This document shows, in pieces, positions 1 through 64,000 of a stretch of 64,000 bases of DNA. A model generated the notes under the pieces. It saw only the letters and a program-made list of their open reading frames with translations. It made no database searches and was not told where the DNA came from. Positions within the stretch are counted from its first letter, which is position 1; each line of letters starts with the position of its first letter. The stretch comes from Bacteroidia bacterium. Its GTDB lineage: Bacteria; Bacteroidota; Bacteroidia; B-17B0; Aurantibacillaceae. The DNA lies in the NCBI GenBank assembly GCA_040403535.1, contig JBBAKL010000003.1:35248-99247 (forward strand), read 5' to 3'. Made by a program: the position numbers and the translations under genes.

Positions 1-3000
1 TAAAGTAGGGAACCATAAGAAGGTATAAGGGCTGGTACCTCCACTGTAAGCAAGATTTCCAACTCCGTTATTTAAACCATTACAAGTGACGTTAGTACTT
101 GTTAATGTTGCTTGTAAAGGAGTAGGTTGAGTAATAACAGCCACTGCATTAGTAGTACAACCCATCGCATCCGTAATGGTTGCTGTATAGGAACCGGCGG
201 TTAAACTTCCGGCGGTTGCAGCAGTACCTCCACTAGGAAGCCAGCTATAGGTATAACCCGGAGTTCCACCGGAAGGCGCTACCGTTGCAAATCCATTGGT
301 GTATCCAGCACAACTAGCGTTTCCTGTCGCAGAAATACTTGCAGTAAGCTGAGTAGGTTGATTAATGGTCACAACTGCTGAGGCAGTACAACTGTTTTGA
401 TCCGTTGCCTGTAAAGTATATGTACCAGAACAAAGATTACTGATTAATTGTGTTGTTAAAGGAGCAGGACCTCCTGTCCAGAAATACACCACTGCACCAA
501 CAGAATTTGCTGTTGTACCGGTGGCTACTCCGTTACACGCACCGAAACAAGAAATATTAGTTGAAGTAATAGCAGCCGTCATTTGTGCAGGATTAGTTAA
601 AGTAACAGAGGAGGAAGCCACACAACCGTTAGCATCCGTTACTGTTACAATGTGATTTCCTGCGCCTAGACCAGTTGGACTCTGTAATGTAGATCCTGAT
701 GGCACCCAGTTAAAGGTATAACCGGCAGTTCCGCCTAAAACACCAGCATTAGCAGTTCCGTTTGTTGAGTTAAAACATAGAGGATTGGTTCCTGAAGCAG
801 TTACAGTTAAAGCCGGCGGTTGTGTAATTGTAACACTTACAGATGATTTACATCCCATTTGATCTGTAACAGTTGCAGTATATACACCCGCAATTAAGTT
901 AACCCCTGTTCCTGTCACCTGACCATTACTCCATAAGTAATTATATGGCGCGTTACCACCACTTACTGTTGTGGTAACCATTCCGTTATTTCCACCAAAA
1001 CAACTGATGTTTGTTTGGCTAACAACGGTCATTACTGGTCCGGCCTGATTTGGAATGGTTGCTGCTGCCGTGGTAATACAACCGTTAGCATCTTTAACAC
1101 TAATAGTATAAGTACCGGCTAAAGCATTGCTTAAAACCGGTCCGGTAGCGGAAGTACTCCAAGTATAGGTATAAGCCGGTGAACCTCCAGTTGCGGAAAC
1201 AGTAGCAGAACCATTGGCCTGATTACAATTAGCAGTTGTTACGGATGAAGTAACAGTAACTGATGTAGGCTGTGTAATAGAAACTGAAACAGTTGTGGTA
1301 CAACTTTTAGAATCGGTTACGGTTACGCTATATACACCTGCAGGTAAATTAGGAGCGGTTGCTGTTGTTGCACCACCAGGTGACCATAAATACGTTAATG
1401 GCGGTGTACCTCCACCGTTATATATGGCAGTTGCTGAGCCATTATTGCCTCCGAAACAGCTTACAGCTGTAGTACCGGTTGCTACATCTAAAGCACCAGG
1501 TTCTGTAATTGTACCAGCTACTGATGATGTACATCCAAATGCGTCGGTTAATGTTACAGAATAAACACCCACAATTAATCCGGTTGCAGTTTGTGCGGTT
1601 TGACCATTACTCCAGCTATATGAAATAGGGGCAGTCATTGCTCCGGTAAATCCTGCAGTTAAACTTCCGTTATTACCACCAAAACAACTTACGTTAGTAA
1701 TAGCTGAAATAACGGCAGTACCACCCGGTGTTGTATTAATGGTTACTGCACCAGTTTTAATACAGCCATTTGCGTCAGTTACTGTTACCGTATAAACGCC
1801 GGCAGCTAAAGGATTACTTTGGGCATTACTTCCACCGCCCGAACTCCAATTAAATGTATATGCAGGTGTACCTCCCGATACTGAAACAGATGCTGTACCA
1901 TTTGCAGCTGTACAGTTGGCGTTTATACTTGATAGTGTTAAGGTAATTGCTGTAGGTTGAGTAACCTGAACTGATTGAGTTAGTGTACAACCATTCGCGT
2001 CGCGAACTGTGATGTTGTAAACACCTGCTGCTTGTCCGCTAAAAGTAGTGGAGCTTTGAAAAGTTCCACCATTTAAAGCGTACTGATAAGGACCGGTTCC
2101 TCCTGAACCTGCCGCTGTAATAACACCGTTAGTTCCTGTGTTACAACTTGTAGGATTTGAAGATAAACTTACTGTTAAAGCAGTTGGCTGAATAATTGTT
2201 ACGGATGTAGTAGTCATGCAACCGGCCGCGTCTTTTACCAATATGCTATAAGGCTGAGCTGTTAAATTTGTGAATATGCCTGATCCGCTGGTAATATTAC
2301 CCGGTGTTAATGTATAACTGTATCCCGGAGTACCACCGGATGTGTTAACAGTAAAGCTGCCATTTGTACCATTAAAGCAACTTACGTTTGACTGTGTTCC
2401 AATTGTTGCAACCGGACTTCCGGTATTACCAACAGTGAAGTTGATTGTTAATGTACAGCTGTTAGCGTCTAAAACTACAACTGAATGACTACCTGCAGTT
2501 AAACCTCCAGCAAAATTATTACTGCTAAACGGAGATCCGTTAAATGAATATTGATATGGAGTAGCGCCACCACTCACTGTTGTAACAGTTGCGCTTCCAT
2601 TTGCGTTACCGCAATTAGCGTTTGTACTTGTAACACTGCCGGAAGCAGGTCCTGTAATATTACCAATAGTAAATGTTCCGGTAATAATACAACCGTTAGC
2701 ATCGCTCACTTGTGCATTTTGAACACCGGAAGCTAAACCTGTTGCTGTAGGACCAGAAGCAACGCTGTTGACTGAATAAGAATAAGCCGGAGTTCCGCCT
2801 GAAACATTAAGTGTAACGCTTCCTACTGATCCGGCACATGAATTCGGGATGGTATTAAAGCTGATGGATAAAGGTGTTGGTTGAGTGATGGTGACTACCT
2901 GTGTAGCCGTACAGTTATTTACGTCTCGGACAGTTATACTGTAGTTACCCGCCGCTAAACCGGTAAAGCCTGATCCGGCCTGGAAGGCACCGCCATTTAA

Positions 3001-6000
3001 TGAATAATTATATGGCGCATTTCCTCCTGAAGCGGAAGCATTGACAGAGCCTGTTGTTCCTGCATTACATAATACAGGAGAAGGTGTTAAAGTAAAAGTA
3101 AGCTGTGTTGGCTGAATAATGTTTACAGTAACTGTTGTTACACAACCAACCGCGTCTTTTACTGTGACGTTGTAGGCCTGTGCAGTTAAACCGGTAAACA
3201 CACCACTCGTATTGGTTGTTCCTCCCGGAGTTAATGTATAATTGTATCCCGGAGTACCGCCCGTTGTATTTACGGTAAAGCTCCCGTTTGCTCCGCCAAA
3301 ACAACTAACACTTGAAGTGGCTGAAATACTTGAAGTAGGACTACCGGTATTGTTGATATTAAACGTTACAGCCAGTGTACAACTGTTTACATCGCGAACT
3401 ATAACGGTTTGCGAACCTGCGGCAAGTCCTGTTACGCTGTTTGCGCCAAATGGGCCACCGTTAAATGAATATTGATATGGCGCAGTACCACCTGTTACAG
3501 TAGTAACGGTTGCGCTTCCGTTTGCGTTACCGCAAGTTGCCGGTGATGTTGCCACTGTAGCTGCAGCCGGACCAGTGATAATTCCGATATTAAATGTACC
3601 GGTAATGATACAACCGTTAGCGTCGCTTACCTGCGTGTTTTGAACGCCGGAAGAAAGACCTGTAGCAGTAGGACCGGTTACAACGCTATTAACGGAATAC
3701 GTATAGGCAGGTGTACCGCCTGTTACACCAATGGTAACACTACCTACCGCTCCAACACACGTGTTAGGAGCCGTAGTAAAGGTCATTGCTAATGGTGTAG
3801 GCTGAGTTATTGTGATTGTGGTTGTATGCGTACAATTATTTAAATCACGAACTGTTACGCTATAGGTTCCGGCACTTAGTCCGGTAAATGATGAACTTGC
3901 ACCAAAAGCTCCACCGTTAATCGAATAATTATAGGTTGGTGTTCCTCCTGAAGCAGTGGCACTAATAGAACCTGTACTTCCTCCATTACATAAAACAGGA
4001 GATGGAGTTAATGTTAAACCTAAAGCAGGAGGTTGTGTTATATTTACCGTTGCGGTTGTTAAACATCCCGCTACATCCCGAACAGATACTGTGTATACCT
4101 GAGCCGTTAATCCTGTGAAAATACCAATGGAATTTGTTATACCGCCAGGTGACAATGTGTAAGAATACCCCGGCAAACCACCGGTTGTGCTTGCGGTGAA
4201 GCTTCCTGTTGCTCCTCCGTTACAAGCCACATTTACACTATTTGCAATAGTTGTTACAGGAGTTCCGGTATTACTGATATTAAAGGTTACTGCTACTGTA
4301 CAAGAATTAACATCTCGGATAATAACCGTGTGGGTTCCCGCAGCTAAACCTGTAGTGGAGTTTCCGCCAAAAGGTCCGCCATTAAACGAATAAGAATAAG
4401 GGCCAGTACCGCCATTAACAGAAGATACAGTAGCAGTACCATTAGCATTACCACATGTGGCATTAGTGGTTGAGGTTATTGCAGAAATCGGACCGTTAAC
4501 CATAGCGATATTAAACACAGTAGATAACGTACAACTATTGGCATCACGGATAATAACTGTATGTGTACCTGCTGGTAAACTACCTACGATACTTCCTGTA
4601 GCAACGCCATTAACCGAATAGGTATAAGCAGGAGTTCCGCTAATAACATTGGTAACGCTAAATGTTCCTGTTGAACCAACACATGCTGTAGGAGAGGTGG
4701 TGAACGTTATAGCAGATGGACCCGGCATATCAAGAACGGTAACTGTTTTAGTAAACGTACATCCTCTGCTGTCAATAACACCAATCACATAAGCTCCGCT
4801 ACTTAAATTAGTTACCGGCGGCGTTGTACTATACGGACCTCCGTTAACATTATAAGAATAAGTAGGTATTCCACCTGTTACTGCACCAAGCGTAATGCTT
4901 CCATTATTTAAACCGCAGGTAGAGTTAATAATAGTTGTAGCTAATGCTGTTATTGGTGGTGAGTTAGAAATAGTAGTTGTATAAGTAGTGCGGCACCCAA
5001 GATTATTAATTAATGTAACAGTGTAGGTTCCGGCACTTAATCCCGTTACAGTTTGAGACCCTACTGCCGTTCCGTTGACAGAGTAACCAGTAACCGTTTG
5101 TCCGGCACCGCTTGTGTTTGTTATGACAATACTGCCATTATTAAATCCACAGGAAGCATTGCTTGGTGTTAGAATGGCTGTTGGCTGAGGATTAATAGCA
5201 ACAATTGCAGTTGCCTGGGTTGTACATACACCAACACTACCTATTACTGTATAGGTTGTTGTTGCTCCCGGTGTGGCGACGACTGCAGAACCGCTTGTTG
5301 TATTTAACGATCCTGCAGGAGACCATGTGTAAGAAGTGGCGCCTGCCACACTGAGATTAGCGGAGCTACCGAGACAGACGGAAGTATTAGTGGGTGTTAT
5401 TGTTAATGTTGGCGGAGTAAAGTTGGCCGCGATATTAATTGTCTGTGTGCCTCTGCATCCGGTTGTTGTATTAAGAACAGTTGCTGTATAAACACCACCA
5501 ACGTTCACTGTAATTGGATTTGCATTAGCACTTCCAACAATTCCGGGTCCGGTCCAGGTATACGTATGACCCGCGGGCCCCGGTAATGCGCTTATTTGCG
5601 CAGTTGGTGATGTACATGATAAAGTATTTGTTATTGATAATGTTGGTGTAAGTGTGGCAGAACAAACAATGGTTGTGGTTAAAACTGTAGATGCAGGAGG
5701 ACATCCCGGTTTACTAACGGTTGCCGTATATACCCCACACTGATTAACAGTAGCTGTACCGGAATTTATACCACTGACAATGCCGGGACCAGACCAAGTG
5801 TACGATAATGGAGAAAGCGTTGAAGTAACCATTACGTTGGCTGTACCACCTGCGCATCCAATTGGAGTGCTTGTACTGGTGTTAGCTACTGTTGCGGTTA
5901 AAGCACCACAAGGCAAAGGACATGAAGCAAAGTCACCGGCTCCATAACCATTGGTACTTACATTGGTGAACGAAATAGTTGTTCCGGTCATGTTTCCAAT

Positions 6001-6645
6001 ATAAAGACCGCCTGAATTACTCACAACAACCTGATTACCCACAATGGCAAAACCTCCACCTGCAGACAAACTTGGCATACCCGACATCGTCCAGGTACAC
6101 AACTGAGCACCGGTTGGACTGTAGGCAATCATAGATTGAGGGCTGGTAGTTTTGAGAATATAAAAATTACAGCAATTGTCAACCACTATATCGTACGGCC
6201 CACCTCCTGCAAAACTGGTTATTGTTGTGAGCAATGTTGCCGGACCTGTTCCGTTATAAACATATACTTGACCTGTGCCACCCACTAAGTTGTAAATACA
6301 ACCAGGCCCCCCGCCTATATTAACAGCAATTGTATTTCCTGTTGAATGTCCGGTGCTCACCCACGCACTTCCACTCCAATAATAAAAAACACCCCCGATA
6401 GTTGTATAGAACGTTGGATTGGGAGTCGCCGCACTTAAGTTCGGACCGAACGATAATCCGGTACCTCCCAAAGGAATACCTGTACTACTTGGATTAGAAG
6501 CACTCAGAGGCAATGCAGGATTGTACACCTGTATCGGACTTGTGTGCATATAAACCAAGCCGTTGTTACAAGTAACTTGTGCGCTTGATCTAAATGAGTA
6601 AATAATACTCATCAAAAAAAATAAGAATTGGGGGATTCTTTTCAT
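1..6645 (-). CDS. Giant secreted cell-surface repeat protein (Ig-like / SprB-type tandem modules). N-terminus complete; C-terminus lies beyond the window start
   Basis: ATG at 6645-6643. Hand translation MKRIPQFLFFLMSIIYSFRSSAQVTCNNGLVYMH... is a signal peptide. I hand-translated only ~6645-5180 and the last ~60 nt. The same frame at 60-1 still reads repeat motif GNLAYSGGTSPYTFLWFPTL. Motifs include TNGFATVAPSGGTPGYTYSWLPSGG (about 181-300) and HTYTWTGPGIV. No competing long minus-strand ORF is listed, which fits the track omitting ORFs without an in-window stop. Confidence 0.8.
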   Translation of the reverse strand, partial: MKRIPQFLFFLMSIIYSFRSSAQVTCNNGLVYMHTSPIQVYNPALPLSASNPSSTGIPLGGTGLSFGPNLSAATPNPTFYTTIGGVFYYWSGSAWVSTGHSTGNTIAVNIGGGPGCIYNLVGGTGQVYVYNGTGPATLLTTITSFAGGGPYDIVVDNCCNFYILKTTSPQSMIAYSPTGAQLCTWTMSGMPSLSAGGGFAIVGNQVVVSNSGGLYIGNMTGTTISFTNVSTNGYGAGDFASCPLPCGALTATVANTSTSTPIGCAGGTANVMVTSTLSPLSYTWSGPGIVSGINSGTATVNQCGVYTATVSKPGCPPASTVLTTTIVCSATLTPTLSITNTLSCTSPTAQISALPGPAGHTYTWTGPGIVGSANANPITVNVGGVYTATVLNTTTGCRGTQTINIAANFTPPTLTITPTNTSVCLGSSANLSVAGATSYTWSPAGSLNTTSGSAVVATPGATTTYTVIGSVGVCTTQATAIVAINPQPTAILTPSNASCGFNNGSIVITNTSGAGQTVTGYSVNGTAVGSQTVTGLSAGTYTVTLINNLGCRTTYTTTISNSPPITALATTIINSTCGLNNGSITLGAVTGGIPTYSYNVNGGPYSTTPPVTNLSSGAYVIGVIDSRGCTFTKTVTVLDMPGPSAITFTTSPTACVGSTGTFSVTNVISGTPAYTYSVNGVATGSIVGSLPAGTHTVIIRDANSCTLSTVFNIAMVNGPISAITSTTNATCGNANGTATVSSVNGGTGPYSYSFNGGPFGGNSTTGLAAGTHTVIIRDVNSCTVAVTFNISNTGTPVTTIANSVNVACNGGATGSFTASTTGGLPGYSYTLSPGGITNSIGIFTGLTAQVYTVSVRDVAGCLTTATVNITQPPALGLTLTPSPVLCNGGSTGSISATASGGTPTYNYSINGGAFGASSSFTGLSAGTYSVTVRDLNNCTHTTTITITQPTPLAMTFTTAPNTCVGAVGSVTIGVTGGTPAYTYSVNSVVTGPTATGLSSGVQNTQVSDANGCIITGTFNIGIITGPAAATVATSPATCGNANGSATVTTVTGGTAPYQYSFNGGPFGANSVTGLAAGSQTVIVRDVNSCTLAVTFNINNTGSPTSSISATSSVSCFGGANGSFTVNTTGGTPGYNYTLTPGGTTNTSGVFTGLTAQAYNVTVKDAVGCVTTVTVNIIQPTQLTFTLTPSPVLCNAGTTGSVNASASGGNAPYNYSLNGGAFQAGSGFTGLAAGNYSITVRDVNNCTATQVVTITQPTPLSISFNTIPNSCAGSVGSVTLNVSGGTPAYSYSVNSVASGPTATGLASGVQNAQVSDANGCIITGTFTIGNITGPASGSVTSTNANCGNANGSATVTTVSGGATPYQYSFNGSPFSSNNFAGGLTAGSHSVVVLDANSCTLTINFTVGNTGSPVATIGTQSNVSCFNGTNGSFTVNTSGGTPGYSYTLTPGNITSGSGIFTNLTAQPYSILVKDAAGCMTTTSVTIIQPTALTVSLSSNPTSCNTGTNGVITAAGSGGTGPYQYALNGGTFQSSTTFSGQAAGVYNITVRDANGCTLTQSVQVTQPTAITLTLSSINANCTAANGTASVSVSGGTPAYTFNWSSGGGSNAQSNPLAAGVYTVTVTDANGCIKTGAVTINTTPGGTAVISAITNVSCFGGNNGSLTAGFTGAMTAPISYSWSNGQTAQTATGLIVGVYSVTLTDAFGCTSSVAGTITEPGALDVATGTTAVSCFGGNNGSATAIYNGGGTPPLTYLWSPGGATTATAPNLPAGVYSVTVTDSKSCTTTVSVSITQPTSVTVTSSVTTANCNQANGSATVSATGGSPAYTYTWSTSATGPVLSNALAGTYTISVKDANGCITTAAATIPNQAGPVMTVVSQTNISCFGGNNGMVTTTVSGGNAPYNYLWSNGQVTGTGVNLIAGVYTATVTDQMGCKSSVSVTITQPPALTVTASGTNPLCFNSTNGTANAGVLGGTAGYTFNWVPSGSTLQSPTGLGAGNHIVTVTDANGCVASSSVTLTNPAQMTAAITSTNISCFGACNGVATGTTANSVGAVVYFWTGGPAPLTTQLISNLCSGTYTLQATDQNSCTASAVVTINQPTQLTASISATGNASCAGYTNGFATVAPSGGTPGYTYSWLPSGGTAATAGSLTAGSYTATITDAMGCTTNAVAVITQPTPLQATLTSTNVTCNGLNNGVGNLAYSGGTSPYTFLWFPTL
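1955..4723 (-). repeat. Three tandem copies of a ~921-924 bp higher-order coding repeat (about 4 Ig-like modules per unit) inside the giant adhesin gene
   Basis: Anchors ggttgagtaacc (1955), ggttgagtgatgg (2879) and ggctgagttattg (3800), with a degenerate fourth boundary near 4720. A second anchor, tgtataactgtatcccggagtaccaccgg, recurs at about 2311, 3235 and 4156. Plus-strand shadow ORFs 3242-3475 and 4187-4393 translate to homologous peptides offset by 921 nt. Confidence 0.75.
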
Positions 6646-6789
6646 GGGGTGTAAGTTAGTGGGTTCTAGAATTTGTAAATATAGAATTTTGCCCCAAATT
6701 TCAGGCATTTATGACTAACCGAAACCAAGACTCAACTCAGCCAAACTCTTCTTTTACTCGGTTCTGATATTTGCCATTATAAAATACCG

Positions 6790-7719
6790 CTAATAGAAGG
6801 CGGGGGCATTACTCTGGAAATTCCAGAAAAATTCCGGCTTACGAATCCTTTGATCAGGACGGAAAAGGTACTGTTGTCCTTTTGAATCAATCATAGGAAT
6901 GTGGCAATTGATGGGCGTAAACCATTTTCTGGGAATAAAAACCATATCGTGAATAAGTCGGTTCTGAACAGCATTACGCACCTGCTCGGCATCCACCCCA
7001 AAATTAGCCTGAATATTCTGCGCGTGTCCGATATTAAACTTCACCTGAGCACTTAACAAACCATGAGAAATGTTAGCATAAGTTCCTCCTGTGGTATCCA
7101 TATAACCGATATGAGGAAATTTAGAATCGTTCTTAACCTGATGTCCCATCTGGCCTGTCCACATCGTGCAATTAATTGCTGCCTGAAATAAATTTTTATA
7201 CTGATATTGAATTAAGAACGCGCCTGTTCTGAAGCGATCAAGAATTTGCCGGGCTAAAATATCGTTCTCACCGATAATGGAAACACGATCAAACTGCAAA
7301 GCAACAATTCCGGTTTGCTGAGTGGTTTTCACTTTATTAAAATACGCGTTGTAGGCATAGGCCACCGAGTATTTTCGTTTCGTTTGGTTGGAGTACACTG
7401 AAACAAATGGGTTAAACTGTTTTTGCTTTTCACCATATGCAAGAACCAATCCGCCCGACGCAACAAGTTCATTATATTCTTTATTTGGGCCCAGATTTTT
7501 TAAACTACGGTACACGCGAAGGCCAGCATTTATCTGAACAAAGTCGTAAAAACAATACGCGTTTAATGTTAATCCGATCCGATGAAATTTGTTTCCCACC
7601 GCAATGCTGGCGCCAACATTAAATCCAAAAGATTCATATCGGTAAAACTGAGAAAAAGAAAAGGTGATGACACCCAAAAGAAAATAACCGAGTAAAAAAT
7701 ATTTTTTAGCTCTTGCCAA
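6790..7719 (-). CDS. Secreted or outer-membrane protein of unknown function
   Basis: N-terminus MARAKKYFLLGYFLLGVITFSFSQ looks like a signal peptide. Alternating aromatic/hydrophobic strands and the C-terminal ...APAFY suggest an OMP-like terminal aromatic. The start overlaps the aroK 3' end by 14 nt. Confidence 0.6.
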   Translation of the reverse strand: MARAKKYFLLGYFLLGVITFSFSQFYRYESFGFNVGASIAVGNKFHRIGLTLNAYCFYDFVQINAGLRVYRSLKNLGPNKEYNELVASGGLVLAYGEKQKQFNPFVSVYSNQTKRKYSVAYAYNAYFNKVKTTQQTGIVALQFDRVSIIGENDILARQILDRFRTGAFLIQYQYKNLFQAAINCTMWTGQMGHQVKNDSKFPHIGYMDTTGGTYANISHGLLSAQVKFNIGHAQNIQANFGVDAEQVRNAVQNRLIHDMVFIPRKWFTPINCHIPMIDSKGQQYLFRPDQRIRKPEFFWNFQSNAPAFY

Positions 7720-8236
7720 TATGCAAAGATACTGCTTCTAAAATTTTTTCTGCCGTTAAATTTAGTCCATTAACAATTATTGGTGCCTGTAAATAAAAAG
7801 ATTCTCGTTTCTTAAGCAAAGATTTTACAAAATCTAACGCTTCTTCTGCTGATTTGTTTTGTATTAATGGGCGTGCCGTTAACGACTGCGACAAACGATA
7901 ATGAAGGGATTCAGCAGGCATTTCAATATAAACAGATAAACCTGATTTAAGAATAAGTGTAATATTATTATTAAAACAAGGCGTTCCCCCTCCTAATGAA
8001 ATTACGGAAGTAGGATAACGGTTAATCACCTGATTCAAGTATTCTGTTTCCTTTTGTCTGAAGTAATCTTCTCCTTTTGTAGTAAAAATTTCATTGATAG
8101 AAAGCTCTTCTTTCTTTTCAATATAATGATCCAGGTCAATGAATGGGCGGTTTAACAATTTAGCAAGTTTTTTACCATGTGTTGATTTTCCACAACCCAT
8201 AAATCCTATTAAAAATATTTTCTCAGGTATACCCAT
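7706..8236 (-). CDS. aroK: Shikimate kinase
   Basis: Walker A motif IFLIGFMGCGKST, ~176 aa, typical AroK N-terminal layout. Confidence 0.9.
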   Translation of the reverse strand: MGIPEKIFLIGFMGCGKSTHGKKLAKLLNRPFIDLDHYIEKKEELSINEIFTTKGEDYFRQKETEYLNQVINRYPTSVISLGGGTPCFNNNITLILKSGLSVYIEMPAESLHYRLSQSLTARPLIQNKSAEEALDFVKSLLKKRESFYLQAPIIVNGLNLTAEKILEAVSLHIGKS

Positions 8237-9211
8237 TTATTTATGATTATCTAGTGCCCACTCTTTTGCGAAATAAGTAAGTATAACCGATGCTCCTGCA
8301 CGTTTAATGCTTAATAAAATTTCGTCACGAATTTTTTTATTGTCAATCCACCCTTTTGCCGCTGCTGCCTTCACCATTGCGTATTCGCCGCTTACATTAT
8401 AAGCAGCAATTGGTAATGAAAAATTATCATTTAACGACTTTATAATATCCATATATGATAATGCAGGTTTTACCATTAGAAAATCAGCGCCTTCGGTAAA
8501 ATCCAATTCAGCTTCAAGAAGCGCTTCCTTACTGTTAGCAGGATTCATCTGATATGTTTTTTTGTCGCCAAATTTTGGCGCACTATCCAAGGCATCTCTA
8601 AACGGTCCATAAAAAGCACTGGCATATTTTGCCGTATAACTCATTATGGATACATTAATAAAATCATTATCATCCAGAACTTCGCGCAAATATCCTACTC
8701 TACCATCCATCATATCACTTGGACCAATAATATCAGCTCCGCATTCAGCCTGGGCTAAGGCCATTTTTCCTAATATCTCTAACGTTTCATCGTTTAATAT
8801 CTGACCATTTTTCACAATACCATCGTGCCCATCGCTGCTATATGGATCCATAGCAACATCTGTCATGATTACTGCTTCCGGAAATTTCTTTTTTACTTCT
8901 GATAGAGTACGTAAGTACAATCCTTTTTTATTCCAGCTTTCACTCGCTTTTTTATCTTTTAATTTCTCGTCAATATTTGGGAACAAGGAAAATGTTGTGA
9001 TCCCCAATTTCAAACACGATTCAATTTCTTTTAATAACAAATCGTTTGAGAAACGATAAATGCCCGGCATGGAAGTAACTTCAGACTTTTTATTTTTTCC
9101 TTCAATTAAAAATAAAGGAAATATAAAATCATTAACGCTCAAACTATTTTCTTGAACCAGATTCCGAATTGCCTGGCTTTTGCGGTTTCTGCGCGGACGG
9201 TGTGTTATCAT
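8237..9211 (-). CDS. hemB: Porphobilinogen synthase (delta-aminolevulinate dehydratase)
   Basis: N-terminus HRPRRNRKSQAIRNLV. Motifs include SYTAKYASAFYGPFRDA, KKTYQMNP and the Schiff-base lysine context FLMVKPAL. Confidence 0.95.
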   Translation of the reverse strand: MITHRPRRNRKSQAIRNLVQENSLSVNDFIFPLFLIEGKNKKSEVTSMPGIYRFSNDLLLKEIESCLKLGITTFSLFPNIDEKLKDKKASESWNKKGLYLRTLSEVKKKFPEAVIMTDVAMDPYSSDGHDGIVKNGQILNDETLEILGKMALAQAECGADIIGPSDMMDGRVGYLREVLDDNDFINVSIMSYTAKYASAFYGPFRDALDSAPKFGDKKTYQMNPANSKEALLEAELDFTEGADFLMVKPALSYMDIIKSLNDNFSLPIAAYNVSGEYAMVKAAAAKGWIDNKKIRDEILLSIKRAGASVILTYFAKEWALDNHK

Positions 9212-9888
9212 GCTGTTGCAGGATTTAATTTTTGTTCTCCGGAAACACCTTTATACATCACATACAAAGATGCTGCCATAAATAGATGACTAATATCTAA
9301 ATGATTGAGCCAATTAGAAAAAGCTAGTTTGGAAATATGACAAATAACGGCAGCAATAGCTAAAGCCACACCGTAAATCATATTTTTACTAAGTTGTGAT
9401 CGGGTTCTGTAATAATTAATCGCTTCTAATACAGTAACCATTAATACTAACCCGAAAGCGGAATGAAGTTCAATCACAACAAAAGATTTGAAAATAAAAA
9501 TCAACACTGCAACAGCTGTTACCTCTATTGCATTAAGAATTACCAATGCTTTAAAAGTGGATGAATTAAAAATTTCACGCGTGTTATAAATAACTGCAAA
9601 TTGAGCAAAAGCAACGCCCAAAGCACCAAACACCCAGCCGATCATTCGTGCATTAAAACCGAAATAATAAGCAAATGCATGTCCAAGAAATGCCGCAATT
9701 AATGTTGAAATTGCCGTAAATAGAAAAAATAAACGGTATAGTGAAAGTGAACGCTGATTGTCATGAGATTCCGTTTTAAAGTATGCCATGAATCCAACTA
9801 GCGCAACTAAAATATCTGTGATTGAAGTAACCGGTTCATCGATTCGAAGCCCAAGTACATCCACCGAGGGATTTTGCCAATAATTCAT
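9208..9888 (-). CDS. Uncharacterised polytopic (about 7-TM) membrane protein embedded in the hem operon
   Basis: Hydrophobic segments run throughout. The stop overlaps the hemB start by 4 nt, and the gene starts 20 nt after the hemC/D stop. His residues sit in several helices (LGHAFAYY, ELHSAF, ICHISK, ISHLF). Confidence 0.7.
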   Translation of the reverse strand: MNYWQNPSVDVLGLRIDEPVTSITDILVALVGFMAYFKTESHDNQRSLSLYRLFFLFTAISTLIAAFLGHAFAYYFGFNARMIGWVFGALGVAFAQFAVIYNTREIFNSSTFKALVILNAIEVTAVAVLIFIFKSFVVIELHSAFGLVLMVTVLEAINYYRTRSQLSKNMIYGVALAIAAVICHISKLAFSNWLNHLDISHLFMAASLYVMYKGVSGEQKLNPATA

Positions 9889-9907
9889 GTCTTAAAAATG
9901 CGAAATA

Positions 9908-11488
9908 TTACTTAAAGTGCAAAACTGCTCGGTAAAGGCCTAAATCGTCAAATGAAGTTGTGGTAACGATTGCATTTTCCTTAACTCCTTTTTTAAGAAG
10001 CGCATTTTTTGTGGCTTCTCCCATGGCTACTGCTTTTTGGTTACTATTCAGCTTATTTTTTTCAAAATAGGCGTCTACGTTACTAGGACTGGTAAAGATA
10101 ATAATGTTAAAACTTTCGTCTACCTCAACACTGTGCTTGATTGTGGTGTAAACCGGAATATTGATTGCATTATCTTTTTTAGGAAATTGACTTTGTATGC
10201 TTAAAAGACTGTCTTTTGCAACAGGAAACAGAACTTTTGCGCTACCAACTAAAGAGGCAAATTGCTTTCCAATTAGTTTGGTGTCGGTACTCTGGCCAAT
10301 AAAATCGGCACGAAAACCAAACTTACGTAATTCTTCAGATGTGCCTTTACCAACACAACCAATTTTAACCTTACCAATTGCAGGTTTTTGATTAAAAAAA
10401 TATTTTACAGCATGCTTACTGCTAAAAAACAACCAATCGGTTGTAGGTATTTCTTTTATTTGGATTTGCTTAAATTCAATTAAGCTTTTTGCTTCCAACC
10501 GGAAATTAATTCCTTTTAAACTCCTGCTTAAAAAATCTTTATCCTGTACGTTACGTGTAATAAAAACTTTTTTAGGGGTTAATGCATTAATGTGTTCTAC
10601 GATGCGCTCAGAAAAACCATCGGTATGATAGGTTTCAAAATACAAATGCTTTGGTGTAGAATTCCAGGATGAGGCGATACTAACCCATGTTTTAAATCTG
10701 TTACGGTCTTCATCGTCTTTTTCGGTTTCGCAATATACACCCAATGGGAGTTGACAACCTCCATCAAATAAATTTAAAACCTTACGTTCAATATTAATCC
10801 GAATTAAAACATCCAAATCATTTAATTTATCCAGTATGTCTAGTAAGGCAGAATTATTGTCTTTTATTTGCCATGCCAAAACTCCTTGAGCGGGTGCGGG
10901 TATAAATTCAGTTGGATTTAATCGCTCAACATGAAATTCATCTAAATTAATTCCTAATCGTTCTACACCGGCAGCAGCTAATAAAATGGCATCATACTGC
11001 TTGTCGGCCAGTTTTTTTATTCGTGTAGGAACGTTTCCTCGTAAATCTTTAATTTCAACATCCGGTCTAAATGCCAACAACTGTGATTTTCGTCTGGCGG
11101 AAGATGTACCGACAAGAGCATTTTCTTTTAGTGAAAATTTTTTGTTGGTATCGGCTGATTCTTTTCTGATTAATAAAAGTTCAGAAGGGTCTTCTCGGTG
11201 CGAAACTGCGGCAATAATTAATCCATCCGGATACGTTGTAGGAAGATCTTTGTGTGAGTGCACGGCCAGGTCAATCGTCCCTGCCAACAATTCCTCTTCC
11301 AACTCTTTTGTGAAAAAACCTTTTCCTTCCAGCTTATCAAAGCTGGTATTCCATTGTTGTGTGCGATCGCCGGAAGTACTGATGATTTTCAGTTCAACCT
11401 CACAACCTAATTTTTCCAGTAAATCTTTTGTGTAATTGGCCTGCCAAAGCGCTAATTCGCTGCCGCGTGTGCCGATGATGATTTTCAT
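9908..11488 (-). CDS. hemC: Bifunctional hydroxymethylbilane synthase (HemC) / uroporphyrinogen-III synthase (HemD) fusion
   Basis: The N-terminal ~300 aa carry IIGTRGSELALWQA and the cofactor Cys context DGGCQLPLG. The C-terminal ~220 aa (KKVFITRN...IIIFTSPSNVDAYF) are HemD-like. Confidence 0.9.
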   Translation of the reverse strand: MKIIIGTRGSELALWQANYTKDLLEKLGCEVELKIISTSGDRTQQWNTSFDKLEGKGFFTKELEEELLAGTIDLAVHSHKDLPTTYPDGLIIAAVSHREDPSELLLIRKESADTNKKFSLKENALVGTSSARRKSQLLAFRPDVEIKDLRGNVPTRIKKLADKQYDAILLAAAGVERLGINLDEFHVERLNPTEFIPAPAQGVLAWQIKDNNSALLDILDKLNDLDVLIRINIERKVLNLFDGGCQLPLGVYCETEKDDEDRNRFKTWVSIASSWNSTPKHLYFETYHTDGFSERIVEHINALTPKKVFITRNVQDKDFLSRSLKGINFRLEAKSLIEFKQIQIKEIPTTDWLFFSSKHAVKYFFNQKPAIGKVKIGCVGKGTSEELRKFGFRADFIGQSTDTKLIGKQFASLVGSAKVLFPVAKDSLLSIQSQFPKKDNAINIPVYTTIKHSVEVDESFNIIIFTSPSNVDAYFEKNKLNSNQKAVAMGEATKNALLKKGVKENAIVTTTSFDDLGLYRAVLHFK

Positions 11489-11489
11489 T

Positions 11490-12716
11490 CTAATCTTTAC
11501 TCAACAAAACCTCTTTTGCCGTGCGCATTGCTACAGCATTGTATTTTTTCTCCACATAGTTTAGTACTTTATCCAGTACTTCTTTGCTTTTATCGTCCAA
11601 GGAATTGATTTCTTTAGAAAAAACTTCATTCATTGCTAATTCCTTTATGGCTTTCACTTGTTTTGGTATTTCACCAAAGGCGAGTTCTATTTTACGTTCA
11701 TGATAAATAGAAATAAACTCATCCAATTTATTTTTAATGATACCGCGGCACTTATTGATTTCATTCTTTCTAAGCTCTAAATTAAGTTCTGCCTGATGCT
11801 TTAAAGAATTTATATCGATATAATGAATGTTGTTTGATTCAAGCACTGCTTTATCAACGTCGGCAGGAAGAGCCAAATCAATAATTACTTTTTTTGAATT
11901 ATCACCAGCTTTTAATGTTTGGTAATTGTTTGACGTAATGATCGGCTCAGTAGATCCGGTGCATGTAATAAGCACATCAAATCCATTATTGTAATTATTT
12001 AAATCGGCTAAAGTAAAAGCTGTAGCGTTAAGTTTTTCAGCTAATTTCTCAGCGTTTGTAAGCGTACGATTAAAAACAGTGAAATTGGCGTATTTATGTT
12101 TTTGTAGGTAGTTGGCCATGTTGGTGTTTGTTTCACCTGACCCCACCATTATAATTCTGGCTTCATTTTTTATGCCTAAATCGCGCAATTGACGGTATGC
12201 TAGAGAAACAACAGAAACCGGATTTTTTGCAATATCCGTGTTTGTGAAAACATCCTTAGCTGTTTCAATAGTTTGCTTCACCAGCAAGCGAATAAAATCG
12301 CCGGTAAGGTTTAGCAGATTACAAAACTCATATGCCTTACGAACCTGAGTAATAATTTCACGCTCACCCACTACTAATGATTTTAAAGAGGATGCTAATT
12401 CGAAAACGTGATTAATTGCTTCGTCTCCTTCAAAAAGTTCTGCCGATTCAGAAAATAATTTCAAATCGTTTGATGAAAGTTGCGGATATACAAAATTCAA
12501 TATGTTCTTTAAGGTAGTTGAATCCAGTAAGGTATTGGTGCATACGAAAAATTCAATCCGATTACAGGTGCTTAGATGCAAAAGTTCATTGATTTCGAAC
12601 TTGACTTTTAATTCGACCAAGAAACGGCTTTGAGCATCTTCGTTAAGATGAAGCAGTGCCAATTTTTCTAAAGGAAAATTGCGATAATTAAAAGATATGA
12701 CTTTAAAGCTTTTCAA
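11490..12716 (-). CDS. hemA: Glutamyl-tRNA reductase
   Basis: Catalytic motif LSTCNRIEFF and NADPH-binding motif IMVGSGETN. The start codon is TTG (plus-strand caa at 12714-12716), with no in-frame ATG upstream before a stop. Confidence 0.9.
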   Translation of the reverse strand: MKSFKVISFNYRNFPLEKLALLHLNEDAQSRFLVELKVKFEINELLHLSTCNRIEFFVCTNTLLDSTTLKNILNFVYPQLSSNDLKLFSESAELFEGDEAINHVFELASSLKSLVVGEREIITQVRKAYEFCNLLNLTGDFIRLLVKQTIETAKDVFTNTDIAKNPVSVVSLAYRQLRDLGIKNEARIIMVGSGETNTNMANYLQKHKYANFTVFNRTLTNAEKLAEKLNATAFTLADLNNYNNGFDVLITCTGSTEPIITSNNYQTLKAGDNSKKVIIDLALPADVDKAVLESNNIHYIDINSLKHQAELNLELRKNEINKCRGIIKNKLDEFISIYHERKIELAFGEIPKQVKAIKELAMNEVFSKEINSLDDKSKEVLDKVLNYVEKKYNAVAMRTAKEVLLSKD

Positions 12717-12719
12717 GCT

Positions 12720-12743
12720 GGTGCAAAGGTCGCCAATTGCACC
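12720..12743 (-). promoter_or_regulatory. 7-bp stem hairpin 3 nt upstream of the hemA TTG start (possible translational control element)
   Basis: ggtgcaa-aggtcgccaa-ttgcacc. On the mRNA strand the hairpin is followed by AGC then TTG. Confidence 0.3.
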
Positions 12744-12849
12744 ATTTTTATTGTCATAAAAATGTCATTAACTCTTATTTATAATTATTATAAGATATTA
12801 ATCATGCCGTGGTGATAAAAACATGATTTTTGGCAGGATTTGGAGACGT

Positions 12850-13848
12850 TTATGCTTTATTTCCGTCGTATGCCCATTTTACCCAGATGGAGCCCCAGGT
12901 AAATCCGCCACCAAAAGCTGAGATAATAAGATTATCTCCCTTTTTCAGTTTCTTTTCATAGTCCCACAATAAAAGCGGAATCGTGCCGGCCGTTGTATTA
13001 CCATAACGCTCAATATTCATCATAATTTTATCTTCATTTAATCCGATGCGCGAAGCAGTAGCATCTACGATGCGCTTGTTCGCCTGGTGTGGGACCAACC
13101 ACTGAACGTCGTTGGCTGTCAAATTATTTCTTTCTAAAATATCAGCACTAACATCTGCCATACCTTTTACAGCGAATTTAAAAACTGCCTGACCTTCCTG
13201 ATAAACATAGTGCTGACGTTTATCAACCGTTTCGTGACTTGCCGGTAAAACAGAACCACCTGCATGCATGCATAGATAATTCCGTCCTGCACCGTCAGCT
13301 TTTAAAATAAAATCCTGAACGCCCAATCCTTCGTTATTCGGTTCCAACAATACAGCACCTGCTCCGTCACCAAAAATTATACAAGTAGCACGGTCGGTAT
13401 AGTCAATTATTGACGACATTTTATCGCCTCCAATAACTAGTATTTTTTTATAACGGCCAGTTTCAATAAACTGAGAGCCGGTGGCTAAGGCGTAAATAAA
13501 GCCTGAACACGCAGCTGATAAATCAAATCCCCATGCGTTTTTCGCGCCTAAAATATCGCAAACAACATTGGAAGTAGAAGGAAAAGTATAATCACCTGTA
13601 ATGGTTCCGATGATTACCATGTCTAATTCTTCAGCTGAAATTCCTCTTTTTCTAAGTACTTCGCGGGCAGCACCAACACACATTTCAGAAAGACCACGCC
13701 CTTCACCTTTTAGAATTCTTCTTTCCTTGATACCGGTACGCGTGGTAATCCATTCGTCGTTGGTTTCTACCATTGTAGAAAGCTCTTCGTTTGTTAAAAC
13801 GTATTCTGGCACGTAACCGCCAACGGCTGTAATTGCTGCTTTAATCAT
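12850..13848 (-). CDS. fabH: 3-oxoacyl-ACP synthase III
   Basis: Catalytic Cys context AACSGFIYAL, plus VPHQANKRI and YGNTTAGTIP. Confidence 0.95.
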   Translation of the reverse strand: MIKAAITAVGGYVPEYVLTNEELSTMVETNDEWITTRTGIKERRILKGEGRGLSEMCVGAAREVLRKRGISAEELDMVIIGTITGDYTFPSTSNVVCDILGAKNAWGFDLSAACSGFIYALATGSQFIETGRYKKILVIGGDKMSSIIDYTDRATCIIFGDGAGAVLLEPNNEGLGVQDFILKADGAGRNYLCMHAGGSVLPASHETVDKRQHYVYQEGQAVFKFAVKGMADVSADILERNNLTANDVQWLVPHQANKRIVDATASRIGLNEDKIMMNIERYGNTTAGTIPLLLWDYEKKLKKGDNLIISAFGGGFTWGSIWVKWAYDGNKA

Positions 13849-14786
13849 TACTGAAATGCTTGTTTTATTTTTTCACTTAAATTGGCATTAACAATATCTT
13901 TTGCCAATAAAAGCATGTTTTTAAATGCAGTTGGACTGGAAATTCCGTGTGCAATTAGTACGTTTGAATTAATTCCTAAGATTGGAGTTCCGCCGTAAAT
14001 TTCATAATTAAATTTATCGAAATACTCGTCTTTCACTTTACGTTTACGCATCATGGTGTAAAATGCCTCACAGGTTTTTAGTACAACATTTCCGGTGAAA
14101 CCTTCACAAACGATTACGTCTGCCTTATCATTAAACAGATCTCGTCCTTCAACATTTCCAACAAAGTGGAAATCTTTAGAGTCTTTCATTAAATTATAGG
14201 CGGCTTGTGAAACTAAATTTCCCTTTTCAGGTTCCTCTCCAATATTCAATAAAGCTACTTTTGGCTTTTCAATTTTGTAAACTTCTTTCGCTAAAATTGA
14301 ACCTAAAATCCCAAATTGATATAATACATCAGGCTTGCAATCGGCATTAGTACCCACATCAAGAATTAAACCCCACCCGCCATTTTCTTTTGGTAAAGGA
14401 TTAGCGATACTAGGTCGTATTACTCCGGGAACAGCTTTTACTGAAAACATGGAGCCTACTAACATGGCGCCAGTATTTCCGGCGCTGGAAAAAGATTGAA
14501 TTTTTTCTTCTTTTAATAATTTAAAGCCGATGGCAATGCTGCTGTTTGGTTTTTGAGCCAGCGCCTTTGTGGGATGCGCTCCCATTTCAAGAACTTCGGT
14601 TGTATGCACAAATTCGAAACGGGACAAATCCGCACCTTGTTCTGTTAGATAAGGGCGCGCCTGGTTTTCGTCACCAATAAGCACAATAATTGCATCTGAA
14701 GGAAGTTCTTTAGAAGCAAGAATAGCGCCATCTAAACAATTTTTGGGAGCATAATCGCCACCCATAATATCTAAACCAATTTTCAT
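13848..14786 (-). CDS. plsX: Phosphate acyltransferase PlsX
   Basis: N-terminus KIGLDIMGGDYAP, ~312 aa, conserved rpmF-plsX-fabH synteny. Confidence 0.95.
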   Translation of the reverse strand: MKIGLDIMGGDYAPKNCLDGAILASKELPSDAIIVLIGDENQARPYLTEQGADLSRFEFVHTTEVLEMGAHPTKALAQKPNSSIAIGFKLLKEEKIQSFSSAGNTGAMLVGSMFSVKAVPGVIRPSIANPLPKENGGWGLILDVGTNADCKPDVLYQFGILGSILAKEVYKIEKPKVALLNIGEEPEKGNLVSQAAYNLMKDSKDFHFVGNVEGRDLFNDKADVIVCEGFTGNVVLKTCEAFYTMMRKRKVKDEYFDKFNYEIYGGTPILGINSNVLIAHGISSPTAFKNMLLLAKDIVNANLSEKIKQAFQ

Positions 14787-14914
14787 AAATAAAATAAGTT
14801 CTTAGAGAGGCTAAAAAAACAAATTTAGGAGTAATAATACAACAATTAGTCCTTAAAGTTATTAAAAGCCTGTTTAAAAAAACTTTAATGGCAATTTTGG
14901 AGGGATAATTAACT

Positions 14915-14945
14915 AAAAAAGCCCTGAAGATTCAGGGCTTTTTTA
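14915..14945 (-). terminator. Intrinsic terminator after rpmF (symmetrical, A-tract and T-tract on both sides)
   Basis: aaaaaagccctgaagattcagggctttttt, a 9-bp GC-rich stem. Confidence 0.6.
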
Positions 14946-14966
14946 AATAGTACGAAAAGGAAAGGG

Positions 14967-15155
14967 TTAAGCGTTAGCTTTTTCCATTACAACTTTTCCT
15001 TTGTAATATAATTTACCTTCAAACCAGTGTGCACGGTGGAATAAATGTGCTTCGCCGGTTGTTGTATCTTTTGCAATAGTCATATTCGGTGCTTTGTATG
15101 TAGCACGACGTGAATCTCTACGAGAGCGCGATAATTTTCGTTTAGGATTTGGCAT
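14967..15155 (-). CDS. rpmF: 50S ribosomal protein L32
   Basis: [18 protein letters not shown]-terminus, 62 aa. Confidence 0.95.
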
Positions 15156-15166
15156 GATTTCTTATT

Positions 15167-15694
15167 TTAATTCTTGTTAAACTTTATTTTACTTAATTTT
15201 TCCCATACAGGGTTTGGTTCACTTTGCTGAACCGAGCTTTCTTCTAACTTTAACCGTGTCTCTTCATCACATTCCACTTCATCATCAATTTCACATGGTA
15301 CGCGACGACCGGGTAAAGCCAGCATAATATATTCATACAAATAATGTGATACATCGGCCTGCGCATCTCCTTCATTAATTACCAAAATCTGATCATTACT
15401 TTCATCGGGATCACCAAACTTTAATACTAATTCGTCTTGTGCCTCGATTGGAAAATCATAATCAATTAAGCATCTGTCGCAACTTAAATTAACTGTTCCG
15501 TTAATTTCAAAATGTAATTGCATTAAATGATTTTGCTTTAATAAAGTGAGATTTACATGAAGATCTGCCTTCTGTATTTCACTATCTGCAAATTGTTCAA
15601 AGAACTTTCCATCAATTTCGAACTCGAACTCGTGAGTTCCAACGGGCAGTCCTGCAAACTTAATTATGTACTGCTTTTTGCCCATTTGGTTCAA
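15167..15694 (-). CDS. yceD: YceD/DUF177 family protein
   Basis: Sits immediately upstream of rpmF. Has an acidic C-terminal half with Cys pairs (CDRC...CEIDDEVEC), ~175 aa. Confidence 0.8.
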   Translation of the reverse strand: MNQMGKKQYIIKFAGLPVGTHEFEFEIDGKFFEQFADSEIQKADLHVNLTLLKQNHLMQLHFEINGTVNLSCDRCLIDYDFPIEAQDELVLKFGDPDESNDQILVINEGDAQADVSHYLYEYIMLALPGRRVPCEIDDEVECDEETRLKLEESSVQQSEPNPVWEKLSKIKFNKN

Positions 15695-15740
15695 AAAAGG
15701 GATGCAAATGTAATAATAATAAGGAATTTAGCAAAATAAA

Positions 15741-16097
15741 TTACAATAATTCCAGCTCTGCTTTTAGCTTCGCCGAAAGTCCTTTTACAACCATTTGGTA
15801 ACTGTGATCAATCCATTCTTTTATCAAACGATCCGGCAAAGAATCATTGCAAGTTATTGTATTCCAGTGCCTTTTACTCATATGATATCCAGGCTTTACG
15901 TTACTATACTTTTCACGTAAAGTAACAGCAAGATCGGGTTCGCATTTTGCATTAAATTCCAGCGGCTTTGAATTAATGTCAGAAAGCAAAAATATTTTAC
16001 CCATTACTTTAAACACCAAGGTTTGCTCGTCAAAAGGAAAACACTCTTCCGATCCTTTTTTAGAAAGGCAATAATTCCTTAATTCCTCAATGTTCAT
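15741..16097 (-). CDS. MmcQ/YjbR family DNA-binding protein
   Basis: MNIEELRNYCLSKKGSEECFPFDEQTLVFKVMGKIF... HWNT, 118 aa, typical YjbR pattern. Confidence 0.75.
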   Translation of the reverse strand: MNIEELRNYCLSKKGSEECFPFDEQTLVFKVMGKIFLLSDINSKPLEFNAKCEPDLAVTLREKYSNVKPGYHMSKRHWNTITCNDSLPDRLIKEWIDHSYQMVVKGLSAKLKAELELL

Positions 16098-16100
16098 GAT

Positions 16101-18557
16101 TTAACGAATAAGATTGATGTGTCCGGTATAATGGTAGGCTTTTCCAAAGTAATCCATTGCCTGCGCTTTATAAATATAAACATCGTCTTTTACTGCCGAT
16201 CCTTTATACATACCATTCCATCCTTTATACAGATCATCCGTACTAAATAACTTTTCGCCCCACCGATCGTAAATTTGCATCGTAAATTCTTTTACTAAAG
16301 TTCCTACTGCAAAATAAACATCATTTATACCGTCGGTATTAGGCGTAAACGTGTTAGGAAAATACAAGGTCATAAAATCCTTTATGAAAAAATCATATTT
16401 CATATTGATTTTACAGCCATTATCACTCACGAGGAAGTAATTTACATAATACCACCCGAATTCCGACAAATTCAATACATTAATTGTGTCGCGCAACATA
16501 ACGCCATTGCTAAGTCCTGCAAAATCCAGATTCCACAAACTAGTCGGATGTAAAATAATCTGAAAATTTTCATTCACACTCGGATCACGTGGATTTATTT
16601 CAAAAGAACCATTAAATGGATCAACGCTATTGGAAATAATAAACGCAGCCGTATTTCTGCAGCCAACAGCATCCTCCACTGTTACATTATAATTACCCTG
16701 GCCTAAGGCAGTAGCGGTTGGGGTAGTTTGGCCATTGCTCCAAGTGTAACTAATTGGAGCAATTCCTCCCAATACTGTAACCGTTGCGCTTCCTTTTTTT
16801 TGATAACATTTGTCGTTTTCTTGCTCTTGTGTAAGAGGTAAATAAGTATAATTAACCACTGAATAAATTTTTGATGCCGGACAATTATCCTTATCGCGAA
16901 TTCCTACTGTATAAGTACCAGGACTTAACGACGTTACCGACGAAGTTGATTGTCCGCCTGACCAGGTATATGTGTAAGGGGCTGTTCCACCGTTTAATGA
17001 GTTTATATAAATTGCGCCATTTGCCTGACTGCAGGTAGCATTTACTATACTGTCCTGAAACGTTATCAACGGAGTATAATTACCAACAGTTAAGCTGGAT
17101 GTTTTAATACAGCCGTCGCCGTCCGTTACTGTAACGTAATAATTACCGGGATTTAAACCTCCTACTGTAGGTGTTGTTTGAGCGGGAGTGGTGCTCCAAA
17201 CTAAATTATAAGGCGAAACTCCTCCTGTTACATTAGCATTGGCAGTACCTGTGGCATTATTGCACAATGCGCTAGTTGTAGTTGGAGACAGAGCTAAATT
17301 TGTAGTAGCGAATATATTCACTGTGTCTTTTTTCATACACCCACTAGCATCGGTAATGGTACAAACATATATTCCAAGTGATAATCCGGTTGCCGTTTGA
17401 GAAAACTGAGCAGGAACCGTATTCCAAGAATAATTATAAGGCGCGTTGCCTCCTGAGGTATTAACTGTAACTGCCCCGTTTTGATCTTGAGGACACTTAA
17501 TATTGGTAATTGTATTTGTAAAGGTAAATCCGGGATTCTTTGGTACCTGAACATAAACAGTTTTGGTATATGGACAAGGACTATTAAACGTAATTTGGCA
17601 ATTATAATTTCCCGGCGCAAGATTTGTTGCCGTTGCGGAAGTTTGTCCACCCGGACTCCATAAATAAGTTGCAGTTCCGGTATAATTTCCGATTGATGCC
17701 GTAGCGGAACCATTGTTTAAATCGCATAAGGACGCAACAGTAGAAGTGGCTAAATTAGGGATTTGCGCATTGGCACAACTGATTCCTTTATATTCTAAAA
17801 ATACACCGGAATCGTACTCACAATCTCCGGCATCAGCTATTGCCAGTTTTAAATGATAGGTTTGGCAGGGCTGAACATTTACAGATGCAGTAAGCGGAGT
17901 AGTAAAACCATCATATTGCGCTGAACTACCGTTTGAATTATTAACATAATAAGCGCAATTTACACAAGGTCCGTTATTAAATTTTCCGTTATTAACGTTA
18001 TTGATAGCAACAGGGGTTCCGCCGGGTAAACGGGCAATGTTGAAGCCATTATAGGAACCTCCTAGCGGGTTTGCACCCCATATAAAAAAGCCAAATGCAT
18101 CATTAAATTGGCTGCCTACAAACTCAGGGTATTCTTCAGAAGCGAACACATATCTAATTTGTAGCGTATTACAAATAGGTTTAATGTCGAATTCCAGAAC
18201 ACAACCGTCGTAAGTAGCCTTAGGCTCAATACTGTTTAATTGCGGGTCGGAGAATGACGAATTTTTATTAAAACAGTCGCCTTTATCTGGATCGTTATTT
18301 GCCCCAGAGGCATTAGTTGCCTTACCGGTTGTCAGCAATACACCGCTAGTTAATCCGATACTAGAATTATTAGAAACAAACAACCCGGATGCGCTAGAGT
18401 TGCAATTTAAAACCGCGTTAGTAATGGTAACGTTGTTTCCCACAATTTGATTTACCAAGGCGGAGGCATTGCTGTTTGGTGCCACCAACAGTTGAGCCAA
18501 CAAAACATCATGTGTTGCTAGAATACAAATAAAAATATATAATGCTCTAATTTTCAA
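16101..18557 (-). CDS. Secreted choice-of-anchor-L domain / SprB-repeat protein with a T9SS type-B (gliding motility-associated) C-terminal sorting domain
   Basis: TTG start followed by signal peptide KIRALYIFICILATHDVLLAQ. The N-terminal domain carries YVFASEEYPEFVGSQFNDAFGFFIWG. Five repeats follow the pattern C..(N/K)G.A......GG..PY.Y.WS. The C-terminus is FPNTFTPNTDGINDVYF...IYDRWGEKLF...GWNG...DDVYIYK...GHINLIR. Confidence 0.9.
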   Translation of the reverse strand: MKIRALYIFICILATHDVLLAQLLVAPNSNASALVNQIVGNNVTITNAVLNCNSSASGLFVSNNSSIGLTSGVLLTTGKATNASGANNDPDKGDCFNKNSSFSDPQLNSIEPKATYDGCVLEFDIKPICNTLQIRYVFASEEYPEFVGSQFNDAFGFFIWGANPLGGSYNGFNIARLPGGTPVAINNVNNGKFNNGPCVNCAYYVNNSNGSSAQYDGFTTPLTASVNVQPCQTYHLKLAIADAGDCEYDSGVFLEYKGISCANAQIPNLATSTVASLCDLNNGSATASIGNYTGTATYLWSPGGQTSATATNLAPGNYNCQITFNSPCPYTKTVYVQVPKNPGFTFTNTITNIKCPQDQNGAVTVNTSGGNAPYNYSWNTVPAQFSQTATGLSLGIYVCTITDASGCMKKDTVNIFATTNLALSPTTTSALCNNATGTANANVTGGVSPYNLVWSTTPAQTTPTVGGLNPGNYYVTVTDGDGCIKTSSLTVGNYTPLITFQDSIVNATCSQANGAIYINSLNGGTAPYTYTWSGGQSTSSVTSLSPGTYTVGIRDKDNCPASKIYSVVNYTYLPLTQEQENDKCYQKKGSATVTVLGGIAPISYTWSNGQTTPTATALGQGNYNVTVEDAVGCRNTAAFIISNSVDPFNGSFEINPRDPSVNENFQIILHPTSLWNLDFAGLSNGVMLRDTINVLNLSEFGWYYVNYFLVSDNGCKINMKYDFFIKDFMTLYFPNTFTPNTDGINDVYFAVGTLVKEFTMQIYDRWGEKLFSTDDLYKGWNGMYKGSAVKDDVYIYKAQAMDYFGKAYHYTGHINLIR
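16637..17726 (-). repeat. Tandem SprB-type repeats (~75 aa each) within the 818-aa protein
   Basis: CDLNNGSATASIGNYTGTATYLWSPGG, CPQDQNGAVTVNTSGGNAPYNYSWN, CNNATGTANANVTGGVSPYNLVWS, CSQANGAIYINSLNGGTAPYTYTWSGG, CYQKKGSATVTVLGGIAPISYTWSNG. Confidence 0.8.
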
Positions 18558-18790
18558 TTATTAGTCAAAATTATCGCAAATTGTGCCGATATTCATGACA
18601 ATTATCTTCTTTTAACAAATTTCGTGAAAATGAAACAAATACAGGCGCCACTTACAATAAAATGCCTGCCACTTATTAAACTATTTAATATTTTAGGTAA
18701 TAATTCTATAATATGTGATGAACTAAAATCGTTAGATAATAGTTAACAAACAGATAAAGCCAAAAACTTTTAAGTTTAAAACTAATTTAC

Positions 18791-18798
18791 TAAGTTTG
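18791..18798 (+). promoter_or_regulatory. Candidate Bacteroidota sigma-A -7 box upstream of exbB
   Basis: taagtttg matches TAnnTTTG, 42 nt upstream of the ATG at 18840. Confidence 0.35.
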
Positions 18799-18839
18799 GC
18801 AATCATAAAAATAAATAATAACTAATAACACATACATCT

Positions 18840-19643
18840 ATGAGCAAGAACAAAACATCAGGAGGATTTCCTTTGGTAGTTTCGGCATTAGCAATCGCTA
18901 TTTGCATTGGTATCGGCGTTTTTATTTTCACCAAGGTATTAGGTGCGCCAAGTAATTTTGAAGGTGGCGATCCAATTAAAGGCCATCCTCATAACATTTT
19001 AGGAACCATGTACAAAGGTGGATTTATCGTGCCTATCCTAATCGGTTTCTTATTAACTGTAATTACATTTGCGATCGAGCGTTTTGTTACCATTCAAAAA
19101 GCTAACGGAAAAGGTCAAACTGACAAGTTCGTTGCTAAAATTAAAGAATTAATTTCTTCACACGATTTTGACGGAGCTATTGCAGAATGCGATAAGCAAA
19201 AAGGTTCATTAGCAAACGTTGTACACGAAGGTATTTCTAAATACAAATTCGTTATGAACGATGCTACAATGGATAAAGAAGGAAAAGTTCACGCTATTCA
19301 GAAATCTTTAGAAGAGGCAACTGCTTTAGAATTACCAATGTTATCTAAAAACATGGTTGTAATCTCTACAATGGCTTCAATTGGCACATTAGCCGGTCTT
19401 ATTGGTACCGTAGTTGGTATGATCCGTGCGTTCGCGGCTTTAGCAAATGCAGGTGCGCCTGATACAGCAGCGTTAGCAACCGGTATCTCTGAAGCGTTAG
19501 TTAATACCTTAGTTGGTATCTTAACTTCTGCCTTAGCGATTATTTTCTACAACTTATTTAGTAACCGTATCGACCAGATTACTTACGCTATGGACGAAGC
19601 CGGATTCTCTATTATCCAGGAATTCCAGTCAAGCGGTAAATAA
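18840..19643 (+). CDS. exbB: MotA/TolQ/ExbB proton-channel protein
   Basis: C-terminal TM pair with GTLAGLIGTVVGMIRAF and ISEALVNTLVGILTS. Confidence 0.9.
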   Translation: MSKNKTSGGFPLVVSALAIAICIGIGVFIFTKVLGAPSNFEGGDPIKGHPHNILGTMYKGGFIVPILIGFLLTVITFAIERFVTIQKANGKGQTDKFVAKIKELISSHDFDGAIAECDKQKGSLANVVHEGISKYKFVMNDATMDKEGKVHAIQKSLEEATALELPMLSKNMVVISTMASIGTLAGLIGTVVGMIRAFAALANAGAPDTAALATGISEALVNTLVGILTSALAIIFYNLFSNRIDQITYAMDEAGFSIIQEFQSSGK

Positions 19644-19725
19644 TTTCCGAGTGCTTGAAAAATATTTTTTCAGGCTTTATGGAATTTTAAATAAGTATTC
19701 ATCTAAATATTAAAACACTAAGAAA

Positions 19726-20406
19726 ATGTCAAAAAAACCATCAAAAGGCGGCGCACCAAGCTTAGACATGACACCCATGGTGGACTTAGCTTTCTTGCTC
19801 GTGACCTTTTTTATGTTGACAGCTTCTTTTCGCATGGCGGAACCGGTAACGGTTGATCCTCCATCATCTATCGGACAGGTAACTTTACCTGATAACCATA
19901 TTATGGTTACCATTGATGATAAGGGCCGTGTGTTTTTTGGAATCAGCAATTCTACCGCTAAAATGGCTGCACTTCGCGCCATGAGCGAAAAATACAAAGT
20001 TCCATTCTCTGAACAACAAATTAAAAAGTTCAGCGGATTACCAAGTATAGGAGTAGATTTAAAGGATTTACCAAGATACATTGATGCCAGCGAAAACGAA
20101 AGAACGAACTTTCAACCTCAAAAAGGTATTCCAAACGATACTTTAAATAATCCACAATTAAAAGACTGGATTTCGTTTGCGGGTAAAGAAGCGGTTATGG
20201 CTTATAACGAAGCTAAAGAAAAAGCAGAAGCTTCCGGCCAGGAACTAAAAGCCGAAAAACCTCGCTATGCAATTAAATGCGACGGAAAAACAAAGTATAT
20301 AATGGTTAAAGATGCTATTAAAACTTTTACAGATTTAAAAATTTATCAGTTTAACTTAATTACTTCTTTAGAAGGTGGCGGAACAGTTCTTGATCCAACT
20401 AAATAA
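19726..20406 (+). CDS. exbD: ExbD/TolR family biopolymer transport protein (long form)
   Basis: N-terminal motif LDMTPMVDLAFLLVTFFML. Confidence 0.85.
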   Translation: MSKKPSKGGAPSLDMTPMVDLAFLLVTFFMLTASFRMAEPVTVDPPSSIGQVTLPDNHIMVTIDDKGRVFFGISNSTAKMAALRAMSEKYKVPFSEQQIKKFSGLPSIGVDLKDLPRYIDASENERTNFQPQKGIPNDTLNNPQLKDWISFAGKEAVMAYNEAKEKAEASGQELKAEKPRYAIKCDGKTKYIMVKDAIKTFTDLKIYQFNLITSLEGGGTVLDPTK

Positions 20407-20429
20407 GAATTAAATAATAAAATTAACAC

Positions 20430-21071
20430 ATGGCAGAAATAGCAGAAGGCGGCGGTGGCGGTGGCCACAAAGGTGGCAAAAAACGCGCCAAGAAACAGTC
20501 GACGAAAATCGATATGACGCCAATGGTTGACTTAGCGTTCCTGTTATTAACGTTTTTCGTTTTAACATCAACCTTTAGTAAACCAAAATCAATGGAGTTA
20601 ACTTTCCCTGCTCCGCCTGAGAATATTAAAGATCAGCCTCCGATTAAAAACGGTATCACTTTTATTTTAACGAAAGATGATCGTATTTTTTATTATGAAG
20701 GTGAGTTTCGTCCAGAAGCTGATGACAAAGGCCCAAAAACTGAACTGAAAGAATTAAATTTCTCTCAGGGAGACGGAGGCTTGCACAAATATTTAGGCGA
20801 GAAAAACAAATGGTTACACGACCAGGTTAAAGAATTGGATACAAAACTCCAAAACAATCAAGTTGCTGATACAACTTACAAACGTTTGGTTAAACAGGCA
20901 AAAGCAGACAAAAACACTCCTACTTTCCTGATTAAAACTGACGACAAAGCTACTTACAAAAATGTTATTGACCTTATTGATGAATTAAACATCAACATCG
21001 TTGGTAAATATGTTGTAGTTGATATCATGAAGCCTGAATTGGATATGATTAACGAAAAAACAGGAGGTTAA
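20430..21071 (+). CDS. exbD: ExbD/TolR family biopolymer transport protein (second copy)
   Basis: IDMTPMVDLAFLLLTFFVL, with a Gly-rich N-terminus AEGGGGGGHKGGKKRAKK. Confidence 0.85.
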   Translation: MAEIAEGGGGGGHKGGKKRAKKQSTKIDMTPMVDLAFLLLTFFVLTSTFSKPKSMELTFPAPPENIKDQPPIKNGITFILTKDDRIFYYEGEFRPEADDKGPKTELKELNFSQGDGGLHKYLGEKNKWLHDQVKELDTKLQNNQVADTTYKRLVKQAKADKNTPTFLIKTDDKATYKNVIDLIDELNINIVGKYVVVDIMKPELDMINEKTGG

Positions 21072-21072
21072 T

Positions 21073-21870
21073 ATGCTACAGAATTGGAATGACCTTACAA
21101 TGGACGCGCGTAACGAATTGGTTTTTGCAGGCAGAAATCAAAACTACGGAGCGTACGAATTGCGCAGAGCATACAACAAGCGCGTTACTATGATTATTGG
21201 TGGCATGATTGTGTTTAGCTTGGCGTTATTCGCTTTAAAAATGTTTATTGACAATAAACCTAAAGAAACTGAAAAACCTGTGGACATGAGTAATATCGTC
21301 GTAGATTTAACTCCACCACCACCACAGGAAGAGCAACCACCACCGCCACCGCCGCCACCACCACCACCAATGGTTGAAATGGTGAAATTCGTTCCTCCGG
21401 TTATTAAGGACGATGCAGTGGAAGAAGAGCCTCAGAAATTACAGGAAGACGTTAAAGAAACAAACGTTGGTACTAAAGATCAGGAAGGTGAAAAAGATCT
21501 TCCGGTTGTTCCAGTTGAAGATAGCGGACCGGCAGAAGCAGCTGCTCCTGAAGTTTTCACAGTTGTAGAAGAAATGCCTGAGTTCCCGGGTGGAACAATG
21601 GAAATGATGAAGTACATTCAGAAGAACATTCAATACCCTGCAATGGCTCGCGAAGCAGGCATCAGCGGTAAGTGTTTCTTAAAGTTTGTTGTTAATGGCG
21701 ATGGCGCAATTAGCGACGTTCAGATTCTGAAGGGTGTAGGTGGTTGTCCGGATTGCGATAAAGAAGCAATGCGCGTTGTTAAATCAATGCCGAAATGGAA
21801 AGCCGGTAAACAAAACGGACGTGCTGTTCCGGTTTACTTTAATTTACCTATTAACTTTACAATTAAATAA
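21073..21870 (+). CDS. tonB: Energy transducer TonB
   Basis: N-terminal TM segment, Pro-rich spacer PPPPQEEQPPPPPPPPPPP, and a C-terminal domain MPEFPGG...MPKWKAGKQNGRAVPVYFNLPINF. Confidence 0.85.
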   Translation: MLQNWNDLTMDARNELVFAGRNQNYGAYELRRAYNKRVTMIIGGMIVFSLALFALKMFIDNKPKETEKPVDMSNIVVDLTPPPPQEEQPPPPPPPPPPPMVEMVKFVPPVIKDDAVEEEPQKLQEDVKETNVGTKDQEGEKDLPVVPVEDSGPAEAAAPEVFTVVEEMPEFPGGTMEMMKYIQKNIQYPAMAREAGISGKCFLKFVVNGDGAISDVQILKGVGGCPDCDKEAMRVVKSMPKWKAGKQNGRAVPVYFNLPINFTIK

Positions 21871-21886
21871 CCAATTATCTTTATTT

Positions 21887-21918
21887 AAAAAGCCCGGACC
21901 CTGTTCGGGCTTTTTTCT
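21887..21918 (+). terminator. Intrinsic terminator after tonB
   Basis: aaaaagcccggaccctgttcgggctttttt. Confidence 0.7.
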
Positions 21919-21928
21919 TTTATAAATT

Positions 21929-22147
21929 ATGCGCAACGGATTTCAATACATATCACTTTGGTTCAGTATTATTATGATAGCGCTTGTAATAGCCGGTGCA
22001 ATAGCATTTACATTTACTGACTTCATGTCGGAAAAAGTGTATGGCAGCAAGCGTGTAATTATGATAGTTGTTTTTTCAGCATACGCTATTTACAGAAGTA
22101 TCCGGATTTATCAGATTTTCAAAACAGAAAAACAAGATGAAGAATAA
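21929..22147 (+). CDS. Small 2-TM membrane protein (72 aa), unknown function
   Basis: Two hydrophobic helices (ISLWFSIIMIALVIAGAIAFTF, VIMIVVFSAYAIY). The stop overlaps the next gene's ATG by 11 nt. Confidence 0.45.
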   Translation: MRNGFQYISLWFSIIMIALVIAGAIAFTFTDFMSEKVYGSKRVIMIVVFSAYAIYRSIRIYQIFKTEKQDEE

Positions 22148-23081
22148 ATCATTTCCATTTTATTTATCATTGATTGCTGTTGTCATGTTACTGAATAGCT
22201 GTAATGACTATTTCAAAAACGATTATCACGACAACTCACCTACCTCCGGTAAACTCAAAGTTTATCACGAAGAAGAACTTAATCTCCACGTGAAAAATCA
22301 GCTTTTTACTTTCTCAGCACAATATCCAAATAGTGAATGTGAAAGTATAATTGCGTACGAAAACGAATGCATTAATGCGCTTTTAAATGACAGTTGCAAA
22401 GCCATCATCATACACAGATTACTAATTGAAAACGAAAAAAAAGCATTTTCGCAAAAACAATTAAACCCACGTTATTCGGCAGTGGCAAAAACAGGAGTTG
22501 CTTTAATTGTTAACTCACAAACAAAAATCAAAACTTTAACTACTAAACAAATAATACAATTATTGAGTTCAGAATTAACACTGAAGGACTCACTTGGCAA
22601 TGACATTAAATTAATTGCCATAACCGATAACAAGCAGTCGTCGGTCTCACGTTATTTAAAAGACAGTGTATTGGCAAATGTGCCTTTCGGGAAAAGCTGT
22701 TATGCTCTCGAAAACAGTCTGGACTTGATTGAAAAAATTTCGAAAACACCCAACGCAATTGGTTTTTTAGACTTTGCCTGGTTAAGCGATAAAGACGATG
22801 AGTTGTTTAAGAAGTACAAAAACTCAATCAAATTTATTTCTGTAGGAAAAACAGATAGTATTTACTTTGAACCAAATCAAAGTTCATTTAAAACAGGAGA
22901 TTACCCCTTTACGCGTACCATTTATTTTATCAGAAGAGCTGAAGATTTTACCTTATCGCAAGGCCTGGAAACATTTATGGCCGGCCCTAAAGGACAACTC
23001 ACTTTTTTAAAACAAGGATTGCTGCCTGCAAGACAGCCCGAAAGAGTGATTGAAATAAACATGGCACCTATCAGTGAATAA
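22137..23081 (+). CDS. PstS-family-like periplasmic substrate-binding lipoprotein
   Basis: The preferred start at 22137 gives MKNKSFPFYLSLIAVVMLLNSCND (a lipobox); the track start at 22068 lacks a signal peptide. PBP-like features include LTTKQIIQLL and GDYPFTRTIYFI. Confidence 0.65.
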   Translation: MKNKSFPFYLSLIAVVMLLNSCNDYFKNDYHDNSPTSGKLKVYHEEELNLHVKNQLFTFSAQYPNSECESIIAYENECINALLNDSCKAIIIHRLLIENEKKAFSQKQLNPRYSAVAKTGVALIVNSQTKIKTLTTKQIIQLLSSELTLKDSLGNDIKLIAITDNKQSSVSRYLKDSVLANVPFGKSCYALENSLDLIEKISKTPNAIGFLDFAWLSDKDDELFKKYKNSIKFISVGKTDSIYFEPNQSSFKTGDYPFTRTIYFIRRAEDFTLSQGLETFMAGPKGQLTFLKQGLLPARQPERVIEINMAPISE

Positions 23082-23475
23082 CATGAAAAAGTTAATCGTT
23101 ATTCTTTTCTTATTTCTGAGTCAATTGTCTTTTTCACAAACCGAAGAAGCGATAAGAAACCCGGATAGTATACCTGAATTTCCGGGTGGAAATGAAGCCA
23201 TGATGAAATTTATTGCCGCTAACTTAAACTACCCGAAGAAGGAAACTATTGAAAACAAAGGTTCATTCGTATGCAAAAGCATTGTTGAATTTACCGTTGA
23301 CAGAAACGGAAAGCTAAAGAATGCGCATGTAGTTAGAAGCTGTGTTGGTTGTACTCAATGCGATAGTGAAGCAGTTAAGGTTTTTGAAAAGATGCCCGAT
23401 TGGAAACCCGGAATAAAAGATAATAAACCCGTTGACGTAAAGATGGGTTTACCCATATTTTTCAATTACAAATAA
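23074..23475 (+). CDS. Secreted stand-alone TonB C-terminal-domain protein
   Basis: Signal peptide MKKLIVILFLFLSQLSFSQ followed by IPEFPGGNEAMMKFI...MPDWKPGIKDNKPVDV. It has no TM anchor or Pro-rich spacer. Confidence 0.7.
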   Translation: MNNMKKLIVILFLFLSQLSFSQTEEAIRNPDSIPEFPGGNEAMMKFIAANLNYPKKETIENKGSFVCKSIVEFTVDRNGKLKNAHVVRSCVGCTQCDSEAVKVFEKMPDWKPGIKDNKPVDVKMGLPIFFNYK

Positions 23476-23574
23476 TTGCCAAAAAATGTAAAAATACCGA
23501 TGATTTTTATGTCTGGCATCAAAGTTGAATATCTAATAAATATGTTAAATTTGAACAACATTATGACTCACAAT

Positions 23575-25269
23575 ATGAAGAAGCAATTAATTATTGCAGG
23601 ATTGGCGTTAGGCTTTACAGTTAACGCTCAAACCTTACAGGAAGCCATTAAAAAAACTCAAAACGAGAATTATGCCGCAGCCGCACTTGATTACGCTGCC
23701 TTAATAGGCAAAGAGCCAAGTAAAGGTGAAAATTATTTTTACTATGGAGAGAATTTCTTTGGAAATAACGATTTAGAAGGCGCAAACGCACAATACCAAA
23801 AAGGAACCGAATTAAACGCCACTTATCCATTAAACTATGTTGGTTTAGGTAAAGTATTATTAAACAAAGGTAAAGAAGCGGATGCAAAAGCCATGTTTTA
23901 TAAGGCTGCAACATTAGGTGCCAATAAAAACGCTGAAGTAATGCGGAAAACTGCTGAAGCCTATATTAACGCTGAAACAAAAAACCTGGATGAAGCCATT
24001 ACCCAATTGAACAATGCAATAAAAATTGACGCCAACAATCCTGAAAATTATATTTTAATGGGAGATGCATTGTTGGAAAAAAACCCGACTGACGGAAGTA
24101 CACCTATAAAAAACTATCAGAAAGCATCAGAGTTAAATCCAAAATCGACAAAAGGTATTTTACGTGAAGGTAAATTATACCAGCGTGGACGCAACTACCA
24201 ATTAGCTATTGATTTTTACAAGAAGGCTTTAGAAATTGACGCCACTTTTGCTCCTGCTTACCGCGAATTAGCAGAAGTATATATGATGGCCGGTCGAAAT
24301 AAAGACGCTATTGAATACTGGAAAAAATACTTAGAATTAAATAACAGTAACGATGCCCGCTACCGCTATTTTACCGCATTGTATAATAACAAGCAATACA
24401 CAGACGCTATTGCTGAAGGAGAAAGTTTAATGAACAAAGGCTATAGTAATTTATATATTCCTCGGTTACTAGGTTACGCTTATACTGAAATGGGAAATAA
24501 AACTGACACTGCAGCTTTTTCAAAAGGACTTGTTGCAATCAATAAATTCTTCGAGTTGGCGTCCGATATTCAGAATTTCAAATATCTTCCTACTGATTAT
24601 AAATACAAGGGTATGCTTTTATCTAAAAACGGTAAGGATTCATTAGGTGTTATTGAAATTGAAAAAGCTATCAGTCTTGACCCTAACACAAATTGTGAAT
24701 TATGGGCGGAAGCAGGAAGAATCTGGTCAAAAGCAAAAAATTACAACAAAGCGATTGCGGCTTGGGAAAAAAGAACTACTTGTGCAAAGGCTATGAACGG
24801 ACAGGATAATTTCGAATTTGGAAGAGTTTATTATAGTGCAGCCGGCGCTAAACAACGTGAGGCATCTGCAATTAAAGACGCAAAAGCAAAAGCGGCAAAA
24901 GAAGCAGAAGCTACTCCATATTTTGTAAAAGCAGATACTTGTTTTTCAATGCTGATCAAAAGCAATCCTACTTTTGCAGCCGGTTATTTCTGGAAAGGCC
25001 GCGTGGAAACCTACTTAGATCCGAAAAACGAAAAATGGTTATCAAAGCCATTATTTGAGAAAGCACTTGAGTTAACTAAACCTAATGAAAAAACAGGAAG
25101 TTATAAATCAAACGTAATTGAAGCTTTAGAGTATCTAGGCTATTACCATTTAACTCAAAATGCCAATAAAGCTAACCCTGAATCTGATAAATTCTTTAAT
25201 GAATTAAAAACGATTGATCCGAATAATGAAAAGGCAAAAAATTACTTTGCTCCGCCTAAAGGTAAATAA
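23575..25269 (+). CDS. Secreted tetratricopeptide-repeat protein
   Basis: The preferred start at 23575 gives MKKQLIIAGLALGFTVNAQ. Repeated A..Y.KA.ELNP / AL.ID TPR-like units are present. Confidence 0.75.
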   Translation: MKKQLIIAGLALGFTVNAQTLQEAIKKTQNENYAAAALDYAALIGKEPSKGENYFYYGENFFGNNDLEGANAQYQKGTELNATYPLNYVGLGKVLLNKGKEADAKAMFYKAATLGANKNAEVMRKTAEAYINAETKNLDEAITQLNNAIKIDANNPENYILMGDALLEKNPTDGSTPIKNYQKASELNPKSTKGILREGKLYQRGRNYQLAIDFYKKALEIDATFAPAYRELAEVYMMAGRNKDAIEYWKKYLELNNSNDARYRYFTALYNNKQYTDAIAEGESLMNKGYSNLYIPRLLGYAYTEMGNKTDTAAFSKGLVAINKFFELASDIQNFKYLPTDYKYKGMLLSKNGKDSLGVIEIEKAISLDPNTNCELWAEAGRIWSKAKNYNKAIAAWEKRTTCAKAMNGQDNFEFGRVYYSAAGAKQREASAIKDAKAKAAKEAEATPYFVKADTCFSMLIKSNPTFAAGYFWKGRVETYLDPKNEKWLSKPLFEKALELTKPNEKTGSYKSNVIEALEYLGYYHLTQNANKANPESDKFFNELKTIDPNNEKAKNYFAPPKGK

Positions 25270-25287
25270 TTAATCAGATGCCATTGA

Positions 25288-25328
25288 AGCCCCGTCATTT
25301 TAATTCCTAATGACGGGGCTTTTTTTTA
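25288..25328 (+). terminator. Intrinsic terminator after the TPR gene
   Basis: agccccgtcatt-ttaattcct-aatgacggggct followed by ttttttt. Confidence 0.75.
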
Positions 25329-25341
25329 TCTTAGCGCAGCT

Positions 25342-26415
25342 ATGATAACCAAAAACAGAGTATATGGTCTCGATCTAATGCGTTCTACCGCCATGCTTTG
25401 TGTAATTCTAGCACATAGCGGCTACGGAATAATTTATGGGATGCGTTATGGTATAGTTGCTGTTGAATCATTCTTTGTAGTGAGTGGATTTCTCATCGGA
25501 GGAATTTTATTACGCGATTTCAAGGACGAGATGAATTATGGTAACGTTACGCATTTTTGGAAAAAGCGATGGTTCAGAACACTGCCTTTATATTACGCTG
25601 TATTACTTTTAAAATTCATTTTTATCGATCATAGTGTTGGGGCTAACATCCTTTATTATTTTGTGTTTCTACAAAGTAATTTTTACGGAATTGACTACTT
25701 AAATGTGAGCTGGACCTTAGTTGTGGAAGAATGGTTCTATCTATTAATACCTATATTCTTTGTGATCTTTTTCCGGAAAGGAATTCAGCCAAAAAAATTC
25801 TACATTCTGCTTGCCTTATTTATAGTTGCGGATAATCTTTTACGCTATTTCTGGGTATTAAAGACAAATTACCCTTATGGTGCTATGGTAGGAAATTTTG
25901 TTTTCCGCATGGACTCAAATCTAATTGGTGTTGGATTAGCAGGAATAAAAATGTTTCATCCGCATATTTTTAAAAAAATGTCGGAGTTGAAATATTTTAT
26001 TATTGGCATGGTTGCGCTAATTACCACATTTATTTTATTCAGTTTACATGGGGGCGGAACCAATGATGTTAATACGCAAGCAGTGTGGGTAAGGTCTTTT
26101 TGGTTTGGACTCGTAAGTTTGGAAGTGGCTATCATTATCCCTTTCTTCTACTCAGCCCCATTATTTGCGCCTAAAGAAGGCCCTCAGCCTTTTCGCTGGC
26201 TGGTAACATGGGTTAGTTTATTGTCGTACCCTATATATCTGATACATGTTGAGGTTTATCACTGGTTTGAAAAAAATGTTTCATTTGTCCATGAAATTCA
26301 TCCGCTATTTAAATTTGGGATAGAAAATTTTGTTGTGATTACAATAGCTTTACTTCTTTATCATTTCATCGATAAACCGGTTCTAAATTATCGTGCCAAG
26401 CTTACGAAAAAATAA
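25342..26415 (+). CDS. Acyltransferase family 3 (OafA-like) membrane protein
   Basis: N-terminus VYGLDLMRSTAMLCVILAHS, about 10 TM segments, and WTLVVEEWFYL. Confidence 0.8.
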   Translation: MITKNRVYGLDLMRSTAMLCVILAHSGYGIIYGMRYGIVAVESFFVVSGFLIGGILLRDFKDEMNYGNVTHFWKKRWFRTLPLYYAVLLLKFIFIDHSVGANILYYFVFLQSNFYGIDYLNVSWTLVVEEWFYLLIPIFFVIFFRKGIQPKKFYILLALFIVADNLLRYFWVLKTNYPYGAMVGNFVFRMDSNLIGVGLAGIKMFHPHIFKKMSELKYFIIGMVALITTFILFSLHGGGTNDVNTQAVWVRSFWFGLVSLEVAIIIPFFYSAPLFAPKEGPQPFRWLVTWVSLLSYPIYLIHVEVYHWFEKNVSFVHEIHPLFKFGIENFVVITIALLLYHFIDKPVLNYRAKLTKK

Positions 26416-26446
26416 AAAAGGCCCGGATTGATCCGGGCCTTTTTTA
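26414..26446. terminator. Bidirectional terminator between convergent genes
   Basis: aaaaaaggcccggattgatccgggcctttttt. Confidence 0.75.
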
Positions 26447-26460
26447 TCTTATTGCAATTT

Positions 26461-29163
26461 CTATTTAACAGAATTATAGATTTCTGTCAATTTATCTCTT
26501 AAATCCTTTGCGGCAGTTCTTTCCTTTTCTAGAGCAGTAACGTCTTTGCCTTCTTTCTTTTCTTTTTCAATTGTACTGCTTAGTTTCTCTTCTTTGCTTT
26601 TCCAGTTTTCTATTAATGTACTTTTTAAAATTTTAAGCGCACCGTATCTTACATACTGATTACCTGATTTAGCCATTTTAGAAATTTCAGTAGCGCCGGC
26701 AATAACAGTTTCAGACTTAGTACAACGTTTTAAAAATTTACCGTAAACATTTATAAAACCCAACATTTCAAATCCACTAAATTGCGACTTAGCATTCACG
26801 AAAAACTGTGCATTCTCATCGCTTCCGTGATTTGCATAAATATCCGCAACAGAAAATACCAACTTCTTTCCCTTCTCGTTCTCTAATGATTTTGCTTTCT
26901 TTAAAGCACTTTCAGGATTGGATTTTACCAAACCTTCTAATGCAGCTGAAATAATTAAATACGACTGTTCACCTGTTGCTTTTTCATAAAGCGCTTCTAA
27001 ATCAGAACCCTTATAATTAGACGCTAAAAAAGAAATAGCTTCTGCACGTACACGTGTATTCGCATCTTTTTCGGCAATACTCATCATTAATGGTTTAAAT
27101 TCCGCTTCATTTTCTTTAGCTACACTTTCCATCGCATTTATCGCATCCATTCTGAAATTTTTCCACTTTTCGTTTTGAGCGGCGTTTTTTACTACAGCTA
27201 ATATATCCTTGTCAGACATGTTTTTTTCAAAATAAGCTAAGGCTTCCGCTCTGTCGCCCCATAATGGTGCATTCTTAAACTGATAAATATATTCTTCTTT
27301 TGATTTTTCGTAAGTAAGCTTAGCTAAAAGCTGACGCTCGGCATCAAAATTTACTAAGTCAGGTTTTCCGGAAACATTAAATGTAAATGTCTGTTTTGCA
27401 TCTTCAATTACAATATGTTTTCTTTCGGATTTTCCATTAACATACAAATCAACCTCTAAAGGCAATCGGTACAATGGTGTTTCCTTAAAGTCTTGGGTTT
27501 GCTCTACAGTTAAAGAAACTGTTTTTGTTGCATCATCGTATTGTTTGGTAATTGTAAGCAATGGGTGGCCGCCTTTCATGAACCATTGGTTGAAGAACCA
27601 ATTTAAGTCTTGTCCGGTAATATCTTCAAAAGCCTGACGTAAATGATGAATTTCTGCCGACTTAAATTTTCTGTTCTCCAGATATATTTTTAATGAAGCA
27701 AAAAACGCATCATCACCAACAACCTTACGAAGCATATGCAGAATTTGTCCGCCTTTATTATAACTAAACGCGTCAAACATATCTTCACGATTATGATAAT
27801 TGTAACGGATAAGCGGGACCTGTTTTTGAGCCGACTGCATCATGTAACCAGAGCGAGAACCCGCATGGTGTTCATCAGCAGCATCTCTTCCGTACTTATA
27901 TTCATTCCATAAATATTCGCCATAGGTAGCGAACGATTCATTTAACGGTAAATTACTCCAACTTTCGCAAGTTGCCAAATCACCAAACCATTGATGAAAA
28001 AGTTCGTGGGCAATTACATCTTCTCCCTTACTGCCATCTATTAATTCGCGGGTAGTTTGATATACAGCGAAATCGCCATGTAAGGTTGCACTGGTGTTTT
28101 CCATAGCACCGCTTACATAATCACGCACTACAATTTGTGCATACTTTGGCCATGCGTATTCAACACCTAATTTGTTTGAATAGAACTCCAACATTTCAGT
28201 AGTATTACCGAATATGGCTTTTGCATGCGGCTCGAACTCTTTCTCTACATAATAACTTACTTCTTTATTTCTCCAAGGCTTATCGGTAACTTTGATAAAT
28301 TCTCCAACCCCCATCATTACTAAATACGGAGCGTGTGGTAAATCCATCTTCCAGTGGTCGGTACGTGTTCCGTCCGAATTCTTTTTTGAATCCACAAGTA
28401 ATCCGTTTGATAAGGTTGTGTATTTATCTTCAACTGTAATGTAAATTTCCTCAGTCATTTTTTCGTTCGGGCTATCAACAGTTGGGAACCATGCCGAATT
28501 GCTTTGGGTTTCTCCTTGTGTCCAGATTTGTGGCATTTTTGATGGATCTTCGCCCTTTGGATTAATAAAATATAAACCCTTGTCATCACTAATGGCCTGC
28601 GATCCTCCTTTTTTCAATTCATTAGGTTTAGCAATGTATTCTACATATACATTAATCAGTTCATTACTTTTCACTTCTCTTCCCAGATTAATTTTAATAG
28701 AATCATTCTCGTATTTATATAAGGCATCTTTTTGAGCTCCAAAGAATGACTCTGTCATTTCAACGTCCTGACCTTTGACTTTTTTCTTAAGAGTCTTGTT
28801 TTCTTCAAGACTTATTGCCACACGTTTTATTTCCATGCCTCGGGCATTTAAATACATCGTATTGGTTGGATAAAAGTAAGGGCGGGCCGTAACTGTTGCC
28901 TTTCCGTTCAATTGCGATTTTTCCCAGTTAAAACTAACTTCAAGTTTAGTGTGCAAAATATCTGTTACTAGTGAATTTGAAGCTTGATAGACTTCTTTTT
29001 TAGGCGCGGGATTTGCTACAATTTTTATGGTGTCAAGATTAATTGCGGGCTCATCAAGTGCTTTTTGTTTTGCCGATGAAATTGTTGACGTTTGGCTTTT
29101 TTTATTACTTGAACAAGATAAAGCAGCAACAGTAATTAGTGCTAATAGGAATTTATTAGTCAT
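26461..29163 (-). CDS. M1-family zinc aminopeptidase lipoprotein with a HEAT-like C-terminal extension
   Basis: Lipobox LITVAALSCSS. Exopeptidase motif GAMEN. Zinc-binding motif HELFHQWFGD...NESFA. Confidence 0.9.
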   Translation of the reverse strand: MTNKFLLALITVAALSCSSNKKSQTSTISSAKQKALDEPAINLDTIKIVANPAPKKEVYQASNSLVTDILHTKLEVSFNWEKSQLNGKATVTARPYFYPTNTMYLNARGMEIKRVAISLEENKTLKKKVKGQDVEMTESFFGAQKDALYKYENDSIKINLGREVKSNELINVYVEYIAKPNELKKGGSQAISDDKGLYFINPKGEDPSKMPQIWTQGETQSNSAWFPTVDSPNEKMTEEIYITVEDKYTTLSNGLLVDSKKNSDGTRTDHWKMDLPHAPYLVMMGVGEFIKVTDKPWRNKEVSYYVEKEFEPHAKAIFGNTTEMLEFYSNKLGVEYAWPKYAQIVVRDYVSGAMENTSATLHGDFAVYQTTRELIDGSKGEDVIAHELFHQWFGDLATCESWSNLPLNESFATYGEYLWNEYKYGRDAADEHHAGSRSGYMMQSAQKQVPLIRYNYHNREDMFDAFSYNKGGQILHMLRKVVGDDAFFASLKIYLENRKFKSAEIHHLRQAFEDITGQDLNWFFNQWFMKGGHPLLTITKQYDDATKTVSLTVEQTQDFKETPLYRLPLEVDLYVNGKSERKHIVIEDAKQTFTFNVSGKPDLVNFDAERQLLAKLTYEKSKEEYIYQFKNAPLWGDRAEALAYFEKNMSDKDILAVVKNAAQNEKWKNFRMDAINAMESVAKENEAEFKPLMMSIAEKDANTRVRAEAISFLASNYKGSDLEALYEKATGEQSYLIISAALEGLVKSNPESALKKAKSLENEKGKKLVFSVADIYANHGSDENAQFFVNAKSQFSGFEMLGFINVYGKFLKRCTKSETVIAGATEISKMAKSGNQYVRYGALKILKSTLIENWKSKEEKLSSTIEKEKKEGKDVTALEKERTAAKDLRDKLTEIYNSVK

Positions 29164-29348
29164 AGTTTATTCTTTTAAAATCAATGCAAGTTAGCTAATT
29201 AAAAAGGTTTTAATATAACCCATTATGGGTGAAACAAACCGTTTGTAAATTACTGAGATTTTTATCAGAGTTTGTTCATGTTATACCCGGTTTTAACAAG
29301 AAATTAGACTCATATTTTGAATTAAACCAGGTATTGTATCTTAAATAC

Positions 29349-29383
29349 TAAGCCCCTTTGTATTGTGACCAAAGGGGCTTTTT
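29349..29383. terminator. Strong hairpin downstream of the VOC gene. The T-tract lies on the plus-strand side
   Basis: aagcccctttg-tattgtgac-caaaggggcttttt. Confidence 0.5.
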
Positions 29384-29435
29384 CATTTTCAAATACTATT
29401 ATGTCTTTTGTTTATGTTTTCCGCCGGAATTGGGC

Positions 29436-30497
29436 TTAATCAGTAACCCGATTCCATTTTAATGTTTTCATCATCCAGGCCGGAACCGGCTTTTCAGGGG
29501 CACGTTTACGTAAATCTAAATACCAGCCCCATTTTTTCATGATTGGTATTTTTTTTGTTTCTACAAACTCTATTAGTGCTCCGTCGGGATCTTCTATATA
29601 GGTAAAATGTCCGGCTGCTTCACCCATTTCAAATCCTGCACCACCATCCACTGTAAACGGATGTCCGGCTTTTTCACATGCTTCTTTTAATGCCTGCATG
29701 TTTCTGATATCAAAACACAAATGAATAAATCCTAAATCACCCCAAAAACGACCTTCAAATATTTTACGAGGAGTGTAATTGTAAGCTTGAACCAATTCAA
29801 TATAACTGGAACCAAACATTTCAGCAAAGCTGGCAGTACGTTTTTGGGAATGAGTTAATAAAACACGACGGCATTTTACATTTCCACCCGGTAATCCTTT
29901 CAAATCTTCAAACTCTCCTTCTTTATCGTAAACCACTTTTTCGTATCCTAAAACATTTGCGTAAAACTGTTTTGATTTCTCAATATTACTCACCCCAATA
30001 ACCATTCCAACCGGACCACCTGTAGTTTTTAATCCCTTACCAAACCAGTCTTTTCCTTCGGTAACTTCGAAAATATTGCCGTATAAATCCTTTAAAAAGA
30101 AATGCTCTTCGCCAATAGGATTCTTTATAACATCCGATAATAAGGTAGCGCCTTTAGCTTTTAAATACGAATAGCTTTCTTTTACGTTTTCGCTCTTTAT
30201 TTTAGCAACAAACAAACCTAAATCGCCGAGATGCGCCTGAAAATTTGCCGGCTGAGGGGTACGACTGGTGTATTGCCATATTTCAAAACCACCTCCGCCT
30301 TTTAAATTAATGGCTAAAATGGCGTGACGGCTTTGAGGTTTTCCTCCGGTATAAGGTAACATCAAATTAGCTTCGGCAGCTTCTTCAAAAATGGGAATAT
30401 CCATTCCGAAATGCTGACGGTACCATTTAAATGCTTCGTGTACATTAGGCACACCAATGCCTACCTGCTGAATTCCTGCTATGTAATATCTACTCAT
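29436..30497 (-). CDS. VOC (glyoxalase/dioxygenase fold) family protein with two tandem VOC domains
   Basis: GIQQVGIGVPNVHEAFKWY and MVIGVSNIEKSKQFYANVLGY domain starts, plus DPDGALIEF. Confidence 0.7.
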   Translation of the reverse strand: MSRYYIAGIQQVGIGVPNVHEAFKWYRQHFGMDIPIFEEAAEANLMLPYTGGKPQSRHAILAINLKGGGGFEIWQYTSRTPQPANFQAHLGDLGLFVAKIKSENVKESYSYLKAKGATLLSDVIKNPIGEEHFFLKDLYGNIFEVTEGKDWFGKGLKTTGGPVGMVIGVSNIEKSKQFYANVLGYEKVVYDKEGEFEDLKGLPGGNVKCRRVLLTHSQKRTASFAEMFGSSYIELVQAYNYTPRKIFEGRFWGDLGFIHLCFDIRNMQALKEACEKAGHPFTVDGGAGFEMGEAAGHFTYIEDPDGALIEFVETKKIPIMKKWGWYLDLRKRAPEKPVPAWMMKTLKWNRVTD

Positions 30498-30594
30498 AAT
30501 TAAGGCAAATATAGCGAGTAATTTTTACTAAAAATGCCCTTATAAATCTCAATCTTTCAAAGCTAATTATTACATTTAAACAAATTTTTACATT

Positions 30595-31782
30595 ATGTAC
30601 GGAGCATTTAAAGACCACTTACAAAACCAGCTTAATGATATTGAAGCGAACGGTTTATTTAAAAGAGAACGCGTTATTACCACCCCACAGGGCGCATCAG
30701 TAAAAGTAAACGGTAAAGACGTTATTATTTTTTGTGCCAATAACTATTTGGGCTTATCATCTCACCCAAAAGTAATTGAAGGTGCTAAAAAAACTTTAGA
30801 CAGCCACGGTTATGGCATGAGCAGTGTTCGCTTTATTTGCGGTACTCAGGATATTCACAAAACCTTAGAGCAAAAAATTGCTACGTTCTTAGGACAAGAA
30901 GATACGATTTTATATGCGGCATGTTTTGATGCTAACGGCGGTGTTTTTGAACCTTTATTTGGAGAAGAAGATGCAATTATCTCCGATGAATTAAATCACG
31001 CTTCAATTATTGATGGAGTACGTTTATGCAAAGCGCAACGTTACCGTTACAAAAACTGCGATATGGCAGATTTGGAAGAGCAATTGAAAAAAGCTCAGGC
31101 GCAACGTTACCGTGTAATTGTTACTGACGGTGTATTTAGTATGGATGGCTTTGTTGCACCATTAGATAAAATTTGCGACTTAGCTGAAAAATATAACGCC
31201 TTAGTGATGGTGGATGAAAGTCATGCTACCGGATTTATTGGAAAAACCGGAAGAGGCACCGTTGAATTGAAAAATGTAATGAGCCGAGTGGATATTATTA
31301 CCGGAACCTTAGGTAAAGCTTTAGGTGGTGCCATGGGCGGATTTACCACAGGCAAAAAAGAAATTATTGAAATATTGAGACAACGGTCTCGTCCTTACCT
31401 TTTCTCAAATTCATTAGCACCACACATTGTTGGCGCTAGTATTGCAGTATTTGATTTATTGAGCCAAACTACAGAATTACGCGACAAATTAGAGTGGAAT
31501 ATTAATTACTTTAAAAAAGGCATTAAGTCGGTTGGGTTAGAAATAAAAGACGGCGACAGTGCCATTGTACCTGTTATGTTATACGATGCTAAATTATCGC
31601 AGGTATTTGCCGATAAATTATTGCAAGAAGGCATCTACGTAATTGGTTTCTTCTTCCCGGTTGTGCCTAAAGGACAAGCACGTATTCGCGTACAAATTTC
31701 TGCCGCGCACGAAAAAGAACATTTGGATAAAGCAATTGCCGCATTTGAAAAGATAGGTAAAGAATTAGGTGTGATTAAATAA
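30595..31782 (+). CDS. kbl: Glycine C-acetyltransferase (2-amino-3-ketobutyrate CoA ligase)
   Basis: NNYLGLSSHP, SVRFICGTQ, DESHATGFIG, and the PLP-Lys context GTLGKALGG. Confidence 0.9.
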   Translation: MYGAFKDHLQNQLNDIEANGLFKRERVITTPQGASVKVNGKDVIIFCANNYLGLSSHPKVIEGAKKTLDSHGYGMSSVRFICGTQDIHKTLEQKIATFLGQEDTILYAACFDANGGVFEPLFGEEDAIISDELNHASIIDGVRLCKAQRYRYKNCDMADLEEQLKKAQAQRYRVIVTDGVFSMDGFVAPLDKICDLAEKYNALVMVDESHATGFIGKTGRGTVELKNVMSRVDIITGTLGKALGGAMGGFTTGKKEIIEILRQRSRPYLFSNSLAPHIVGASIAVFDLLSQTTELRDKLEWNINYFKKGIKSVGLEIKDGDSAIVPVMLYDAKLSQVFADKLLQEGIYVIGFFFPVVPKGQARIRVQISAAHEKEHLDKAIAAFEKIGKELGVIK

Positions 31783-31786
31783 CATC

Positions 31787-31936
31787 ATGAGAAAGAAAAA
31801 TTGGACATTAGGGTTTTTAGGATTCCTTGGTTTATTAATTTTAGAATACTTTAAAATGGGGAATTTTTAGATCTTCTTTGGTTTTTTTTTCTTTACTTAC
31901 TTGATGTATTTCGTCCCGGAAAAAAAGCAAGAATAA
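31787..31936 (+). pseudogene. 49-codon small 2-TM reading frame interrupted by one in-frame TAG (at 31868-31870)
   Basis: Hand translation MRKKNWTLGFLGFLGLLILEYFKMGNF-TAG-IFFGFFFFTYLMYFVPEKKQE-TAA. Contains a T9 homopolymer at 31882-31890. Confidence 0.25.
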
Positions 31937-31953
31937 ATTGTCAAAGCAAGTTT

Positions 31954-31982
31954 AAGGGGATGTTATCACATCCCCTTTTTTA
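31954..31982 (+). terminator. Intrinsic terminator for the kbl transcript. It overlaps the stop of the convergent esterase gene
   Basis: aaggggatg-ttatca-catcccctttttt. Confidence 0.6.
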
Positions 31983-32882
31983 TTCGCCTTTCACCCACTT
32001 CACAATTTGCTGATGCACGATGCCTTGAAACGAATTGTTCAAACCAAAGGGCGAATGTTTTCCGTTAGGTAAATTAAATAAACGATGCTTGATTTTTTTA
32101 CACTGTAAAGAATCATCCAATTGTTTACTCTGCTCGAATGGCACTACATCATCATCAGTAGCGTGAACTATCAATGTTGGAATATTTTTTATATGATAAA
32201 TAGGACTTGCACTAATTACAACCTTTTTATCTTTAACGAACTCTTCACCCAACAATTTCTTATATAAACCTTGCATTCCCCAACCATTTTCCGCTAATTT
32301 TTTAAAACCTTCGTCATTTAAGTTCGTTGGTCCTGCAAGAGAAATTACAGAGTGAATAGTATAGGCATTTTTTACTGAGTAAGCATATAACAAGGCCAAA
32401 TGTCCGCCGGCACTACTTCCTAATAAATTATATTTATCATTAGGCATACCATAAGTACTCGCATTTTGTTTTAGAGCAAACAGCAATTCGTGTATGTCTT
32501 GCAACATGCCCGTATAATTTACACCATTATCCAATAAGCGATAATTCATGTTGGCAACAATTACATTATCATCGCAAAATTCCTCGGCCCATTCGTCCAT
32601 AAAATCGTTTTTATCGCCCATTACCCAGGCACCGCCATGAATTAAAACTATAATTGGCGTTTTACTGTTTCTGCCGGAAGGCAAATACAAATCGTACTGA
32701 TTTAGCGGATGCTTTCCGTATTTCAGGTTTTTAAAAACGAAGCGTTCACTGGTAGAGTATTGTATTTTTACAGGAATTATGGGTTTGGGTCGTGAAAACA
32801 AGCCATACAAATAAATTACAAGTATTGCCAAAGCGGCAATAATTACCAGGTACAGCCATTTTGTGTTTTGAATAAATTGCAT
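31980..32882 (-). CDS. Alpha/beta-hydrolase (esterase/lipase-type), membrane-anchored
   Basis: N-terminal TM segment, oxyanion motif VLIHGGAW, and nucleophile elbow GSSAGGHLA. Confidence 0.8.
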   Translation of the reverse strand: MQFIQNTKWLYLVIIAALAILVIYLYGLFSRPKPIIPVKIQYSTSERFVFKNLKYGKHPLNQYDLYLPSGRNSKTPIIVLIHGGAWVMGDKNDFMDEWAEEFCDDNVIVANMNYRLLDNGVNYTGMLQDIHELLFALKQNASTYGMPNDKYNLLGSSAGGHLALLYAYSVKNAYTIHSVISLAGPTNLNDEGFKKLAENGWGMQGLYKKLLGEEFVKDKKVVISASPIYHIKNIPTLIVHATDDDVVPFEQSKQLDDSLQCKKIKHRLFNLPNGKHSPFGLNNSFQGIVHQQIVKWVKGE

Positions 32883-33051
32883 GGTGATTCTAACTTAAAA
32901 GTAGAAAAATAAATTATAATTAAATGTTGTTTTGTAACTATTTGAATCGCTCGAAAGACCTTGTAACAAATTTCAAATACTCCTCTTCTGTATACTGATC
33001 AGTTGATGAGATTATTACAAATAAGTAAAATTTATTACCTTCATACTTAGA

Positions 33052-33558
33052 ATGGCAAAGCAATCGATAAATTATTTTGAGCTGGAACAAACACCGGAAG
33101 ATTATAATTTTCTTTTGTTTGGTATTGCCAGTTCCGACAATCAATATGTTATTGCTAACGCAATTAACGACGTATTAAACATCGATTTACAACTGGCAGA
33201 TTACATTGACTTAAGTCACCGGATTGGAAAGGACTTTAAGTTTTCGTTTTATAGCTATACCGACGAGGCATTTAACCTTGAATACAATTTAATTCCGAAT
33301 AAAAGCAACTTTGTAGCAAACACAAATGAAAAAAAATCGGAGGGCGATTTATTTGCCATGTTTAACGAATCGGTAGATGAAAGTAGTCGCTTAATTCCTG
33401 AATTAACAAAGACAGATTTTCTGCTTCTCATTAAAGGAGACGAACATTATCACTACGGATACAAAATACAAGAACTACTTAAATCTATACCCGAAATAAT
33501 TTCGTTACAAGAAATCATTCCAGATAAACTAAGCAGCAAGAGTAACCTAATCTTTTAA
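33052..33558 (+). CDS. IPExxxVDY-family protein (Bacteroidota-specific, unknown function)
   Basis: Motif LIPELTKTDFLLLIKG fits IPE-x3-(V/T)D(Y/F), ~168 aa. The family name is recalled, not searched. Confidence 0.5.
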   Translation: MAKQSINYFELEQTPEDYNFLLFGIASSDNQYVIANAINDVLNIDLQLADYIDLSHRIGKDFKFSFYSYTDEAFNLEYNLIPNKSNFVANTNEKKSEGDLFAMFNESVDESSRLIPELTKTDFLLLIKGDEHYHYGYKIQELLKSIPEIISLQEIIPDKLSSKSNLIF

Positions 33559-34596
33559 TAAGGCATCCCAGCCTTGAGCTTTTAACGTAGCCACATTACC
33601 TGACTTGGTGATTAAATGCCTACCACGCTCTTTATTGGTAATATGTCCAATGATGGTAAAGTCTGGAAGATTTTTAACCTTGTCGTAATCCTCTGCTTTA
33701 ATAGTAAACAACAATTCATAATCTTCACCTCCGCTTAGCGCGCATACGGTTGGATCTAATCCAAACTGACGGGCAGTATCGTACGTTTGTTCATCCAGCG
33801 GTATTTTTTCCTCGTACAATTCAACACCTACATCCGATTGCGAACAGATATGTAAGATTTCGGAAGCCAATCCGTCACTTACATCAATCATGGCCGTTGG
33901 AACAACATTAAGTTCATTAAGTAATTTTATAACATCACGACGAGCTTCCGGTTTTAACTGACGTTCCAAAATATAATCCTTACCTTCTAAATCGGGTTGA
34001 ATATTTGGATTTTCTTTAAATACCGATTTTTCTCTCTCAAGAATTTGCAATCCCATATAGGCTCCGCCTAAATCACCACTAACACACAGCAAATTTGTTT
34101 CCTTTGCTCCGTTACGGTAAACTATTTTGTCTTTTTGTCCTTCGCCTAAAACAGTAATACTGATAACCAGTCCGGTTCGTGAGGAAGTAGTATCGCCACC
34201 AACCAGATCAACTCCATACTTTTCACATGCAAGCAACATACCTGCGTATATTTCTTCAACAGCCTCTAAGCTAAAGCGACTTGAAATAGCTATGCTCACT
34301 ACCACTTGTTTAGGCTGGCCATTCATAGCGTAAATATCGCTTAGGTTGACTATTACGGATTTATAACCTAAATGTTTTAATGGCACGTAAGTTAAATCGA
34401 AGTGCACGCCTTCAACCAACATATCAGTTGAAACCAAAGTAACCGTATCGGTATTGGTATAATTTATAACCGCCGCATCATCGCCCACTCCTTTAAGTGT
34501 AGATGCATTTTTAACTTCGATATGCTGGGTTAAATGTTTAATTAATCCGAACTCACCTAATGAGCTAATTTCTGTACGTGATGAATTTTCGAGCAT
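33547..34596 (-). CDS. thiL: Thiamine-monophosphate kinase
   Basis: GEFGLIKHLT, GVGDDAAV, and a PurM-like fold pattern. Confidence 0.9.
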   Translation of the reverse strand: MLENSSRTEISSLGEFGLIKHLTQHIEVKNASTLKGVGDDAAVINYTNTDTVTLVSTDMLVEGVHFDLTYVPLKHLGYKSVIVNLSDIYAMNGQPKQVVVSIAISSRFSLEAVEEIYAGMLLACEKYGVDLVGGDTTSSRTGLVISITVLGEGQKDKIVYRNGAKETNLLCVSGDLGGAYMGLQILEREKSVFKENPNIQPDLEGKDYILERQLKPEARRDVIKLLNELNVVPTAMIDVSDGLASEILHICSQSDVGVELYEEKIPLDEQTYDTARQFGLDPTVCALSGGEDYELLFTIKAEDYDKVKNLPDFTIIGHITNKERGRHLITKSGNVATLKAQGWDALLKD

Positions 34597-34597
34597 G

Positions 34598-36085
34598 TTA
34601 CAAATTTAAATAATATTCAATTAACGCTTTTTTATCTGTTTTATAATTACTGTTTACTGGCATTTCTTTAACCGTAATTATTTCGCTTGGTATCATGTAG
34701 GATGGTAAGTGTTGGGAGATGTTTGTTTTTGTCTCTTCCACATTTAACTCGCCTTCGTTTAAAGTAACAAAAGAAACTATTTTCTTAACGGTATTCCCTT
34801 GTTTTAAAGGAACCGTTACTGCGTTTGTTATGTTATTTTGTTTTTGAAGCACCTCACTAATCTCATCCAATTCGATTCGATAACCATTTAATTTTACCTG
34901 ATTGTCATTCCGACCAAGAAAATAAATCATTTCATTTTTAATGTATCCCTGATCGCCGGTTTTATAAGCACGCTTTCCATTATGCAAGTAAAAGGAAGCT
35001 TCGTTTTTTTCTTTGTTGTTTAAGTAACCTACAGAAACATTATCGCCTACAATAACCAGTTCACCGGTATCTTCTGAATTACCACTTTCGTTTAAGACCA
35101 ACAATTCCGAGTTAGTTTTCATATAGCCAATTGGCAACACAGTTGGGTTTTGCGCTACTATTTCATCGGTCACTTCCAGATAAGTTACAACTACAGTTGC
35201 TTCTGTTGGACCGTATGAATTAACAATGCGAGAAGAAGGAAATACACGTTTCAATTTCTTAACAGTAGTTACAGGGAGTTCTTCACCAATGAAAATATAA
35301 TTTTTTAATGCGGGGTAATTTTGTTCGTTAAATTGAGGTGTAGAGACATACATGTAAATAAACGAAGGGGTACACACCATGACGTTAGCCTGGTATTCGT
35401 TTAAACGATGTAAAAACTTATTCGCATCTTTCAATATCTCGTAATTATTCAACACCATAGTTGCGCCATGATGAAGTGCTCCTATAAAGTCACAAAGCGA
35501 AATATCAAAACTAAATGGTGCCTGATTCATGTAAACACTCTCTCTGTTTATTCCGGGCCAGTTTGCATACCATTTTGTAAAATCATTTAACGCCTGAGCG
35601 GTAATTTGTACACCTTTTGGTTCTCCGGTACTACCTGATGTAAACAATATGTACCGGACGGGATCTGCTTCAACTGTTTTGCTATTTAAGACTGCCGATT
35701 TATTTCCTTTTACCAAATTAAAATCCGAATCAATTATATATTCGATATCGATAGGCGTTGGTTTAGAGGAACAATTAATCATCACCTGAGCTCCCAATAT
35801 GTCGGCAATTTTCTTTACACGTTCGGCAGGCATAATGGCATCTACCGGAACATAAATTGTATTTAAATTGATAAGTGTTAACATGGCGATCGGGAAATTG
35901 GCTTCCTTTTCGCCATAAATCATTACCGGCTTATCATTTGGTAAAAAGTTTAATGCTGTTTTTAATTTTTCACACGATTCATACACTTGTTGCCAATTGA
36001 GTACTTTATCGGTACCAACAATCGCTGGCTTATCCTTCGCAACACTTAACTCTTTAAATTCATTTATATAAAAATTATACCTCAT
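34598..36085 (-). CDS. dltA: DltA-like amino-acid (D-alanine-type) carrier-protein ligase, adenylate-forming
   Basis: ILFTSGSTGEPKGVQIT, NQAPFSFDISL, CTPSF, YGPTEATVVVT, YKTGDQGY. Near-collinear with my recalled (unverified) Bacillus DltA sequence. The start overlaps the dltB-like stop by 1 nt (TAATG). Confidence 0.85.
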   Translation of the reverse strand: MRYNFYINEFKELSVAKDKPAIVGTDKVLNWQQVYESCEKLKTALNFLPNDKPVMIYGEKEANFPIAMLTLINLNTIYVPVDAIMPAERVKKIADILGAQVMINCSSKPTPIDIEYIIDSDFNLVKGNKSAVLNSKTVEADPVRYILFTSGSTGEPKGVQITAQALNDFTKWYANWPGINRESVYMNQAPFSFDISLCDFIGALHHGATMVLNNYEILKDANKFLHRLNEYQANVMVCTPSFIYMYVSTPQFNEQNYPALKNYIFIGEELPVTTVKKLKRVFPSSRIVNSYGPTEATVVVTYLEVTDEIVAQNPTVLPIGYMKTNSELLVLNESGNSEDTGELVIVGDNVSVGYLNNKEKNEASFYLHNGKRAYKTGDQGYIKNEMIYFLGRNDNQVKLNGYRIELDEISEVLQKQNNITNAVTVPLKQGNTVKKIVSFVTLNEGELNVEETKTNISQHLPSYMIPSEIITVKEMPVNSNYKTDKKALIEYYLNL

Positions 36086-37212
36086 TAATGTATTAATCTT
36101 CCGCTAAACACATACAGTGCAAAGCATGCTAAGTTAAACATAATAAAAATGCTAATGTATTTAATTGCAAGCGGTGACATGCTTCCAAAAACAACATCCT
36201 TGTCGTTTACACGGCAATTATATTGGTAAATATTATGAATAACACTATATGCGCCGTAAATAATTCCACTCCAGATAAAATTTGGCTCAAAACCATTCCA
36301 GCATCCCATGGTAAACAAGGTTAAAAATATGGCCAGATTTTGTTTGGTTAATGGAGCCTTTTTTAACTTCTGAAAGCTATTAAGCCATTTGTAAAAAGGC
36401 TTGAATAAATAATCGGTTAACCAGTTAGTTAAACTTGCGTGCCAACGCTGCCAGAAATCGGGTGGATTAACAGCAAGAAACGGCGCATTAAAGTTAAACG
36501 GAACATTTATGCCAACCAATTTACCCATACCTACTGCCATAGCCGAATAACCCGCAAAATCAAAAAACAAATAAATGGTATAAGAATACATTTCATTTAA
36601 AAGCCACAATGGTTTGGTGCTCTCAAATAAATTAACATTTAACCAATAACGGGAAATAAATTCGGCAATTATAAACTTATATAAAACTCCAATTGAAAAT
36701 TCTTGTAAGCCACTTTCAATCTGAGGCGCATTAATGGATTCAAAGCCATTATTACAGTTTTCGGTAAAGCGTTTAAAACGATCTAAAGGACCAATATAGA
36801 ACGAGGGAATAAAGCAAAGAAAATTGGCATAATCCAAAAAATTAATTTTGGTTTTGTAATCACTGTCAAGCAAAACCTGCGCTGCCCTAAAACACACAAA
36901 CGATAAGCCGGCGAAATACATAAAAGGAAGACTAACATGTATTTTAAAAAGTATCATTGGAATGAGTAGAATAACTGTACTCCATAATTTATGATTGATG
37001 TATTTTGCCAGATAACTAGTAAACACATAACTAAATAGAACATAAATGCCCAACTCAATTCCATAACGAAAATACAGTGAGAAGTAAACCAAGGTTAATA
37101 TGAATGTCACTTCACGGTAAACACCCGACTTAATGGTCAACTTGCAAACCCATATTACCAACACATATACCAGTGCGAATACAAAAAAATCTATGTCAGT
37201 GAATGGTAACAT
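36085..37212 (-). CDS. dltB: DltB-like MBOAT-family membrane O-acyltransferase
   Basis: Polytopic membrane protein with MBOAT catalytic-His region FWQRWHASLTNWLTDYLFKPFY. Confidence 0.85.
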   Translation of the reverse strand: MLPFTDIDFFVFALVYVLVIWVCKLTIKSGVYREVTFILTLVYFSLYFRYGIELGIYVLFSYVFTSYLAKYINHKLWSTVILLIPMILFKIHVSLPFMYFAGLSFVCFRAAQVLLDSDYKTKINFLDYANFLCFIPSFYIGPLDRFKRFTENCNNGFESINAPQIESGLQEFSIGVLYKFIIAEFISRYWLNVNLFESTKPLWLLNEMYSYTIYLFFDFAGYSAMAVGMGKLVGINVPFNFNAPFLAVNPPDFWQRWHASLTNWLTDYLFKPFYKWLNSFQKLKKAPLTKQNLAIFLTLFTMGCWNGFEPNFIWSGIIYGAYSVIHNIYQYNCRVNDKDVVFGSMSPLAIKYISIFIMFNLACFALYVFSGRLIH

Positions 37213-37352
37213 TAAAATTGCGCGTAAATAAAGGAGAATGAAGAATGCGGTTTGTTATCAGCATGTTTATTTAACGGGTGGTACAAATAGTACACACCAA
37301 TTAAAATGAAGGCATACATCAAAATATTTAATATGATTTTTTTGAAATTCAT
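37212..37352 (-). CDS. dltX: DltX-like 46-aa single-TM micro-protein (not in the ORF track)
   Basis: Hand translation MNFKKIILNILMYAFILIGVYYLYHPLNKHADNKPHSSFSFIYAQF. The ATG overlaps the dltD-like stop (ATGA) and the TAA overlaps the dltB-like ATG (TAATG). The C-terminal hexapeptide FIYAQF resembles the conserved DltX tail as I recall it. Confidence 0.6.
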   Translation of the reverse strand: MNFKKIILNILMYAFILIGVYYLYHPLNKHADNKPHSSFSFIYAQF

Positions 37353-38548
37353 TCCTTGCAATATAAATTTTCGTTTATGAATTTATTAATCTGATACCAA
37401 CCATAATCGTATGGGTGCATAATATCCTCTAAAACACCAATGTCGTATTTTTTTATATTTGGGGTAAACATATCCAAATAAGTAAATCCGCCTTCGTCGA
37501 GTGATTTTCTAACCTCATCAATTGCCGGTCCCAGTTTTTCTAAGCCGTCATGAGCTAAAGTGTTTAAAGGTGTAATAACAAAACAAGGCTTTACATTATT
37601 CGACTTAAGAAATTGAATTAACGCTTTAAAATCATTTAACTCATTATTGGAAATGATAGGCACCGGATGAACATCCTTTTTATTCCCGCTACTCATCCAT
37701 TTAGAATAATACGCTTTAGCTACACCAAAAGAATTGTTGGAACATTGCTTTTTAAAATTCTCTTTAGAAACAACCAATAAAGAATCCCAATTTTCATTCA
37801 CGCAATTCATGATTCTTTTTTTAGGCTTCATCTTTGTAAGCTCATTTATTATCATTTCCTGAATTAAAAAATCGACCGAATAATTAATAGTGTTATTCAA
37901 TAAGTCGTTATTCAGTTTTACAAAAGGTTTATGAAATAATTTTAATTTATTAGCACGATGTGCGTATATGCGATGTAAACTGCCAGGCGAAGCAATTTTT
38001 TCGTATTGACTATTAACATATTTACTTATGTGGTTTTTAGTGTGTAAATCAATAGTTGTGTCTTTAAATATAGTGTACAGGTAACTCTCAGGACAAAACT
38101 CAAAAAACGAAGCAAGAGATGTTCCTTTAGCGTAATTACCTTCGAACCAACCCGGCGAAAGTATGATGAGCAAGCGAGAATTTTTTAGTAATTCTTTATT
38201 TGCGGCCAATACGGTTAACATGGCTAAATTTTGAAATCCGGCATGTCCAAATGCAAACAAATCTGCATGCTTTACTTCATTAAAATATCTATAGGGAACC
38301 CCCACTAAATGATTAGAGGTAAGTTCTGAAGAACCGAAAACAACAGGTGTACCGTTCGCCAGATTTCCGGAGAGATTAATTTGTCCTTTTAAATTATCAT
38401 CATAAAAATGATCGATAAATTTTTCAGAACCATATTTAGGAATAACAAATTTTGAGGATTCGGATTTTGAAACAGCAGGCTTAAAAGCAAAAAACAATAT
38501 TAGCCCAACACAAAAGGTTAGAATATAATATATAAAAATGTTTTTCAC
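37349..38548 (-). CDS. dltD: DltD-like membrane-anchored SGNH-type acyl transferase/esterase
   Basis: N-terminal TM segment IFIYYILTFCVGLILFFAF, Ser motif VVFGSSELTS, and C-terminal D-x-x-H motif LEDIMHPYDYGW. Confidence 0.75.
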   Translation of the reverse strand: MKNIFIYYILTFCVGLILFFAFKPAVSKSESSKFVIPKYGSEKFIDHFYDDNLKGQINLSGNLANGTPVVFGSSELTSNHLVGVPYRYFNEVKHADLFAFGHAGFQNLAMLTVLAANKELLKNSRLLIILSPGWFEGNYAKGTSLASFFEFCPESYLYTIFKDTTIDLHTKNHISKYVNSQYEKIASPGSLHRIYAHRANKLKLFHKPFVKLNNDLLNNTINYSVDFLIQEMIINELTKMKPKKRIMNCVNENWDSLLVVSKENFKKQCSNNSFGVAKAYYSKWMSSGNKKDVHPVPIISNNELNDFKALIQFLKSNNVKPCFVITPLNTLAHDGLEKLGPAIDEVRKSLDEGGFTYLDMFTPNIKKYDIGVLEDIMHPYDYGWYQINKFINENLYCKE

Positions 38549-38784
38549 TTCTGAATTTTAGTGATTAAGAGCTGCTGTATGGTTAAAGCGTCCTTAAAAT
38601 TTTCGGCATTAATTTCATTAAATGGTACCGATATACCCAGTTCTTCTTCCAAAGCGTTAGTTAAATCAACTACCAGTATAGATGTGAGGATACCTGATTT
38701 CAAAAGCTCGTCCTCCGGTTTTACCTTTTTGAAAGAGACTTCTTTTATTTTATCCAGAATAATATTTAATAGATCTTCTGCCAT
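38545..38784 (-). CDS. dltC: DltC-like acyl/aminoacyl carrier protein
   Basis: 79 aa. The phosphopantetheine Ser context SGILTSILVVDL aligns with DltC EGLLDSFGTVEL. There is a 4-nt overlap with the dltD-like start and a TAATG overlap with the upstream ALDH stop. Confidence 0.7.
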   Translation of the reverse strand: MAEDLLNIILDKIKEVSFKKVKPEDELLKSGILTSILVVDLTNALEEELGISVPFNEINAENFKDALTIQQLLITKIQK

Positions 38785-40229
38785 TATTTCAATTTAACAC
38801 ACACATTTTTAGGTTCGGTAAAGAAATCAAACGCTTCAAACCCACCTTCACGACCAACACCAGATGATTTTACGCCACCAAATGGTGTGCGCAAATCACG
38901 TAATAACCAGCAATTGATCCAAACAATTCCGGCGTGTAATTCATTTGCAACGCGGTTTGCTTTAGTGATATCTTGTGTCCAAACAGTAGAAGCTAATCCG
39001 TACATGGTAGAGTTGGCCATCATTAACACTTCCTCTTCTTTGTCAAAAGGAGTAATGGTAACCACCGGACCAAATATTTCTTCCTGATTAGTGCGACAAT
39101 TGTACGACAATCCTTCGATTATTGTTGGCTCTATATAAAATCCGTTTTCAAATTCACCATCAATTATTTTTCGTTTACCGCCACATAAAACTTTTCCACC
39201 TTCTTGTTGCGCTAATTCCACATAACTCAGAATTTTTTCCATATGTGATTTAGACACAACAGCGCCGATTTTCACTCCTTCTTGTAGCGGTTGTCCAACC
39301 GTTAGTTTCTTGGTACGCTCAACAAAATCATTCTTAAATTTTTCATATATAGAACGCTCAACAAAAATCCGGGAGCCACATAAACAAATTTGGCCTTGGT
39401 TAGCGAACGATGACAACATAGTTGTAGAAAGCATTTTTTCGTAATCGCAATCAGCAAAAATGATATTAGGATTTTTTCCTCCTAATTCTAAAGACATTTT
39501 CTTAAACATTGGTCCCGCTACGCTGGCAATATGTGCACCTGTTTTTGTTCCGCCGGTAAATGAAATAAGCGGAATATCTTTATGAGACACAATCGCGTTA
39601 CCTACTTTAGGACCTAAACCGTGCACAATATTTAAAACGCCTTTAGGTAATCCTGCCTGCATACAAATCTCAGAAAGCAAATACGCCGTCATAGGCGTGA
39701 CCTCAGATGGCTTGGCAACTACTGTGCAGCCTGCAGCAAGAGCAGGAGCAATTTTCCAGGTGAATAAATAAAGAGGTAAATTCCACGGTGAGATACAACC
39801 TGCCACGCCAACCGGTTGACGAAGGGTATAATTAATTGCCGTATCTTCCATTGCATGCGCATGCGACGAATAATGTAAAATTCCGGTTGCATAAAAGTTA
39901 AAATTAGCTGCTGCTCGTGGTATATCAACTGATTTTGCTAAATGTAAAGGCTTACCATTATCAACGCTTTCGATAAAAGCCAGCTTATCTAAATTCTCCT
40001 CTATTAAAAAAGAGATTTTTTGTAATATACGGGATCGTGTTTCCTTTGGCGTATTACTCCAGCCTTTAAAAGCAGCTTTTGCCGCTTGAGTAGCTAATGC
40101 AACATCACGTTCATCACTATCAGGAATCAACGAATAAACTCTCCCTCTAGACGGATCAACATTATCAATATACTGGTTACTTACTGGCGGAACCAATTCA
40201 CCATTTATGTAATTCTGTATTTTATCCAT
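38784..40229 (-). CDS. NAD(P)-dependent aldehyde dehydrogenase (ALDH8 / muconate-semialdehyde dehydrogenase-like subfamily)
   Basis: LELGGKNP (catalytic Glu), QGQICLCGSR (catalytic Cys), FTGGTKTG, and IPRAAANFNFYA. The subfamily assignment is tentative. Confidence 0.85.
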   Translation of the reverse strand: MDKIQNYINGELVPPVSNQYIDNVDPSRGRVYSLIPDSDERDVALATQAAKAAFKGWSNTPKETRSRILQKISFLIEENLDKLAFIESVDNGKPLHLAKSVDIPRAAANFNFYATGILHYSSHAHAMEDTAINYTLRQPVGVAGCISPWNLPLYLFTWKIAPALAAGCTVVAKPSEVTPMTAYLLSEICMQAGLPKGVLNIVHGLGPKVGNAIVSHKDIPLISFTGGTKTGAHIASVAGPMFKKMSLELGGKNPNIIFADCDYEKMLSTTMLSSFANQGQICLCGSRIFVERSIYEKFKNDFVERTKKLTVGQPLQEGVKIGAVVSKSHMEKILSYVELAQQEGGKVLCGGKRKIIDGEFENGFYIEPTIIEGLSYNCRTNQEEIFGPVVTITPFDKEEEVLMMANSTMYGLASTVWTQDITKANRVANELHAGIVWINCWLLRDLRTPFGGVKSSGVGREGGFEAFDFFTEPKNVCVKLK

Positions 40230-40235
40230 TACAAA

Positions 40236-40754
40236 TTATTTTTCGCAAAGTTCTTTTAAATTATTCAATCCCTGTTCAAACTGATGATTCAGATTTTTTA
40301 TGATTAGAGATCCCATTAACCGTCCCATGGGGTATGGCAATGGACCGTTATTATTCCACACTACTTTTGTGGTTCCATTTTTCAAGTCAGTGAATGTCCA
40401 ACTATCTAAAGCCTGAGATTTCCATGGCTTAATAAATTCAAGATCTAAAATAATCTCCTGTGGTGGCATTAGTCCTTTAACAGTTAAGCTACCTTGTCCG
40501 ATTTTTTTACCTTCCCATGAAAATTTATGTCCAACTGTAGCTGCCTCTCCACTAATTTCAGACGATGTATTTGGTTCTGTTTTATGCCATGGATTCCATT
40601 CGCGGTAGTACTTAAAATTTGCAACTTTTTCAAACACATCCGAACATGAATTATTAATGATTATTTCTTTTTGAACGGAATACTTTGATGGCATTATAGC
40701 TGCAGTAATTAGAAATAAACCAACAAATGCAAGTATAACATATAACACAATCAT
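40236..40754 (-). CDS. Membrane-anchored SRPBCC (START/polyketide-cyclase fold)-like protein
   Basis: The preferred start at 40754 gives MIVLYVILAFVGLFLITAAIMP. The track start at 40793 would include a TAnnTTTG box at 40777-40784. The fold call comes from length and pattern only. Confidence 0.5.
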   Translation of the reverse strand: MIVLYVILAFVGLFLITAAIMPSKYSVQKEIIINNSCSDVFEKVANFKYYREWNPWHKTEPNTSSEISGEAATVGHKFSWEGKKIGQGSLTVKGLMPPQEIILDLEFIKPWKSQALDSWTFTDLKNGTTKVVWNNNGPLPYPMGRLMGSLIIKNLNHQFEQGLNNLKELCEK

Positions 40755-40776
40755 AGTTGAAGATTTTAAGTTTAAA

Positions 40777-40784
40777 CAAAGATA
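40777..40784 (-). promoter_or_regulatory. Candidate -7 box for the SRPBCC/ALDH/dlt-like operon
   Basis: The minus strand reads tatctttg (TAnnTTTG), 23 nt upstream of the ATG at 40754 and just downstream of the cox terminator. Confidence 0.35.
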
Positions 40785-40790
40785 ATAAAA

Positions 40791-40823
40791 CAAAAATGCC
40801 CTCAGAAAAAGAGGGCATTTTTA
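40791..40823 (-). terminator. Intrinsic terminator after coxI
   Basis: caaaaatgccctc-agaaaaa-gagggcattttt. Confidence 0.65.
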
Positions 40824-40837
40824 AGATTTGTTAAAGA

Positions 40838-42664
40838 CTAGTGTTCGCCACCATCGTGCTCACCTTCGGCTAAAGGAACGGTTTGAGAAACCCAATCCTT
40901 TTCTTGCCCAGGCTTGCTATAGTCATATGCCCAACGGTGTACAACAGGCAATGCACCTGGCCAGTTACCGTGGATATTAGCCATTGGAGTTGTCCATTCT
41001 AATGTGTTAGCGTTCCAAGGGTTTTGAGGTGCCTTTTCGCCACGGAACATGCTATAGAAGAAATTAAACAAGAATACTCCTTGTCCTAAAGCCCCAATAA
41101 TTGCTGAAATTGTAACGATTTCGTTGATATCAACTAAATTATCGAACATTGGGAAGTTACTGTTTGTGTAATAACGACGAGGAACACCAGCCATACCTAA
41201 GAAGTGCATTGGGAAGAACACTCCATAAGCGGAAACAAATGTTATCCAGAAGTGGAGATATCCTAATTTCTTATTCATCATTCGCAAGAACATTTTAGGG
41301 AACCAATGATAAACTCCGGCAAACATTCCGAAGATAGCAGATAATCCCATTACAATGTGGAAGTGAGCCACAACAAAATATGTATCATGTACGTTAATAT
41401 CTAATGTTGAATCGGCTAAGATAATACCAGTAACACCACCTGTTATAAAAGAAGAAACCAATCCAATTGAGAATAACATTGCAGGAGTGTATTGAATATT
41501 ACCTTTCCATAATGTGGTGATATAGTTAAACGCTTTTACCGCAGAAGGAATCGCAATCAATAAAGTTGTGAAAACGAATACTGATCCTAAGAATGGATTC
41601 ATACCAGTCATGTACATGTGGTGACCCCACACAATAAATGATAAGAAACCAATAGCTAACAATGAACCGATCATTGCACGGTAACCGAAAATTGGTTTAC
41701 GTGAATTTGTAGAGATAATTTCTGATGTTATACCTAAAGCAGGTAATAATACGATATATACCTCAGGATGTCCTAAGAACCAGAATAAGTGCTCAAATAA
41801 GATTGGGCTACCACCAACGTTATCTAAAGGACGTCCGCCGATGTAGATATCAGATAAGTAGAAACTAGTTCCAAAACTACGATCGAATATTAATAACAAT
41901 GCACAAGATAATAATACAGGGAAAGATAACACGCCAAGAATTGCTGTGATAAGGAATGCCCAGCAAGTTAAAGGTAAGCGTGTCATGCTCATTCCTTTTG
42001 TACGAAGGTTAACTATAGTAATAATATAGTTCAAACCTCCTAATAACGACGACACAATAAATAAAGCCATTGAAATCAACCAAAGTGTCATACCTAATTT
42101 AGAACCAGGCATTGCTTCAGGTAAAGCAGATAATGGAGGGTAAATCGTCCAACCCGGAGAAGCAGGTCCATCTTCAATGAAACAAGATGCTAACATGATT
42201 GAACTAGATAAGAAAAAGAACCAATACGATAACATGTTCAAGAAACCTGAAGCCATATCGCGAGCTCCAATTTGCAATGGAATTAATAAGTTAGAAAAAG
42301 TTCCGCTTAATCCACCCGTTAATACCATAAACACCATGATTGTTCCGTGAATGGTTACTAATGCCAAGTACATATTAGGATCGAGTATTCCGTCTTTGCC
42401 CCACTTATCACCAAGAATTGCGTTTATAAATGCGAATTTCTCGCCCGGCCATGCTAATTGCATACGGAAAATGATCGACATTGTCATAGCAACAACAGCC
42501 ATAACAACCGCAGTAATTAAAAACTGACGAGAGATCATTTTATGATCCATACTAAAAATGTACTTACTCACAAAGCTTTCCTCATGATGGTCATCATGAT
42601 GAGCATGATTATGATGAGTAGCATGCTCGTGTTCTAGTGCTGTTGCTGTATGTGTAGATCCCAT
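40838..42664 (-). CDS. ctaD: Cytochrome c oxidase subunit I
   Basis: 12+ TM segments, FWFLGHPEVYIVLLP and HHMYMTG. His-rich N-terminus HTATALEHEHATHHNHAHHDDHH. Confidence 0.95.
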   Translation of the reverse strand: MGSTHTATALEHEHATHHNHAHHDDHHEESFVSKYIFSMDHKMISRQFLITAVVMAVVAMTMSIIFRMQLAWPGEKFAFINAILGDKWGKDGILDPNMYLALVTIHGTIMVFMVLTGGLSGTFSNLLIPLQIGARDMASGFLNMLSYWFFFLSSSIMLASCFIEDGPASPGWTIYPPLSALPEAMPGSKLGMTLWLISMALFIVSSLLGGLNYIITIVNLRTKGMSMTRLPLTCWAFLITAILGVLSFPVLLSCALLLIFDRSFGTSFYLSDIYIGGRPLDNVGGSPILFEHLFWFLGHPEVYIVLLPALGITSEIISTNSRKPIFGYRAMIGSLLAIGFLSFIVWGHHMYMTGMNPFLGSVFVFTTLLIAIPSAVKAFNYITTLWKGNIQYTPAMLFSIGLVSSFITGGVTGIILADSTLDINVHDTYFVVAHFHIVMGLSAIFGMFAGVYHWFPKMFLRMMNKKLGYLHFWITFVSAYGVFFPMHFLGMAGVPRRYYTNSNFPMFDNLVDINEIVTISAIIGALGQGVFLFNFFYSMFRGEKAPQNPWNANTLEWTTPMANIHGNWPGALPVVHRWAYDYSKPGQEKDWVSQTVPLAEGEHDGGEH

Positions 42665-42694
42665 GTTTATTTATATTAAATATTAGTAAAGTTA

Positions 42695-43726
42695 TTATTT
42701 AGATGCAACGGATTTAACTGCTTTTTGTTTTGATAACCATTCGTTATAATCTTTCTCAGATTCAACAATAATAGTCATTTGCATGTTGAAGTGAGAAGCT
42801 CCGCAAATTTTGTTACATAATAATGCGTAATCAAATTCAACCGGCTCTTGTCCTGTTTCAGCTCTTTTCTTATTAATACCTGCCATTAATTGCTTAACGT
42901 AAGGATCCTGACGCATTTCAGCAGTAGTCTTTGTTGGTTTGAATTTAAATGAAGTAACCATTCCTGGAACACAATTCATCTGTGCACGGAAATGAGGCAT
43001 ATAAGCAGAGTGAATTACATCGCGTGAACGCATAAACATTTCTACCTCTCGACCTACTGGAATATGAAACTCATTTTTAACAAGAATATCGTCATATCCG
43101 GTTGCATCGGCTGTATCTAAACCTACAGAATTGGTTCCACCAATTTGTCGAAAATCAGTTGAACCTAACTTGCCGTCCTTGCCAGGAAATCGCGCCGTCC
43201 AATCGAATTGTTTAGCATACAATTCTAAAACCACCTTTTTTTCGTCTTTGGAACTTGACATTATCTCATTCCAGTACTTTAGTCCGAAAATAATAATGAA
43301 TGCTAAAGCTACAGCAGGAATTACTGTCCATAACATTTCCAATTTATTGTTATGAGAATAATAAACCGCTTTTGAATTTTTACTTCCACGATACTTAAAT
43401 GCGAAGTAGAACAAGAAGAAATTTGTTACTAAAAAAATGAACGAAACTAAATAAATATTTGCGTCCCATAATAAGTCATATTTCTCTCCGTGCTCAGATG
43501 CCGCAGACGGCAACGTATTATCCATCCAGCTATTAATTTGCCAGAAGAAAAATAAGAAGAATAATATAGCAAAGGTGATCATACCTTTACCCATCATATT
43601 ATTATCGGCGTCTGTTACCTGCCATTCCTTGGTTTTCTTTAAACCTCTTGATAATTCGATAATTCTTAATAATTGATGTCCTGCAATTATCAGAAGAACG
43701 ATGGCTAATAGAACTAGAAGTTTCAT
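42695..43726 (-). CDS. ctaC: Cytochrome c oxidase subunit II (no fused cytochrome c domain)
   Basis: CuA site DVIHSAYMPHF ... CNKICGASHFNM. No CxxCH motif is present. Confidence 0.9.
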   Translation of the reverse strand: MKLLVLLAIVLLIIAGHQLLRIIELSRGLKKTKEWQVTDADNNMMGKGMITFAILFFLFFFWQINSWMDNTLPSAASEHGEKYDLLWDANIYLVSFIFLVTNFFLFYFAFKYRGSKNSKAVYYSHNNKLEMLWTVIPAVALAFIIIFGLKYWNEIMSSSKDEKKVVLELYAKQFDWTARFPGKDGKLGSTDFRQIGGTNSVGLDTADATGYDDILVKNEFHIPVGREVEMFMRSRDVIHSAYMPHFRAQMNCVPGMVTSFKFKPTKTTAEMRQDPYVKQLMAGINKKRAETGQEPVEFDYALLCNKICGASHFNMQMTIIVESEKDYNEWLSKQKAVKSVASK

Positions 43727-43777
43727 TTTATATAGTTTTTAATTCTGTTAAACTTTGGATTTCTTAATTATATATTA

Positions 43778-44992
43778 TTAAATGGAGTGATGTAAACTCT
43801 CGTCAATGTAAGGGTGATTTTTCACTCTTAATGGCGCTTTTGTTAATGCATTTAATACTACATAAATGAATAAACCTAAAAAGAAGAAGAAGGTTCCAAA
43901 CTCCATCCAGCTTAAACCTGTCCAGTGATGCCCTACTGTACCCGGCATAACCATCATGATTACGTCTAAGAAGTGACCAACAAGAATAATTGTTCCCACA
44001 AAAATTAAGAAAAAGAAATTGCGTTTGCTGTCTCTGCTCATTAGCATTACCATTGGAAAAGCAAAATTCACAAATAAAACCGTCCACATTAATGCTTTAT
44101 AGCTTTCCCAACGTGTTTGGAAGTAAATTACCTCTTCAGGAATATCTGAATACCAAATCAGCATAAATTGAGAGAAGTATAAATAAGTCCATAAGAAAGA
44201 AATCGCGAACATCCATTTACCCATATCGTGAACAGTACTTTCAGTTACGAATTCAAGATATCCTAATTTCTTTAACCAAACAATTAACATAGTAATGGTA
44301 ACCATAGCGCTAATCCACATTCCTGAAAACGCATACCATCCATATAAAGTAGAGAACCAGTGAATATCAATACTCAATAACCAATCCCATGCAGATGTAG
44401 AAGATGTTACTCCAAACACAACCATAAACCAAGCGCCTAGCTTAACGTTTTTCCAATGGTAACTGTTATTTACATCAATATCAAGTTTATCTGCATCAAT
44501 AGAATTTTTACGTAACTTGAATGTAAACCATACCCAAGCTACCATATATAATACGGTTCTAATCCACCAAAATGCGCCAAAATAACCCATTTTACCAGCA
44601 ACGATTGGGTCGTGCTCAGCTACAGTAGGATCCATCCATGCATAAAAATGATTTAAGTGTAACTGACTTACAATAAAAAACAACATAAGGAAACTTAATC
44701 CCCAAGGAAGATACATGGTTACTGCTTCAATAACTCGCTTAATTGTTGTTGCCCAGCCAGCCTCAGCTGCATACTGTAAGCCTAAGAAAAACGCGGCGGC
44801 TAAAGCAATTCCCATAAAGAAAAAAGCACTAGAGAACACATTTGCCCAAGCACGATTATGATTGTATTCAGGGTCTTCGTTTGTGTCCATCATAAACATC
44901 GCGATAATGGAGATCAATCCAATAGCCATCAAAATGAACGAAGCCATTTTGGCTTTAGAGGGGATTGTAAATTGTAGTTTATCAGTATTCAT
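43778..44992 (-). CDS. actF: Alternative complex III subunit ActF-like polytopic membrane protein
   Basis: About 10 TM segments, located after actE and before coxII as in Bacteroidota ACIII operons. Confidence 0.7.
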   Translation of the reverse strand: MNTDKLQFTIPSKAKMASFILMAIGLISIIAMFMMDTNEDPEYNHNRAWANVFSSAFFFMGIALAAAFFLGLQYAAEAGWATTIKRVIEAVTMYLPWGLSFLMLFFIVSQLHLNHFYAWMDPTVAEHDPIVAGKMGYFGAFWWIRTVLYMVAWVWFTFKLRKNSIDADKLDIDVNNSYHWKNVKLGAWFMVVFGVTSSTSAWDWLLSIDIHWFSTLYGWYAFSGMWISAMVTITMLIVWLKKLGYLEFVTESTVHDMGKWMFAISFLWTYLYFSQFMLIWYSDIPEEVIYFQTRWESYKALMWTVLFVNFAFPMVMLMSRDSKRNFFFLIFVGTIILVGHFLDVIMMVMPGTVGHHWTGLSWMEFGTFFFFLGLFIYVVLNALTKAPLRVKNHPYIDESLHHSI

Positions 44993-45014
44993 ATTAATAA
45001 TATCTATGAATTAA

Positions 45015-45686
45015 TTAATGAGTTGTTTTAGTTTCTTCTTTTTTTACATCTTTAACTTCAGCTGGAGCTGTCTTCGCTGAATCAGAAGGAACAGTTTCTT
45101 TAGGTCCTTGTAACTTTTGAACGTAATGAACCAGTTTCCAACGCTCTTCCTGAGTTAAAATGCTTCCATGATTACCCATTAAACCTTTTCCATAAGTAAT
45201 AGAATGGAAAATTTTGCCTTCAGATAAGTTTTTTAATGGGCCATTGTAAGCAGGAGGAGCACCAGGCAGTTTACCGCCAACCTTTCCATCACCTGCACCA
45301 CTTGCACCATGACAGTGAACACAATATTTACCATAAAGCACTTCACCGTCCGCTAAAACTTTAGTGTTTAAAGCAATCGGATTTTTTAAATATAAACCTG
45401 CTTGTTCATATCCTTCAGTAGTGTTTGGATAAACATAAGGCATATATCCTCTAGCAATTGTACCTTTTACAGGCAAAAATTGTTGAGAATAAATTGTATC
45501 TCCGTTAAATACACTTGTGCCATATACCTCCACTGAAGGAGAACGATACATGTCAGGCATAAATTCAACACCCGGACTATTTGCATCTTTTTTTCCACAA
45601 GCTGTAAAACCAACTAACACTGCCGCAATAGCCACACCGTTACAAATTGATTTTAGGTTTTTATAATTTAGTTTCATATTAAACAA
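45015..45686 (-). CDS. actE: ACIII monoheme cytochrome c lipoprotein ActE
   Basis: Lipobox LVGFTACG and a single heme motif CVHCHG. Confidence 0.8.
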   Translation of the reverse strand: MFNMKLNYKNLKSICNGVAIAAVLVGFTACGKKDANSPGVEFMPDMYRSPSVEVYGTSVFNGDTIYSQQFLPVKGTIARGYMPYVYPNTTEGYEQAGLYLKNPIALNTKVLADGEVLYGKYCVHCHGASGAGDGKVGGKLPGAPPAYNGPLKNLSEGKIFHSITYGKGLMGNHGSILTQEERWKLVHYVQKLQGPKETVPSDSAKTAPAEVKDVKKEETKTTH

Positions 45687-45699
45687 AATGTTTTGTCAA

Positions 45700-46248
45700 T
45701 TAATAAGCCGGTTCAATATGTAAAGTTCCTTTGTAATTTACCTCTTCTGCACCGTTTTCTTTTAATATAGCATCTGCTTTTTTCGCTTGCTCATCGTTAA
45801 GTTCAAGATAAACTAAAAACTTATCATCAGTTGTACGAGGATCTGGGTTTTTAGCTTTTGCGCCCGGAACTAACCAACAACGCAACAAGTATGTTAATGC
45901 CATACCGTGAGCAGCACAGAATACAGTTGATTCAAATGTAATTGGAATAAACGCAGGAATATTAAAGTAATATGCCCAATTTGGTTTACCACCAATATCA
46001 TTTGGCCAATCGTGAACCATCATATACCACATCATCAATGTAGCTAAGCTAGTACCGGTAATTCCGTAAATAAAAGCACATATTGCCAAACGTGTTCTCG
46101 GAACACCAATCACAGGATCTAATCCGTGTACAGGGAAAGGAGAAAACACATCTTTTACGCGAATACCTGCTGATCGTAATTTTTTACAGGCTTCCATCAT
46201 TGGCACTTCGTCGCCAAAAACACCGTGTATAATTTGTTTAGTTGCCAT
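45700..46248 (-). CDS. actD: ACIII subunit ActD (DUF3341-type)
   Basis: ~180 aa with two central TM helices, located between actC and actE. Confidence 0.75.
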   Translation of the reverse strand: MATKQIIHGVFGDEVPMMEACKKLRSAGIRVKDVFSPFPVHGLDPVIGVPRTRLAICAFIYGITGTSLATLMMWYMMVHDWPNDIGGKPNWAYYFNIPAFIPITFESTVFCAAHGMALTYLLRCWLVPGAKAKNPDPRTTDDKFLVYLELNDEQAKKADAILKENGAEEVNYKGTLHIEPAY

Positions 46249-46269
46249 ATCTTTTAAAATATCTTTTTA

Positions 46270-47673
46270 TTAGTGTGCGTGTGAATGAGCGTGTGAATGA
46301 CTTGCTGCTTCTTTCTTTTGTGCTTCACCTGATTGTTTCAAGATAGTTTTTAACTCAGCCTGAGCAATAACAGGGAAGTAACGTGAGAACAACAAGAAGA
46401 AAGTTCCAAACATACCGATAGTTCCAATAAAAATACCAATATCAATAAATGATGGTGTATAGGTATTCCATGTTGAAGGAAGGAAAGTACGTAATAACGT
46501 TGGAACGATAATTACGAAACGCTCGAACCACATACCAATATTAACTACAATTGATAATAAGAATGTAGCAACAATTGAAGTACGGATTTTCTTGAACCAG
46601 AATAACTGTGGAGAGATAACGTTACATGTCATCATAGCCCAGTATGACCAAGCTAAAGGACCTGTTGCACGATTTAAGAATGCGTATTGTTCCCATTCTA
46701 CACCTGAATACCATGCAATGAATAACTCAGTTAAGTATGCAACACCTACTATTGAACCAGTTACAATTATAACGATGTTCATATACTCGATGTGCTTAAT
46801 CGTTAAGTAAGATTCTAACTTATAGATTTTACGTACTACTAACATCAAAGTTAATACCATTGCGAAACCTGAGAATACCGCACCAGATACGAAATAAGGA
46901 GGGAAGATTGTAGTATGCCAACCAGGCACAACAGATGTAGCAAAGTCGAAAGATACAATAGAGTGAACGGAGAATACTAACGGAGTTGAAAGACCTGCTA
47001 GTACTAAAGATACTTCTTCAAAACGGCTCCAGTGACGTGCACTTCCGCCCCATCCAAAAGATAATAATCCGTAAAACTTTTTTTGCCAAGGCTTAATAAC
47101 ACGGTCACGAATCATTGCGAAATCAGGAATTAAACCGATGTACCAAAATACGATTGATACCGTAGCATAAGTTGATACCGCGAAAACGTCCCACAATAAC
47201 GGTGAGTTAAAGTTAGGCCACAATGAACCGAATTGGTTTGGTAAAGGGAATAACATATAATCTAACCATGGACGTCCTGTGTGAAGCGTTACGAAAATAG
47301 CCGCACATAATACAGCGAAAATGGTCATGGCCTCTGCAGAACGGTTAATTGCCATACGCCATTTTTGACGGAATAACAATAATACGGCAGAGATTAATGT
47401 ACCAGCGTGACCAATACCAATCCACCATACGAAGTTGGTAATATCCCAAGCCCAATCGGCAGCGTTATTAGAGCCCCATGCTCCGATACCAACACCTATT
47501 GTGTAGGCTAAACAACCAATTCCCCATAAGAATGTTAAAGCGCAAATGGTTAAAAGTACATACCATCCTCTTGCAGCTTTTCCTTCAATAGGAGCGATAA
47601 TGTCATCAGTAATTTGTCGGTAATTCTTATTACCTAAAATTAACGGTTCCCTGATTTCTGATTCTGCGTGCAT
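46270..47673 (-). CDS. actC: ACIII quinol-interacting membrane subunit ActC (NrfD/PsrC family)
   Basis: About 10 TM segments with NrfD-like topology. The C-terminal tail is ASHSHAHSHAH. Confidence 0.85.
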   Translation of the reverse strand: MHAESEIREPLILGNKNYRQITDDIIAPIEGKAARGWYVLLTICALTFLWGIGCLAYTIGVGIGAWGSNNAADWAWDITNFVWWIGIGHAGTLISAVLLLFRQKWRMAINRSAEAMTIFAVLCAAIFVTLHTGRPWLDYMLFPLPNQFGSLWPNFNSPLLWDVFAVSTYATVSIVFWYIGLIPDFAMIRDRVIKPWQKKFYGLLSFGWGGSARHWSRFEEVSLVLAGLSTPLVFSVHSIVSFDFATSVVPGWHTTIFPPYFVSGAVFSGFAMVLTLMLVVRKIYKLESYLTIKHIEYMNIVIIVTGSIVGVAYLTELFIAWYSGVEWEQYAFLNRATGPLAWSYWAMMTCNVISPQLFWFKKIRTSIVATFLLSIVVNIGMWFERFVIIVPTLLRTFLPSTWNTYTPSFIDIGIFIGTIGMFGTFFLLFSRYFPVIAQAELKTILKQSGEAQKKEAASHSHAHSHAH

Positions 47674-47697
47674 ATCTTTTATTTAATGTGATTAATA

Positions 47698-50600
47698 TTA
47701 TGCGTGTTTTTCTTCTTTATGTTCTTTGTGCTTTTCTTCATGATTGGCACCACCGTGGTGAGCTTCTTCATGAATCATAGCCTCTTCCTGATTTCTTACT
47801 TTTACCATATAAGAAACGGTTGGCTTAACCCCAAGTTCCTCTAACAAGAAATAATTTCTGTTATCGTTTCTCCATTTAGCAATTTCTGAATTTTCATCAT
47901 TAAGATCACCAAACATAATGGCGTTGGTAGGACATGCTTGCTGACAAGCTGTTTTTATAGCGCCGTCAACTATTGGAGCACCTGCTTTTTTCGCTTCCAA
48001 TTTGCCAGCTTGTAATCGCTGCTGGCACATTGAACATTTTTCCATTACACCACGACTTCTTACTACTACGTCTGGGTTTAATACCATACGTCCTAATTCT
48101 TGCTGAGCAGGATTGCTTGCAAACCATTCGTTAGCGTTATAGTTAAACCAGTTAAAACGACGCACTTTAAACGGACAGTTGTTAGCACAATAACGAGTAC
48201 CAATACAACGGTTGTAGGTCATCATATTTAAACCTTCTGTACTGTGACTGGTTGCTAATACCGGACATACAGTTTCACAAGGTGCGTGATTACAATGCTG
48301 ACACATAATTGGCTGGAAAGTAACCTTCGGATTATTTGAAGGAGTTTCCATATCTAAATTCATTTGCTTATAACCAATATGCTCTTCTGCAGCTTTCTCT
48401 TTGGTCATGTCTGAGCTGTAATAGCGGTCAATACGTAACCAGAACATATCGCGGGTTTTTCCAATCTCTTCTTTACCCACAACAGCCACGTTATTTTCAA
48501 CACCACACGCTACAACACATGCTGAGCAACCAATACAAGAAGTCATATCAATGGTTAATCCCCATTTGTGGTTTAAGCGCTCATGCTGATCCCACAAATC
48601 AATTTCATTCACATGTTTCTCTCCTGTATGCGTATGCATTACTGCAGAAGGATTCCAAACCTCTTTATCTTTTTCTTTAAATTCTTTTAATGAAACTTCT
48701 CGTAAAATTGCCTCTTCACGACCCATAATTGTGTGTTGGATCTGAGTAGCAGAGAAATTATGTGTTTCTTCTGTTTTGGTTATAGAAACAGATGGAGCAA
48801 TTGCTAAAATGTTATCGTTTGATACGTTAAGGAATTGGAATGCGTTTACACCAACACCATTCGCAATTTTTAATGTTTCTGCATTTCGTCCATAACCTAG
48901 TGCTAATCCTATTGTTCCTTTAGCCTGACCTGGTTGTGGTAAAACAGGAACATTAACTGTTGCACCGTTAACTGAAAGTGTAGCAATGCTACCAACAATA
49001 TCCTGACGTAACATTTCATTCATACCTAATGCTTTTACGTCTTCAGGACACATGGTGATATAATTGTCCCAAGTTACTTTTGAAATCGGATCAGGCAATT
49101 CCATTAACCATGGATTATTACTTTGATTTCCGTTTCCTAATCCTATTTTTTCATAAACAGCTAATTCGAATGCGCCACCTTTTAATGAAGTGGCAGAAGA
49201 AGCAGCTTTATTATAATCAGGTGTAGGCAAAGTTTCAGTAACAACTACTGCTTCTTTAACAGGAGTTGGTTTCACCTCAGGCACCTTATTAGTATCTAAA
49301 ACTTCTGCAATAGCAGCGGCAACTCCGCTCATAATTGGCATTCCGGTAGAATCTTTTGCCATTACAACAGCAGGAGTTTCTTTAGCAAGATTTACTTTTA
49401 ATACACCATCGTGTAAAGTATGTGCCCAGAAAGAAGCAAAATCCAAATATTTTCCTTGTTGAGGGAAAATATGATTTTGCCAGTATGCTTGTAAATAGTT
49501 ATAGAAAGAAGATTTAACACCTGCCCAAGCTAACAATGTATCCTGGAACTGACGTGTACCTTCGTAACGTGGAGCTTTGAAAATTGGATTGATTGTAGGC
49601 TGTTGTAAACTGAAATGCCCTGCTTTTGGATTTGCATCGCCCCAAGACTCTAAATAATTATGATCAGGACAAACAAAATCTGCCATTTGAGAAGTTTCGT
49701 CTAATACTTGAGAAAAAGAAACTTTAGTGGTTACTTTTTTATAAGCATCAGCAAACTTCAAAGAAGCAGGAGCAGTGTAAACAGGATTACAGTTGTAAGT
49801 TAATAAGGTTGCAATTTTACCTGCACTCATATCAGCTACTAAATCTGTAAAATCCTTATCGTTACCTTGTTTTAAATTAAAATGATTAACGTTATCAACT
49901 GTCTTACCATAATTGTCTAACATTTTATTGATGCCAGCAATTAAGGTTTGGATTCCGTCTTCGTTAACTCCGGAAACAACAATTGAATTACCTTTATTTT
50001 CAACTAATTCTTTTGCAACTTTCGCAATTGCTTTATCAGCATCTGCATTTCCGATTTTTGTATCTCCGGAAACAGTAGCATTACCAGTTGCAGATGCAAC
50101 CTGATTAAATAATGAAACAACTACTTTACCAAATTCAGAAGGCTTAACCATGTAACGGTAATCTGCGTTAGCCCCTGTAAGTGATAAATTTGCTTCGAAA
50201 TGATAATGCTTACTCATTTCAGCATTTTCTTTTGATACTTTGCGCGTTTTACTGTATTGATTAGCAAATTCAATTGGATTTAACCAGGTTCCAAGGAAAT
50301 CACACGCAACGCCAACAATAATTTTTGATTTATTGAAGTTAAACGAAGGAATTACTGATTTGCCAAATACATTTTTATTTGCACTTGATAACGCTGAATA
50401 AGAAACTGCATCATAAGTAACATGTTTCGCGTTTGGAAACTTAGCAGTAAACTCTGCTATTACAGCCTTTGTAGATGGGCTGATAATAGAAGAGGTTAAT
50501 AATCTGATTTCGCCTGAAGATAATGCCTTAGCAATTGAATCATCAGCGTTTTTCCAGGTTGTGGAAGTTCCTTTTGCCAATGGACCGGTTAAACGTGCTC

Positions 50601-51036
50601 CATCATATAAACTTAAAACAGAAGCCTGAACACGCGCACTAGTTGCGCCATTTGACACCTTAGAAAGTTCATTTCCTTCGATTTTAATAGGGCGACCTTC
50701 ACGTGTTTTTACTAATACGGAAGCATAGTCATGCCCATCGTAAAAAGTTGAAGCGTAGAAGTTAGCAACACCAGGTGTTACTTCTTCAGGCTTTACTACG
50801 TAAGGAATAGCTTTGTTTACAGGAGTCTCACAAGCTGCTAATGCAACTGCGGCTGTAGAAAAGCCCATCACCTTTAAAAAATCACGACGGCTGGTACCGT
50901 TTGATTTAGCTCCCTCTTCATTAAGGAATTCATCGATAGGAAGAGGTTCAGCAAATTCGTTTTTGCTTTGCTGTAAAAACTCAGGACTTTCGGTTAATTC
51001 CGGTAATCCTCTCCAGTATTTTTTTGACATAGACAT
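47698..51036 (-). CDS. actB: ACIII subunit ActB (molybdopterin-oxidoreductase-like domain fused to a 4-cluster ferredoxin domain), Tat-exported
   Basis: Tat motif SRRDFLKVMGFSTAAVALAAC. Fe-S motifs CIGCSACVVAC, CQHCNHAPCETVCP and CIGTRYCANNCP. His-rich C-terminus. Confidence 0.9.
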   Translation of the reverse strand: MSMSKKYWRGLPELTESPEFLQQSKNEFAEPLPIDEFLNEEGAKSNGTSRRDFLKVMGFSTAAVALAACETPVNKAIPYVVKPEEVTPGVANFYASTFYDGHDYASVLVKTREGRPIKIEGNELSKVSNGATSARVQASVLSLYDGARLTGPLAKGTSTTWKNADDSIAKALSSGEIRLLTSSIISPSTKAVIAEFTAKFPNAKHVTYDAVSYSALSSANKNVFGKSVIPSFNFNKSKIIVGVACDFLGTWLNPIEFANQYSKTRKVSKENAEMSKHYHFEANLSLTGANADYRYMVKPSEFGKVVVSLFNQVASATGNATVSGDTKIGNADADKAIAKVAKELVENKGNSIVVSGVNEDGIQTLIAGINKMLDNYGKTVDNVNHFNLKQGNDKDFTDLVADMSAGKIATLLTYNCNPVYTAPASLKFADAYKKVTTKVSFSQVLDETSQMADFVCPDHNYLESWGDANPKAGHFSLQQPTINPIFKAPRYEGTRQFQDTLLAWAGVKSSFYNYLQAYWQNHIFPQQGKYLDFASFWAHTLHDGVLKVNLAKETPAVVMAKDSTGMPIMSGVAAAIAEVLDTNKVPEVKPTPVKEAVVVTETLPTPDYNKAASSATSLKGGAFELAVYEKIGLGNGNQSNNPWLMELPDPISKVTWDNYITMCPEDVKALGMNEMLRQDIVGSIATLSVNGATVNVPVLPQPGQAKGTIGLALGYGRNAETLKIANGVGVNAFQFLNVSNDNILAIAPSVSITKTEETHNFSATQIQHTIMGREEAILREVSLKEFKEKDKEVWNPSAVMHTHTGEKHVNEIDLWDQHERLNHKWGLTIDMTSCIGCSACVVACGVENNVAVVGKEEIGKTRDMFWLRIDRYYSSDMTKEKAAEEHIGYKQMNLDMETPSNNPKVTFQPIMCQHCNHAPCETVCPVLATSHSTEGLNMMTYNRCIGTRYCANNCPFKVRRFNWFNYNANEWFASNPAQQELGRMVLNPDVVVRSRGVMEKCSMCQQRLQAGKLEAKKAGAPIVDGAIKTACQQACPTNAIMFGDLNDENSEIAKWRNDNRNYFLLEELGVKPTVSYMVKVRNQEEAMIHEEAHHGGANHEEKHKEHKEEKHA

Positions 51037-51065
51037 CTATAAAATTCGGTTAGTACTGGTTTATA

Positions 51066-52349
51066 TTAGTAATGGCATTTTGCACACTCAAGTCCACCAA
51101 TTTTATCAACGGTAAACTTAACATCGTACTGGCCTTTATATTTCTCTTTTAATGCTTTGTGTAAACGCTCGTAGTATGGATTTCCTTCCATTGCTACTTC
51201 TGTTTTGCGATGACACTCAATACACCATTTCATGGTTAATGGATTCTTTTGCTCAATTGTACCCATTGATTTTACATCACCATGACAATTAGCACAATCT
51301 TGCTTACCAACCACAACGTGCTGCTGGTGGCTAAAGTAAACGTGATCTGGTAAATTGTGAACTTTTATCCATTTAATTGGATTTGCTTTTGAATCATCGT
51401 ATTTTCCTGTTGAAGGATCGTAACCAGCTGCAGCATAAATTTTAGCTATCTCCTCTTTACCTGTAGTCGGGCCTTCCTGAATTCCTTTATGGCAGTTCAT
51501 ACAAATGTTAACTGTTGGGATTCCGGAGTGACGTGATTTCTCAACTGAGAAGTGACAATACTGACAAGCAATTTCGTTATCACCGGCGTGGATTTTGTGA
51601 GAGAATTTAATTGGCTGATCAGGGTGATAACCTTTTTGTGTCTCCCAATCGTAATAAACACCAATATCATAACAAGCATCCCAGCAGCTCTTCATACCTG
51701 CAAAACCTAAAATGATGCAAAACACACCAACTAATCGGCGGTGGCCGCTAATCCAACCTTTTGCTTCTTCCCAGAAAGTCATCTCAGGGTTTTCTGCTTT
51801 ACCTTCGCTGCGGTTAGCAGTGTTTTGTAATGATGTACGTACGCTACGTAATGTTGTGATTAAAATTGCTAATACAACAACGATTGTTAAAATCAAATAA
51901 AGCGGATCGATACCGGATATAACCTCACCACCGGCAACAGGTGCACCTGCAACAGGAGCTGAAGGGCCTTTTGGCTCAGGTAACGGAGCTTGTAAAAACG
52001 CGATTATTGCATCAACATCTTTATCACTCAACTGACCTTCAAATACGGTCATTGCTGCTTTACCGTTATCGTTGTAAATTTTGTTAGCATAAGCATCACC
52101 CGACTTAATCAACTTTTCGTTGTTTAGAATCCAGTTTTTTAACCAGTCTCCTTTTGGAGCACGGTCAAAAATACCTTTAAGACCAGGACCGGTTAATTTT
52201 TGATCGGTATGAGAGGCGTGACATACCGCGCAATTTTGCTTAAATAATTTCGCTCCGTCCTGGGCGCTGATGTTGCTTGTGAAAAGTACCAACATCATTG
52301 CTGCACCCAGCAAAGATTTGAAAGAAAAATGAAACATACGGCTATACAT
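51066..52349 (-). CDS. actA: ACIII multiheme cytochrome c ActA (six CxxCH motifs)
   Basis: CAVCH, CQYCH, CMNCH, CANCH, CIECH, CAKCH. The preferred start at 52349 (MYSRMFHFSFKSLLGAAMMLVLFTSNISAQ) replaces the track's TTG at 52418, which lies inside a TAnnTTTG box. Confidence 0.85.
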   Translation of the reverse strand: MYSRMFHFSFKSLLGAAMMLVLFTSNISAQDGAKLFKQNCAVCHASHTDQKLTGPGLKGIFDRAPKGDWLKNWILNNEKLIKSGDAYANKIYNDNGKAAMTVFEGQLSDKDVDAIIAFLQAPLPEPKGPSAPVAGAPVAGGEVISGIDPLYLILTIVVVLAILITTLRSVRTSLQNTANRSEGKAENPEMTFWEEAKGWISGHRRLVGVFCIILGFAGMKSCWDACYDIGVYYDWETQKGYHPDQPIKFSHKIHAGDNEIACQYCHFSVEKSRHSGIPTVNICMNCHKGIQEGPTTGKEEIAKIYAAAGYDPSTGKYDDSKANPIKWIKVHNLPDHVYFSHQQHVVVGKQDCANCHGDVKSMGTIEQKNPLTMKWCIECHRKTEVAMEGNPYYERLHKALKEKYKGQYDVKFTVDKIGGLECAKCHY

Positions 52350-52415
52350 ATTTGAGAAGGAAGAAATCCTTGTTTGTTGTTTGTTTAATGACACTTTAAT
52401 GACAGTTAAATGGCG

Positions 52416-52423
52416 CAAATTTA
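52416..52423 (-). promoter_or_regulatory. Candidate -7 box for the act/cox operon
   Basis: The minus strand reads taaatttg, 67 nt upstream of the ATG at 52349. Confidence 0.3.
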
Positions 52424-52594
52424 GCAGAAGAAACGAGATCTAAATCGTAAAAAGTTAAATTTTTTAACATAATTGCTAATTTATACTAATTCTAAATAAG
52501 GGTTGCCAACGAATGTTAAAATTTGAATTACAAATTGAATTTTTAGGGTTTTATAGTTTTGCCGGCTGTAATTTGTAAATTTGAAAAATAAGCA

Positions 52595-53605
52595 GTGAAA
52601 GAAACACGTTTTATACTTCGTAAATTAACTTTTAAAAAACTGAAAAACGCTTTTTTTTCGCTCATATCCTATTACTTTTCAAGAGTTTATAAAAAACCGT
52701 TTTTAAATTCCCTACCTATCAGCATTTCAATTGAGCCAACAACAAGTTGTAATTTACGTTGTCCCGAATGCCCAAGCGGACTAAGACAGTTCACCAGAAA
52801 CACCGGTATGTTGAATCCGGATTTTTTTAAACGACTGATTAATGAACAAAAAAGTACGCTCGTAAATCTTACTTTTTACTTTCAGGGCGAACCTTACTTA
52901 AATCCACAATTTTTAGAAATGGTGCATTACGCCTCTAGCAATAATATTTTCACTATTACCAGTACTAACGCGCATTACCTGAATGATGAAAATTCTAAAA
53001 AAACAATAGAAAGCGGTTTAGATAAAATCATCATCTCTATTGACGGCACCACTCAGGAAACGTATGAGCAATACCGTATTGGCGGACAATTATCTAAAGT
53101 TATTGAAGGCACCAAAAATATTTTAAAATGGAAAAAACAATTAAACAGTAAAACTCCCTATGTTGTTTTTCAATTTTTAGTTGTAAAGCCTAACCAGCAT
53201 CAGATAAACGATGTAAACAAACTTGCCAATGAACTTGGAGTGGATGAAGTAAAACTAAAAACTGCACAGGTTTACGATTTTGAAAATGGAAACGAACTTA
53301 TTCCAACCCTGGAAAAATATTCGCGCTACAAACAAATGCCAAATGGAAAATGGCAAATAAAAAATAAATTATTAAATCAGTGCTGGCGCATGTGGAGCGG
53401 CTGCGTTATTACCTGGGATGGTTTAGTTGTACCATGTTGTTTTGACAAGGATGCGAAACATCAACTGGGTGATTTAAAACAAATTTCATTTAAAGAAGTA
53501 TGGTTTTCAGAAAAGTATACTTCTTTCAGAAAATCAATATTAAAATCACGAAAAGAAATTGACATCTGTACTAATTGTACAGAGGGAACAAAGGTGTGGG
53601 CTTAA
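52595..53605 (+). CDS. Radical SAM enzyme with a C-terminal SPASM/twitch-type Cys cluster
   Basis: GTG start. CNLRCPEC (CxxxCxxC) motif. C-terminal CWRMWSGCVITWDGLVVPCCFD ... CTNC. Confidence 0.85.
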   Translation: MKETRFILRKLTFKKLKNAFFSLISYYFSRVYKKPFLNSLPISISIEPTTSCNLRCPECPSGLRQFTRNTGMLNPDFFKRLINEQKSTLVNLTFYFQGEPYLNPQFLEMVHYASSNNIFTITSTNAHYLNDENSKKTIESGLDKIIISIDGTTQETYEQYRIGGQLSKVIEGTKNILKWKKQLNSKTPYVVFQFLVVKPNQHQINDVNKLANELGVDEVKLKTAQVYDFENGNELIPTLEKYSRYKQMPNGKWQIKNKLLNQCWRMWSGCVITWDGLVVPCCFDKDAKHQLGDLKQISFKEVWFSEKYTSFRKSILKSRKEIDICTNCTEGTKVWA

Positions 53606-54735
53606 CGTTTATTTGATTCTTTAATATACGCATCCAAAGCTCCGCTCATACTAGGATTCTGAGGGTTTGGTGCAAAAATATCTAAACGGTATCCTAATTG
53701 TTTTACGTTTTGTGCAGTTGCATGACCAAAAGCAGCAATACGGGTATTGCCCTGCTTAAAATTTGGAAAATTTTGCTTTAACGAACGTATTCCTGCAGGC
53801 GTAAAAAACACCAAAACATCATATTCCGATAAGTTTTTAATATCCGATAAATTAGCTGAAACCGTTCTGTAAAAAATACCTTTTGAATAGGAGATTTTTA
53901 GTTCGTCCAAAAAGTCAACAATCTGCTCTTTATGTACATCAGAACAAGGTAACAAAAATTTCTCGTCTTTATTCTTTCTGATTACATCAACCAGATCCAA
54001 AAGAGTACCATGACCAAAGAATATTTTTCGCTTACGGTACTGAATATATTTTTGTAAGTAATAAGCGGTTTGCTCATTAATACAGAAGTATTTCATCGTC
54101 TCAGGAACAGTGATGCGCATTTCGTTGCACACTCTGAAAAAATGATCAACCGAAAGTTTACTGGTAAGAATAACAGCTCCATGTGCCAAAATATCGATGC
54201 GTTGTGCACGAAAATCCATTGCGCTTAATCCTTCAACTTTAATAAACTGACGAAAATTAATATTTAAAGAATATTTACGACCTAATTCAATATAAGGATT
54301 TTTGTCGTTATCGGGTTTTGGTTGTGAAACCAAAATGTTTTTTACCTTATTTTTGGGGAAATTGCTGACTTCAATTACCGGCAATGGCGGCGGAACATAC
54401 AAAGGTTGCTTTGCGTTTTTACGCTCCTTTTTAACTACAACTTCCTCAACGGTTTTCGCCACTTTTGCAGGCTTAACAGGCTTTTCTACTTTAACTGCCT
54501 TTGAAGTTTTTGTAATTGCTTTTTTTACCGGCTTTGGAGCCGTCTTTTTAACAACTTTTTTTACCGCTGCTTTTTTTACCTTGGAAGGAATTGCTTTTTT
54601 TACCGGCTTCTTTGTTTTAGCTTTTGTGGCTGATTTCTTGGCGGCCTTACCGACTTTTGCCTTCAACTTTTTTGACTTACCAACTTTACTGCTTTTTTTA
54701 GATGCAGTTTTTGATTTGGTTTTCTTAGCTGCCAT
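53602..54735 (-). CDS. HemD-family (uroporphyrinogen-III synthase-like) protein with a ~120-aa histone-H1-like Lys/Ala-rich N-terminal extension
   Basis: N-terminus MAAKKTKSKTASKKSSKVGKSKKLKAKVGKAAKKSATKAKTKKPVKK... The C-terminal domain carries VSQPKPDNDKNPYIELGRKY, TVPETMKYFCINEQTAYYLQKY, and VFFTPAGIRSL. Confidence 0.75.
   Translation of the reverse strand: MAAKKTKSKTASKKSSKVGKSKKLKAKVGKAAKKSATKAKTKKPVKKAIPSKVKKAAVKKVVKKTAPKPVKKAITKTSKAVKVEKPVKPAKVAKTVEEVVVKKERKNAKQPLYVPPPLPVIEVSNFPKNKVKNILVSQPKPDNDKNPYIELGRKYSLNINFRQFIKVEGLSAMDFRAQRIDILAHGAVILTSKLSVDHFFRVCNEMRITVPETMKYFCINEQTAYYLQKYIQYRKRKIFFGHGTLLDLVDVIRKNKDEKFLLPCSDVHKEQIVDFLDELKISYSKGIFYRTVSANLSDIKNLSEYDVLVFFTPAGIRSLKQNFPNFKQGNTRIAAFGHATAQNVKQLGYRLDIFAPNPQNPSMSGALDAYIKESNKR
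54400..54735 (-). repeat. Low-complexity Lys/Ala/Val/Pro-rich coding tract (AKK/KKA/KPV units)
   Basis: Seen in the translation. The antisense strand yields a spurious F/T/A-rich ORF (54302-54757). Confidence 0.8.
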
Positions 54736-54739
54736 AGAA

Positions 54740-55495
54740 TTAAAATTTAACTACTAAAAACTTGATAAATACCAGTAAAGGCAAAATTTCTAAAGCGCAA
54801 AGATAAACAAATAATTGAAAAATCCCCATGCCCTGCTCTACCCCTGAAAACAAAAAACCCCGGTAGAGCCTAAAAAAATAACCTAAAACGATAAAAAGAA
54901 TTGAAGGGAAAATCAACCAAATTGGATTTAATGGCGATAGTTCAGCCAATATCATTACCGGCAAAAGTATGACACCGATTGACTGATTGATGATGAGGGT
55001 ACTGTTAATGTACTCGCCAATGGTTTGACTTGTTTGCGTAACAAATGAAATGAGATTTAGTGCAATAAATTTTAAGGCGTAAGCCAGTATAATTACTGAA
55101 ACAAAAAATAAATACTGAACCAACCCTGACGATTCGTTTAAAATAGCTCCAAAAATCTGATTGAGTTTGTAAATCAAAAAAGCTGTAACCAAAACAAATA
55201 CCAAATTAAGTATTATAGATAGGCGTTTAAAAGGTCCGTAATTCTCGCGTTCAATTTGTCGCGCTACTTGTAAACTATAAGCAGCGTTTAATACACGCAA
55301 TATGCGCGAAGGCATTGTTACTTTTAAAAGTATCAAAAAACAAACGGCCAAAAACAACACTACAGATGGCCATATCAAATGTTGTGAAGAGTTAAATATC
55401 GCTCCATTATGAATGGGCTTTAAAAGATGATTCTGGAAAATGGGCTCGTATGAAACAGCAGTAAGTTTATGATAAAACAAAGCCGTGAAAATCAT
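54740..55495 (-). CDS. DUF4271-like polytopic membrane protein
   Basis: About 6 TM segments. Lies immediately upstream of the HemD-like gene, an arrangement I recall as conserved in Bacteroidota. Confidence 0.5.
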   Translation of the reverse strand: MIFTALFYHKLTAVSYEPIFQNHLLKPIHNGAIFNSSQHLIWPSVVLFLAVCFLILLKVTMPSRILRVLNAAYSLQVARQIERENYGPFKRLSIILNLVFVLVTAFLIYKLNQIFGAILNESSGLVQYLFFVSVIILAYALKFIALNLISFVTQTSQTIGEYINSTLIINQSIGVILLPVMILAELSPLNPIWLIFPSILFIVLGYFFRLYRGFLFSGVEQGMGIFQLFVYLCALEILPLLVFIKFLVVKF

Positions 55496-55505
55496 TTTTT
55501 AAATA

Positions 55506-56447
55506 TTAAAGTGCAAAAGTACGAGAAATACAGAATCCGAACTTCACTTGACCTTTAGTCCAGGTATCAGAAGTATACGGAATAAAACTGTTTTCAATTA
55601 ATGCAGGAGCATTTGTAAAAAACAAACTAAACACGTGACCGCCTGTTTCTAACTCAAATCCTAAAGCAAGGGGATTAAAAGCTGATGTGTTATTTTGAAA
55701 ATAAGGCGAGAAATTATAAAAATAATCTCCAATTAAGCACATACGTTTAGTAATTTTTACGCGTCCACCAAATCCAAGAGAAAATAATCCGTTGGTATCT
55801 TCAGCCTTGTTGTTAGAATTGATGCTCTGACGGATATAATTACGATGTAAATAAGATGGGAGTAACTCTAATGAAAGCCATTCGGTAATTTTGCTTGCAA
55901 TAATTAATTGAGCAAAGTAGTTAACTCGGTGTAATTCATTTGTTTCAAAATTTTTATTAACGCCTGAATATAACTGAGCTGTTTTCATGGAGGTGTAACC
56001 CAAATCAGCGAATAACGCAATGGATAAAGGCATATGAAAATCTTCCGTTTGTGTGAACGGGCGCCATTTTACACTGGCATCATACGTTTCACGGAAACGG
56101 CTGCGGCCAATACCAACAGTTAAGTTATCGGTAATTCCATAATCAAACGACCAACGAATATCACTGGCGTTATCGAAACCAAAATAAGTATGCGCTGCTT
56201 CATTTAAAGCATTTGGCTCTAAGGCTGAATTGTAAACGTTTCCAAATCGGTGAGAAATTCTGAAATCTAAATGCTGTTTTTTTACAGTTTCGATTGAATG
56301 TGCATTACCCAGTTTATAAGTTTTAAATGTGGCATACACTTTTTCGTGTTTGCTTTCTTTACCCTCGTTAACCAAACTTAACAAATCATCCTGAGCAAAA
56401 ACAAAACTTGAAATTGATAGAGCTGAAAACAGTAATAATTTTTTCAT
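55506..56447 (-). CDS. Secreted outer-membrane beta-barrel-like protein (DUF5777-like)
   Basis: Signal peptide MKKLLLFSALSISSFVFAQ and alternating strand-like pattern. The family name is recalled only. Confidence 0.5.
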   Translation of the reverse strand: MKKLLLFSALSISSFVFAQDDLLSLVNEGKESKHEKVYATFKTYKLGNAHSIETVKKQHLDFRISHRFGNVYNSALEPNALNEAAHTYFGFDNASDIRWSFDYGITDNLTVGIGRSRFRETYDASVKWRPFTQTEDFHMPLSIALFADLGYTSMKTAQLYSGVNKNFETNELHRVNYFAQLIIASKITEWLSLELLPSYLHRNYIRQSINSNNKAEDTNGLFSLGFGGRVKITKRMCLIGDYFYNFSPYFQNNTSAFNPLALGFELETGGHVFSLFFTNAPALIENSFIPYTSDTWTKGQVKFGFCISRTFAL

Positions 56448-56478
56448 ATTTCTAACTTATTTGAATTCAAATATAAAT

Positions 56479-56506
56479 AAAAAAAAGAACGGCCGGGCCG
56501 TTCTTT
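56479..56506 (-). terminator. Intrinsic terminator after the YceI-like gene
   Basis: Plus strand reads aaaaaaaagaacggccgggccgttct. On the minus strand a GC-rich stem is followed by T8. Confidence 0.7.
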
Positions 56507-56531
56507 GAAATTCGTTATTAAAACATTAGTG

Positions 56532-57089
56532 TTATTTCTTTACATAAGGCTTTACAGTAGAGTTGAAATTCACATCTACCACTTCAGCAATATTCTTAAC
56601 ATATAAAGAAGGTACCTTTATGTTATGATCGGCGATTTTGATTGGAAATTTACCGGATAATAAAAGGTTATCACCTTTCTTAACAATAACACCTTCTATT
56701 GTTACATCTTTTATCACTCCATGTAAATCAAGCTTTCCTGTTGCAGTCACTTTTTGTTCCTTATCGCTGGATAAATCAATTTTCTCGTTAATCTTTCCTT
56801 TAAACTGTGCAACCGGATATTTTGTTGATTCAACATAATTTTCATTGAAGTGCTCTTCCATTAAAGCATTTTTAAATTTAAATGCCTTCATTCGGATTAC
56901 CGACTGCAAATCACCAGTAGTAGCGTCCAAAATAAAAGCTGCCTCGTTGTTTACAGCTTCAATATCCTCTAGTGGAGACTTAGAATAGAAGGTTACTACA
57001 GATGTTTTTTCTTTACCTAAATCGGCAAATTTCTGAGCGTTAAGGGTAATTACACTTCCCAGAGATAATAATAATAATAGTTTTTTCAT
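56532..57089 (-). CDS. YceI-like (polyisoprenoid-binding lipocalin-like) periplasmic protein
   Basis: Signal peptide MKKLLLLLSLGSVITLNAQ, ~185 aa, motifs HGVIKDVTIEG and FPIKIADHNIKVP. Confidence 0.65.
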   Translation of the reverse strand: MKKLLLLLSLGSVITLNAQKFADLGKEKTSVVTFYSKSPLEDIEAVNNEAAFILDATTGDLQSVIRMKAFKFKNALMEEHFNENYVESTKYPVAQFKGKINEKIDLSSDKEQKVTATGKLDLHGVIKDVTIEGVIVKKGDNLLLSGKFPIKIADHNIKVPSLYVKNIAEVVDVNFNSTVKPYVKK

Positions 57090-57126
57090 ACCAGAGGTTA
57101 ATCAATAATTATACCAAAAATAGAAA

Positions 57127-58182
57127 TTATTTTAAGATATCACTTTCTTTTAGGTATTTTTCTATTAAACGAGGAAAGGCGTAATTTCCGAGTTGATTAT
57201 TTTTCACTTTATTTAATTTAGTATTACTAAACTTATTTTCAACTTTAACGGAAATAAATCGCGCATATAAATGCTGATGCGACAGAACATGCTTATATAC
57301 CTTACTTACCTCAGTAATTCTATAATCATATGAATTAAACAATTGCTTAAATTTTTTTAATAGAAAAAGCTTTTCTACATCATGTAATATTTCGGTTTCA
57401 ATTAATTCAAATTCGTATAAACTTTCCCAAATATCCTTAGAGGTTCGTTTTCTGATAAAAAAGCTGTCTTTTGTATTAATCACTATATAATTAAAATAGC
57501 GATTGCGGACTTTTGTCTTTTTTGCTTTTATCGGAAGTTGTTCAACTTCATTACTCTTAAATGCAACACATTTATCACTAAATATACAATTAGGACAATC
57601 CGGATTAACAGGTCTGCAATACACTGCTCCAAATTCCATTATTGCCTGATTATAATCGCCCGGATTTGATGTATCTAAAAGTTCAGCTGCCAACTCTTTG
57701 AAATATTTCTTTCCATTTGTTGAGTCAATTGCCTCATGCACCCCGAAAACACGGCTAAGGACTCTGTATACATTTCCATCAACCACCGCATGAGGCAGAT
57801 TAAAAGCAATACTTGAGATAGCAGCTGCGGTATAATCACCCACCCCTTTCATATTTTTTATGCTTAAAAAGTCGGTTGGAAACTTTGCTTTTTGCTCATT
57901 TACTATAAATTTTGCGGCAATCTGCAGGTTTCTGGCGCGCGAATAATATCCCAATCCCTGCCAAAGTTTTAAAACTTCATCTTCAGGAGCACCAGCCAGT
58001 TTTTTTACATCGGGATATTTTTCAGTAAACTTTAGATAATATCTAAGTCCTTGATTTACTTGAGTTTGCTGAAGAATTATTTCAGAAAGCCATATTTTAT
58101 AGGGGTCTTTGGTATGGCGCCAAGGCAAATCGCGCTTATTAATTTTATACCATTTATGGAGCCTTTGGGCGAAAAAATTCAT
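57127..58182 (-). CDS. mutY: A/G-specific adenine DNA glycosylase
   Basis: YKIWLSEIILQQTQV, HhH-GPD motif GVGDYTAAAISSIAFN, and Fe-S loop CRPVNPDCPNCIFSDKC. Confidence 0.9.
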   Translation of the reverse strand: MNFFAQRLHKWYKINKRDLPWRHTKDPYKIWLSEIILQQTQVNQGLRYYLKFTEKYPDVKKLAGAPEDEVLKLWQGLGYYSRARNLQIAAKFIVNEQKAKFPTDFLSIKNMKGVGDYTAAAISSIAFNLPHAVVDGNVYRVLSRVFGVHEAIDSTNGKKYFKELAAELLDTSNPGDYNQAIMEFGAVYCRPVNPDCPNCIFSDKCVAFKSNEVEQLPIKAKKTKVRNRYFNYIVINTKDSFFIRKRTSKDIWESLYEFELIETEILHDVEKLFLLKKFKQLFNSYDYRITEVSKVYKHVLSHQHLYARFISVKVENKFSNTKLNKVKNNQLGNYAFPRLIEKYLKESDILK

Positions 58183-58242
58183 GATCAGACAACAAATTAA
58201 AATAAAATTTGCTTAATTATTTTTAGGTTTTAATTTTAATAC

Positions 58243-58250
58243 TATCTTTG
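58243..58250 (+). promoter_or_regulatory. Candidate -7 box upstream of the HU gene
   Basis: tatctttg (TAnnTTTG), 49 nt upstream of the ATG at 58299. Confidence 0.35.
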
Positions 58251-58298
58251 CCCTCCATTTTTGATAATTCAAATTATTGATTTTAAATACTTTGTAAA

Positions 58299-58613
58299 AT
58301 GACAAAAGCAGACATCGTAAACGAGATTTCAGAGAAGACAGGAATTGAAAAAATTGCTGTACAAGCATCAGTAGAAGCTTTCATGAAATCAATCCGAAAC
58401 GCTATGATCGAAGGTAAGAATGTTTACCTAAGAGGTTTCGGAACATTTGTAGTGAAGAAGCGTGCCGAAAAAATTGGCCGTAACATTTCTAAAAACACTA
58501 CGGTTGTTATTCCCGCTCACTACATTCCGGCATTTAAACCTGCCAAAACTTTCTCTGAAAGAGTAAAGAAGAATGTAAAAGTTGCTGAGCCGGAACCAAA
58601 AAACAACGACTAA
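58299..58613 (+). CDS. HU/IHF-family DNA-binding protein
   Basis: MTKADIVNEISEKTGI..., LRGFGTFVVKKRAEKIGRN, and PAHYIPAFKPAK. Confidence 0.9.
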   Translation: MTKADIVNEISEKTGIEKIAVQASVEAFMKSIRNAMIEGKNVYLRGFGTFVVKKRAEKIGRNISKNTTVVIPAHYIPAFKPAKTFSERVKKNVKVAEPEPKNND

Positions 58614-58616
58614 TAA

Positions 58617-59441
58617 ATGACTAAGATTAAAAAAACACAGCTTTTATTAATTGTAGGGGCTGTTGTTTTATTCGTTCTTTTATTTTTTGTTAATAAAAAA
58701 CCAACTGTTCAGGAAACAACTAACGGTGAGGAAACCGCGGTTATATCCGAAAAAATTGAGAGCTTTGTAAAAACAGCCAGAAGTGTTTTATCCCCTGAGT
58801 TAAAACAAAATGAGGAAAGTTTATTAAAGAAAGCGAATGGACCGGAAAAGGTTAAATGGCTTGATAGCTTAATTAACTTCTGGGATAAACTTAAACGCCC
58901 TGACGTTGCTTCGTTTTATTTCGAAGAAAAAGCTAAAGAAAGTAAACAGGCAGTTACATGGTTTAAAGCCGGAGATCGCTACTATTACTCAATACGCTTT
59001 GTTAAAGAACAAAACGAATTAGGTCCACTTTATTTAAGTGCAGTACGGTGCTACGAAAACGGATTAAAACTTGAACCTAATAATACAGAGGCTAAAATTA
59101 TGTTAGCTTCATGTTACGTGGAAGGATCACCGGATCCGATGAAGGGAATTACCATGTTGCGTGAAATTGAAAAAACAGACAGCAACAATGTTACACTTCA
59201 ATTAAACTTTGCGTTTTTTTCGGTGAAGTCGCAGCAATGGGATAAAGCCATCAGACGATTTGAAAAGGTATTACAAATTGATTCAGCTTATATTGAAGCC
59301 TATTTACACCTTGCCGATGCTTATGAACAAACAGACAAAAAAGACAAAACGATTGAAATGCTGGAGATGTATAAAAATCGCACAGATGATGCATTAGCCA
59401 GAGAAGAAATTGAAAAATATATACAACAACTAAAGAATTAA
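58617..59441 (+). CDS. Membrane-anchored TPR protein
   Basis: N-terminal TM segment LLLIVGAVVLFVLLFFV. TPR-like units include AVRCYENGLKLEPNN and RFEKVLQIDSAY. Confidence 0.7.
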   Translation: MTKIKKTQLLLIVGAVVLFVLLFFVNKKPTVQETTNGEETAVISEKIESFVKTARSVLSPELKQNEESLLKKANGPEKVKWLDSLINFWDKLKRPDVASFYFEEKAKESKQAVTWFKAGDRYYYSIRFVKEQNELGPLYLSAVRCYENGLKLEPNNTEAKIMLASCYVEGSPDPMKGITMLREIEKTDSNNVTLQLNFAFFSVKSQQWDKAIRRFEKVLQIDSAYIEAYLHLADAYEQTDKKDKTIEMLEMYKNRTDDALAREEIEKYIQQLKN

Positions 59442-59462
59442 TAATTTAAAAAAACAGAAATT

Positions 59463-59552
59463 ATGCCAAGCGGAAAGAAAAGAAAAAGACATAAAATGGC
59501 GACTCACAAACGTAAAAAGCGTTTAAGAAAGAATCGTCATAAGAAGAAATAA
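59463..59552 (+). CDS. 29-aa Arg/Lys-rich micro-protein, bS22 / AURKAIP1-COX24-like ribosomal peptide candidate (not in the ORF track)
   Basis: Hand translation MPSGKKRKRHKMATHKRKKRLRKNRHKKK. Two hairpins follow it. The pattern resembles mycobacterial bS22 as I recall it. Confidence 0.55.
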   Translation: MPSGKKRKRHKMATHKRKKRLRKNRHKKK

Positions 59553-59595
59553 TCTATAAGCACGTTGTGCTTTATAAGAGATTTTTAAAAACAAA

Positions 59596-59627
59596 AAGGG
59601 AAAAAGCTAATCTTCTTTCCCCTTTTG
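59596..59627 (+). terminator. Hairpin plus T-tract after the micro-ORF
   Basis: aaggg aaa...tttccccttttgtt. A second hairpin, ctataagcac-gtt-gtgctttataag, lies at 59555-59578. Confidence 0.45.
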
Positions 59628-59656
59628 TTATTTGTATAAATTAAAATATTTAGAGC

Positions 59657-61216
59657 GTGAATTATGATTTAGTAATTAATTCCACGCCTAGCGAAGTTGT
59701 TATAGCCCTTTTAAACGAGAAGCGTTTAATAGAGCTTCATCGTGAAAAGAATAACTCTAAGTTTTCGGTAGGCGATATCTACTTTGGAAAAGTTAAGAAG
59801 GTTATGACCGGACTTAACGCAGCCTTTGTAGATGTGGGATATGAAAAAGATGCTTTTTTGCATTACCTCGATCTTGGCCCTCAGGCCTCATCGCTATATA
59901 AATTTGTTGAGCAAACGCGTTCGGGAAAACAAAACGTGAGTAACCTCATGTATTTTAAAAACGAACCCGACATTAAGAAAGACGGTAAAATCAACGAGAT
60001 TGTAAAAAGCGGTCAGCAAATTTTAGTTCAAGTAGCTAAAGAACCTATTTCTGCCAAAGGACCACGTATTACCTCTGAAATTTCATTAGCAGGGAGATAT
60101 ATTGTTTTAATTCCATTTGCCGAAAAAATTTCAGTCTCTTCGAAGATTAAAAACATTGAAGAAAAACACCGTTTGAAAGACTTAATGCAAAGCATTAAGC
60201 CAAAAAACTTTGGTGTAATTGTGCGTACAGTAGCCGAAGGTAAATCGGTTACCGAACTCGAAAACGACCTTAATGACCTTGTTAACCGTTGGGAGTTGTG
60301 TCATAAAACATTAAAAGACGCCGAACCGCCTCACCGCGTTTTGGGCGAAGTAGACCGTACCAATGCTATTCTTCGTGATTTTTTAAATGAATCGTTCAAC
60401 TCTATTCATGTTAACGATAAAAAGATTTACGACGACCTTAAAACGTATATTAAAACTATTGCTCCTGAAAAGGAAAATATTTTAAAGCTTTACGATAACA
60501 AAGTGCCGATTTTTGATCAGTTTGGAATTGAAAAACAAATCAAATCTTTATTTGGAAAAACTGTTCACATGAAGAGTGGTGCGTATTTGGTGATTGAACA
60601 CACCGAAGCATTACACGTTTTTGACGTGAACAGCGGTAACCGCGCGAAAAGCGATAACACACAAGAACAAAATGCACTGGAAGTAAATCTGGAAGCTGCA
60701 ATAGAAGTGGCACGCCAGTTAAAACTTCGTGATATGGGCGGTATTATTGTGGTTGACTTTATTGACATGCACAATCAGGATAACCGAAAACTCCTTTACG
60801 AAAAACTGAAGGAGGAAATGAAAACTGATCGTGCAAAACACAATATTTTACCTCCAAGTAAATTTGGTTTAATTCAAATTACCCGTCAGCGTTTACGCCC
60901 TGAGGTGAATGTGGAAGTTCTGGAAACCTGTCCAAGTTGTGGTGGTACCGGAAAAATTCAGCCAAGCTTATTGTTTGTAGATCAAATTGAAAACACCTTA
61001 CGGTTCATATCTAAAGAACAAAACGAAAAGGTGCTTACCTTAAACGTTCATCCTTACATTGAGGCTTATATCACCAAAGGCAGCTTATTCAAGAAGAGCC
61101 TGTTCAGAAAATGGAAGAGCGCCTATGATGTAAAAATGGAAATTCAACCAATGGCCAGTTTTGGTTTCATGGAATTTAAATTCCTGAATAAAGACGGCGA
61201 TGAAATTGTGATCTAA
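59657..61216 (+). CDS. rng: Ribonuclease G/E family endoribonuclease
   Basis: GTG start. S1 domain VGDIYFGKVKKVMTGLNAAFVDVG, catalytic core ALHVFDVNSG and GGIIVVDFIDM, and Zn-link CPSCGGTG. Confidence 0.9.
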   Translation: MNYDLVINSTPSEVVIALLNEKRLIELHREKNNSKFSVGDIYFGKVKKVMTGLNAAFVDVGYEKDAFLHYLDLGPQASSLYKFVEQTRSGKQNVSNLMYFKNEPDIKKDGKINEIVKSGQQILVQVAKEPISAKGPRITSEISLAGRYIVLIPFAEKISVSSKIKNIEEKHRLKDLMQSIKPKNFGVIVRTVAEGKSVTELENDLNDLVNRWELCHKTLKDAEPPHRVLGEVDRTNAILRDFLNESFNSIHVNDKKIYDDLKTYIKTIAPEKENILKLYDNKVPIFDQFGIEKQIKSLFGKTVHMKSGAYLVIEHTEALHVFDVNSGNRAKSDNTQEQNALEVNLEAAIEVARQLKLRDMGGIIVVDFIDMHNQDNRKLLYEKLKEEMKTDRAKHNILPPSKFGLIQITRQRLRPEVNVEVLETCPSCGGTGKIQPSLLFVDQIENTLRFISKEQNEKVLTLNVHPYIEAYITKGSLFKKSLFRKWKSAYDVKMEIQPMASFGFMEFKFLNKDGDEIVI

Positions 61217-61249
61217 AAGAAACCCCGAACAAATGTTCGGGGTTTTTTG
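61217..61249 (+). terminator. Intrinsic terminator after rng
   Basis: aagaaaccccgaac-aaat-gttcggggtttttt. Confidence 0.8.
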
Positions 61250-61299
61250 TTAATGTTTGTAAAAAGTTTTCCCCTCTGTTTTTTAACACTTCGATTGAT

Positions 61300-61307
61300 T
61301 AAATTTG
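61300..61307 (+). promoter_or_regulatory. Candidate -7 box upstream of the last ORF
   Basis: taaatttg, 70 nt upstream of the TTG at 61377. Confidence 0.3.
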
Positions 61308-61376
61308 TGTAAAGCGCTTATTTTTTGCATCTTAACAAAGATCGCAACTACGATCGTTAAAAGAGGAATATTTTTA

Positions 61377-64000
61377 TTGACAGATAACAGCAACATATTA
61401 ATTAATAAACTGGATGAGTTCATACGCAAGTTTTACAAGAATCAACTCATTAAAGGCGCCCTCTATTCCACCGCGCTTTTAGTTAGCGCTTATTTGCTGG
61501 TTGTTTTATTAGAATATCTTGGAGAATTCAGTACCACCGTTCGGAGTATTTTATTCTATGCGTTTTTAAGCAGCAGTTTATTTGTACTCATAAAATTTGT
61601 TTTCATCCCGCTTTCGAAATTAAATCGACACGGAAAAATTATCTCATATGAAGAAGCTGCATCCATTATTGGAACTCATTTTTCAAACGTACAAGATAAA
61701 TTGCTAAACGTTTTACAATTGCAAAGTGAAAAGAAACTTAGCGGTTCCGATGAATTACTAATGGCCAGTATTCAGCAAAAAGTGCATGAATTAAAACCCA
61801 TTCCATTTACAGCTGCGGTAAATATTGCCGAAAATAAAAAATACCTTAAATATGTTTTACCACCTGTATTCTTAACCATTGTTATTGCCATCATTTGGCC
61901 AAACATCATTACTAAAAGCACCAGCCGCTTAGTTCATCATCAAACCTATTTTGAAACGGAAGCGCCTTTTCAGTTTATTATTGAAAATAACGAACTCAAA
62001 GCTGTACAACAGCAAGATTTTATTTTAAAACTAAAACTTAACGGAAATGAAATTCCTAATGAGGTTTTTATAACGATTGAGGGCAACGAATTTAAACTCG
62101 AAAAAGAGAACAACATCTCATTTGCCTACACTTTCAAAAACGTACAAACATCAACCCCTTTTGTTTTAAGCGCTGCCGGATTTAATTCTAAATCGTATGA
62201 GTTAGAAGTCCTGCCAAAACCCAGCTTAATGCAATTTAATGTGCATTTAAAATACCCTGCCTACCTTAACCGTAAAGATGAAAACATAAGCAACAGTGGC
62301 GATCTTCAAGTACCGGAAGGAACCAAAATTGATTGGGAGTTTAATACTAAAAACACTGACAACCTGGTACTAGGATTTAGTGATACCACTTTAAACGCAG
62401 GAAAAAATTCAACCGATAAATTTTCGTTCTCAAAAATAATGTTCCGCAGCACGGGATATTTCATCAAAACACAAAATCAATTTGTAAGTAATCAAGGCGA
62501 TTCGGTTAATTATGGAATTAATGTAATTACCGACCAGACTCCCTACATTGATGTAAACGAAAAATTAGATTCGATAAATCCAAAAAACATTTACTTCAGC
62601 GGTAGCATTAAAGACGATTATGGATTTACTAAATTGGTTTTTAAATACACACATTACACTTCCGATTCTCTCGGTAATATCAAACAAAACTCCGGAGAAA
62701 ATCTACTTGGGGTAAATAAAAATCAAGTTGCTCAACCTTATTTTTATTTTCTCGATGCTTCACGCTTTGAATTAAAACCAGGTGATAAGATCGATTATTA
62801 TTTTGAAGTTTGGGATAATGATGGTGTAAACGGATCAAAACCGGCTAAAACAAAAATTATGCAATTCAAAGCGCCTACCATTGATGAAATTAATGAAGCG
62901 GCAGGGAAAAACAATGAAGAAATAAAGAAAGATTTAGACGAAAGCATTAAAAAAGCGAAAGATCTTCAAAAAGAGTTAAATGAGTTAACCCGAAAAATGA
63001 ATGAGAAAAAGCAACTCGGATGGGAAGAGAAAAAGAAACTGGAAGACATTTTAAACAAACAAAAAAACCTGGAGAAAAAAATTGATGAAATAAAACAAGA
63101 AAATCAGTTAAATAATCAGCAACAAAATCAATACTCGCAGCAGGATGAGTCTATTGTTGAAAAACAGAAACAATTAGAAAAATTGTTTGAGAATGTCATG
63201 ACTCCGGAAATGAAAAAGATGTTTAACGAGCTTCAGAAGTTAATGGAACAGCTCGATAAAAATCAGGTTCAGCAAAAATTGGAGGAAATGAAACTTACCA
63301 ATAAAGACATTGAAAAAGAACTCGATCGCGCACTTGAAACATTTAAACAATTTGAAGTTGAACAAAAACTTCAGCAATCTATTGATAAACTGGATGAGCT
63401 GATAAAAAAAGAAGAAAAACTTAATAAAGAAACTGAAAAGAAAAAAGATAATAAAGTAGAGACTTCTGGTAAAAAAGACGATCGTAAAAACAAAGACGAT
63501 ATAAATCAGGATAACAAAAACAGCGACGAAAAAAACAAAGATAATAATAACAAGGACGAAAAAAACGAAAACAAAACGGATGAATCTAAAAATCAAGACA
63601 GCAAGAACAAAGACGCGAATGATCTAAAGAAAGATCAGGATGAAATAAAAAAGGAATTTGAGAAACTTCAAGAAGAATTGAAAGAACTGGAGAAGAAAAA
63701 TTCTGAACTGGAACAACCTAATCAAATGCCCGACACAAAGAACGAGCAAAAAGAAGCCAGACAAGAAATGGAAAACAGCTCCGAAGAGCTAAGTAAAAAC
63801 AACAAAAAAAGCGCTTCCAAATCGCAAAAAAATGCGCAAAAGAAAATGGAAGAAATGAAAAAGCAAATGGAAAGCGCTATGGAACAAATGGAAGAAAAGC
63901 AGGATGAAGAAAATGCTTCGGCCCTCAGACAAATTCTGGAAAATTTATTAAATCTTTCTTTCGCCCAGGAAGAACTAATTAAAACATTACCTAAAACACG
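61377..64000 (+). CDS. Large membrane-anchored coiled-coil protein (DUF4175-like). C-terminus lies beyond the window end
   Basis: The frame is open from 61299 to 64000 in my hand translation, with no in-frame ATG near the 5' end. TTG at 61377 gives (M)TDNSNILINKLDEFIRKFYKNQLIKGALYSTALLVSAYLL. Two TM segments, a beta-rich middle (DYYFEVWDNDGVNG), then long K/E/Q/N coiled-coil. Absent from the track because it has no in-window stop. Confidence 0.6.
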   Translation, partial: MTDNSNILINKLDEFIRKFYKNQLIKGALYSTALLVSAYLLVVLLEYLGEFSTTVRSILFYAFLSSSLFVLIKFVFIPLSKLNRHGKIISYEEAASIIGTHFSNVQDKLLNVLQLQSEKKLSGSDELLMASIQQKVHELKPIPFTAAVNIAENKKYLKYVLPPVFLTIVIAIIWPNIITKSTSRLVHHQTYFETEAPFQFIIENNELKAVQQQDFILKLKLNGNEIPNEVFITIEGNEFKLEKENNISFAYTFKNVQTSTPFVLSAAGFNSKSYELEVLPKPSLMQFNVHLKYPAYLNRKDENISNSGDLQVPEGTKIDWEFNTKNTDNLVLGFSDTTLNAGKNSTDKFSFSKIMFRSTGYFIKTQNQFVSNQGDSVNYGINVITDQTPYIDVNEKLDSINPKNIYFSGSIKDDYGFTKLVFKYTHYTSDSLGNIKQNSGENLLGVNKNQVAQPYFYFLDASRFELKPGDKIDYYFEVWDNDGVNGSKPAKTKIMQFKAPTIDEINEAAGKNNEEIKKDLDESIKKAKDLQKELNELTRKMNEKKQLGWEEKKKLEDILNKQKNLEKKIDEIKQENQLNNQQQNQYSQQDESIVEKQKQLEKLFENVMTPEMKKMFNELQKLMEQLDKNQVQQKLEEMKLTNKDIEKELDRALETFKQFEVEQKLQQSIDKLDELIKKEEKLNKETEKKKDNKVETSGKKDDRKNKDDINQDNKNSDEKNKDNNNKDEKNENKTDESKNQDSKNKDANDLKKDQDEIKKEFEKLQEELKELEKKNSELEQPNQMPDTKNEQKEARQEMENSSEELSKNNKKSASKSQKNAQKKMEEMKKQMESAMEQMEEKQDEENASALRQILENLLNLSFAQEELIKTLPKT
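63420..63620 (+). repeat. Low-complexity K/N/D/E-rich coding tract
   Basis: KKKDNKVETSGKKDDRKNKDDINQDNKNSDEKNKDNNNKDEKNENKTDESKNQDSKNKD. The antisense strand gives the spurious F-rich ORF 63240-63596. Confidence 0.8.

Follow-up and report, generated by a model that had tools for sequence, protein, structure and literature searches.

In Firmicutes (DltXABCD, gene order X-A-B-C-D), transfer runs from DltC to DltB, to a tyrosine of the micro-protein DltX, to a serine of DltD, and finally to LTA (PMC12148441). The acceptor in these bacteria, LTA or WTA, is impossible in a diderm. The dra locus of Bordetella (BP2987-BP2991; Taneja et al. 2013), which has homologues in Alcaligenaceae, contains the same five components in the order C-D-X-B-A in a diderm host without teichoic acid, and, as cited in PMC4448142 and PMC9858536, it is reported to put D-alanine (D-Ala) into the outer membrane. 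The dlt loci of Dickeya, Pectobacterium, and Photorhabdus also belong to diderm hosts; polymyxin resistance was demonstrated in Dickeya, where a dltB mutant is polymyxin-sensitive and the substrate is not known (PMC3544676). The PatA/PatB and AlgI/AlgJ/X systems of Gram-negatives likewise combine an MBOAT with an SGNH protein across the inner membrane and use an FxYxxF tyrosine shuttle, but their donor is acetyl-CoA, they have no adenylase or carrier protein, and the motif is fused to the MBOAT (PMC12148441). In AlmEFG-dependent lipid A glycylation of Vibrio cholerae, a DltA-like adenylase and a DltC-like carrier also aminoacylate a Gram-negative envelope lipid, but MBOAT, DltD, and DltX are lacking and transfer is made by an LpxL-like acyltransferase at the cytoplasmic face.

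We analysed a 64,000-nucleotide stretch of a Bacteroidia contig (hereafter the window), in which a preliminary description had recognised a complete Dlt-type module. All five minus-strand open reading frames (ORFs) were found intact at the coordinates claimed, with zero frameshifts and zero internal stops, and their translations contained every peptide motif that had been quoted. The span given for the module, 34598-40784, holds only in part, since the five dlt genes lie inside 34598-38784 and the aldehyde dehydrogenase (aldh) and SRPBCC genes fall outside it. The features of the locus are as follows.

33547-34596, minus strand: thiL, thiamine-phosphate kinase (TIGR01379, 322 bits, above the cut-off of 184)
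34598-36085, minus strand: dltA-like, 495 aa, amino-acid adenylase / carrier-protein ligase
36085-37212, minus strand: dltB-like, 375 aa, MBOAT
37212-37352, minus strand: dltX-like, 46 aa, micro-protein
37349-38548, minus strand: dltD-like, 399 aa, SGNH-type transferase, GTG start
38545-38784, minus strand: dltC-like, 79 aa, aminoacyl carrier protein
38784-40229, minus strand: aldh, aldehyde dehydrogenase (Pfam Aldedh, 8e-168)
40236-40754, minus strand: SRPBCC (polyketide cyclase-like) gene (Pfam Polyketide_cyc2, 2e-07)
40791-40823, no strand assigned: terminator-like hairpin of 12-13 bp between coxI and the SRPBCC gene, found by pattern scan only

Profile and structure searches both assigned the proteins to Dlt families. 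A Dlt model was the best or only NCBIfam match for A, B, C, and D, although all four matches to these equivalog or subfamily models scored under the curated cut-offs: DltA 436 bits against PRK04813 (cut-off 476) and 417 bits against TIGR01734 (cut-off 560), DltB 241 bits against LTA_dltB (cut-off 375), DltD 134.3 bits against LTA_DltD (cut-off 150), and DltC 28 bits against PRK05087 (cut-off 68). The matches are nevertheless far beyond chance, with E-values of 1.4e-130 for the DltA model, 2.4e-71 for the DltB model, and 1.5e-44 for Pfam DltD (153 bits, profile positions 9-345 of 348). Firmicute DltA, DltB, and DltD were the closest solved relatives, at 5e-93, 2e-36 (DltB entries 6bug and 8jem only), and 1e-10 (6o93, 3bma, and 6pfx), respectively. 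DltA scored 291 bits against the generic adenylation domain; AlmE (4oxi) matched at 1.8e-32. The adenylase is thus DltA-like rather than an aryl or fatty-acid ligase, and the MBOAT is DltB-like rather than AlgI/PatA-like, the opposite of the assignments that the preliminary description had named as refuting its reading. Together with a DltX micro-protein carrying FxYxxF, these proteins bear out the reading of a diderm Bacteroidota with the full Dlt-type set, a carrier-protein-dependent MBOAT/SGNH module. The diderm host is corroborated by a SprB-repeat/CHU_C type IX secretion (T9SS) protein (16101-18557) and an ExbB-ExbD-ExbD-TonB cluster (18840-21870) in the same window.

The residues expected of such a pathway could be located in DltC, DltD, and DltX. 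DltC (Pfam PP-binding, 1.2e-05) has its predicted phosphopantetheine attachment site at Ser35 in GILTS; this serine of the GIL[TS]S motif was kept across 17 Bacteroidota homologues, and the site reads DS in Bordetella and Dickeya versus TS in the window. DltD is anchored in the membrane by its N-terminus and has a periplasmic domain, with Ser74 (GSSE), Asp375, and His378 (DIMH) as the predicted catalytic residues. G72, S73, S74, E75, D375, and H378 were invariant among 27 homologues, and GASE in Dickeya DltD makes the second serine the likelier nucleophile. Lys2 was nearly invariant as well, which supports the GTG start. DltX spans the membrane with a single helix and ends in FIYAQF, which fits the FxYxxF acyl-shuttle motif (PMC12148441), so that Tyr43 (codon 37224-37226) is the predicted acyl-accepting residue; an alternative start is the TTG at 37361. 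An ORF between dltD and dltB with FxYxxF was kept in 17 of the 17 related Bacteroidota loci having the region, most of them ending in PH[TS]DFSF[VI]YAQF, and the corresponding ends were FQYQQF in Bordetella, FEYQKF in Dickeya (40 aa), FVYEEF in Aliarcobacter, and FIYQQF in Fluviicola. The exact DltX protein had no entry in a collection of 15 billion proteins, implying that the ORF had not been called as a gene.

DltB ends in FSGRLIH and carries no fused C-terminal shuttle motif. In the DltB literature His336 is termed invariant, an active residue, and His289 conserved (PMC11035591). His258 (RWH) of the window protein is the counterpart of His289, but Asn306 (CWNGF, codon 36295-36297) stands at the His336 position, in an unambiguous MGxW[H/N]G alignment. 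W-N-G was found in 16 of 16 Bacteroidota homologues, in the DltB of Bordetella, Dickeya, Photorhabdus, and Aliarcobacter, and in 112 of 115 homologues of Photorhabdus DltB. In a neighbour-joining (NJ) tree all 38 Asn-type sequences formed one clade with 74 His-type sequences outside, placing the window DltB with those four genera and apart from Firmicutes. With Asn in place of His336, His258 is the only candidate general base of the Asn-type enzymes. The Asn-for-His active site across a diderm clade was the most surprising by-product of the analysis.

The gene order leads to the same relatives. The preliminary description read the locus as reproducing the Firmicute machinery with C-D-X-B-A as a permutation of its order; that order is already the one of B. 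bronchiseptica dra and Aliarcobacter butzleri, and together with the DltB clade it identifies a Gram-negative Dlt/Dra system. The cassette thus belongs with Bordetella dra and the dlt loci of Dickeya, Photorhabdus, and Aliarcobacter rather than with Firmicute operons, with which it shares the five protein families and, by inference, the relay chemistry. Protein sizes in the order C-D-X-B-A are 79, 375, 41, 375, and 487 aa in B. bronchiseptica versus 79, 399, 46, 375, and 495 aa in the window, but A, B, and C share no more than 36-38% identity with their Bordetella counterparts, and the phylum differs. The Dickeya group shares 25-40% identity with the window, and the order in Dickeya parazeae is D-X-B-A-C. 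In a synteny survey of 18 species-level Bacteroidota MAG loci, C-D-X-B-A was present in all that were sufficiently long; since identity was only 40-64%, this implies purifying selection. The order with an X ORF was also read in a Fluviicola sp. and two other contigs, and two further contigs had called genes in the order C-D-B-A or C-D-X-B-A. Altogether the cassette was found in more than 20 independent Bacteroidota assemblies, nearly all carriers being uncultured MAGs. A known Gram-negative Dlt/Dra system is hereby extended to another phylum, so that the phylum is new and the system is not. Consistent with the preliminary description, which knew of no characterised Dlt-type system in Bacteroidota, none was found in the literature searched.

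The cassette quite probably encodes a functional relay of the diderm Dlt/Dra type, a self-contained one that would activate a small amino acid, most probably D-alanine, export it, and, on the periplasmic side of the inner membrane, attach it to an envelope molecule through an ester bond. From homology with the Firmicute pathway, we infer five steps. DltA would adenylate the amino acid and load it as a thioester onto the phosphopantetheine arm of DltC (Ser35), which would then dock on the cytoplasmic side of DltB. The aminoacyl group would pass via DltB to Tyr43 of DltX, from there to Ser74 of the membrane-anchored DltD, and finally to a hydroxyl group on the acceptor. DltC Ser35, DltX Tyr43, DltD Ser74/Asp375/His378, DltB His258, and DltA Asp194 and Lys482 were all kept across homologues.

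The counterpoint to a functional relay is that, as the alignment reads, a DltB residue regarded as catalytic is absent, and a decaying or inactive relic whose DltB lacks the catalytic histidine of MBOAT enzymes would account for Asn306. However, a whole clade, with at least 38 diverse sequences, shares this Asn without exception, conservation extends to the other catalytic residues and to all five genes, the window genes are undamaged, and the Dickeya polymyxin phenotype (PMC3544676) together with the D-Ala incorporation reported for Bordetella (cited in PMC4448142) shows that Asn-type systems are active, making a relic very improbable. The G+C content of the dlt genes (0.28-0.35) is somewhat below that of the flanking aldh, thiL, and coxI (0.385-0.39), and related MAGs place them differently with respect to aldh than the window does, as might follow from recent transfer from, or assembly contamination by, a Gram-positive, in which case nothing would be learned about Bacteroidota biology. 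Such an origin is scarcely credible, because the dlt genes overlap Bacteroidota housekeeping genes on a contig with T9SS and TonB genes, the cassette recurs in the independent assemblies, and both the DltB clustering and the gene order are diderm rather than Firmicute. Equally hard to credit is O-acetylation of the AlgI/PatA type from acetyl-CoA with no aminoacyl relay, even though several database records call relatives 'probable alginate O-acetylase AlgI' or 'peptidoglycan O-acetyltransferase'. MBOATs of that type work without a carrier protein and bear FxYxxF at their own C-terminus, on two additional helices (PMC12148441), whereas the window MBOAT is short, matches the DltB model alone in NCBIfam, leaves the motif to a separate protein, and has an adenylase and a carrier protein encoded beside it, its donor being a carrier-protein thioester.

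The DltA pocket bears on which amino acid the diderm-type relay would carry. In it, Asp194 (FSFD) is the alpha-amino-binding residue, Lys482 the A10 lysine, and Ile195, Cys198, Ser241, Ile264, Ile266, Ser290, Val298, and Val299 the remaining positions. The resulting code, D-I-C-S-I-I-S-V-V-K, differs from D-L-M-S-L-C-T-V-A-K of B. cereus DltA, with about 6 of 10 specificity positions changed relative to Firmicute DltA. Cys269 and Met201 of the Firmicute enzyme correspond to Ile266 and Cys198. Cys269 is said, after Du et al. 2008, to select the enantiomer; the residue there is Ile in the window and in Dickeya, Met or Leu in Bacteroidota relatives, and Cys in Bordetella and Aliarcobacter. Position 239 is an invariant Cys in the Bacteroidota clade and Met in Firmicutes. 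With the pocket different and Cys269 replaced, D-Ala is a tentative cargo. These differences and the sub-cut-off DltA scores would fit the same relay carrying another small amino acid (glycine, L-/D-serine, or L-alanine), so that the modification would not be D-alanylation. We regard this as unlikely, given that DltA structures are by far the nearest across the pocket region (residues 150-345; 138 bits versus 80 bits for the best NRPS domain), that Asp194 and a small hydrophobic pocket are kept, and that glycine-specific AlmE is much more distant. Moreover, the exchange of Met and Cys between positions 239 and 301 would seem to conserve volume, and Bordetella, which keeps the Cys along with Aliarcobacter in the same clade, reportedly incorporates D-Ala. 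The chance that D-Ala is the cargo is slightly better than even. As for the acceptor, classical teichoic acid cannot be it. A lipid-linked or LPS-type surface glycan is our low-confidence best guess, and a glycan acceptor is a doubtful possibility. Three MAGs (L012, L013, and L014) carry the cassette within a co-oriented Wzy-type polysaccharide locus, where it is preceded by GT11, GT2, GT4, GT1, two FemAB-like genes, and GT2, and followed in L012 and L014 by a Wzy_C gene and a DegT aminotransferase (L013 ends within dltB); in one further locus (L001) a GT-C (Alg9/PMT_2-like) glycosyltransferase stands directly upstream. Elsewhere the neighbourhoods vary widely (housekeeping genes, T9SS cargo, pheT, and others), which speaks against the acceptor being a locus-specific polysaccharide in most species, that of the window among them. 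An autonomous cassette amid unrelated neighbours in the window, Bordetella, Dickeya, Aliarcobacter, Fluviicola, and other Bacteroidota contigs would agree with a general outer-membrane or periplasmic component as acceptor in all carriers, the polysaccharide context of the three MAGs being incidental. Such a component could be lipid A/core, a phosphoglycerol-bearing lipid or glucan, peptidoglycan, or an envelope protein, the last suggested for Bordetella, where the modified component is reportedly protease-susceptible, which would suggest a protein rather than a glycan. Weighed against the Wzy-type locus of the three MAGs, the adjoining GT-C gene of L001, and the lack of an identified acceptor in any diderm (PMC3544676), we place a general component just short of an even chance.

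The dlt genes are tightly packed with their neighbours. Of the junctions in the preliminary description, D/X (ATGA), X/B (TAATG), and B/A (TAATG) were as given, and C/D is GTGA rather than ATGA. The aldh gene, upstream, overlaps dltC by 1 nt (TAATG), the SRPBCC gene precedes aldh by 6 nt, and thiL starts 1 nt past dltA. Because overlaps also occur at unrelated flanking genes, they indicate a compact operon rather than a coupling peculiar to Dlt, and tight packing is not peculiar to the dlt genes; the coupled translation that the preliminary description suggested is a possibility. The transcription unit probably begins with the SRPBCC gene, and the candidate hairpin is the likely upstream boundary of an srpbcc-aldh-dltCDXBA-thiL unit. 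No SRPBCC gene stood beside dlt among the related loci examined, and aldh was missing from the Bordetella, Dickeya, Aliarcobacter, and Fluviicola dlt loci. Eight related loci have aldh (81-84% identity) downstream of dltA instead. In the window the gene is probably cotranscribed with the dlt genes, and it is no part of the Dlt relay. Also outside the relay, thiL is a conserved neighbour in this lineage, adjoining the cassette in six related loci at 71-74% identity.

Five uninterrupted open reading frames were found on the minus strand of the window at exactly the positions claimed in the preliminary description, and all the peptide motifs quoted for their products were present.

Genes of the Dlt-type cassette
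38545-38784, minus strand: dltC-like carrier protein gene, uninterrupted reading frame
37349-38548, minus strand: dltD-like gene for an SGNH-type protein, uninterrupted reading frame with a GTG start
37212-37352, minus strand: dltX-like micro-protein gene of 46 codons, uninterrupted reading frame
36085-37212, minus strand: dltB-like MBOAT gene, uninterrupted reading frame
34598-36085, minus strand: dltA-like adenylase gene, uninterrupted reading frame

The junctions between these genes read ATGA for dltD/dltX, TAATG for both dltX/dltB and dltB/dltA, and GTGA, not ATGA, for dltC/dltD, a slight correction of the earlier list. An aldehyde dehydrogenase gene (aldh) upstream of dltC overlaps it by 1 base, a SRPBCC gene lies 6 nt upstream of aldh, and thiL follows dltA after a 1-base gap. 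The compaction thus reaches beyond the module, so that the overlaps mark a compact operon and nothing Dlt-specific. Judged from the sequence, the transcription unit is likely srpbcc-aldh-dltCDXBA-thiL. A pattern scan showed a strong hairpin at 40791-40823, between coxI and the block running from the SRPBCC gene to thiL. This G+C-containing hairpin of 12-13 bp is flanked by T-runs on both strands and looks like a bidirectional terminator. No Rfam match was found anywhere in the window, no site with the Bacteroidota promoter consensus was found near the operon, and a sigma-70 scan gave results no better than chance. The 3' end of thiL overlaps by 12 nt with a convergent gene for an IPExxxVDY-family protein (33052-33558, plus strand; NF033205, 91.5 bits, above its cut-off).

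The best NCBIfam match of every large protein was a Dlt model, but each scored below the curated cut-off. The top matches of the DltA-like protein were PRK04813 (436.3 bits, cut-off 476) and TIGR01734 (416.6 bits, cut-off 559.85), and the sole family match of the DltB-like protein was TIGR04091 (241 bits, cut-off 375), covering positions 2-380 of the 380 in the model. The DltD-like protein matched TIGR04092 alone in NCBIfam (134.3 bits, cut-off 150) and Pfam PF04914 from end to end (153.2 bits, cut-off 22.7). The DltC-like protein scored 28 and 18.7 bits with the DltC models (cut-offs 68 and 52, respectively) and 25.9 bits with the Pfam PP-binding model, above the cut-off of 20.8, and its phosphopantetheine-attachment serine (Ser35) is conserved. 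Among solved structures, the MBOAT matched DltB alone (2e-36) and the SGNH-type protein DltD alone, while the adenylase matched DltA (5e-93) far better than AlmE (4oxi; 1.8e-32). For the substrate-pocket region of the adenylase, the score was 138 bits against DltA structures, as opposed to 80 bits against the closest NRPS domain. The adenylase was thus not drawn to aryl or fatty-acid ligases, nor the MBOAT to AlgI or PatA; their matches were DltA and DltB, in line with the preliminary assignment. It should be noted that "D-alanyl transfer protein" and "DltD" are existing pipeline labels for such proteins in metagenome-assembled genomes (MAGs).

The predicted catalytic residues are also retained. 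Homologues at 25-60% identity retain DltC Ser35, DltX Tyr43, DltB His258, and DltA Asp194 and Lys482. In DltD, none of 27 sequences departs from the GSSE motif (Ser73/Ser74) or from Asp375-x-x-His378, and both can be aligned to structure 6o93. Together, the sequence profiles and these residues already settle the predicted folds. The 46-aa DltX-like protein has a single hydrophobic helix and ends in FIYAQF, an instance of the acyl-shuttle motif FxYxxF, whose tyrosine in Firmicutes receives D-Ala from DltB and hands it to DltD (PMC12148441). A homologous X reading frame with the C-terminus PH[TS]DFSF[VI]YAQF was found between dltD and dltB in 17/17 related loci in which the region is present. 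The exact DltX sequence of the window is absent from a collection of 15 billion proteins in which its four neighbours are present, indicating that gene callers overlooked the reading frame; the source record evidently has no annotation for it at 37212-37352. The X reading frame is likewise uncalled in the records of Aliarcobacter (L021) and of two further contigs (L022, L023).

Gram-negative Dlt-type systems have been known for more than 10 years from Bordetella and Dickeya. The order C-D-X-B-A had been described as a permutation of the Firmicute order; it is no novelty, since the same order occurs in the dra locus of Bordetella bronchiseptica, in Aliarcobacter, and in Fluviicola. C-D-X-B-A is therefore the standard diderm-type arrangement, of which the window provides the Bacteroidota representative. 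The B. bronchiseptica dra locus, which encodes a PP-binding protein of 79 aa, a DltD of 375 aa, a 41-aa ORF ending in FQYQQF, an MBOAT of 375 aa, and an AMP-binding protein of 487 aa, has the same gene order and nearly the same gene sizes as the window. Aliarcobacter butzleri carries C, D, an uncalled X ending in FVYEEF, B (with GMWNG), and A, while in Dickeya parazeae the genes run D, X (40 aa, ending in FEYQKF), B, A, and C, so that only C is placed differently from the window. The A, B, and C proteins of the window are 34-40% identical to their Bordetella and Dickeya counterparts. Like the diderm-type Dlt/Dra systems, the window has five components, including an X of 40-50 aa ending in FxYxxF. 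The earlier view of the cassette as the whole Firmicute D-alanylation machinery thus needs to be narrowed: the gene order, the W-N-G motif in DltB, and the X motif are those of a diderm-type Dlt/Dra module, whereas some features of the Firmicute type (DltA and DltB scores above the NCBIfam cut-offs, DltB His336, DltA Cys269) are lacking, His336 and Cys269 being replaced by Asn306 and Ile266 in the window.

One genome per GTDB species was scanned for related loci, and 18 were found, every one in an uncultured Bacteroidota MAG. All the loci of sufficient length have the order C-D-X-B-A, and the others agree as far as the contig reaches. The same order was found in Fluviicola sp. (L024), where X ends in FIYQQF, and in L022 and L023 once the uncalled X was read from the gap between D and B. 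Contigs L025 and L027 have the same called dlt genes, with X called in L027. In all, the cassette recurs in more than 20 Bacteroidota assemblies. The Dlt proteins of the MAG loci are 40-64% identical to those of the window, compared with 82% for the neighbouring aldh and 72% for thiL. The dlt genes of the window have a G+C content of 0.28-0.35, compared with 0.385-0.39 in the flanking aldh, thiL, and coxI, and the cassette lies on the opposite side of aldh from that in eight related MAGs: aldh is downstream of dltA in those MAGs and upstream of dltC in the window. The G+C contrast and the shifted aldh are compatible with movement of the cassette as a unit.

His336 of DltB has been described as an invariant active-site residue that lies beside the conserved His289 (PMC11035591). 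The equivalent of His289 (RWH) in the window protein is His258, within FWQRWHASL, while His336 aligns with Asn306 (codon 36295-36297) in an unambiguous local alignment (MGxW[H/N]G). Asn occupies this position in 16/16 Bacteroidota homologues, in the DltB of loci L001-L014, L017, and L019-L022 (L019 being B. bronchiseptica), and in every diderm-type DltB examined, from Bacteroidota, Bordetella, Dickeya, Photorhabdus, and Aliarcobacter. An exhaustive search seeded with the window DltB-like protein found W-N-G in the 31 closest 50%-identity representatives and W-H-G in ~110 more distant ones; a second DltB search found Asn in 112 of 115 matches. Photorhabdus is among the named organisms in the Asn group, to which the second search added Dickeya, Buttiauxella, Paralcaligenes, Janthinobacterium, and Bordetella pertussis, B. 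bronchiseptica, B. avium, and B. holmesii. In a neighbor-joining tree of 113 sequences, calculated without bootstrap support, the 38 Asn-type sequences formed one clade with no His-type members inside. We found no mention of this substitution in the literature searched. A histidine in YSVIHN, 17 residues C-terminal to Asn306, was considered as a compensating residue and rejected, as the position is variable (Tyr in locus L012, Phe in Janthinobacterium).

A dltB mutant of Dickeya is polymyxin-sensitive (PMC3544676), and D-Ala incorporation has been reported for the Bordetella dra locus (Taneja 2013, as cited in PMC4448142 and PMC9858536). Both results imply that Asn-type systems are active, which leaves His258 as the sole histidine remaining in the DltB active site. 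The substitution therefore bears on how MBOATs catalyze acyl transfer, and this Asn-for-His active site across diderm-type DltB is the most interesting by-product of the analysis. Three close DltB-like representatives (P0169, P0172, and P0174; 593-602 aa) each have an extra C-terminal region of ~220 aa; Asn occupies both active-site positions in one of them, and Trp takes the place of His336 in one.

AlgI/PatA-type O-acetylation would also employ an MBOAT and a shuttle motif, but acetyl-CoA-dependent bacterial MBOATs have this motif fused C-terminally (PMC12148441), whereas the MBOAT of the window is short, ends in FSGRLIH, and lacks it; the motif is carried by an ORF of its own, and genes for an adenylase and a carrier protein lie alongside, so this pathway was rejected. 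Glycylation of lipid A by an AlmEFG-type system was rejected as well: the adenylase matches AlmE far more weakly than DltA, as noted above, and no AlmG-type (LpxL-like) acyltransferase was found among the scanned ORFs that flank the cassette on either side, all of which are accounted for. A Firmicute origin or contamination was rejected on the basis of the overlap with Bacteroidota genes, the recurrence in so many Bacteroidota assemblies, and the DltB tree. The diderm Bacteroidota nature of the host, as first described, is borne out by two further findings in the same window: a SprB-repeat protein that bears a CHU_C type IX secretion signal, and a gene cluster for ExbB-ExbD-ExbD-TonB. Judged from these comparisons, the cassette is a real, complete, and conserved putative aminoacylation system of the diderm Dlt/Dra type, in which the phylum is new and the kind of system known.

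By homology with the Firmicute pathway, DltA would activate a small amino acid and load it on DltC Ser35, and DltB would channel the aminoacyl group through the inner membrane onto DltX Tyr43, from which DltD Ser74 would take it to esterify an acceptor at the periplasmic face. The likeliest cargo is D-Ala. About 6 of the 10 specificity positions of the DltA-like pocket differ from those of Firmicutes, but the predicted pocket is still small and hydrophobic. Ile266 aligns with Cys269 of B. cereus DltA, which we take to be the residue that chooses D-Ala over L-Ala. This position is Cys in all five Firmicute DltA structures compared and in Bordetella and Aliarcobacter, Ile in Dickeya and the window, and Met in most relatives of the window protein, with Leu in two. 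Where Firmicute DltA has Met201, the window protein and its relatives invariably have Cys. The altered pocket may leave room for other small amino acids.

No Dlt system of Bacteroidota was described in the literature searched, and incorporation of D-Ala into the envelope and cationic-peptide resistance of this kind are known for Bordetella and Dickeya only (PMC4448142, PMC3544676). The cassette extends the Dlt-type system, as an autonomous set of five genes in a constant arrangement, to mostly uncultured freshwater and wastewater lineages of Bacteroidota, including Fluviicola sp. It overturns no current understanding. The C-D-X-B-A order, Asn for DltB His336, and an X ending in FxYxxF provide markers by which the diderm type can be recognized in genomes. 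Since most carriers are uncultured, the question of the acceptor, shared with Proteobacteria, becomes no easier to test.

Gene neighbourhoods point in opposite directions on the acceptor. In three MAG loci (L012 and L014, 1-16300; L013, 1-10213), the cassette lies in a polysaccharide locus on the same strand, preceded upstream of dltC by genes for GT11, GT2, GT4, GT1, two FemAB/GNAT-like proteins, a 269-aa protein without assignment, and GT2. Downstream, L012 and L014 have a Wzy_C gene and a DegT aminotransferase gene, while L013 ends within dltB. A GT-C glycosyltransferase gene adjoins the cassette in a fourth locus (L001). These contexts suggest a lipid-linked glycan as the acceptor, and the few polysaccharide-embedded loci thus supply a testable hypothesis. 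In contrast, the neighbours in the window and most other genomes are unrelated (housekeeping genes, type IX secretion cargo, pheT), which suggests a generally present envelope component. In Bordetella, the modified target was reported to be protease-susceptible. A joint reading, which we offer tentatively and consider rather improbable as a whole, is that the diderm Dlt/Dra systems form a distinct MBOAT-relay branch, with Asn in place of the histidine regarded as invariant and catalytic in all MBOATs and His258 alone supporting transfer to the DltX tyrosine, and that the target of aminoacylation in Bacteroidota is a surface glycan other than teichoic acid, for instance a Wzy-dependent O-antigen, a capsule, or LPS. 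If true, it would represent a previously unrecognised envelope modification in Bacteroidota. The FemAB-like pair in L012-L014 hints that the glycan may receive additional aminoacyl groups.

Several neighbouring genes were considered as additional parts of the relay and rejected. The flanking aldh and thiL are lineage-specific neighbours that vary in position relative to dlt and do not accompany it in other taxa, and the SRPBCC gene is in none of the related loci. Downstream of the cassette on the same strand lies a gene for a membrane-anchored BD-FAE/alpha-beta-hydrolase esterase (31980-32882, minus strand), a tempting candidate for a D-Ala esterase partner of the FmtA/DltE kind, but with no homologue near dlt in the related loci. 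Ten loci (L003-L005, L007-L010, and L016-L018) have, immediately upstream of dltC and divergent from it, two tandem paralogues ('c0') on the opposite strand that encode proteins of ~280 aa with signal peptides. The window lacks these genes, their products match no Pfam or NCBIfam model, and they are unrelated to the outer-membrane protein beside dlt in L023. On contigs L025 and L026 (1-10700), three genes on the same strand directly precede the cassette; they encode a giant SprB/CHU_C adhesin, the PorP/SprF partner of this adhesin, and a PD40/PKD protein. The placement could be fortuitous or could mean that the cassette is connected with type IX secretion cargo.

Follow-up and report, generated by a model that had tools for sequence, protein, structure and literature searches.

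The 64,000-nucleotide stretch of Bacteroidia DNA analyzed here, which we refer to as the window, contains a run of five contiguous genes on the minus strand whose stop and start codons overlap. From the ALDH gene through dltA, the overlaps at each junction read TAATG, GTGA, ATGA, TAATG, and TAATG. The smallest member of this run is a micro-ORF of 46 codons plus TAA at 37212..37352 (minus strand), which begins with an ATG at 37352..37350, ends with a TAA at 37214..37212, and yields by direct translation the 46-residue product MNFKKIILNILMYAFILIGVYYLYHPLNKHADNKPHSSFSFIYAQF. Its ATG is overlapped by the TGA stop of a 399-aa ORF (38548..37349) in a common ATGA, and its TAA overlaps the ATG of a 375-aa ORF (37212..36085) in a common TAATG. 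The gap separating the two large ORFs comprises 136 bp (37213..37348), and the translation and coordinates bear out a preliminary description of this DNA, which held that a single small frame overlapping both neighbors fills the gap exactly. An alternative TTG start three codons upstream would give a product of 49 residues; this start is not kept in the closest relative (L001), which has a stop one codon ahead of the ATG. A scan of the whole window against Rfam returned no matches, and a sigma-70 promoter scan gave fewer sites than in shuffled controls, using a model that is ill suited to Bacteroidota.

The flanking genes had been called dltD-like and dltB-like, and Pfam and TIGRFAM models agree. 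The SGNH-type protein of 399 residues (37349..38548, minus strand) matches Pfam DltD at 1.5e-44 and aligns to this model end to end, over positions 9-345 of 348, with GSSEL and DxxH motifs that are invariant among its homologs. The 375-residue MBOAT (36085..37212, minus strand) matches the DltB model TIGR04091 at 2.4e-71, aligning from residue 3 and end to end with DltB, and its only relatives in the PDB are DltB structures (6BUG/8JEM, 2e-36). The C terminus of this MBOAT (...FSGRLIH, ...FALYVFSGRLIH) has no fused FxYxxF motif, and a separate DltX would therefore be needed. Beyond these two genes lie a dltA-like gene for an amino-acid adenylating ligase of 495 residues (34598..36085, minus strand; DltA models, 1e-130; Bacillus cereus DltA, 5e-93) and a dltC-like gene for a carrier protein of 79 residues (38545..38784, minus strand), the latter matching a PP-binding model at 1.2e-5 and the DltC model PRK05087 at 1.7e-6, below its cutoff. 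The catalytic set is present, with Asp194 (the amino-binding Asp) and Lys482 (the A10 Lys) in DltA, Ser35 (the presumed phosphopantetheine attachment site) in DltC, His258 in DltB, and Ser74, Asp375, and His378 in DltD; each of these residues aligns with the equivalent Staphylococcus aureus residue and is retained in 52-64 Bacteroidota homologs. Scores fall short of the NCBIfam cutoffs for DltB (241 versus 375 bits), DltD (134 versus 150), DltC (28 versus 68), and DltA (417 versus 560 for the equivalog TIGR01734 and 436 versus 476 for the subfamily NF003417). The four proteins are clear homologs of DltA, DltB, DltC, and DltD but not equivalogs by NCBI cutoffs.

The micro-ORF product is predicted to contain one transmembrane helix, as the preliminary description had proposed, in the form of a single hydrophobic 19-mer at residues 6-24, IILNILMYAFILIGVYYLY (37281..37337, minus strand; mean Kyte-Doolittle value 2.07), that aligns to the helix of DltX. 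Across the family, the corresponding 19-mer averages 1.85 with a minimum of 1.24 (n=63), and net charge averages +1.8 on its N-terminal side and +0.6 on its C-terminal side, the N-terminal side carrying the higher net charge in 42 of 63 sequences, a modest positive-inside signal. The peptide ends in the hexapeptide FIYAQF followed directly by the stop codon (37215..37232, minus strand, with the Tyr43 codon at 37224..37226), which confirms the terminal F-I-Y-x-x-F reported previously and matches the FxYxxF acyl-shuttle motif. Between helix and motif, members of the family have a linker of 15-20 residues, compared with 6-10 in Firmicutes.

Conservation and selection at the dltD/dltB junction

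A scan of reference genomes recovered 65 Bacteroidota loci, all from metagenome-assembled genomes, among which the gene order dltC-dltD-X-dltB-dltA is conserved. We counted the 62 loci in which the X-B-A block is present and DNA continues downstream of dltD; in 60 of them the sequence extends to dltB. An ORF of 44-60 codons ending in F[IV]Yxx-F-stop occupies the dltD/dltB junction in all 62. The ATGA overlap between the dltD stop and the micro-ORF start is found in 34 loci, and in 57 the micro-ORF stop lies at most 4 nt from the dltB start or overlaps it. Loss of the frame or of the terminal motif in relatives would have spoken against a functional gene; both are kept in every related locus with a junction. 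Among 48 distinct sequences, the three motif aromatics (Phe41, Tyr43, and Phe46) are invariant and no other residue is, with Tyr13, Leu23, Tyr24, and Gln45 conserved at 90% or more; the first three of these near-invariant positions fall inside the predicted helix. Tails in the family have the consensus FVYQQF or FIYAQF rather than FIYNEF.

The pN/pS ratio is 0.19 in the frame of the micro-ORF (52 pairs) and 1.17 and 1.93 in the two shifted frames, and entropy peaks at the third codon position. Across all six frames of loci L001-L066 (1.4 million codon positions), the pattern F.Y..F-stop turns up 85 times; the dltD/dltB junctions account for 62 of these occurrences, and the remainder define a background of ≈1.6e-5 per codon. 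Given this rate, a chance origin of the junction motif is excluded. Of 67 family clusters recovered from a database of 1.84 billion representatives, 66 were proteins of 39-65 residues ending in F[IV]Yxx-F, and the equivalents of Phe41, Tyr43, and Phe46 are invariant across these 66 microproteins as well. Taken together, these results show that the micro-ORF is a genuine gene and that purifying selection acts on its protein product.

Automatic ORF calling had been said to miss this component, a claim that applies to the window itself: its exact peptide is absent from a collection of 15 billion proteins in which the neighboring DltD is present. The claim does not extend to the relatives, because exact look-up finds 8 of 10 of their micro-ORFs in the same collection, called but left unnamed or labeled "hypothetical." What generally fails is the naming of these ORFs, not their calling. 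A word-indexed protein search with the peptide, which is limited in sensitivity, found one relative.

Remote similarity to Firmicute DltX

The Pfam DltX model (PF12459) scores the window peptide at 7.9 bits (E of 3.1) and thus below its gathering score of 25, whereas the positive controls, DltX of S. aureus and of Bacillus thuringiensis, reach 53.2 and 75.7 bits. DltX is nonetheless the sole Pfam family to recur, being matched by 31 of 48 members with a best E of 5.7e-4. A DUF6007 match of the window peptide (Pfam, 3e-4, below cutoff) was rejected as transmembrane-helix noise because only 1 of 48 family members shares it. NCBIfam gave no DltX match for the peptide or the family; this null is uninformative because the genuine S. 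aureus and B. thuringiensis DltX sequences were likewise unmatched, there being no usable DltX model in that collection. When the PDB was searched by profile for a solved DltX structure, the matches were only noise (ATP synthase protein 8 and TRP channels), with no DltX chain among them at the sensitivity used.

We compared the family profile with DltX from Firmicutes, represented by seven sequences, among them the S. aureus protein, which has been studied biochemically. A search with B. thuringiensis DltX had retrieved B. cereus-group sequences only, and the DltX sequences of Listeria, Niallia, and S. aureus were recovered from plasmid-collection records. The two profiles align in hhalign with a probability of 95.5%, an E of 1.4e-8, and a score of 38.0, and the score is still 34.0 when the hexapeptide is removed. 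Control scores were lower, with column shuffles averaging 9.1 (maximum 18.1), the reversed alignment giving 16.4, and 68 transmembrane-rich segments cut from the alignments of DltB and DltD giving at most 14.4. A helix pattern, Y-x9-L-Y, is common to the Bacteroidota family and Firmicute DltX. The earlier proposal of a DltX-like identity is supported by this profile-profile comparison, which indicates that the family is remotely homologous to DltX beyond the hexapeptide.

In its overall design, the product resembles the DltX proteins of S. aureus, B. thuringiensis, Lactobacillus plantarum, and Streptococcus thermophilus, which are microproteins of ≈50 residues that have a single transmembrane helix with the Y-x9-L-Y pattern and end, at the extreme C terminus, in F-x-Y-x-x-F. 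Their short tail is extracytoplasmic, as that of the present product would be. The Bacteroidota family differs from them in that the tail reads FIYAQF or FVYQQF rather than FIYNEF and the linker is ≈7 residues longer. Gene order differs too: the micro-ORF is flanked by dltD and dltB (C-D-X-B-A), whereas in Firmicutes dltX lies upstream of dltA (X-A-B-C-D). The setting is different as well, namely a diderm host without known teichoic acids and a DltA in which the pocket cysteine is not conserved.

Proposed acyl shuttle and competing readings

The motif FXYXXF has been defined as one whose tyrosine serves as an acyl intermediate, and MBOATs that lack a DltX bear it on their own C terminus (PMC12148441); the tail of DltX binds the active site of DltD (PMC13653941). 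The type of hexapeptide and the role of its tyrosine, as the preliminary description had given them, agree with both papers. We consider it very probable that the micro-ORF is a conserved gene, predicted to be translated, and that it encodes a divergent DltX ortholog acting as the tyrosine acyl shuttle of a diderm-type dltC-D-X-B-A operon. In the cytoplasm, the DltA-like ligase would adenylate an amino acid and charge the DltC-like carrier with it at the phosphopantetheine arm. The DltB-like MBOAT, by way of His258, would then move the aminoacyl group across the inner membrane and attach it to Tyr43 in the periplasmic tail FIYAQF. The single helix would anchor the microprotein beside DltB, and the flexible tail, ≈16 residues past the helix, would swing the aminoacyl group, held as a tyrosine ester, over to Ser74 in the SGNH protein encoded by the dltD-like gene. 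That protein may then hand the group to an envelope acceptor. We infer the acylation of the tyrosine, the order of transfer, and an N-in/C-out topology from the biochemistry of the Firmicute and PatA/PatB systems.

Such a relay would have the chemistry of PatA/PatB peptidoglycan O-acetylation and AlgI-type systems, which likewise work in Gram-negative periplasms and in which the acyl group passes from an MBOAT His to an FxYxxF Tyr, to an SGNH Ser, and on to a polymer. The tail of Neisseria gonorrhoeae PatA, FIYANF, is one position apart from FIYAQF (PMC12148441). In PatA/PatB, however, the motif resides on two additional helices of the MBOAT itself, and acetyl-CoA serves as donor (PMC12148441). 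The Bacteroidota locus instead places the motif on a separate gene beside a DltB-like MBOAT, with a DltA/DltC pair predicted to supply an aminoacyl group.

Other readings of the micro-ORF deserve consideration. The helix could serve only in structure or assembly, gluing DltB to DltD or regulating DltB, with the tail as a docking peptide whose tyrosine is never acylated. Most of the similarity to DltX indeed lies in the transmembrane part (a score of 34 of 38), AF3 models place a helix of DltX in contact with one of DltD (PMC13653941), and a regulatory role has been discussed (PMC11035591). A docking peptide does not readily account for the finding that, across 48 sequences, invariance is confined to the three aromatics of the shuttle motif, at the extreme C terminus, and the identical motif carries the acyl group in two systems that have been studied biochemically (PMC12148441); with a partner MBOAT that has no motif of its own, one would have to postulate another acyl acceptor. 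We therefore regard a purely structural subunit as unlikely. The peptide might otherwise have arisen independently of Firmicute DltX, with a helix and FxYxxF tail recruited, for example, from the C-terminal helix of a motif-bearing MBOAT. Such convergence would explain why the Pfam gathering score is not reached and why gene position and linker length are unlike those of Firmicutes; it also fits the report by Kamar et al. that Gram-negative DltX has the same topology and no sequence similarity, as well as the direct comparison of an Aliarcobacter peptide with Firmicute DltX (2.2%, no detectable similarity). It is harder to reconcile with the hhalign result (95.5%, E of 1.4e-8), the Y-x9-L-Y in common, and a score of 34 without the motif against 18 or less for the controls. 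Because DltA, DltB, and DltD are clear homologs of the Firmicute proteins, vertical co-inheritance of a fifth component is also simpler, and we judge an independent origin to be quite unlikely.

That the frame is not a gene at all, but a chance opening in an AT-rich spacer or a fragment of dltD or dltB created by a frameshift or an assembly error, would be in keeping with its composition, as an open frame of 46 codons at 28% G+C is not improbable alone, and with the lack of the peptide in the large protein collection. Against this, frame, length, overlaps, and terminal motif are kept in 62 independent assemblies, the in-frame pN/pS of 0.19 compares with values above 1 in the other frames, and neither neighbor is missing any part (DltD matches positions 9-345 of 348 and DltB from residue 3). 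Conservation and pN/pS, both read from the DNA, already refute this possibility, to which we assign almost no weight.

Cargo, acceptor, and wider occurrence

The preliminary description had argued that the acyl-shuttle mechanism, in which the DltX tyrosine of Firmicutes is reported to accept D-alanine transiently, is preserved in this diderm. Preservation of the shuttle gains support from the DltX-like microprotein, its kept FxYxxF, the selection acting on it, and the profile link to DltX. D-alanine would be only a candidate cargo: Cys269 of B. cereus DltA selects D- over L-alanine (PMC4176424), and the equivalent position is Ile266 in the window and Met (25), Cys (14), Ile (8), Leu (3), or Ala (2) in relatives. 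Because this residue is an isoleucine in the window and variable in relatives, the term "D-alanyl" is an assumption.

Similar loci occur among diderms of other phyla, including the dra locus of Bordetella pertussis, the dlt genes of Dickeya and Pectobacterium, and a cluster in Aliarcobacter butzleri; these Dlt homologs modify an outer-membrane or LPS-associated component, not teichoic acid. The A. butzleri cluster has the identical order, dltC-dltD-microORF-MBOAT-dltA. Its 46-aa ORF, which is uncalled in the assemblies examined, ends in FVYEEF and matches the Bacteroidota profile at 94.7%. Teichoic acids are not known in Bacteroidota. The literature searched contained no description of, or experimental work on, Bacteroidota dlt loci, which is not proof that there is none.

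A tentative extension of the shuttle reading is that the dltC-D-X-B-A clusters of Bacteroidota and Aliarcobacter form a distinct diderm Dlt lineage with a chemistry other than D-alanylation of teichoic acids. Such a lineage might attach a small amino acid to a periplasmic or outer-membrane acceptor, for example a glycan, a protein, or LPS (lipid A), and the longer DltX linker could be an adaptation to that geometry. The cargo of this lineage need not be D-alanine, given that most members have Met, Ile, or Leu in place of the enantiomer-selecting DltA cysteine.

The tyrosine acyl shuttle has been established only recently, in the Firmicute Dlt and PatA/PatB systems, and a divergent DltX in this operon would extend a known mechanism to an uncharacterized gene cluster of double-membraned bacteria. 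The Pfam DltX model misses the subfamily, whose members are uncalled or labeled "hypothetical protein," and a profile built from the present alignment would mend their annotation. If the clusters of Bacteroidota and Aliarcobacter have their own DltX with an invariant FxYxxF, then the five-component design would be ancestral or transferable across the divide between monoderms and diderms rather than a Gram-positive peculiarity.

A microprotein frame packed between dltD and dltB

The micro-ORF designated X lies on the minus strand, with its ATG at 37352 and its TAA at 37214..37212, and its translation yields a 46-aa product, MNFKKIILNILMYAFILIGVYYLYHPLNKHADNKPHSSFSFIYAQF. The ATG merges with the stop of the upstream 399-aa ORF as ATGA, and the TAA merges with the start of the downstream 375-aa ORF as TAATG; because of these two overlaps, the 136-bp gap (37213..37348) is filled exactly, and the minus-strand reading bears out this part of the preliminary description. 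The same packing runs through the neighboring minus-strand genes, with TAATG at the aldehyde dehydrogenase/dltC junction, GTGA at dltC/dltD, TAATG at dltB/dltA, and a 1-nt gap between dltA and a thiL-like gene. X is predicted to be translationally coupled between dltD and dltB. A mechanical ORF list gives X as 49 aa, from a TTG three codons upstream of the ATG; this start is not conserved, the closest relative (L001) having a stop one codon ahead of the ATG. A second F.Y..F-stop in the window, FLYIIF* (about 38518..38538, minus), overlaps the 5' end of dltD in a different frame, within an ORF of fewer than 30 aa, and is taken to be a chance product of AT-rich, hydrophobic-coding DNA.

Conservation was assessed in 65 loci collected with a DltD profile from a genome set with one member for each GTDB species, all of them Bacteroidota metagenome-assembled genomes (MAGs) whose DltD is 28-49% identical to that of the window; a further Logan contig encodes a peptide 91% identical to X. 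The gene order dltC-dltD-X-dltB-dltA is constant across loci. Loss of the frame or of its FIYxxF tail in relatives had been named beforehand as grounds for abandoning X, and both are kept: all 62 loci with DNA past dltD and an X-B-A block, 60 of which extend as far as dltB, carry a junction ORF of 44-60 aa ending F[IV]Y[AQ][QNK]F-stop. Four loci have no X, three on contigs that stop inside dltD and one a stand-alone dltC-dltD pair without dltB or dltA. The start of X overlaps the dltD stop as ATGA in 34 loci, and its stop overlaps the dltB start or lies at most 4 nt from it in 57. Away from this junction, a survey of 1.4 million six-frame codon positions yields 23 instances of F.Y..F-stop. Among 48 distinct X sequences, F41, Y43, and F46 are invariant, and conservation reaches 90% or more at Y13, L23, Y24, and Q45. 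Across 52 pairs that are 75-99% identical in nucleotide sequence, the X frame has a pN/pS of 0.19 and its two shifted counterparts give 1.17 and 1.93; over 38 codons of X the window and L001 differ by 12 synonymous and 3 non-synonymous changes.

The stand-alone pair (L055 5727..7200; MAG JAOARD010000044.1, Bacteroidales) comes from a genome with a full cluster elsewhere (L052). The next gene after the pair is peroxiredoxin-like, with neither a micro-ORF nor dltB or dltA following, and ORFs on the other strand resemble, as judged from sequence alone, a sugar transferase, a DegT-type aminotransferase, and a glycosyltransferase. Most of the MAGs (L002-L066) originate in freshwater, soil, or wastewater; the species labels of several are doubtful. 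No cultured Bacteroidota isolate with the cluster is found among these 65 genome-collection loci, which limits direct experiments.

Relation of X to DltX

[quoted passage not shown] The C-terminus of the window MBOAT lacks an FxYxxF of its own and ends ...FSGRLIH, similar to that of Staphylococcus aureus DltB.

By curated thresholds, X does not qualify as a DltX: the window peptide scores 7.9 bits against Pfam PF12459, versus a gathering score of 25 and 53 and 76 bits for the DltX of S. aureus and Bacillus thuringiensis. PF12459 is nevertheless the one family hit repeatedly by the micro-ORFs, with matches in 31 of 48 members and a best E of 5.7e-4. We compared a 48-sequence X profile by hhalign with seven authentic DltX sequences, drawn from the B. 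thuringiensis sequence of Kamar et al. 2017 and its database relatives, from annotated S. aureus and Listeria dltX, and from a Niallia frame that lacked annotation and was located by tblastn. The alignment (95.5% probability, E 1.4e-8, score 38.0) pairs helix with helix and tail with tail; the Bacteroidota linker carries 7 inserted residues, and a Y-x9-L-Y helix pattern is common to X and Firmicute DltX. With the last six columns cut from both alignments the score is 34.0, whereas 200 column shuffles give a mean of 9.1 (SD 2.3, maximum 18.1), the reversed alignment 16.4, and 68 DltB/DltD alignment slices, 19 of them hydrophobic, at most 14.4; the similarity is therefore specific and extends beyond the hexapeptide. 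A likeness reached by convergence, for which the subthreshold Pfam score might be cited, has a low probability given this extent, and we conclude that X is likely a divergent DltX homolog, in keeping with the DltX-like identity and shuttle-type tail first proposed for it. X is a real, conserved gene for a putative DltX-type acyl-shuttle microprotein in a divergent, diderm-type dlt cluster.

Partner proteins, cargo, and surrounding genes

The four minus-strand partners are clear homologs on a divergent branch, all scoring below the NCBI equivalog cutoffs for DltA to DltD. The 399-aa ORF matches Pfam DltD over model positions 9-345 of 348 (1.5e-44); the 375-aa MBOAT matches TIGR04091 DltB over its full length (2.4e-71), with DltB 6BUG/8JEM (2e-36) as its only PDB relatives; the 495-aa ORF matches DltA models at ~1e-130 and Bacillus cereus DltA structures at 5e-93; and the 79-aa ORF is a phosphopantetheine carrier with DltC as its best named match. 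Alignment with the S. aureus proteins (from a plasmid-collection record) and 52-64 Bacteroidota homologs shows that catalytic residues are kept in DltA (Lys482 and the amino-group-binding Asp194), DltC (Ser35), DltB (His258), and DltD (Ser74, Asp375, and His378). Around Ser35 (38680..38682, minus) the window reads ILTSI, versus iLDSi in Bacteroidota relatives and IIDSF in S. aureus DltC, so that Thr replaces the Asp usual just before the phosphopantetheinyl serine.

Retention of the α-amino-binding Asp indicates that the substrate of the DltA-like enzyme is an amino acid. Beneath the D-Ala Cα in B. cereus DltA lies Cys269, on which selectivity for D over L depends in large part (PMC4176424). 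The aligned window residue is Ile266 (35288..35290, minus), where S. aureus has FCGE, and 52 Bacteroidota homologs carry Met (25), Cys (14), Ile (8), Leu (3), or Ala (2); with Ile in place of the D-Ala-selecting Cys, the activated amino acid may be other than D-alanine. For dlt-like loci of Gram-negative bacteria, modification of LPS or of an outer-membrane component has been reported, and we found no description of Bacteroidota dlt loci in the literature searched. Charge bias weakly supports the N-in/C-out topology proposed for X.

The cluster is flanked by the aldehyde dehydrogenase gene (38784..40229, minus) and the thiL-like gene (33547..34596, minus), whose codons overlap or nearly abut those of the dlt genes. 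Related loci (L003, L006, L008-L010, and L029) have the two genes on the downstream side of dltA, so the dlt block appears to have been inserted or rearranged inside a conserved ALDH-thiL neighborhood. A strong terminator-like hairpin (40791..40823; 12-13 bp stem and T-run) separates cytochrome oxidase genes from the SRPBCC/aldehyde dehydrogenase/dlt array and is probably the upstream boundary of the transcription unit containing the dlt genes. Rfam found no curated RNA family at gathering score in the whole 64-kb window, rRNAs and riboswitches included.

Family extent and annotation

Searching 1.84 billion representative proteins with a 12-member profile (E<=1e-3) returned 67 clusters, of which 66 comprise proteins of 39-65 aa that align end to end and finish in F[IV]Yxx-F; the other is a spurious membrane protein, and no Firmicute DltX was significant in this search. 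Aliarcobacter butzleri (Campylobacterota) has the order dltC-dltD-gap-MBOAT-dltA, and its 150-nt dltD-MBOAT gap holds an uncalled 46-aa ORF, MKYFLKIFFIYLFLIVGLLHILMDANISDLIGNDVESDVEFVYEEF (L070 7139..7279, Logan SRR18076128), with the tail FVYEEF and a stop overlapping the MBOAT start. This ORF scores 94.7% against the Bacteroidota profile but 2.2% against the Firmicute profile and is a predicted DltX-type microprotein in Campylobacterota. The shared order makes C-D-X-B-A a diderm-type arrangement of at least two phyla, in contrast to X-A-B-C-D in S. aureus.

The exact window peptide is absent from a 15-billion-protein collection that does contain the neighboring DltD (100% identity; NCBI is one of its sources). 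Eight of 10 relatives' X peptides are in that collection, named, if at all, only 'hypothetical protein'. The earlier claim that ORF calling misses X thus holds for this genome and the Aliarcobacter assemblies but not generally; what fails in general is recognition, since the sole curated model of DltX falls short of this subfamily. X is a previously unrecognized DltX-type microprotein whose proposed mechanism is itself already known. It would carry the tyrosine-shuttle design into Bacteroidota and Campylobacterota; it also brings an annotation gap to light and opens clean experiments on an uncharacterized envelope modification.
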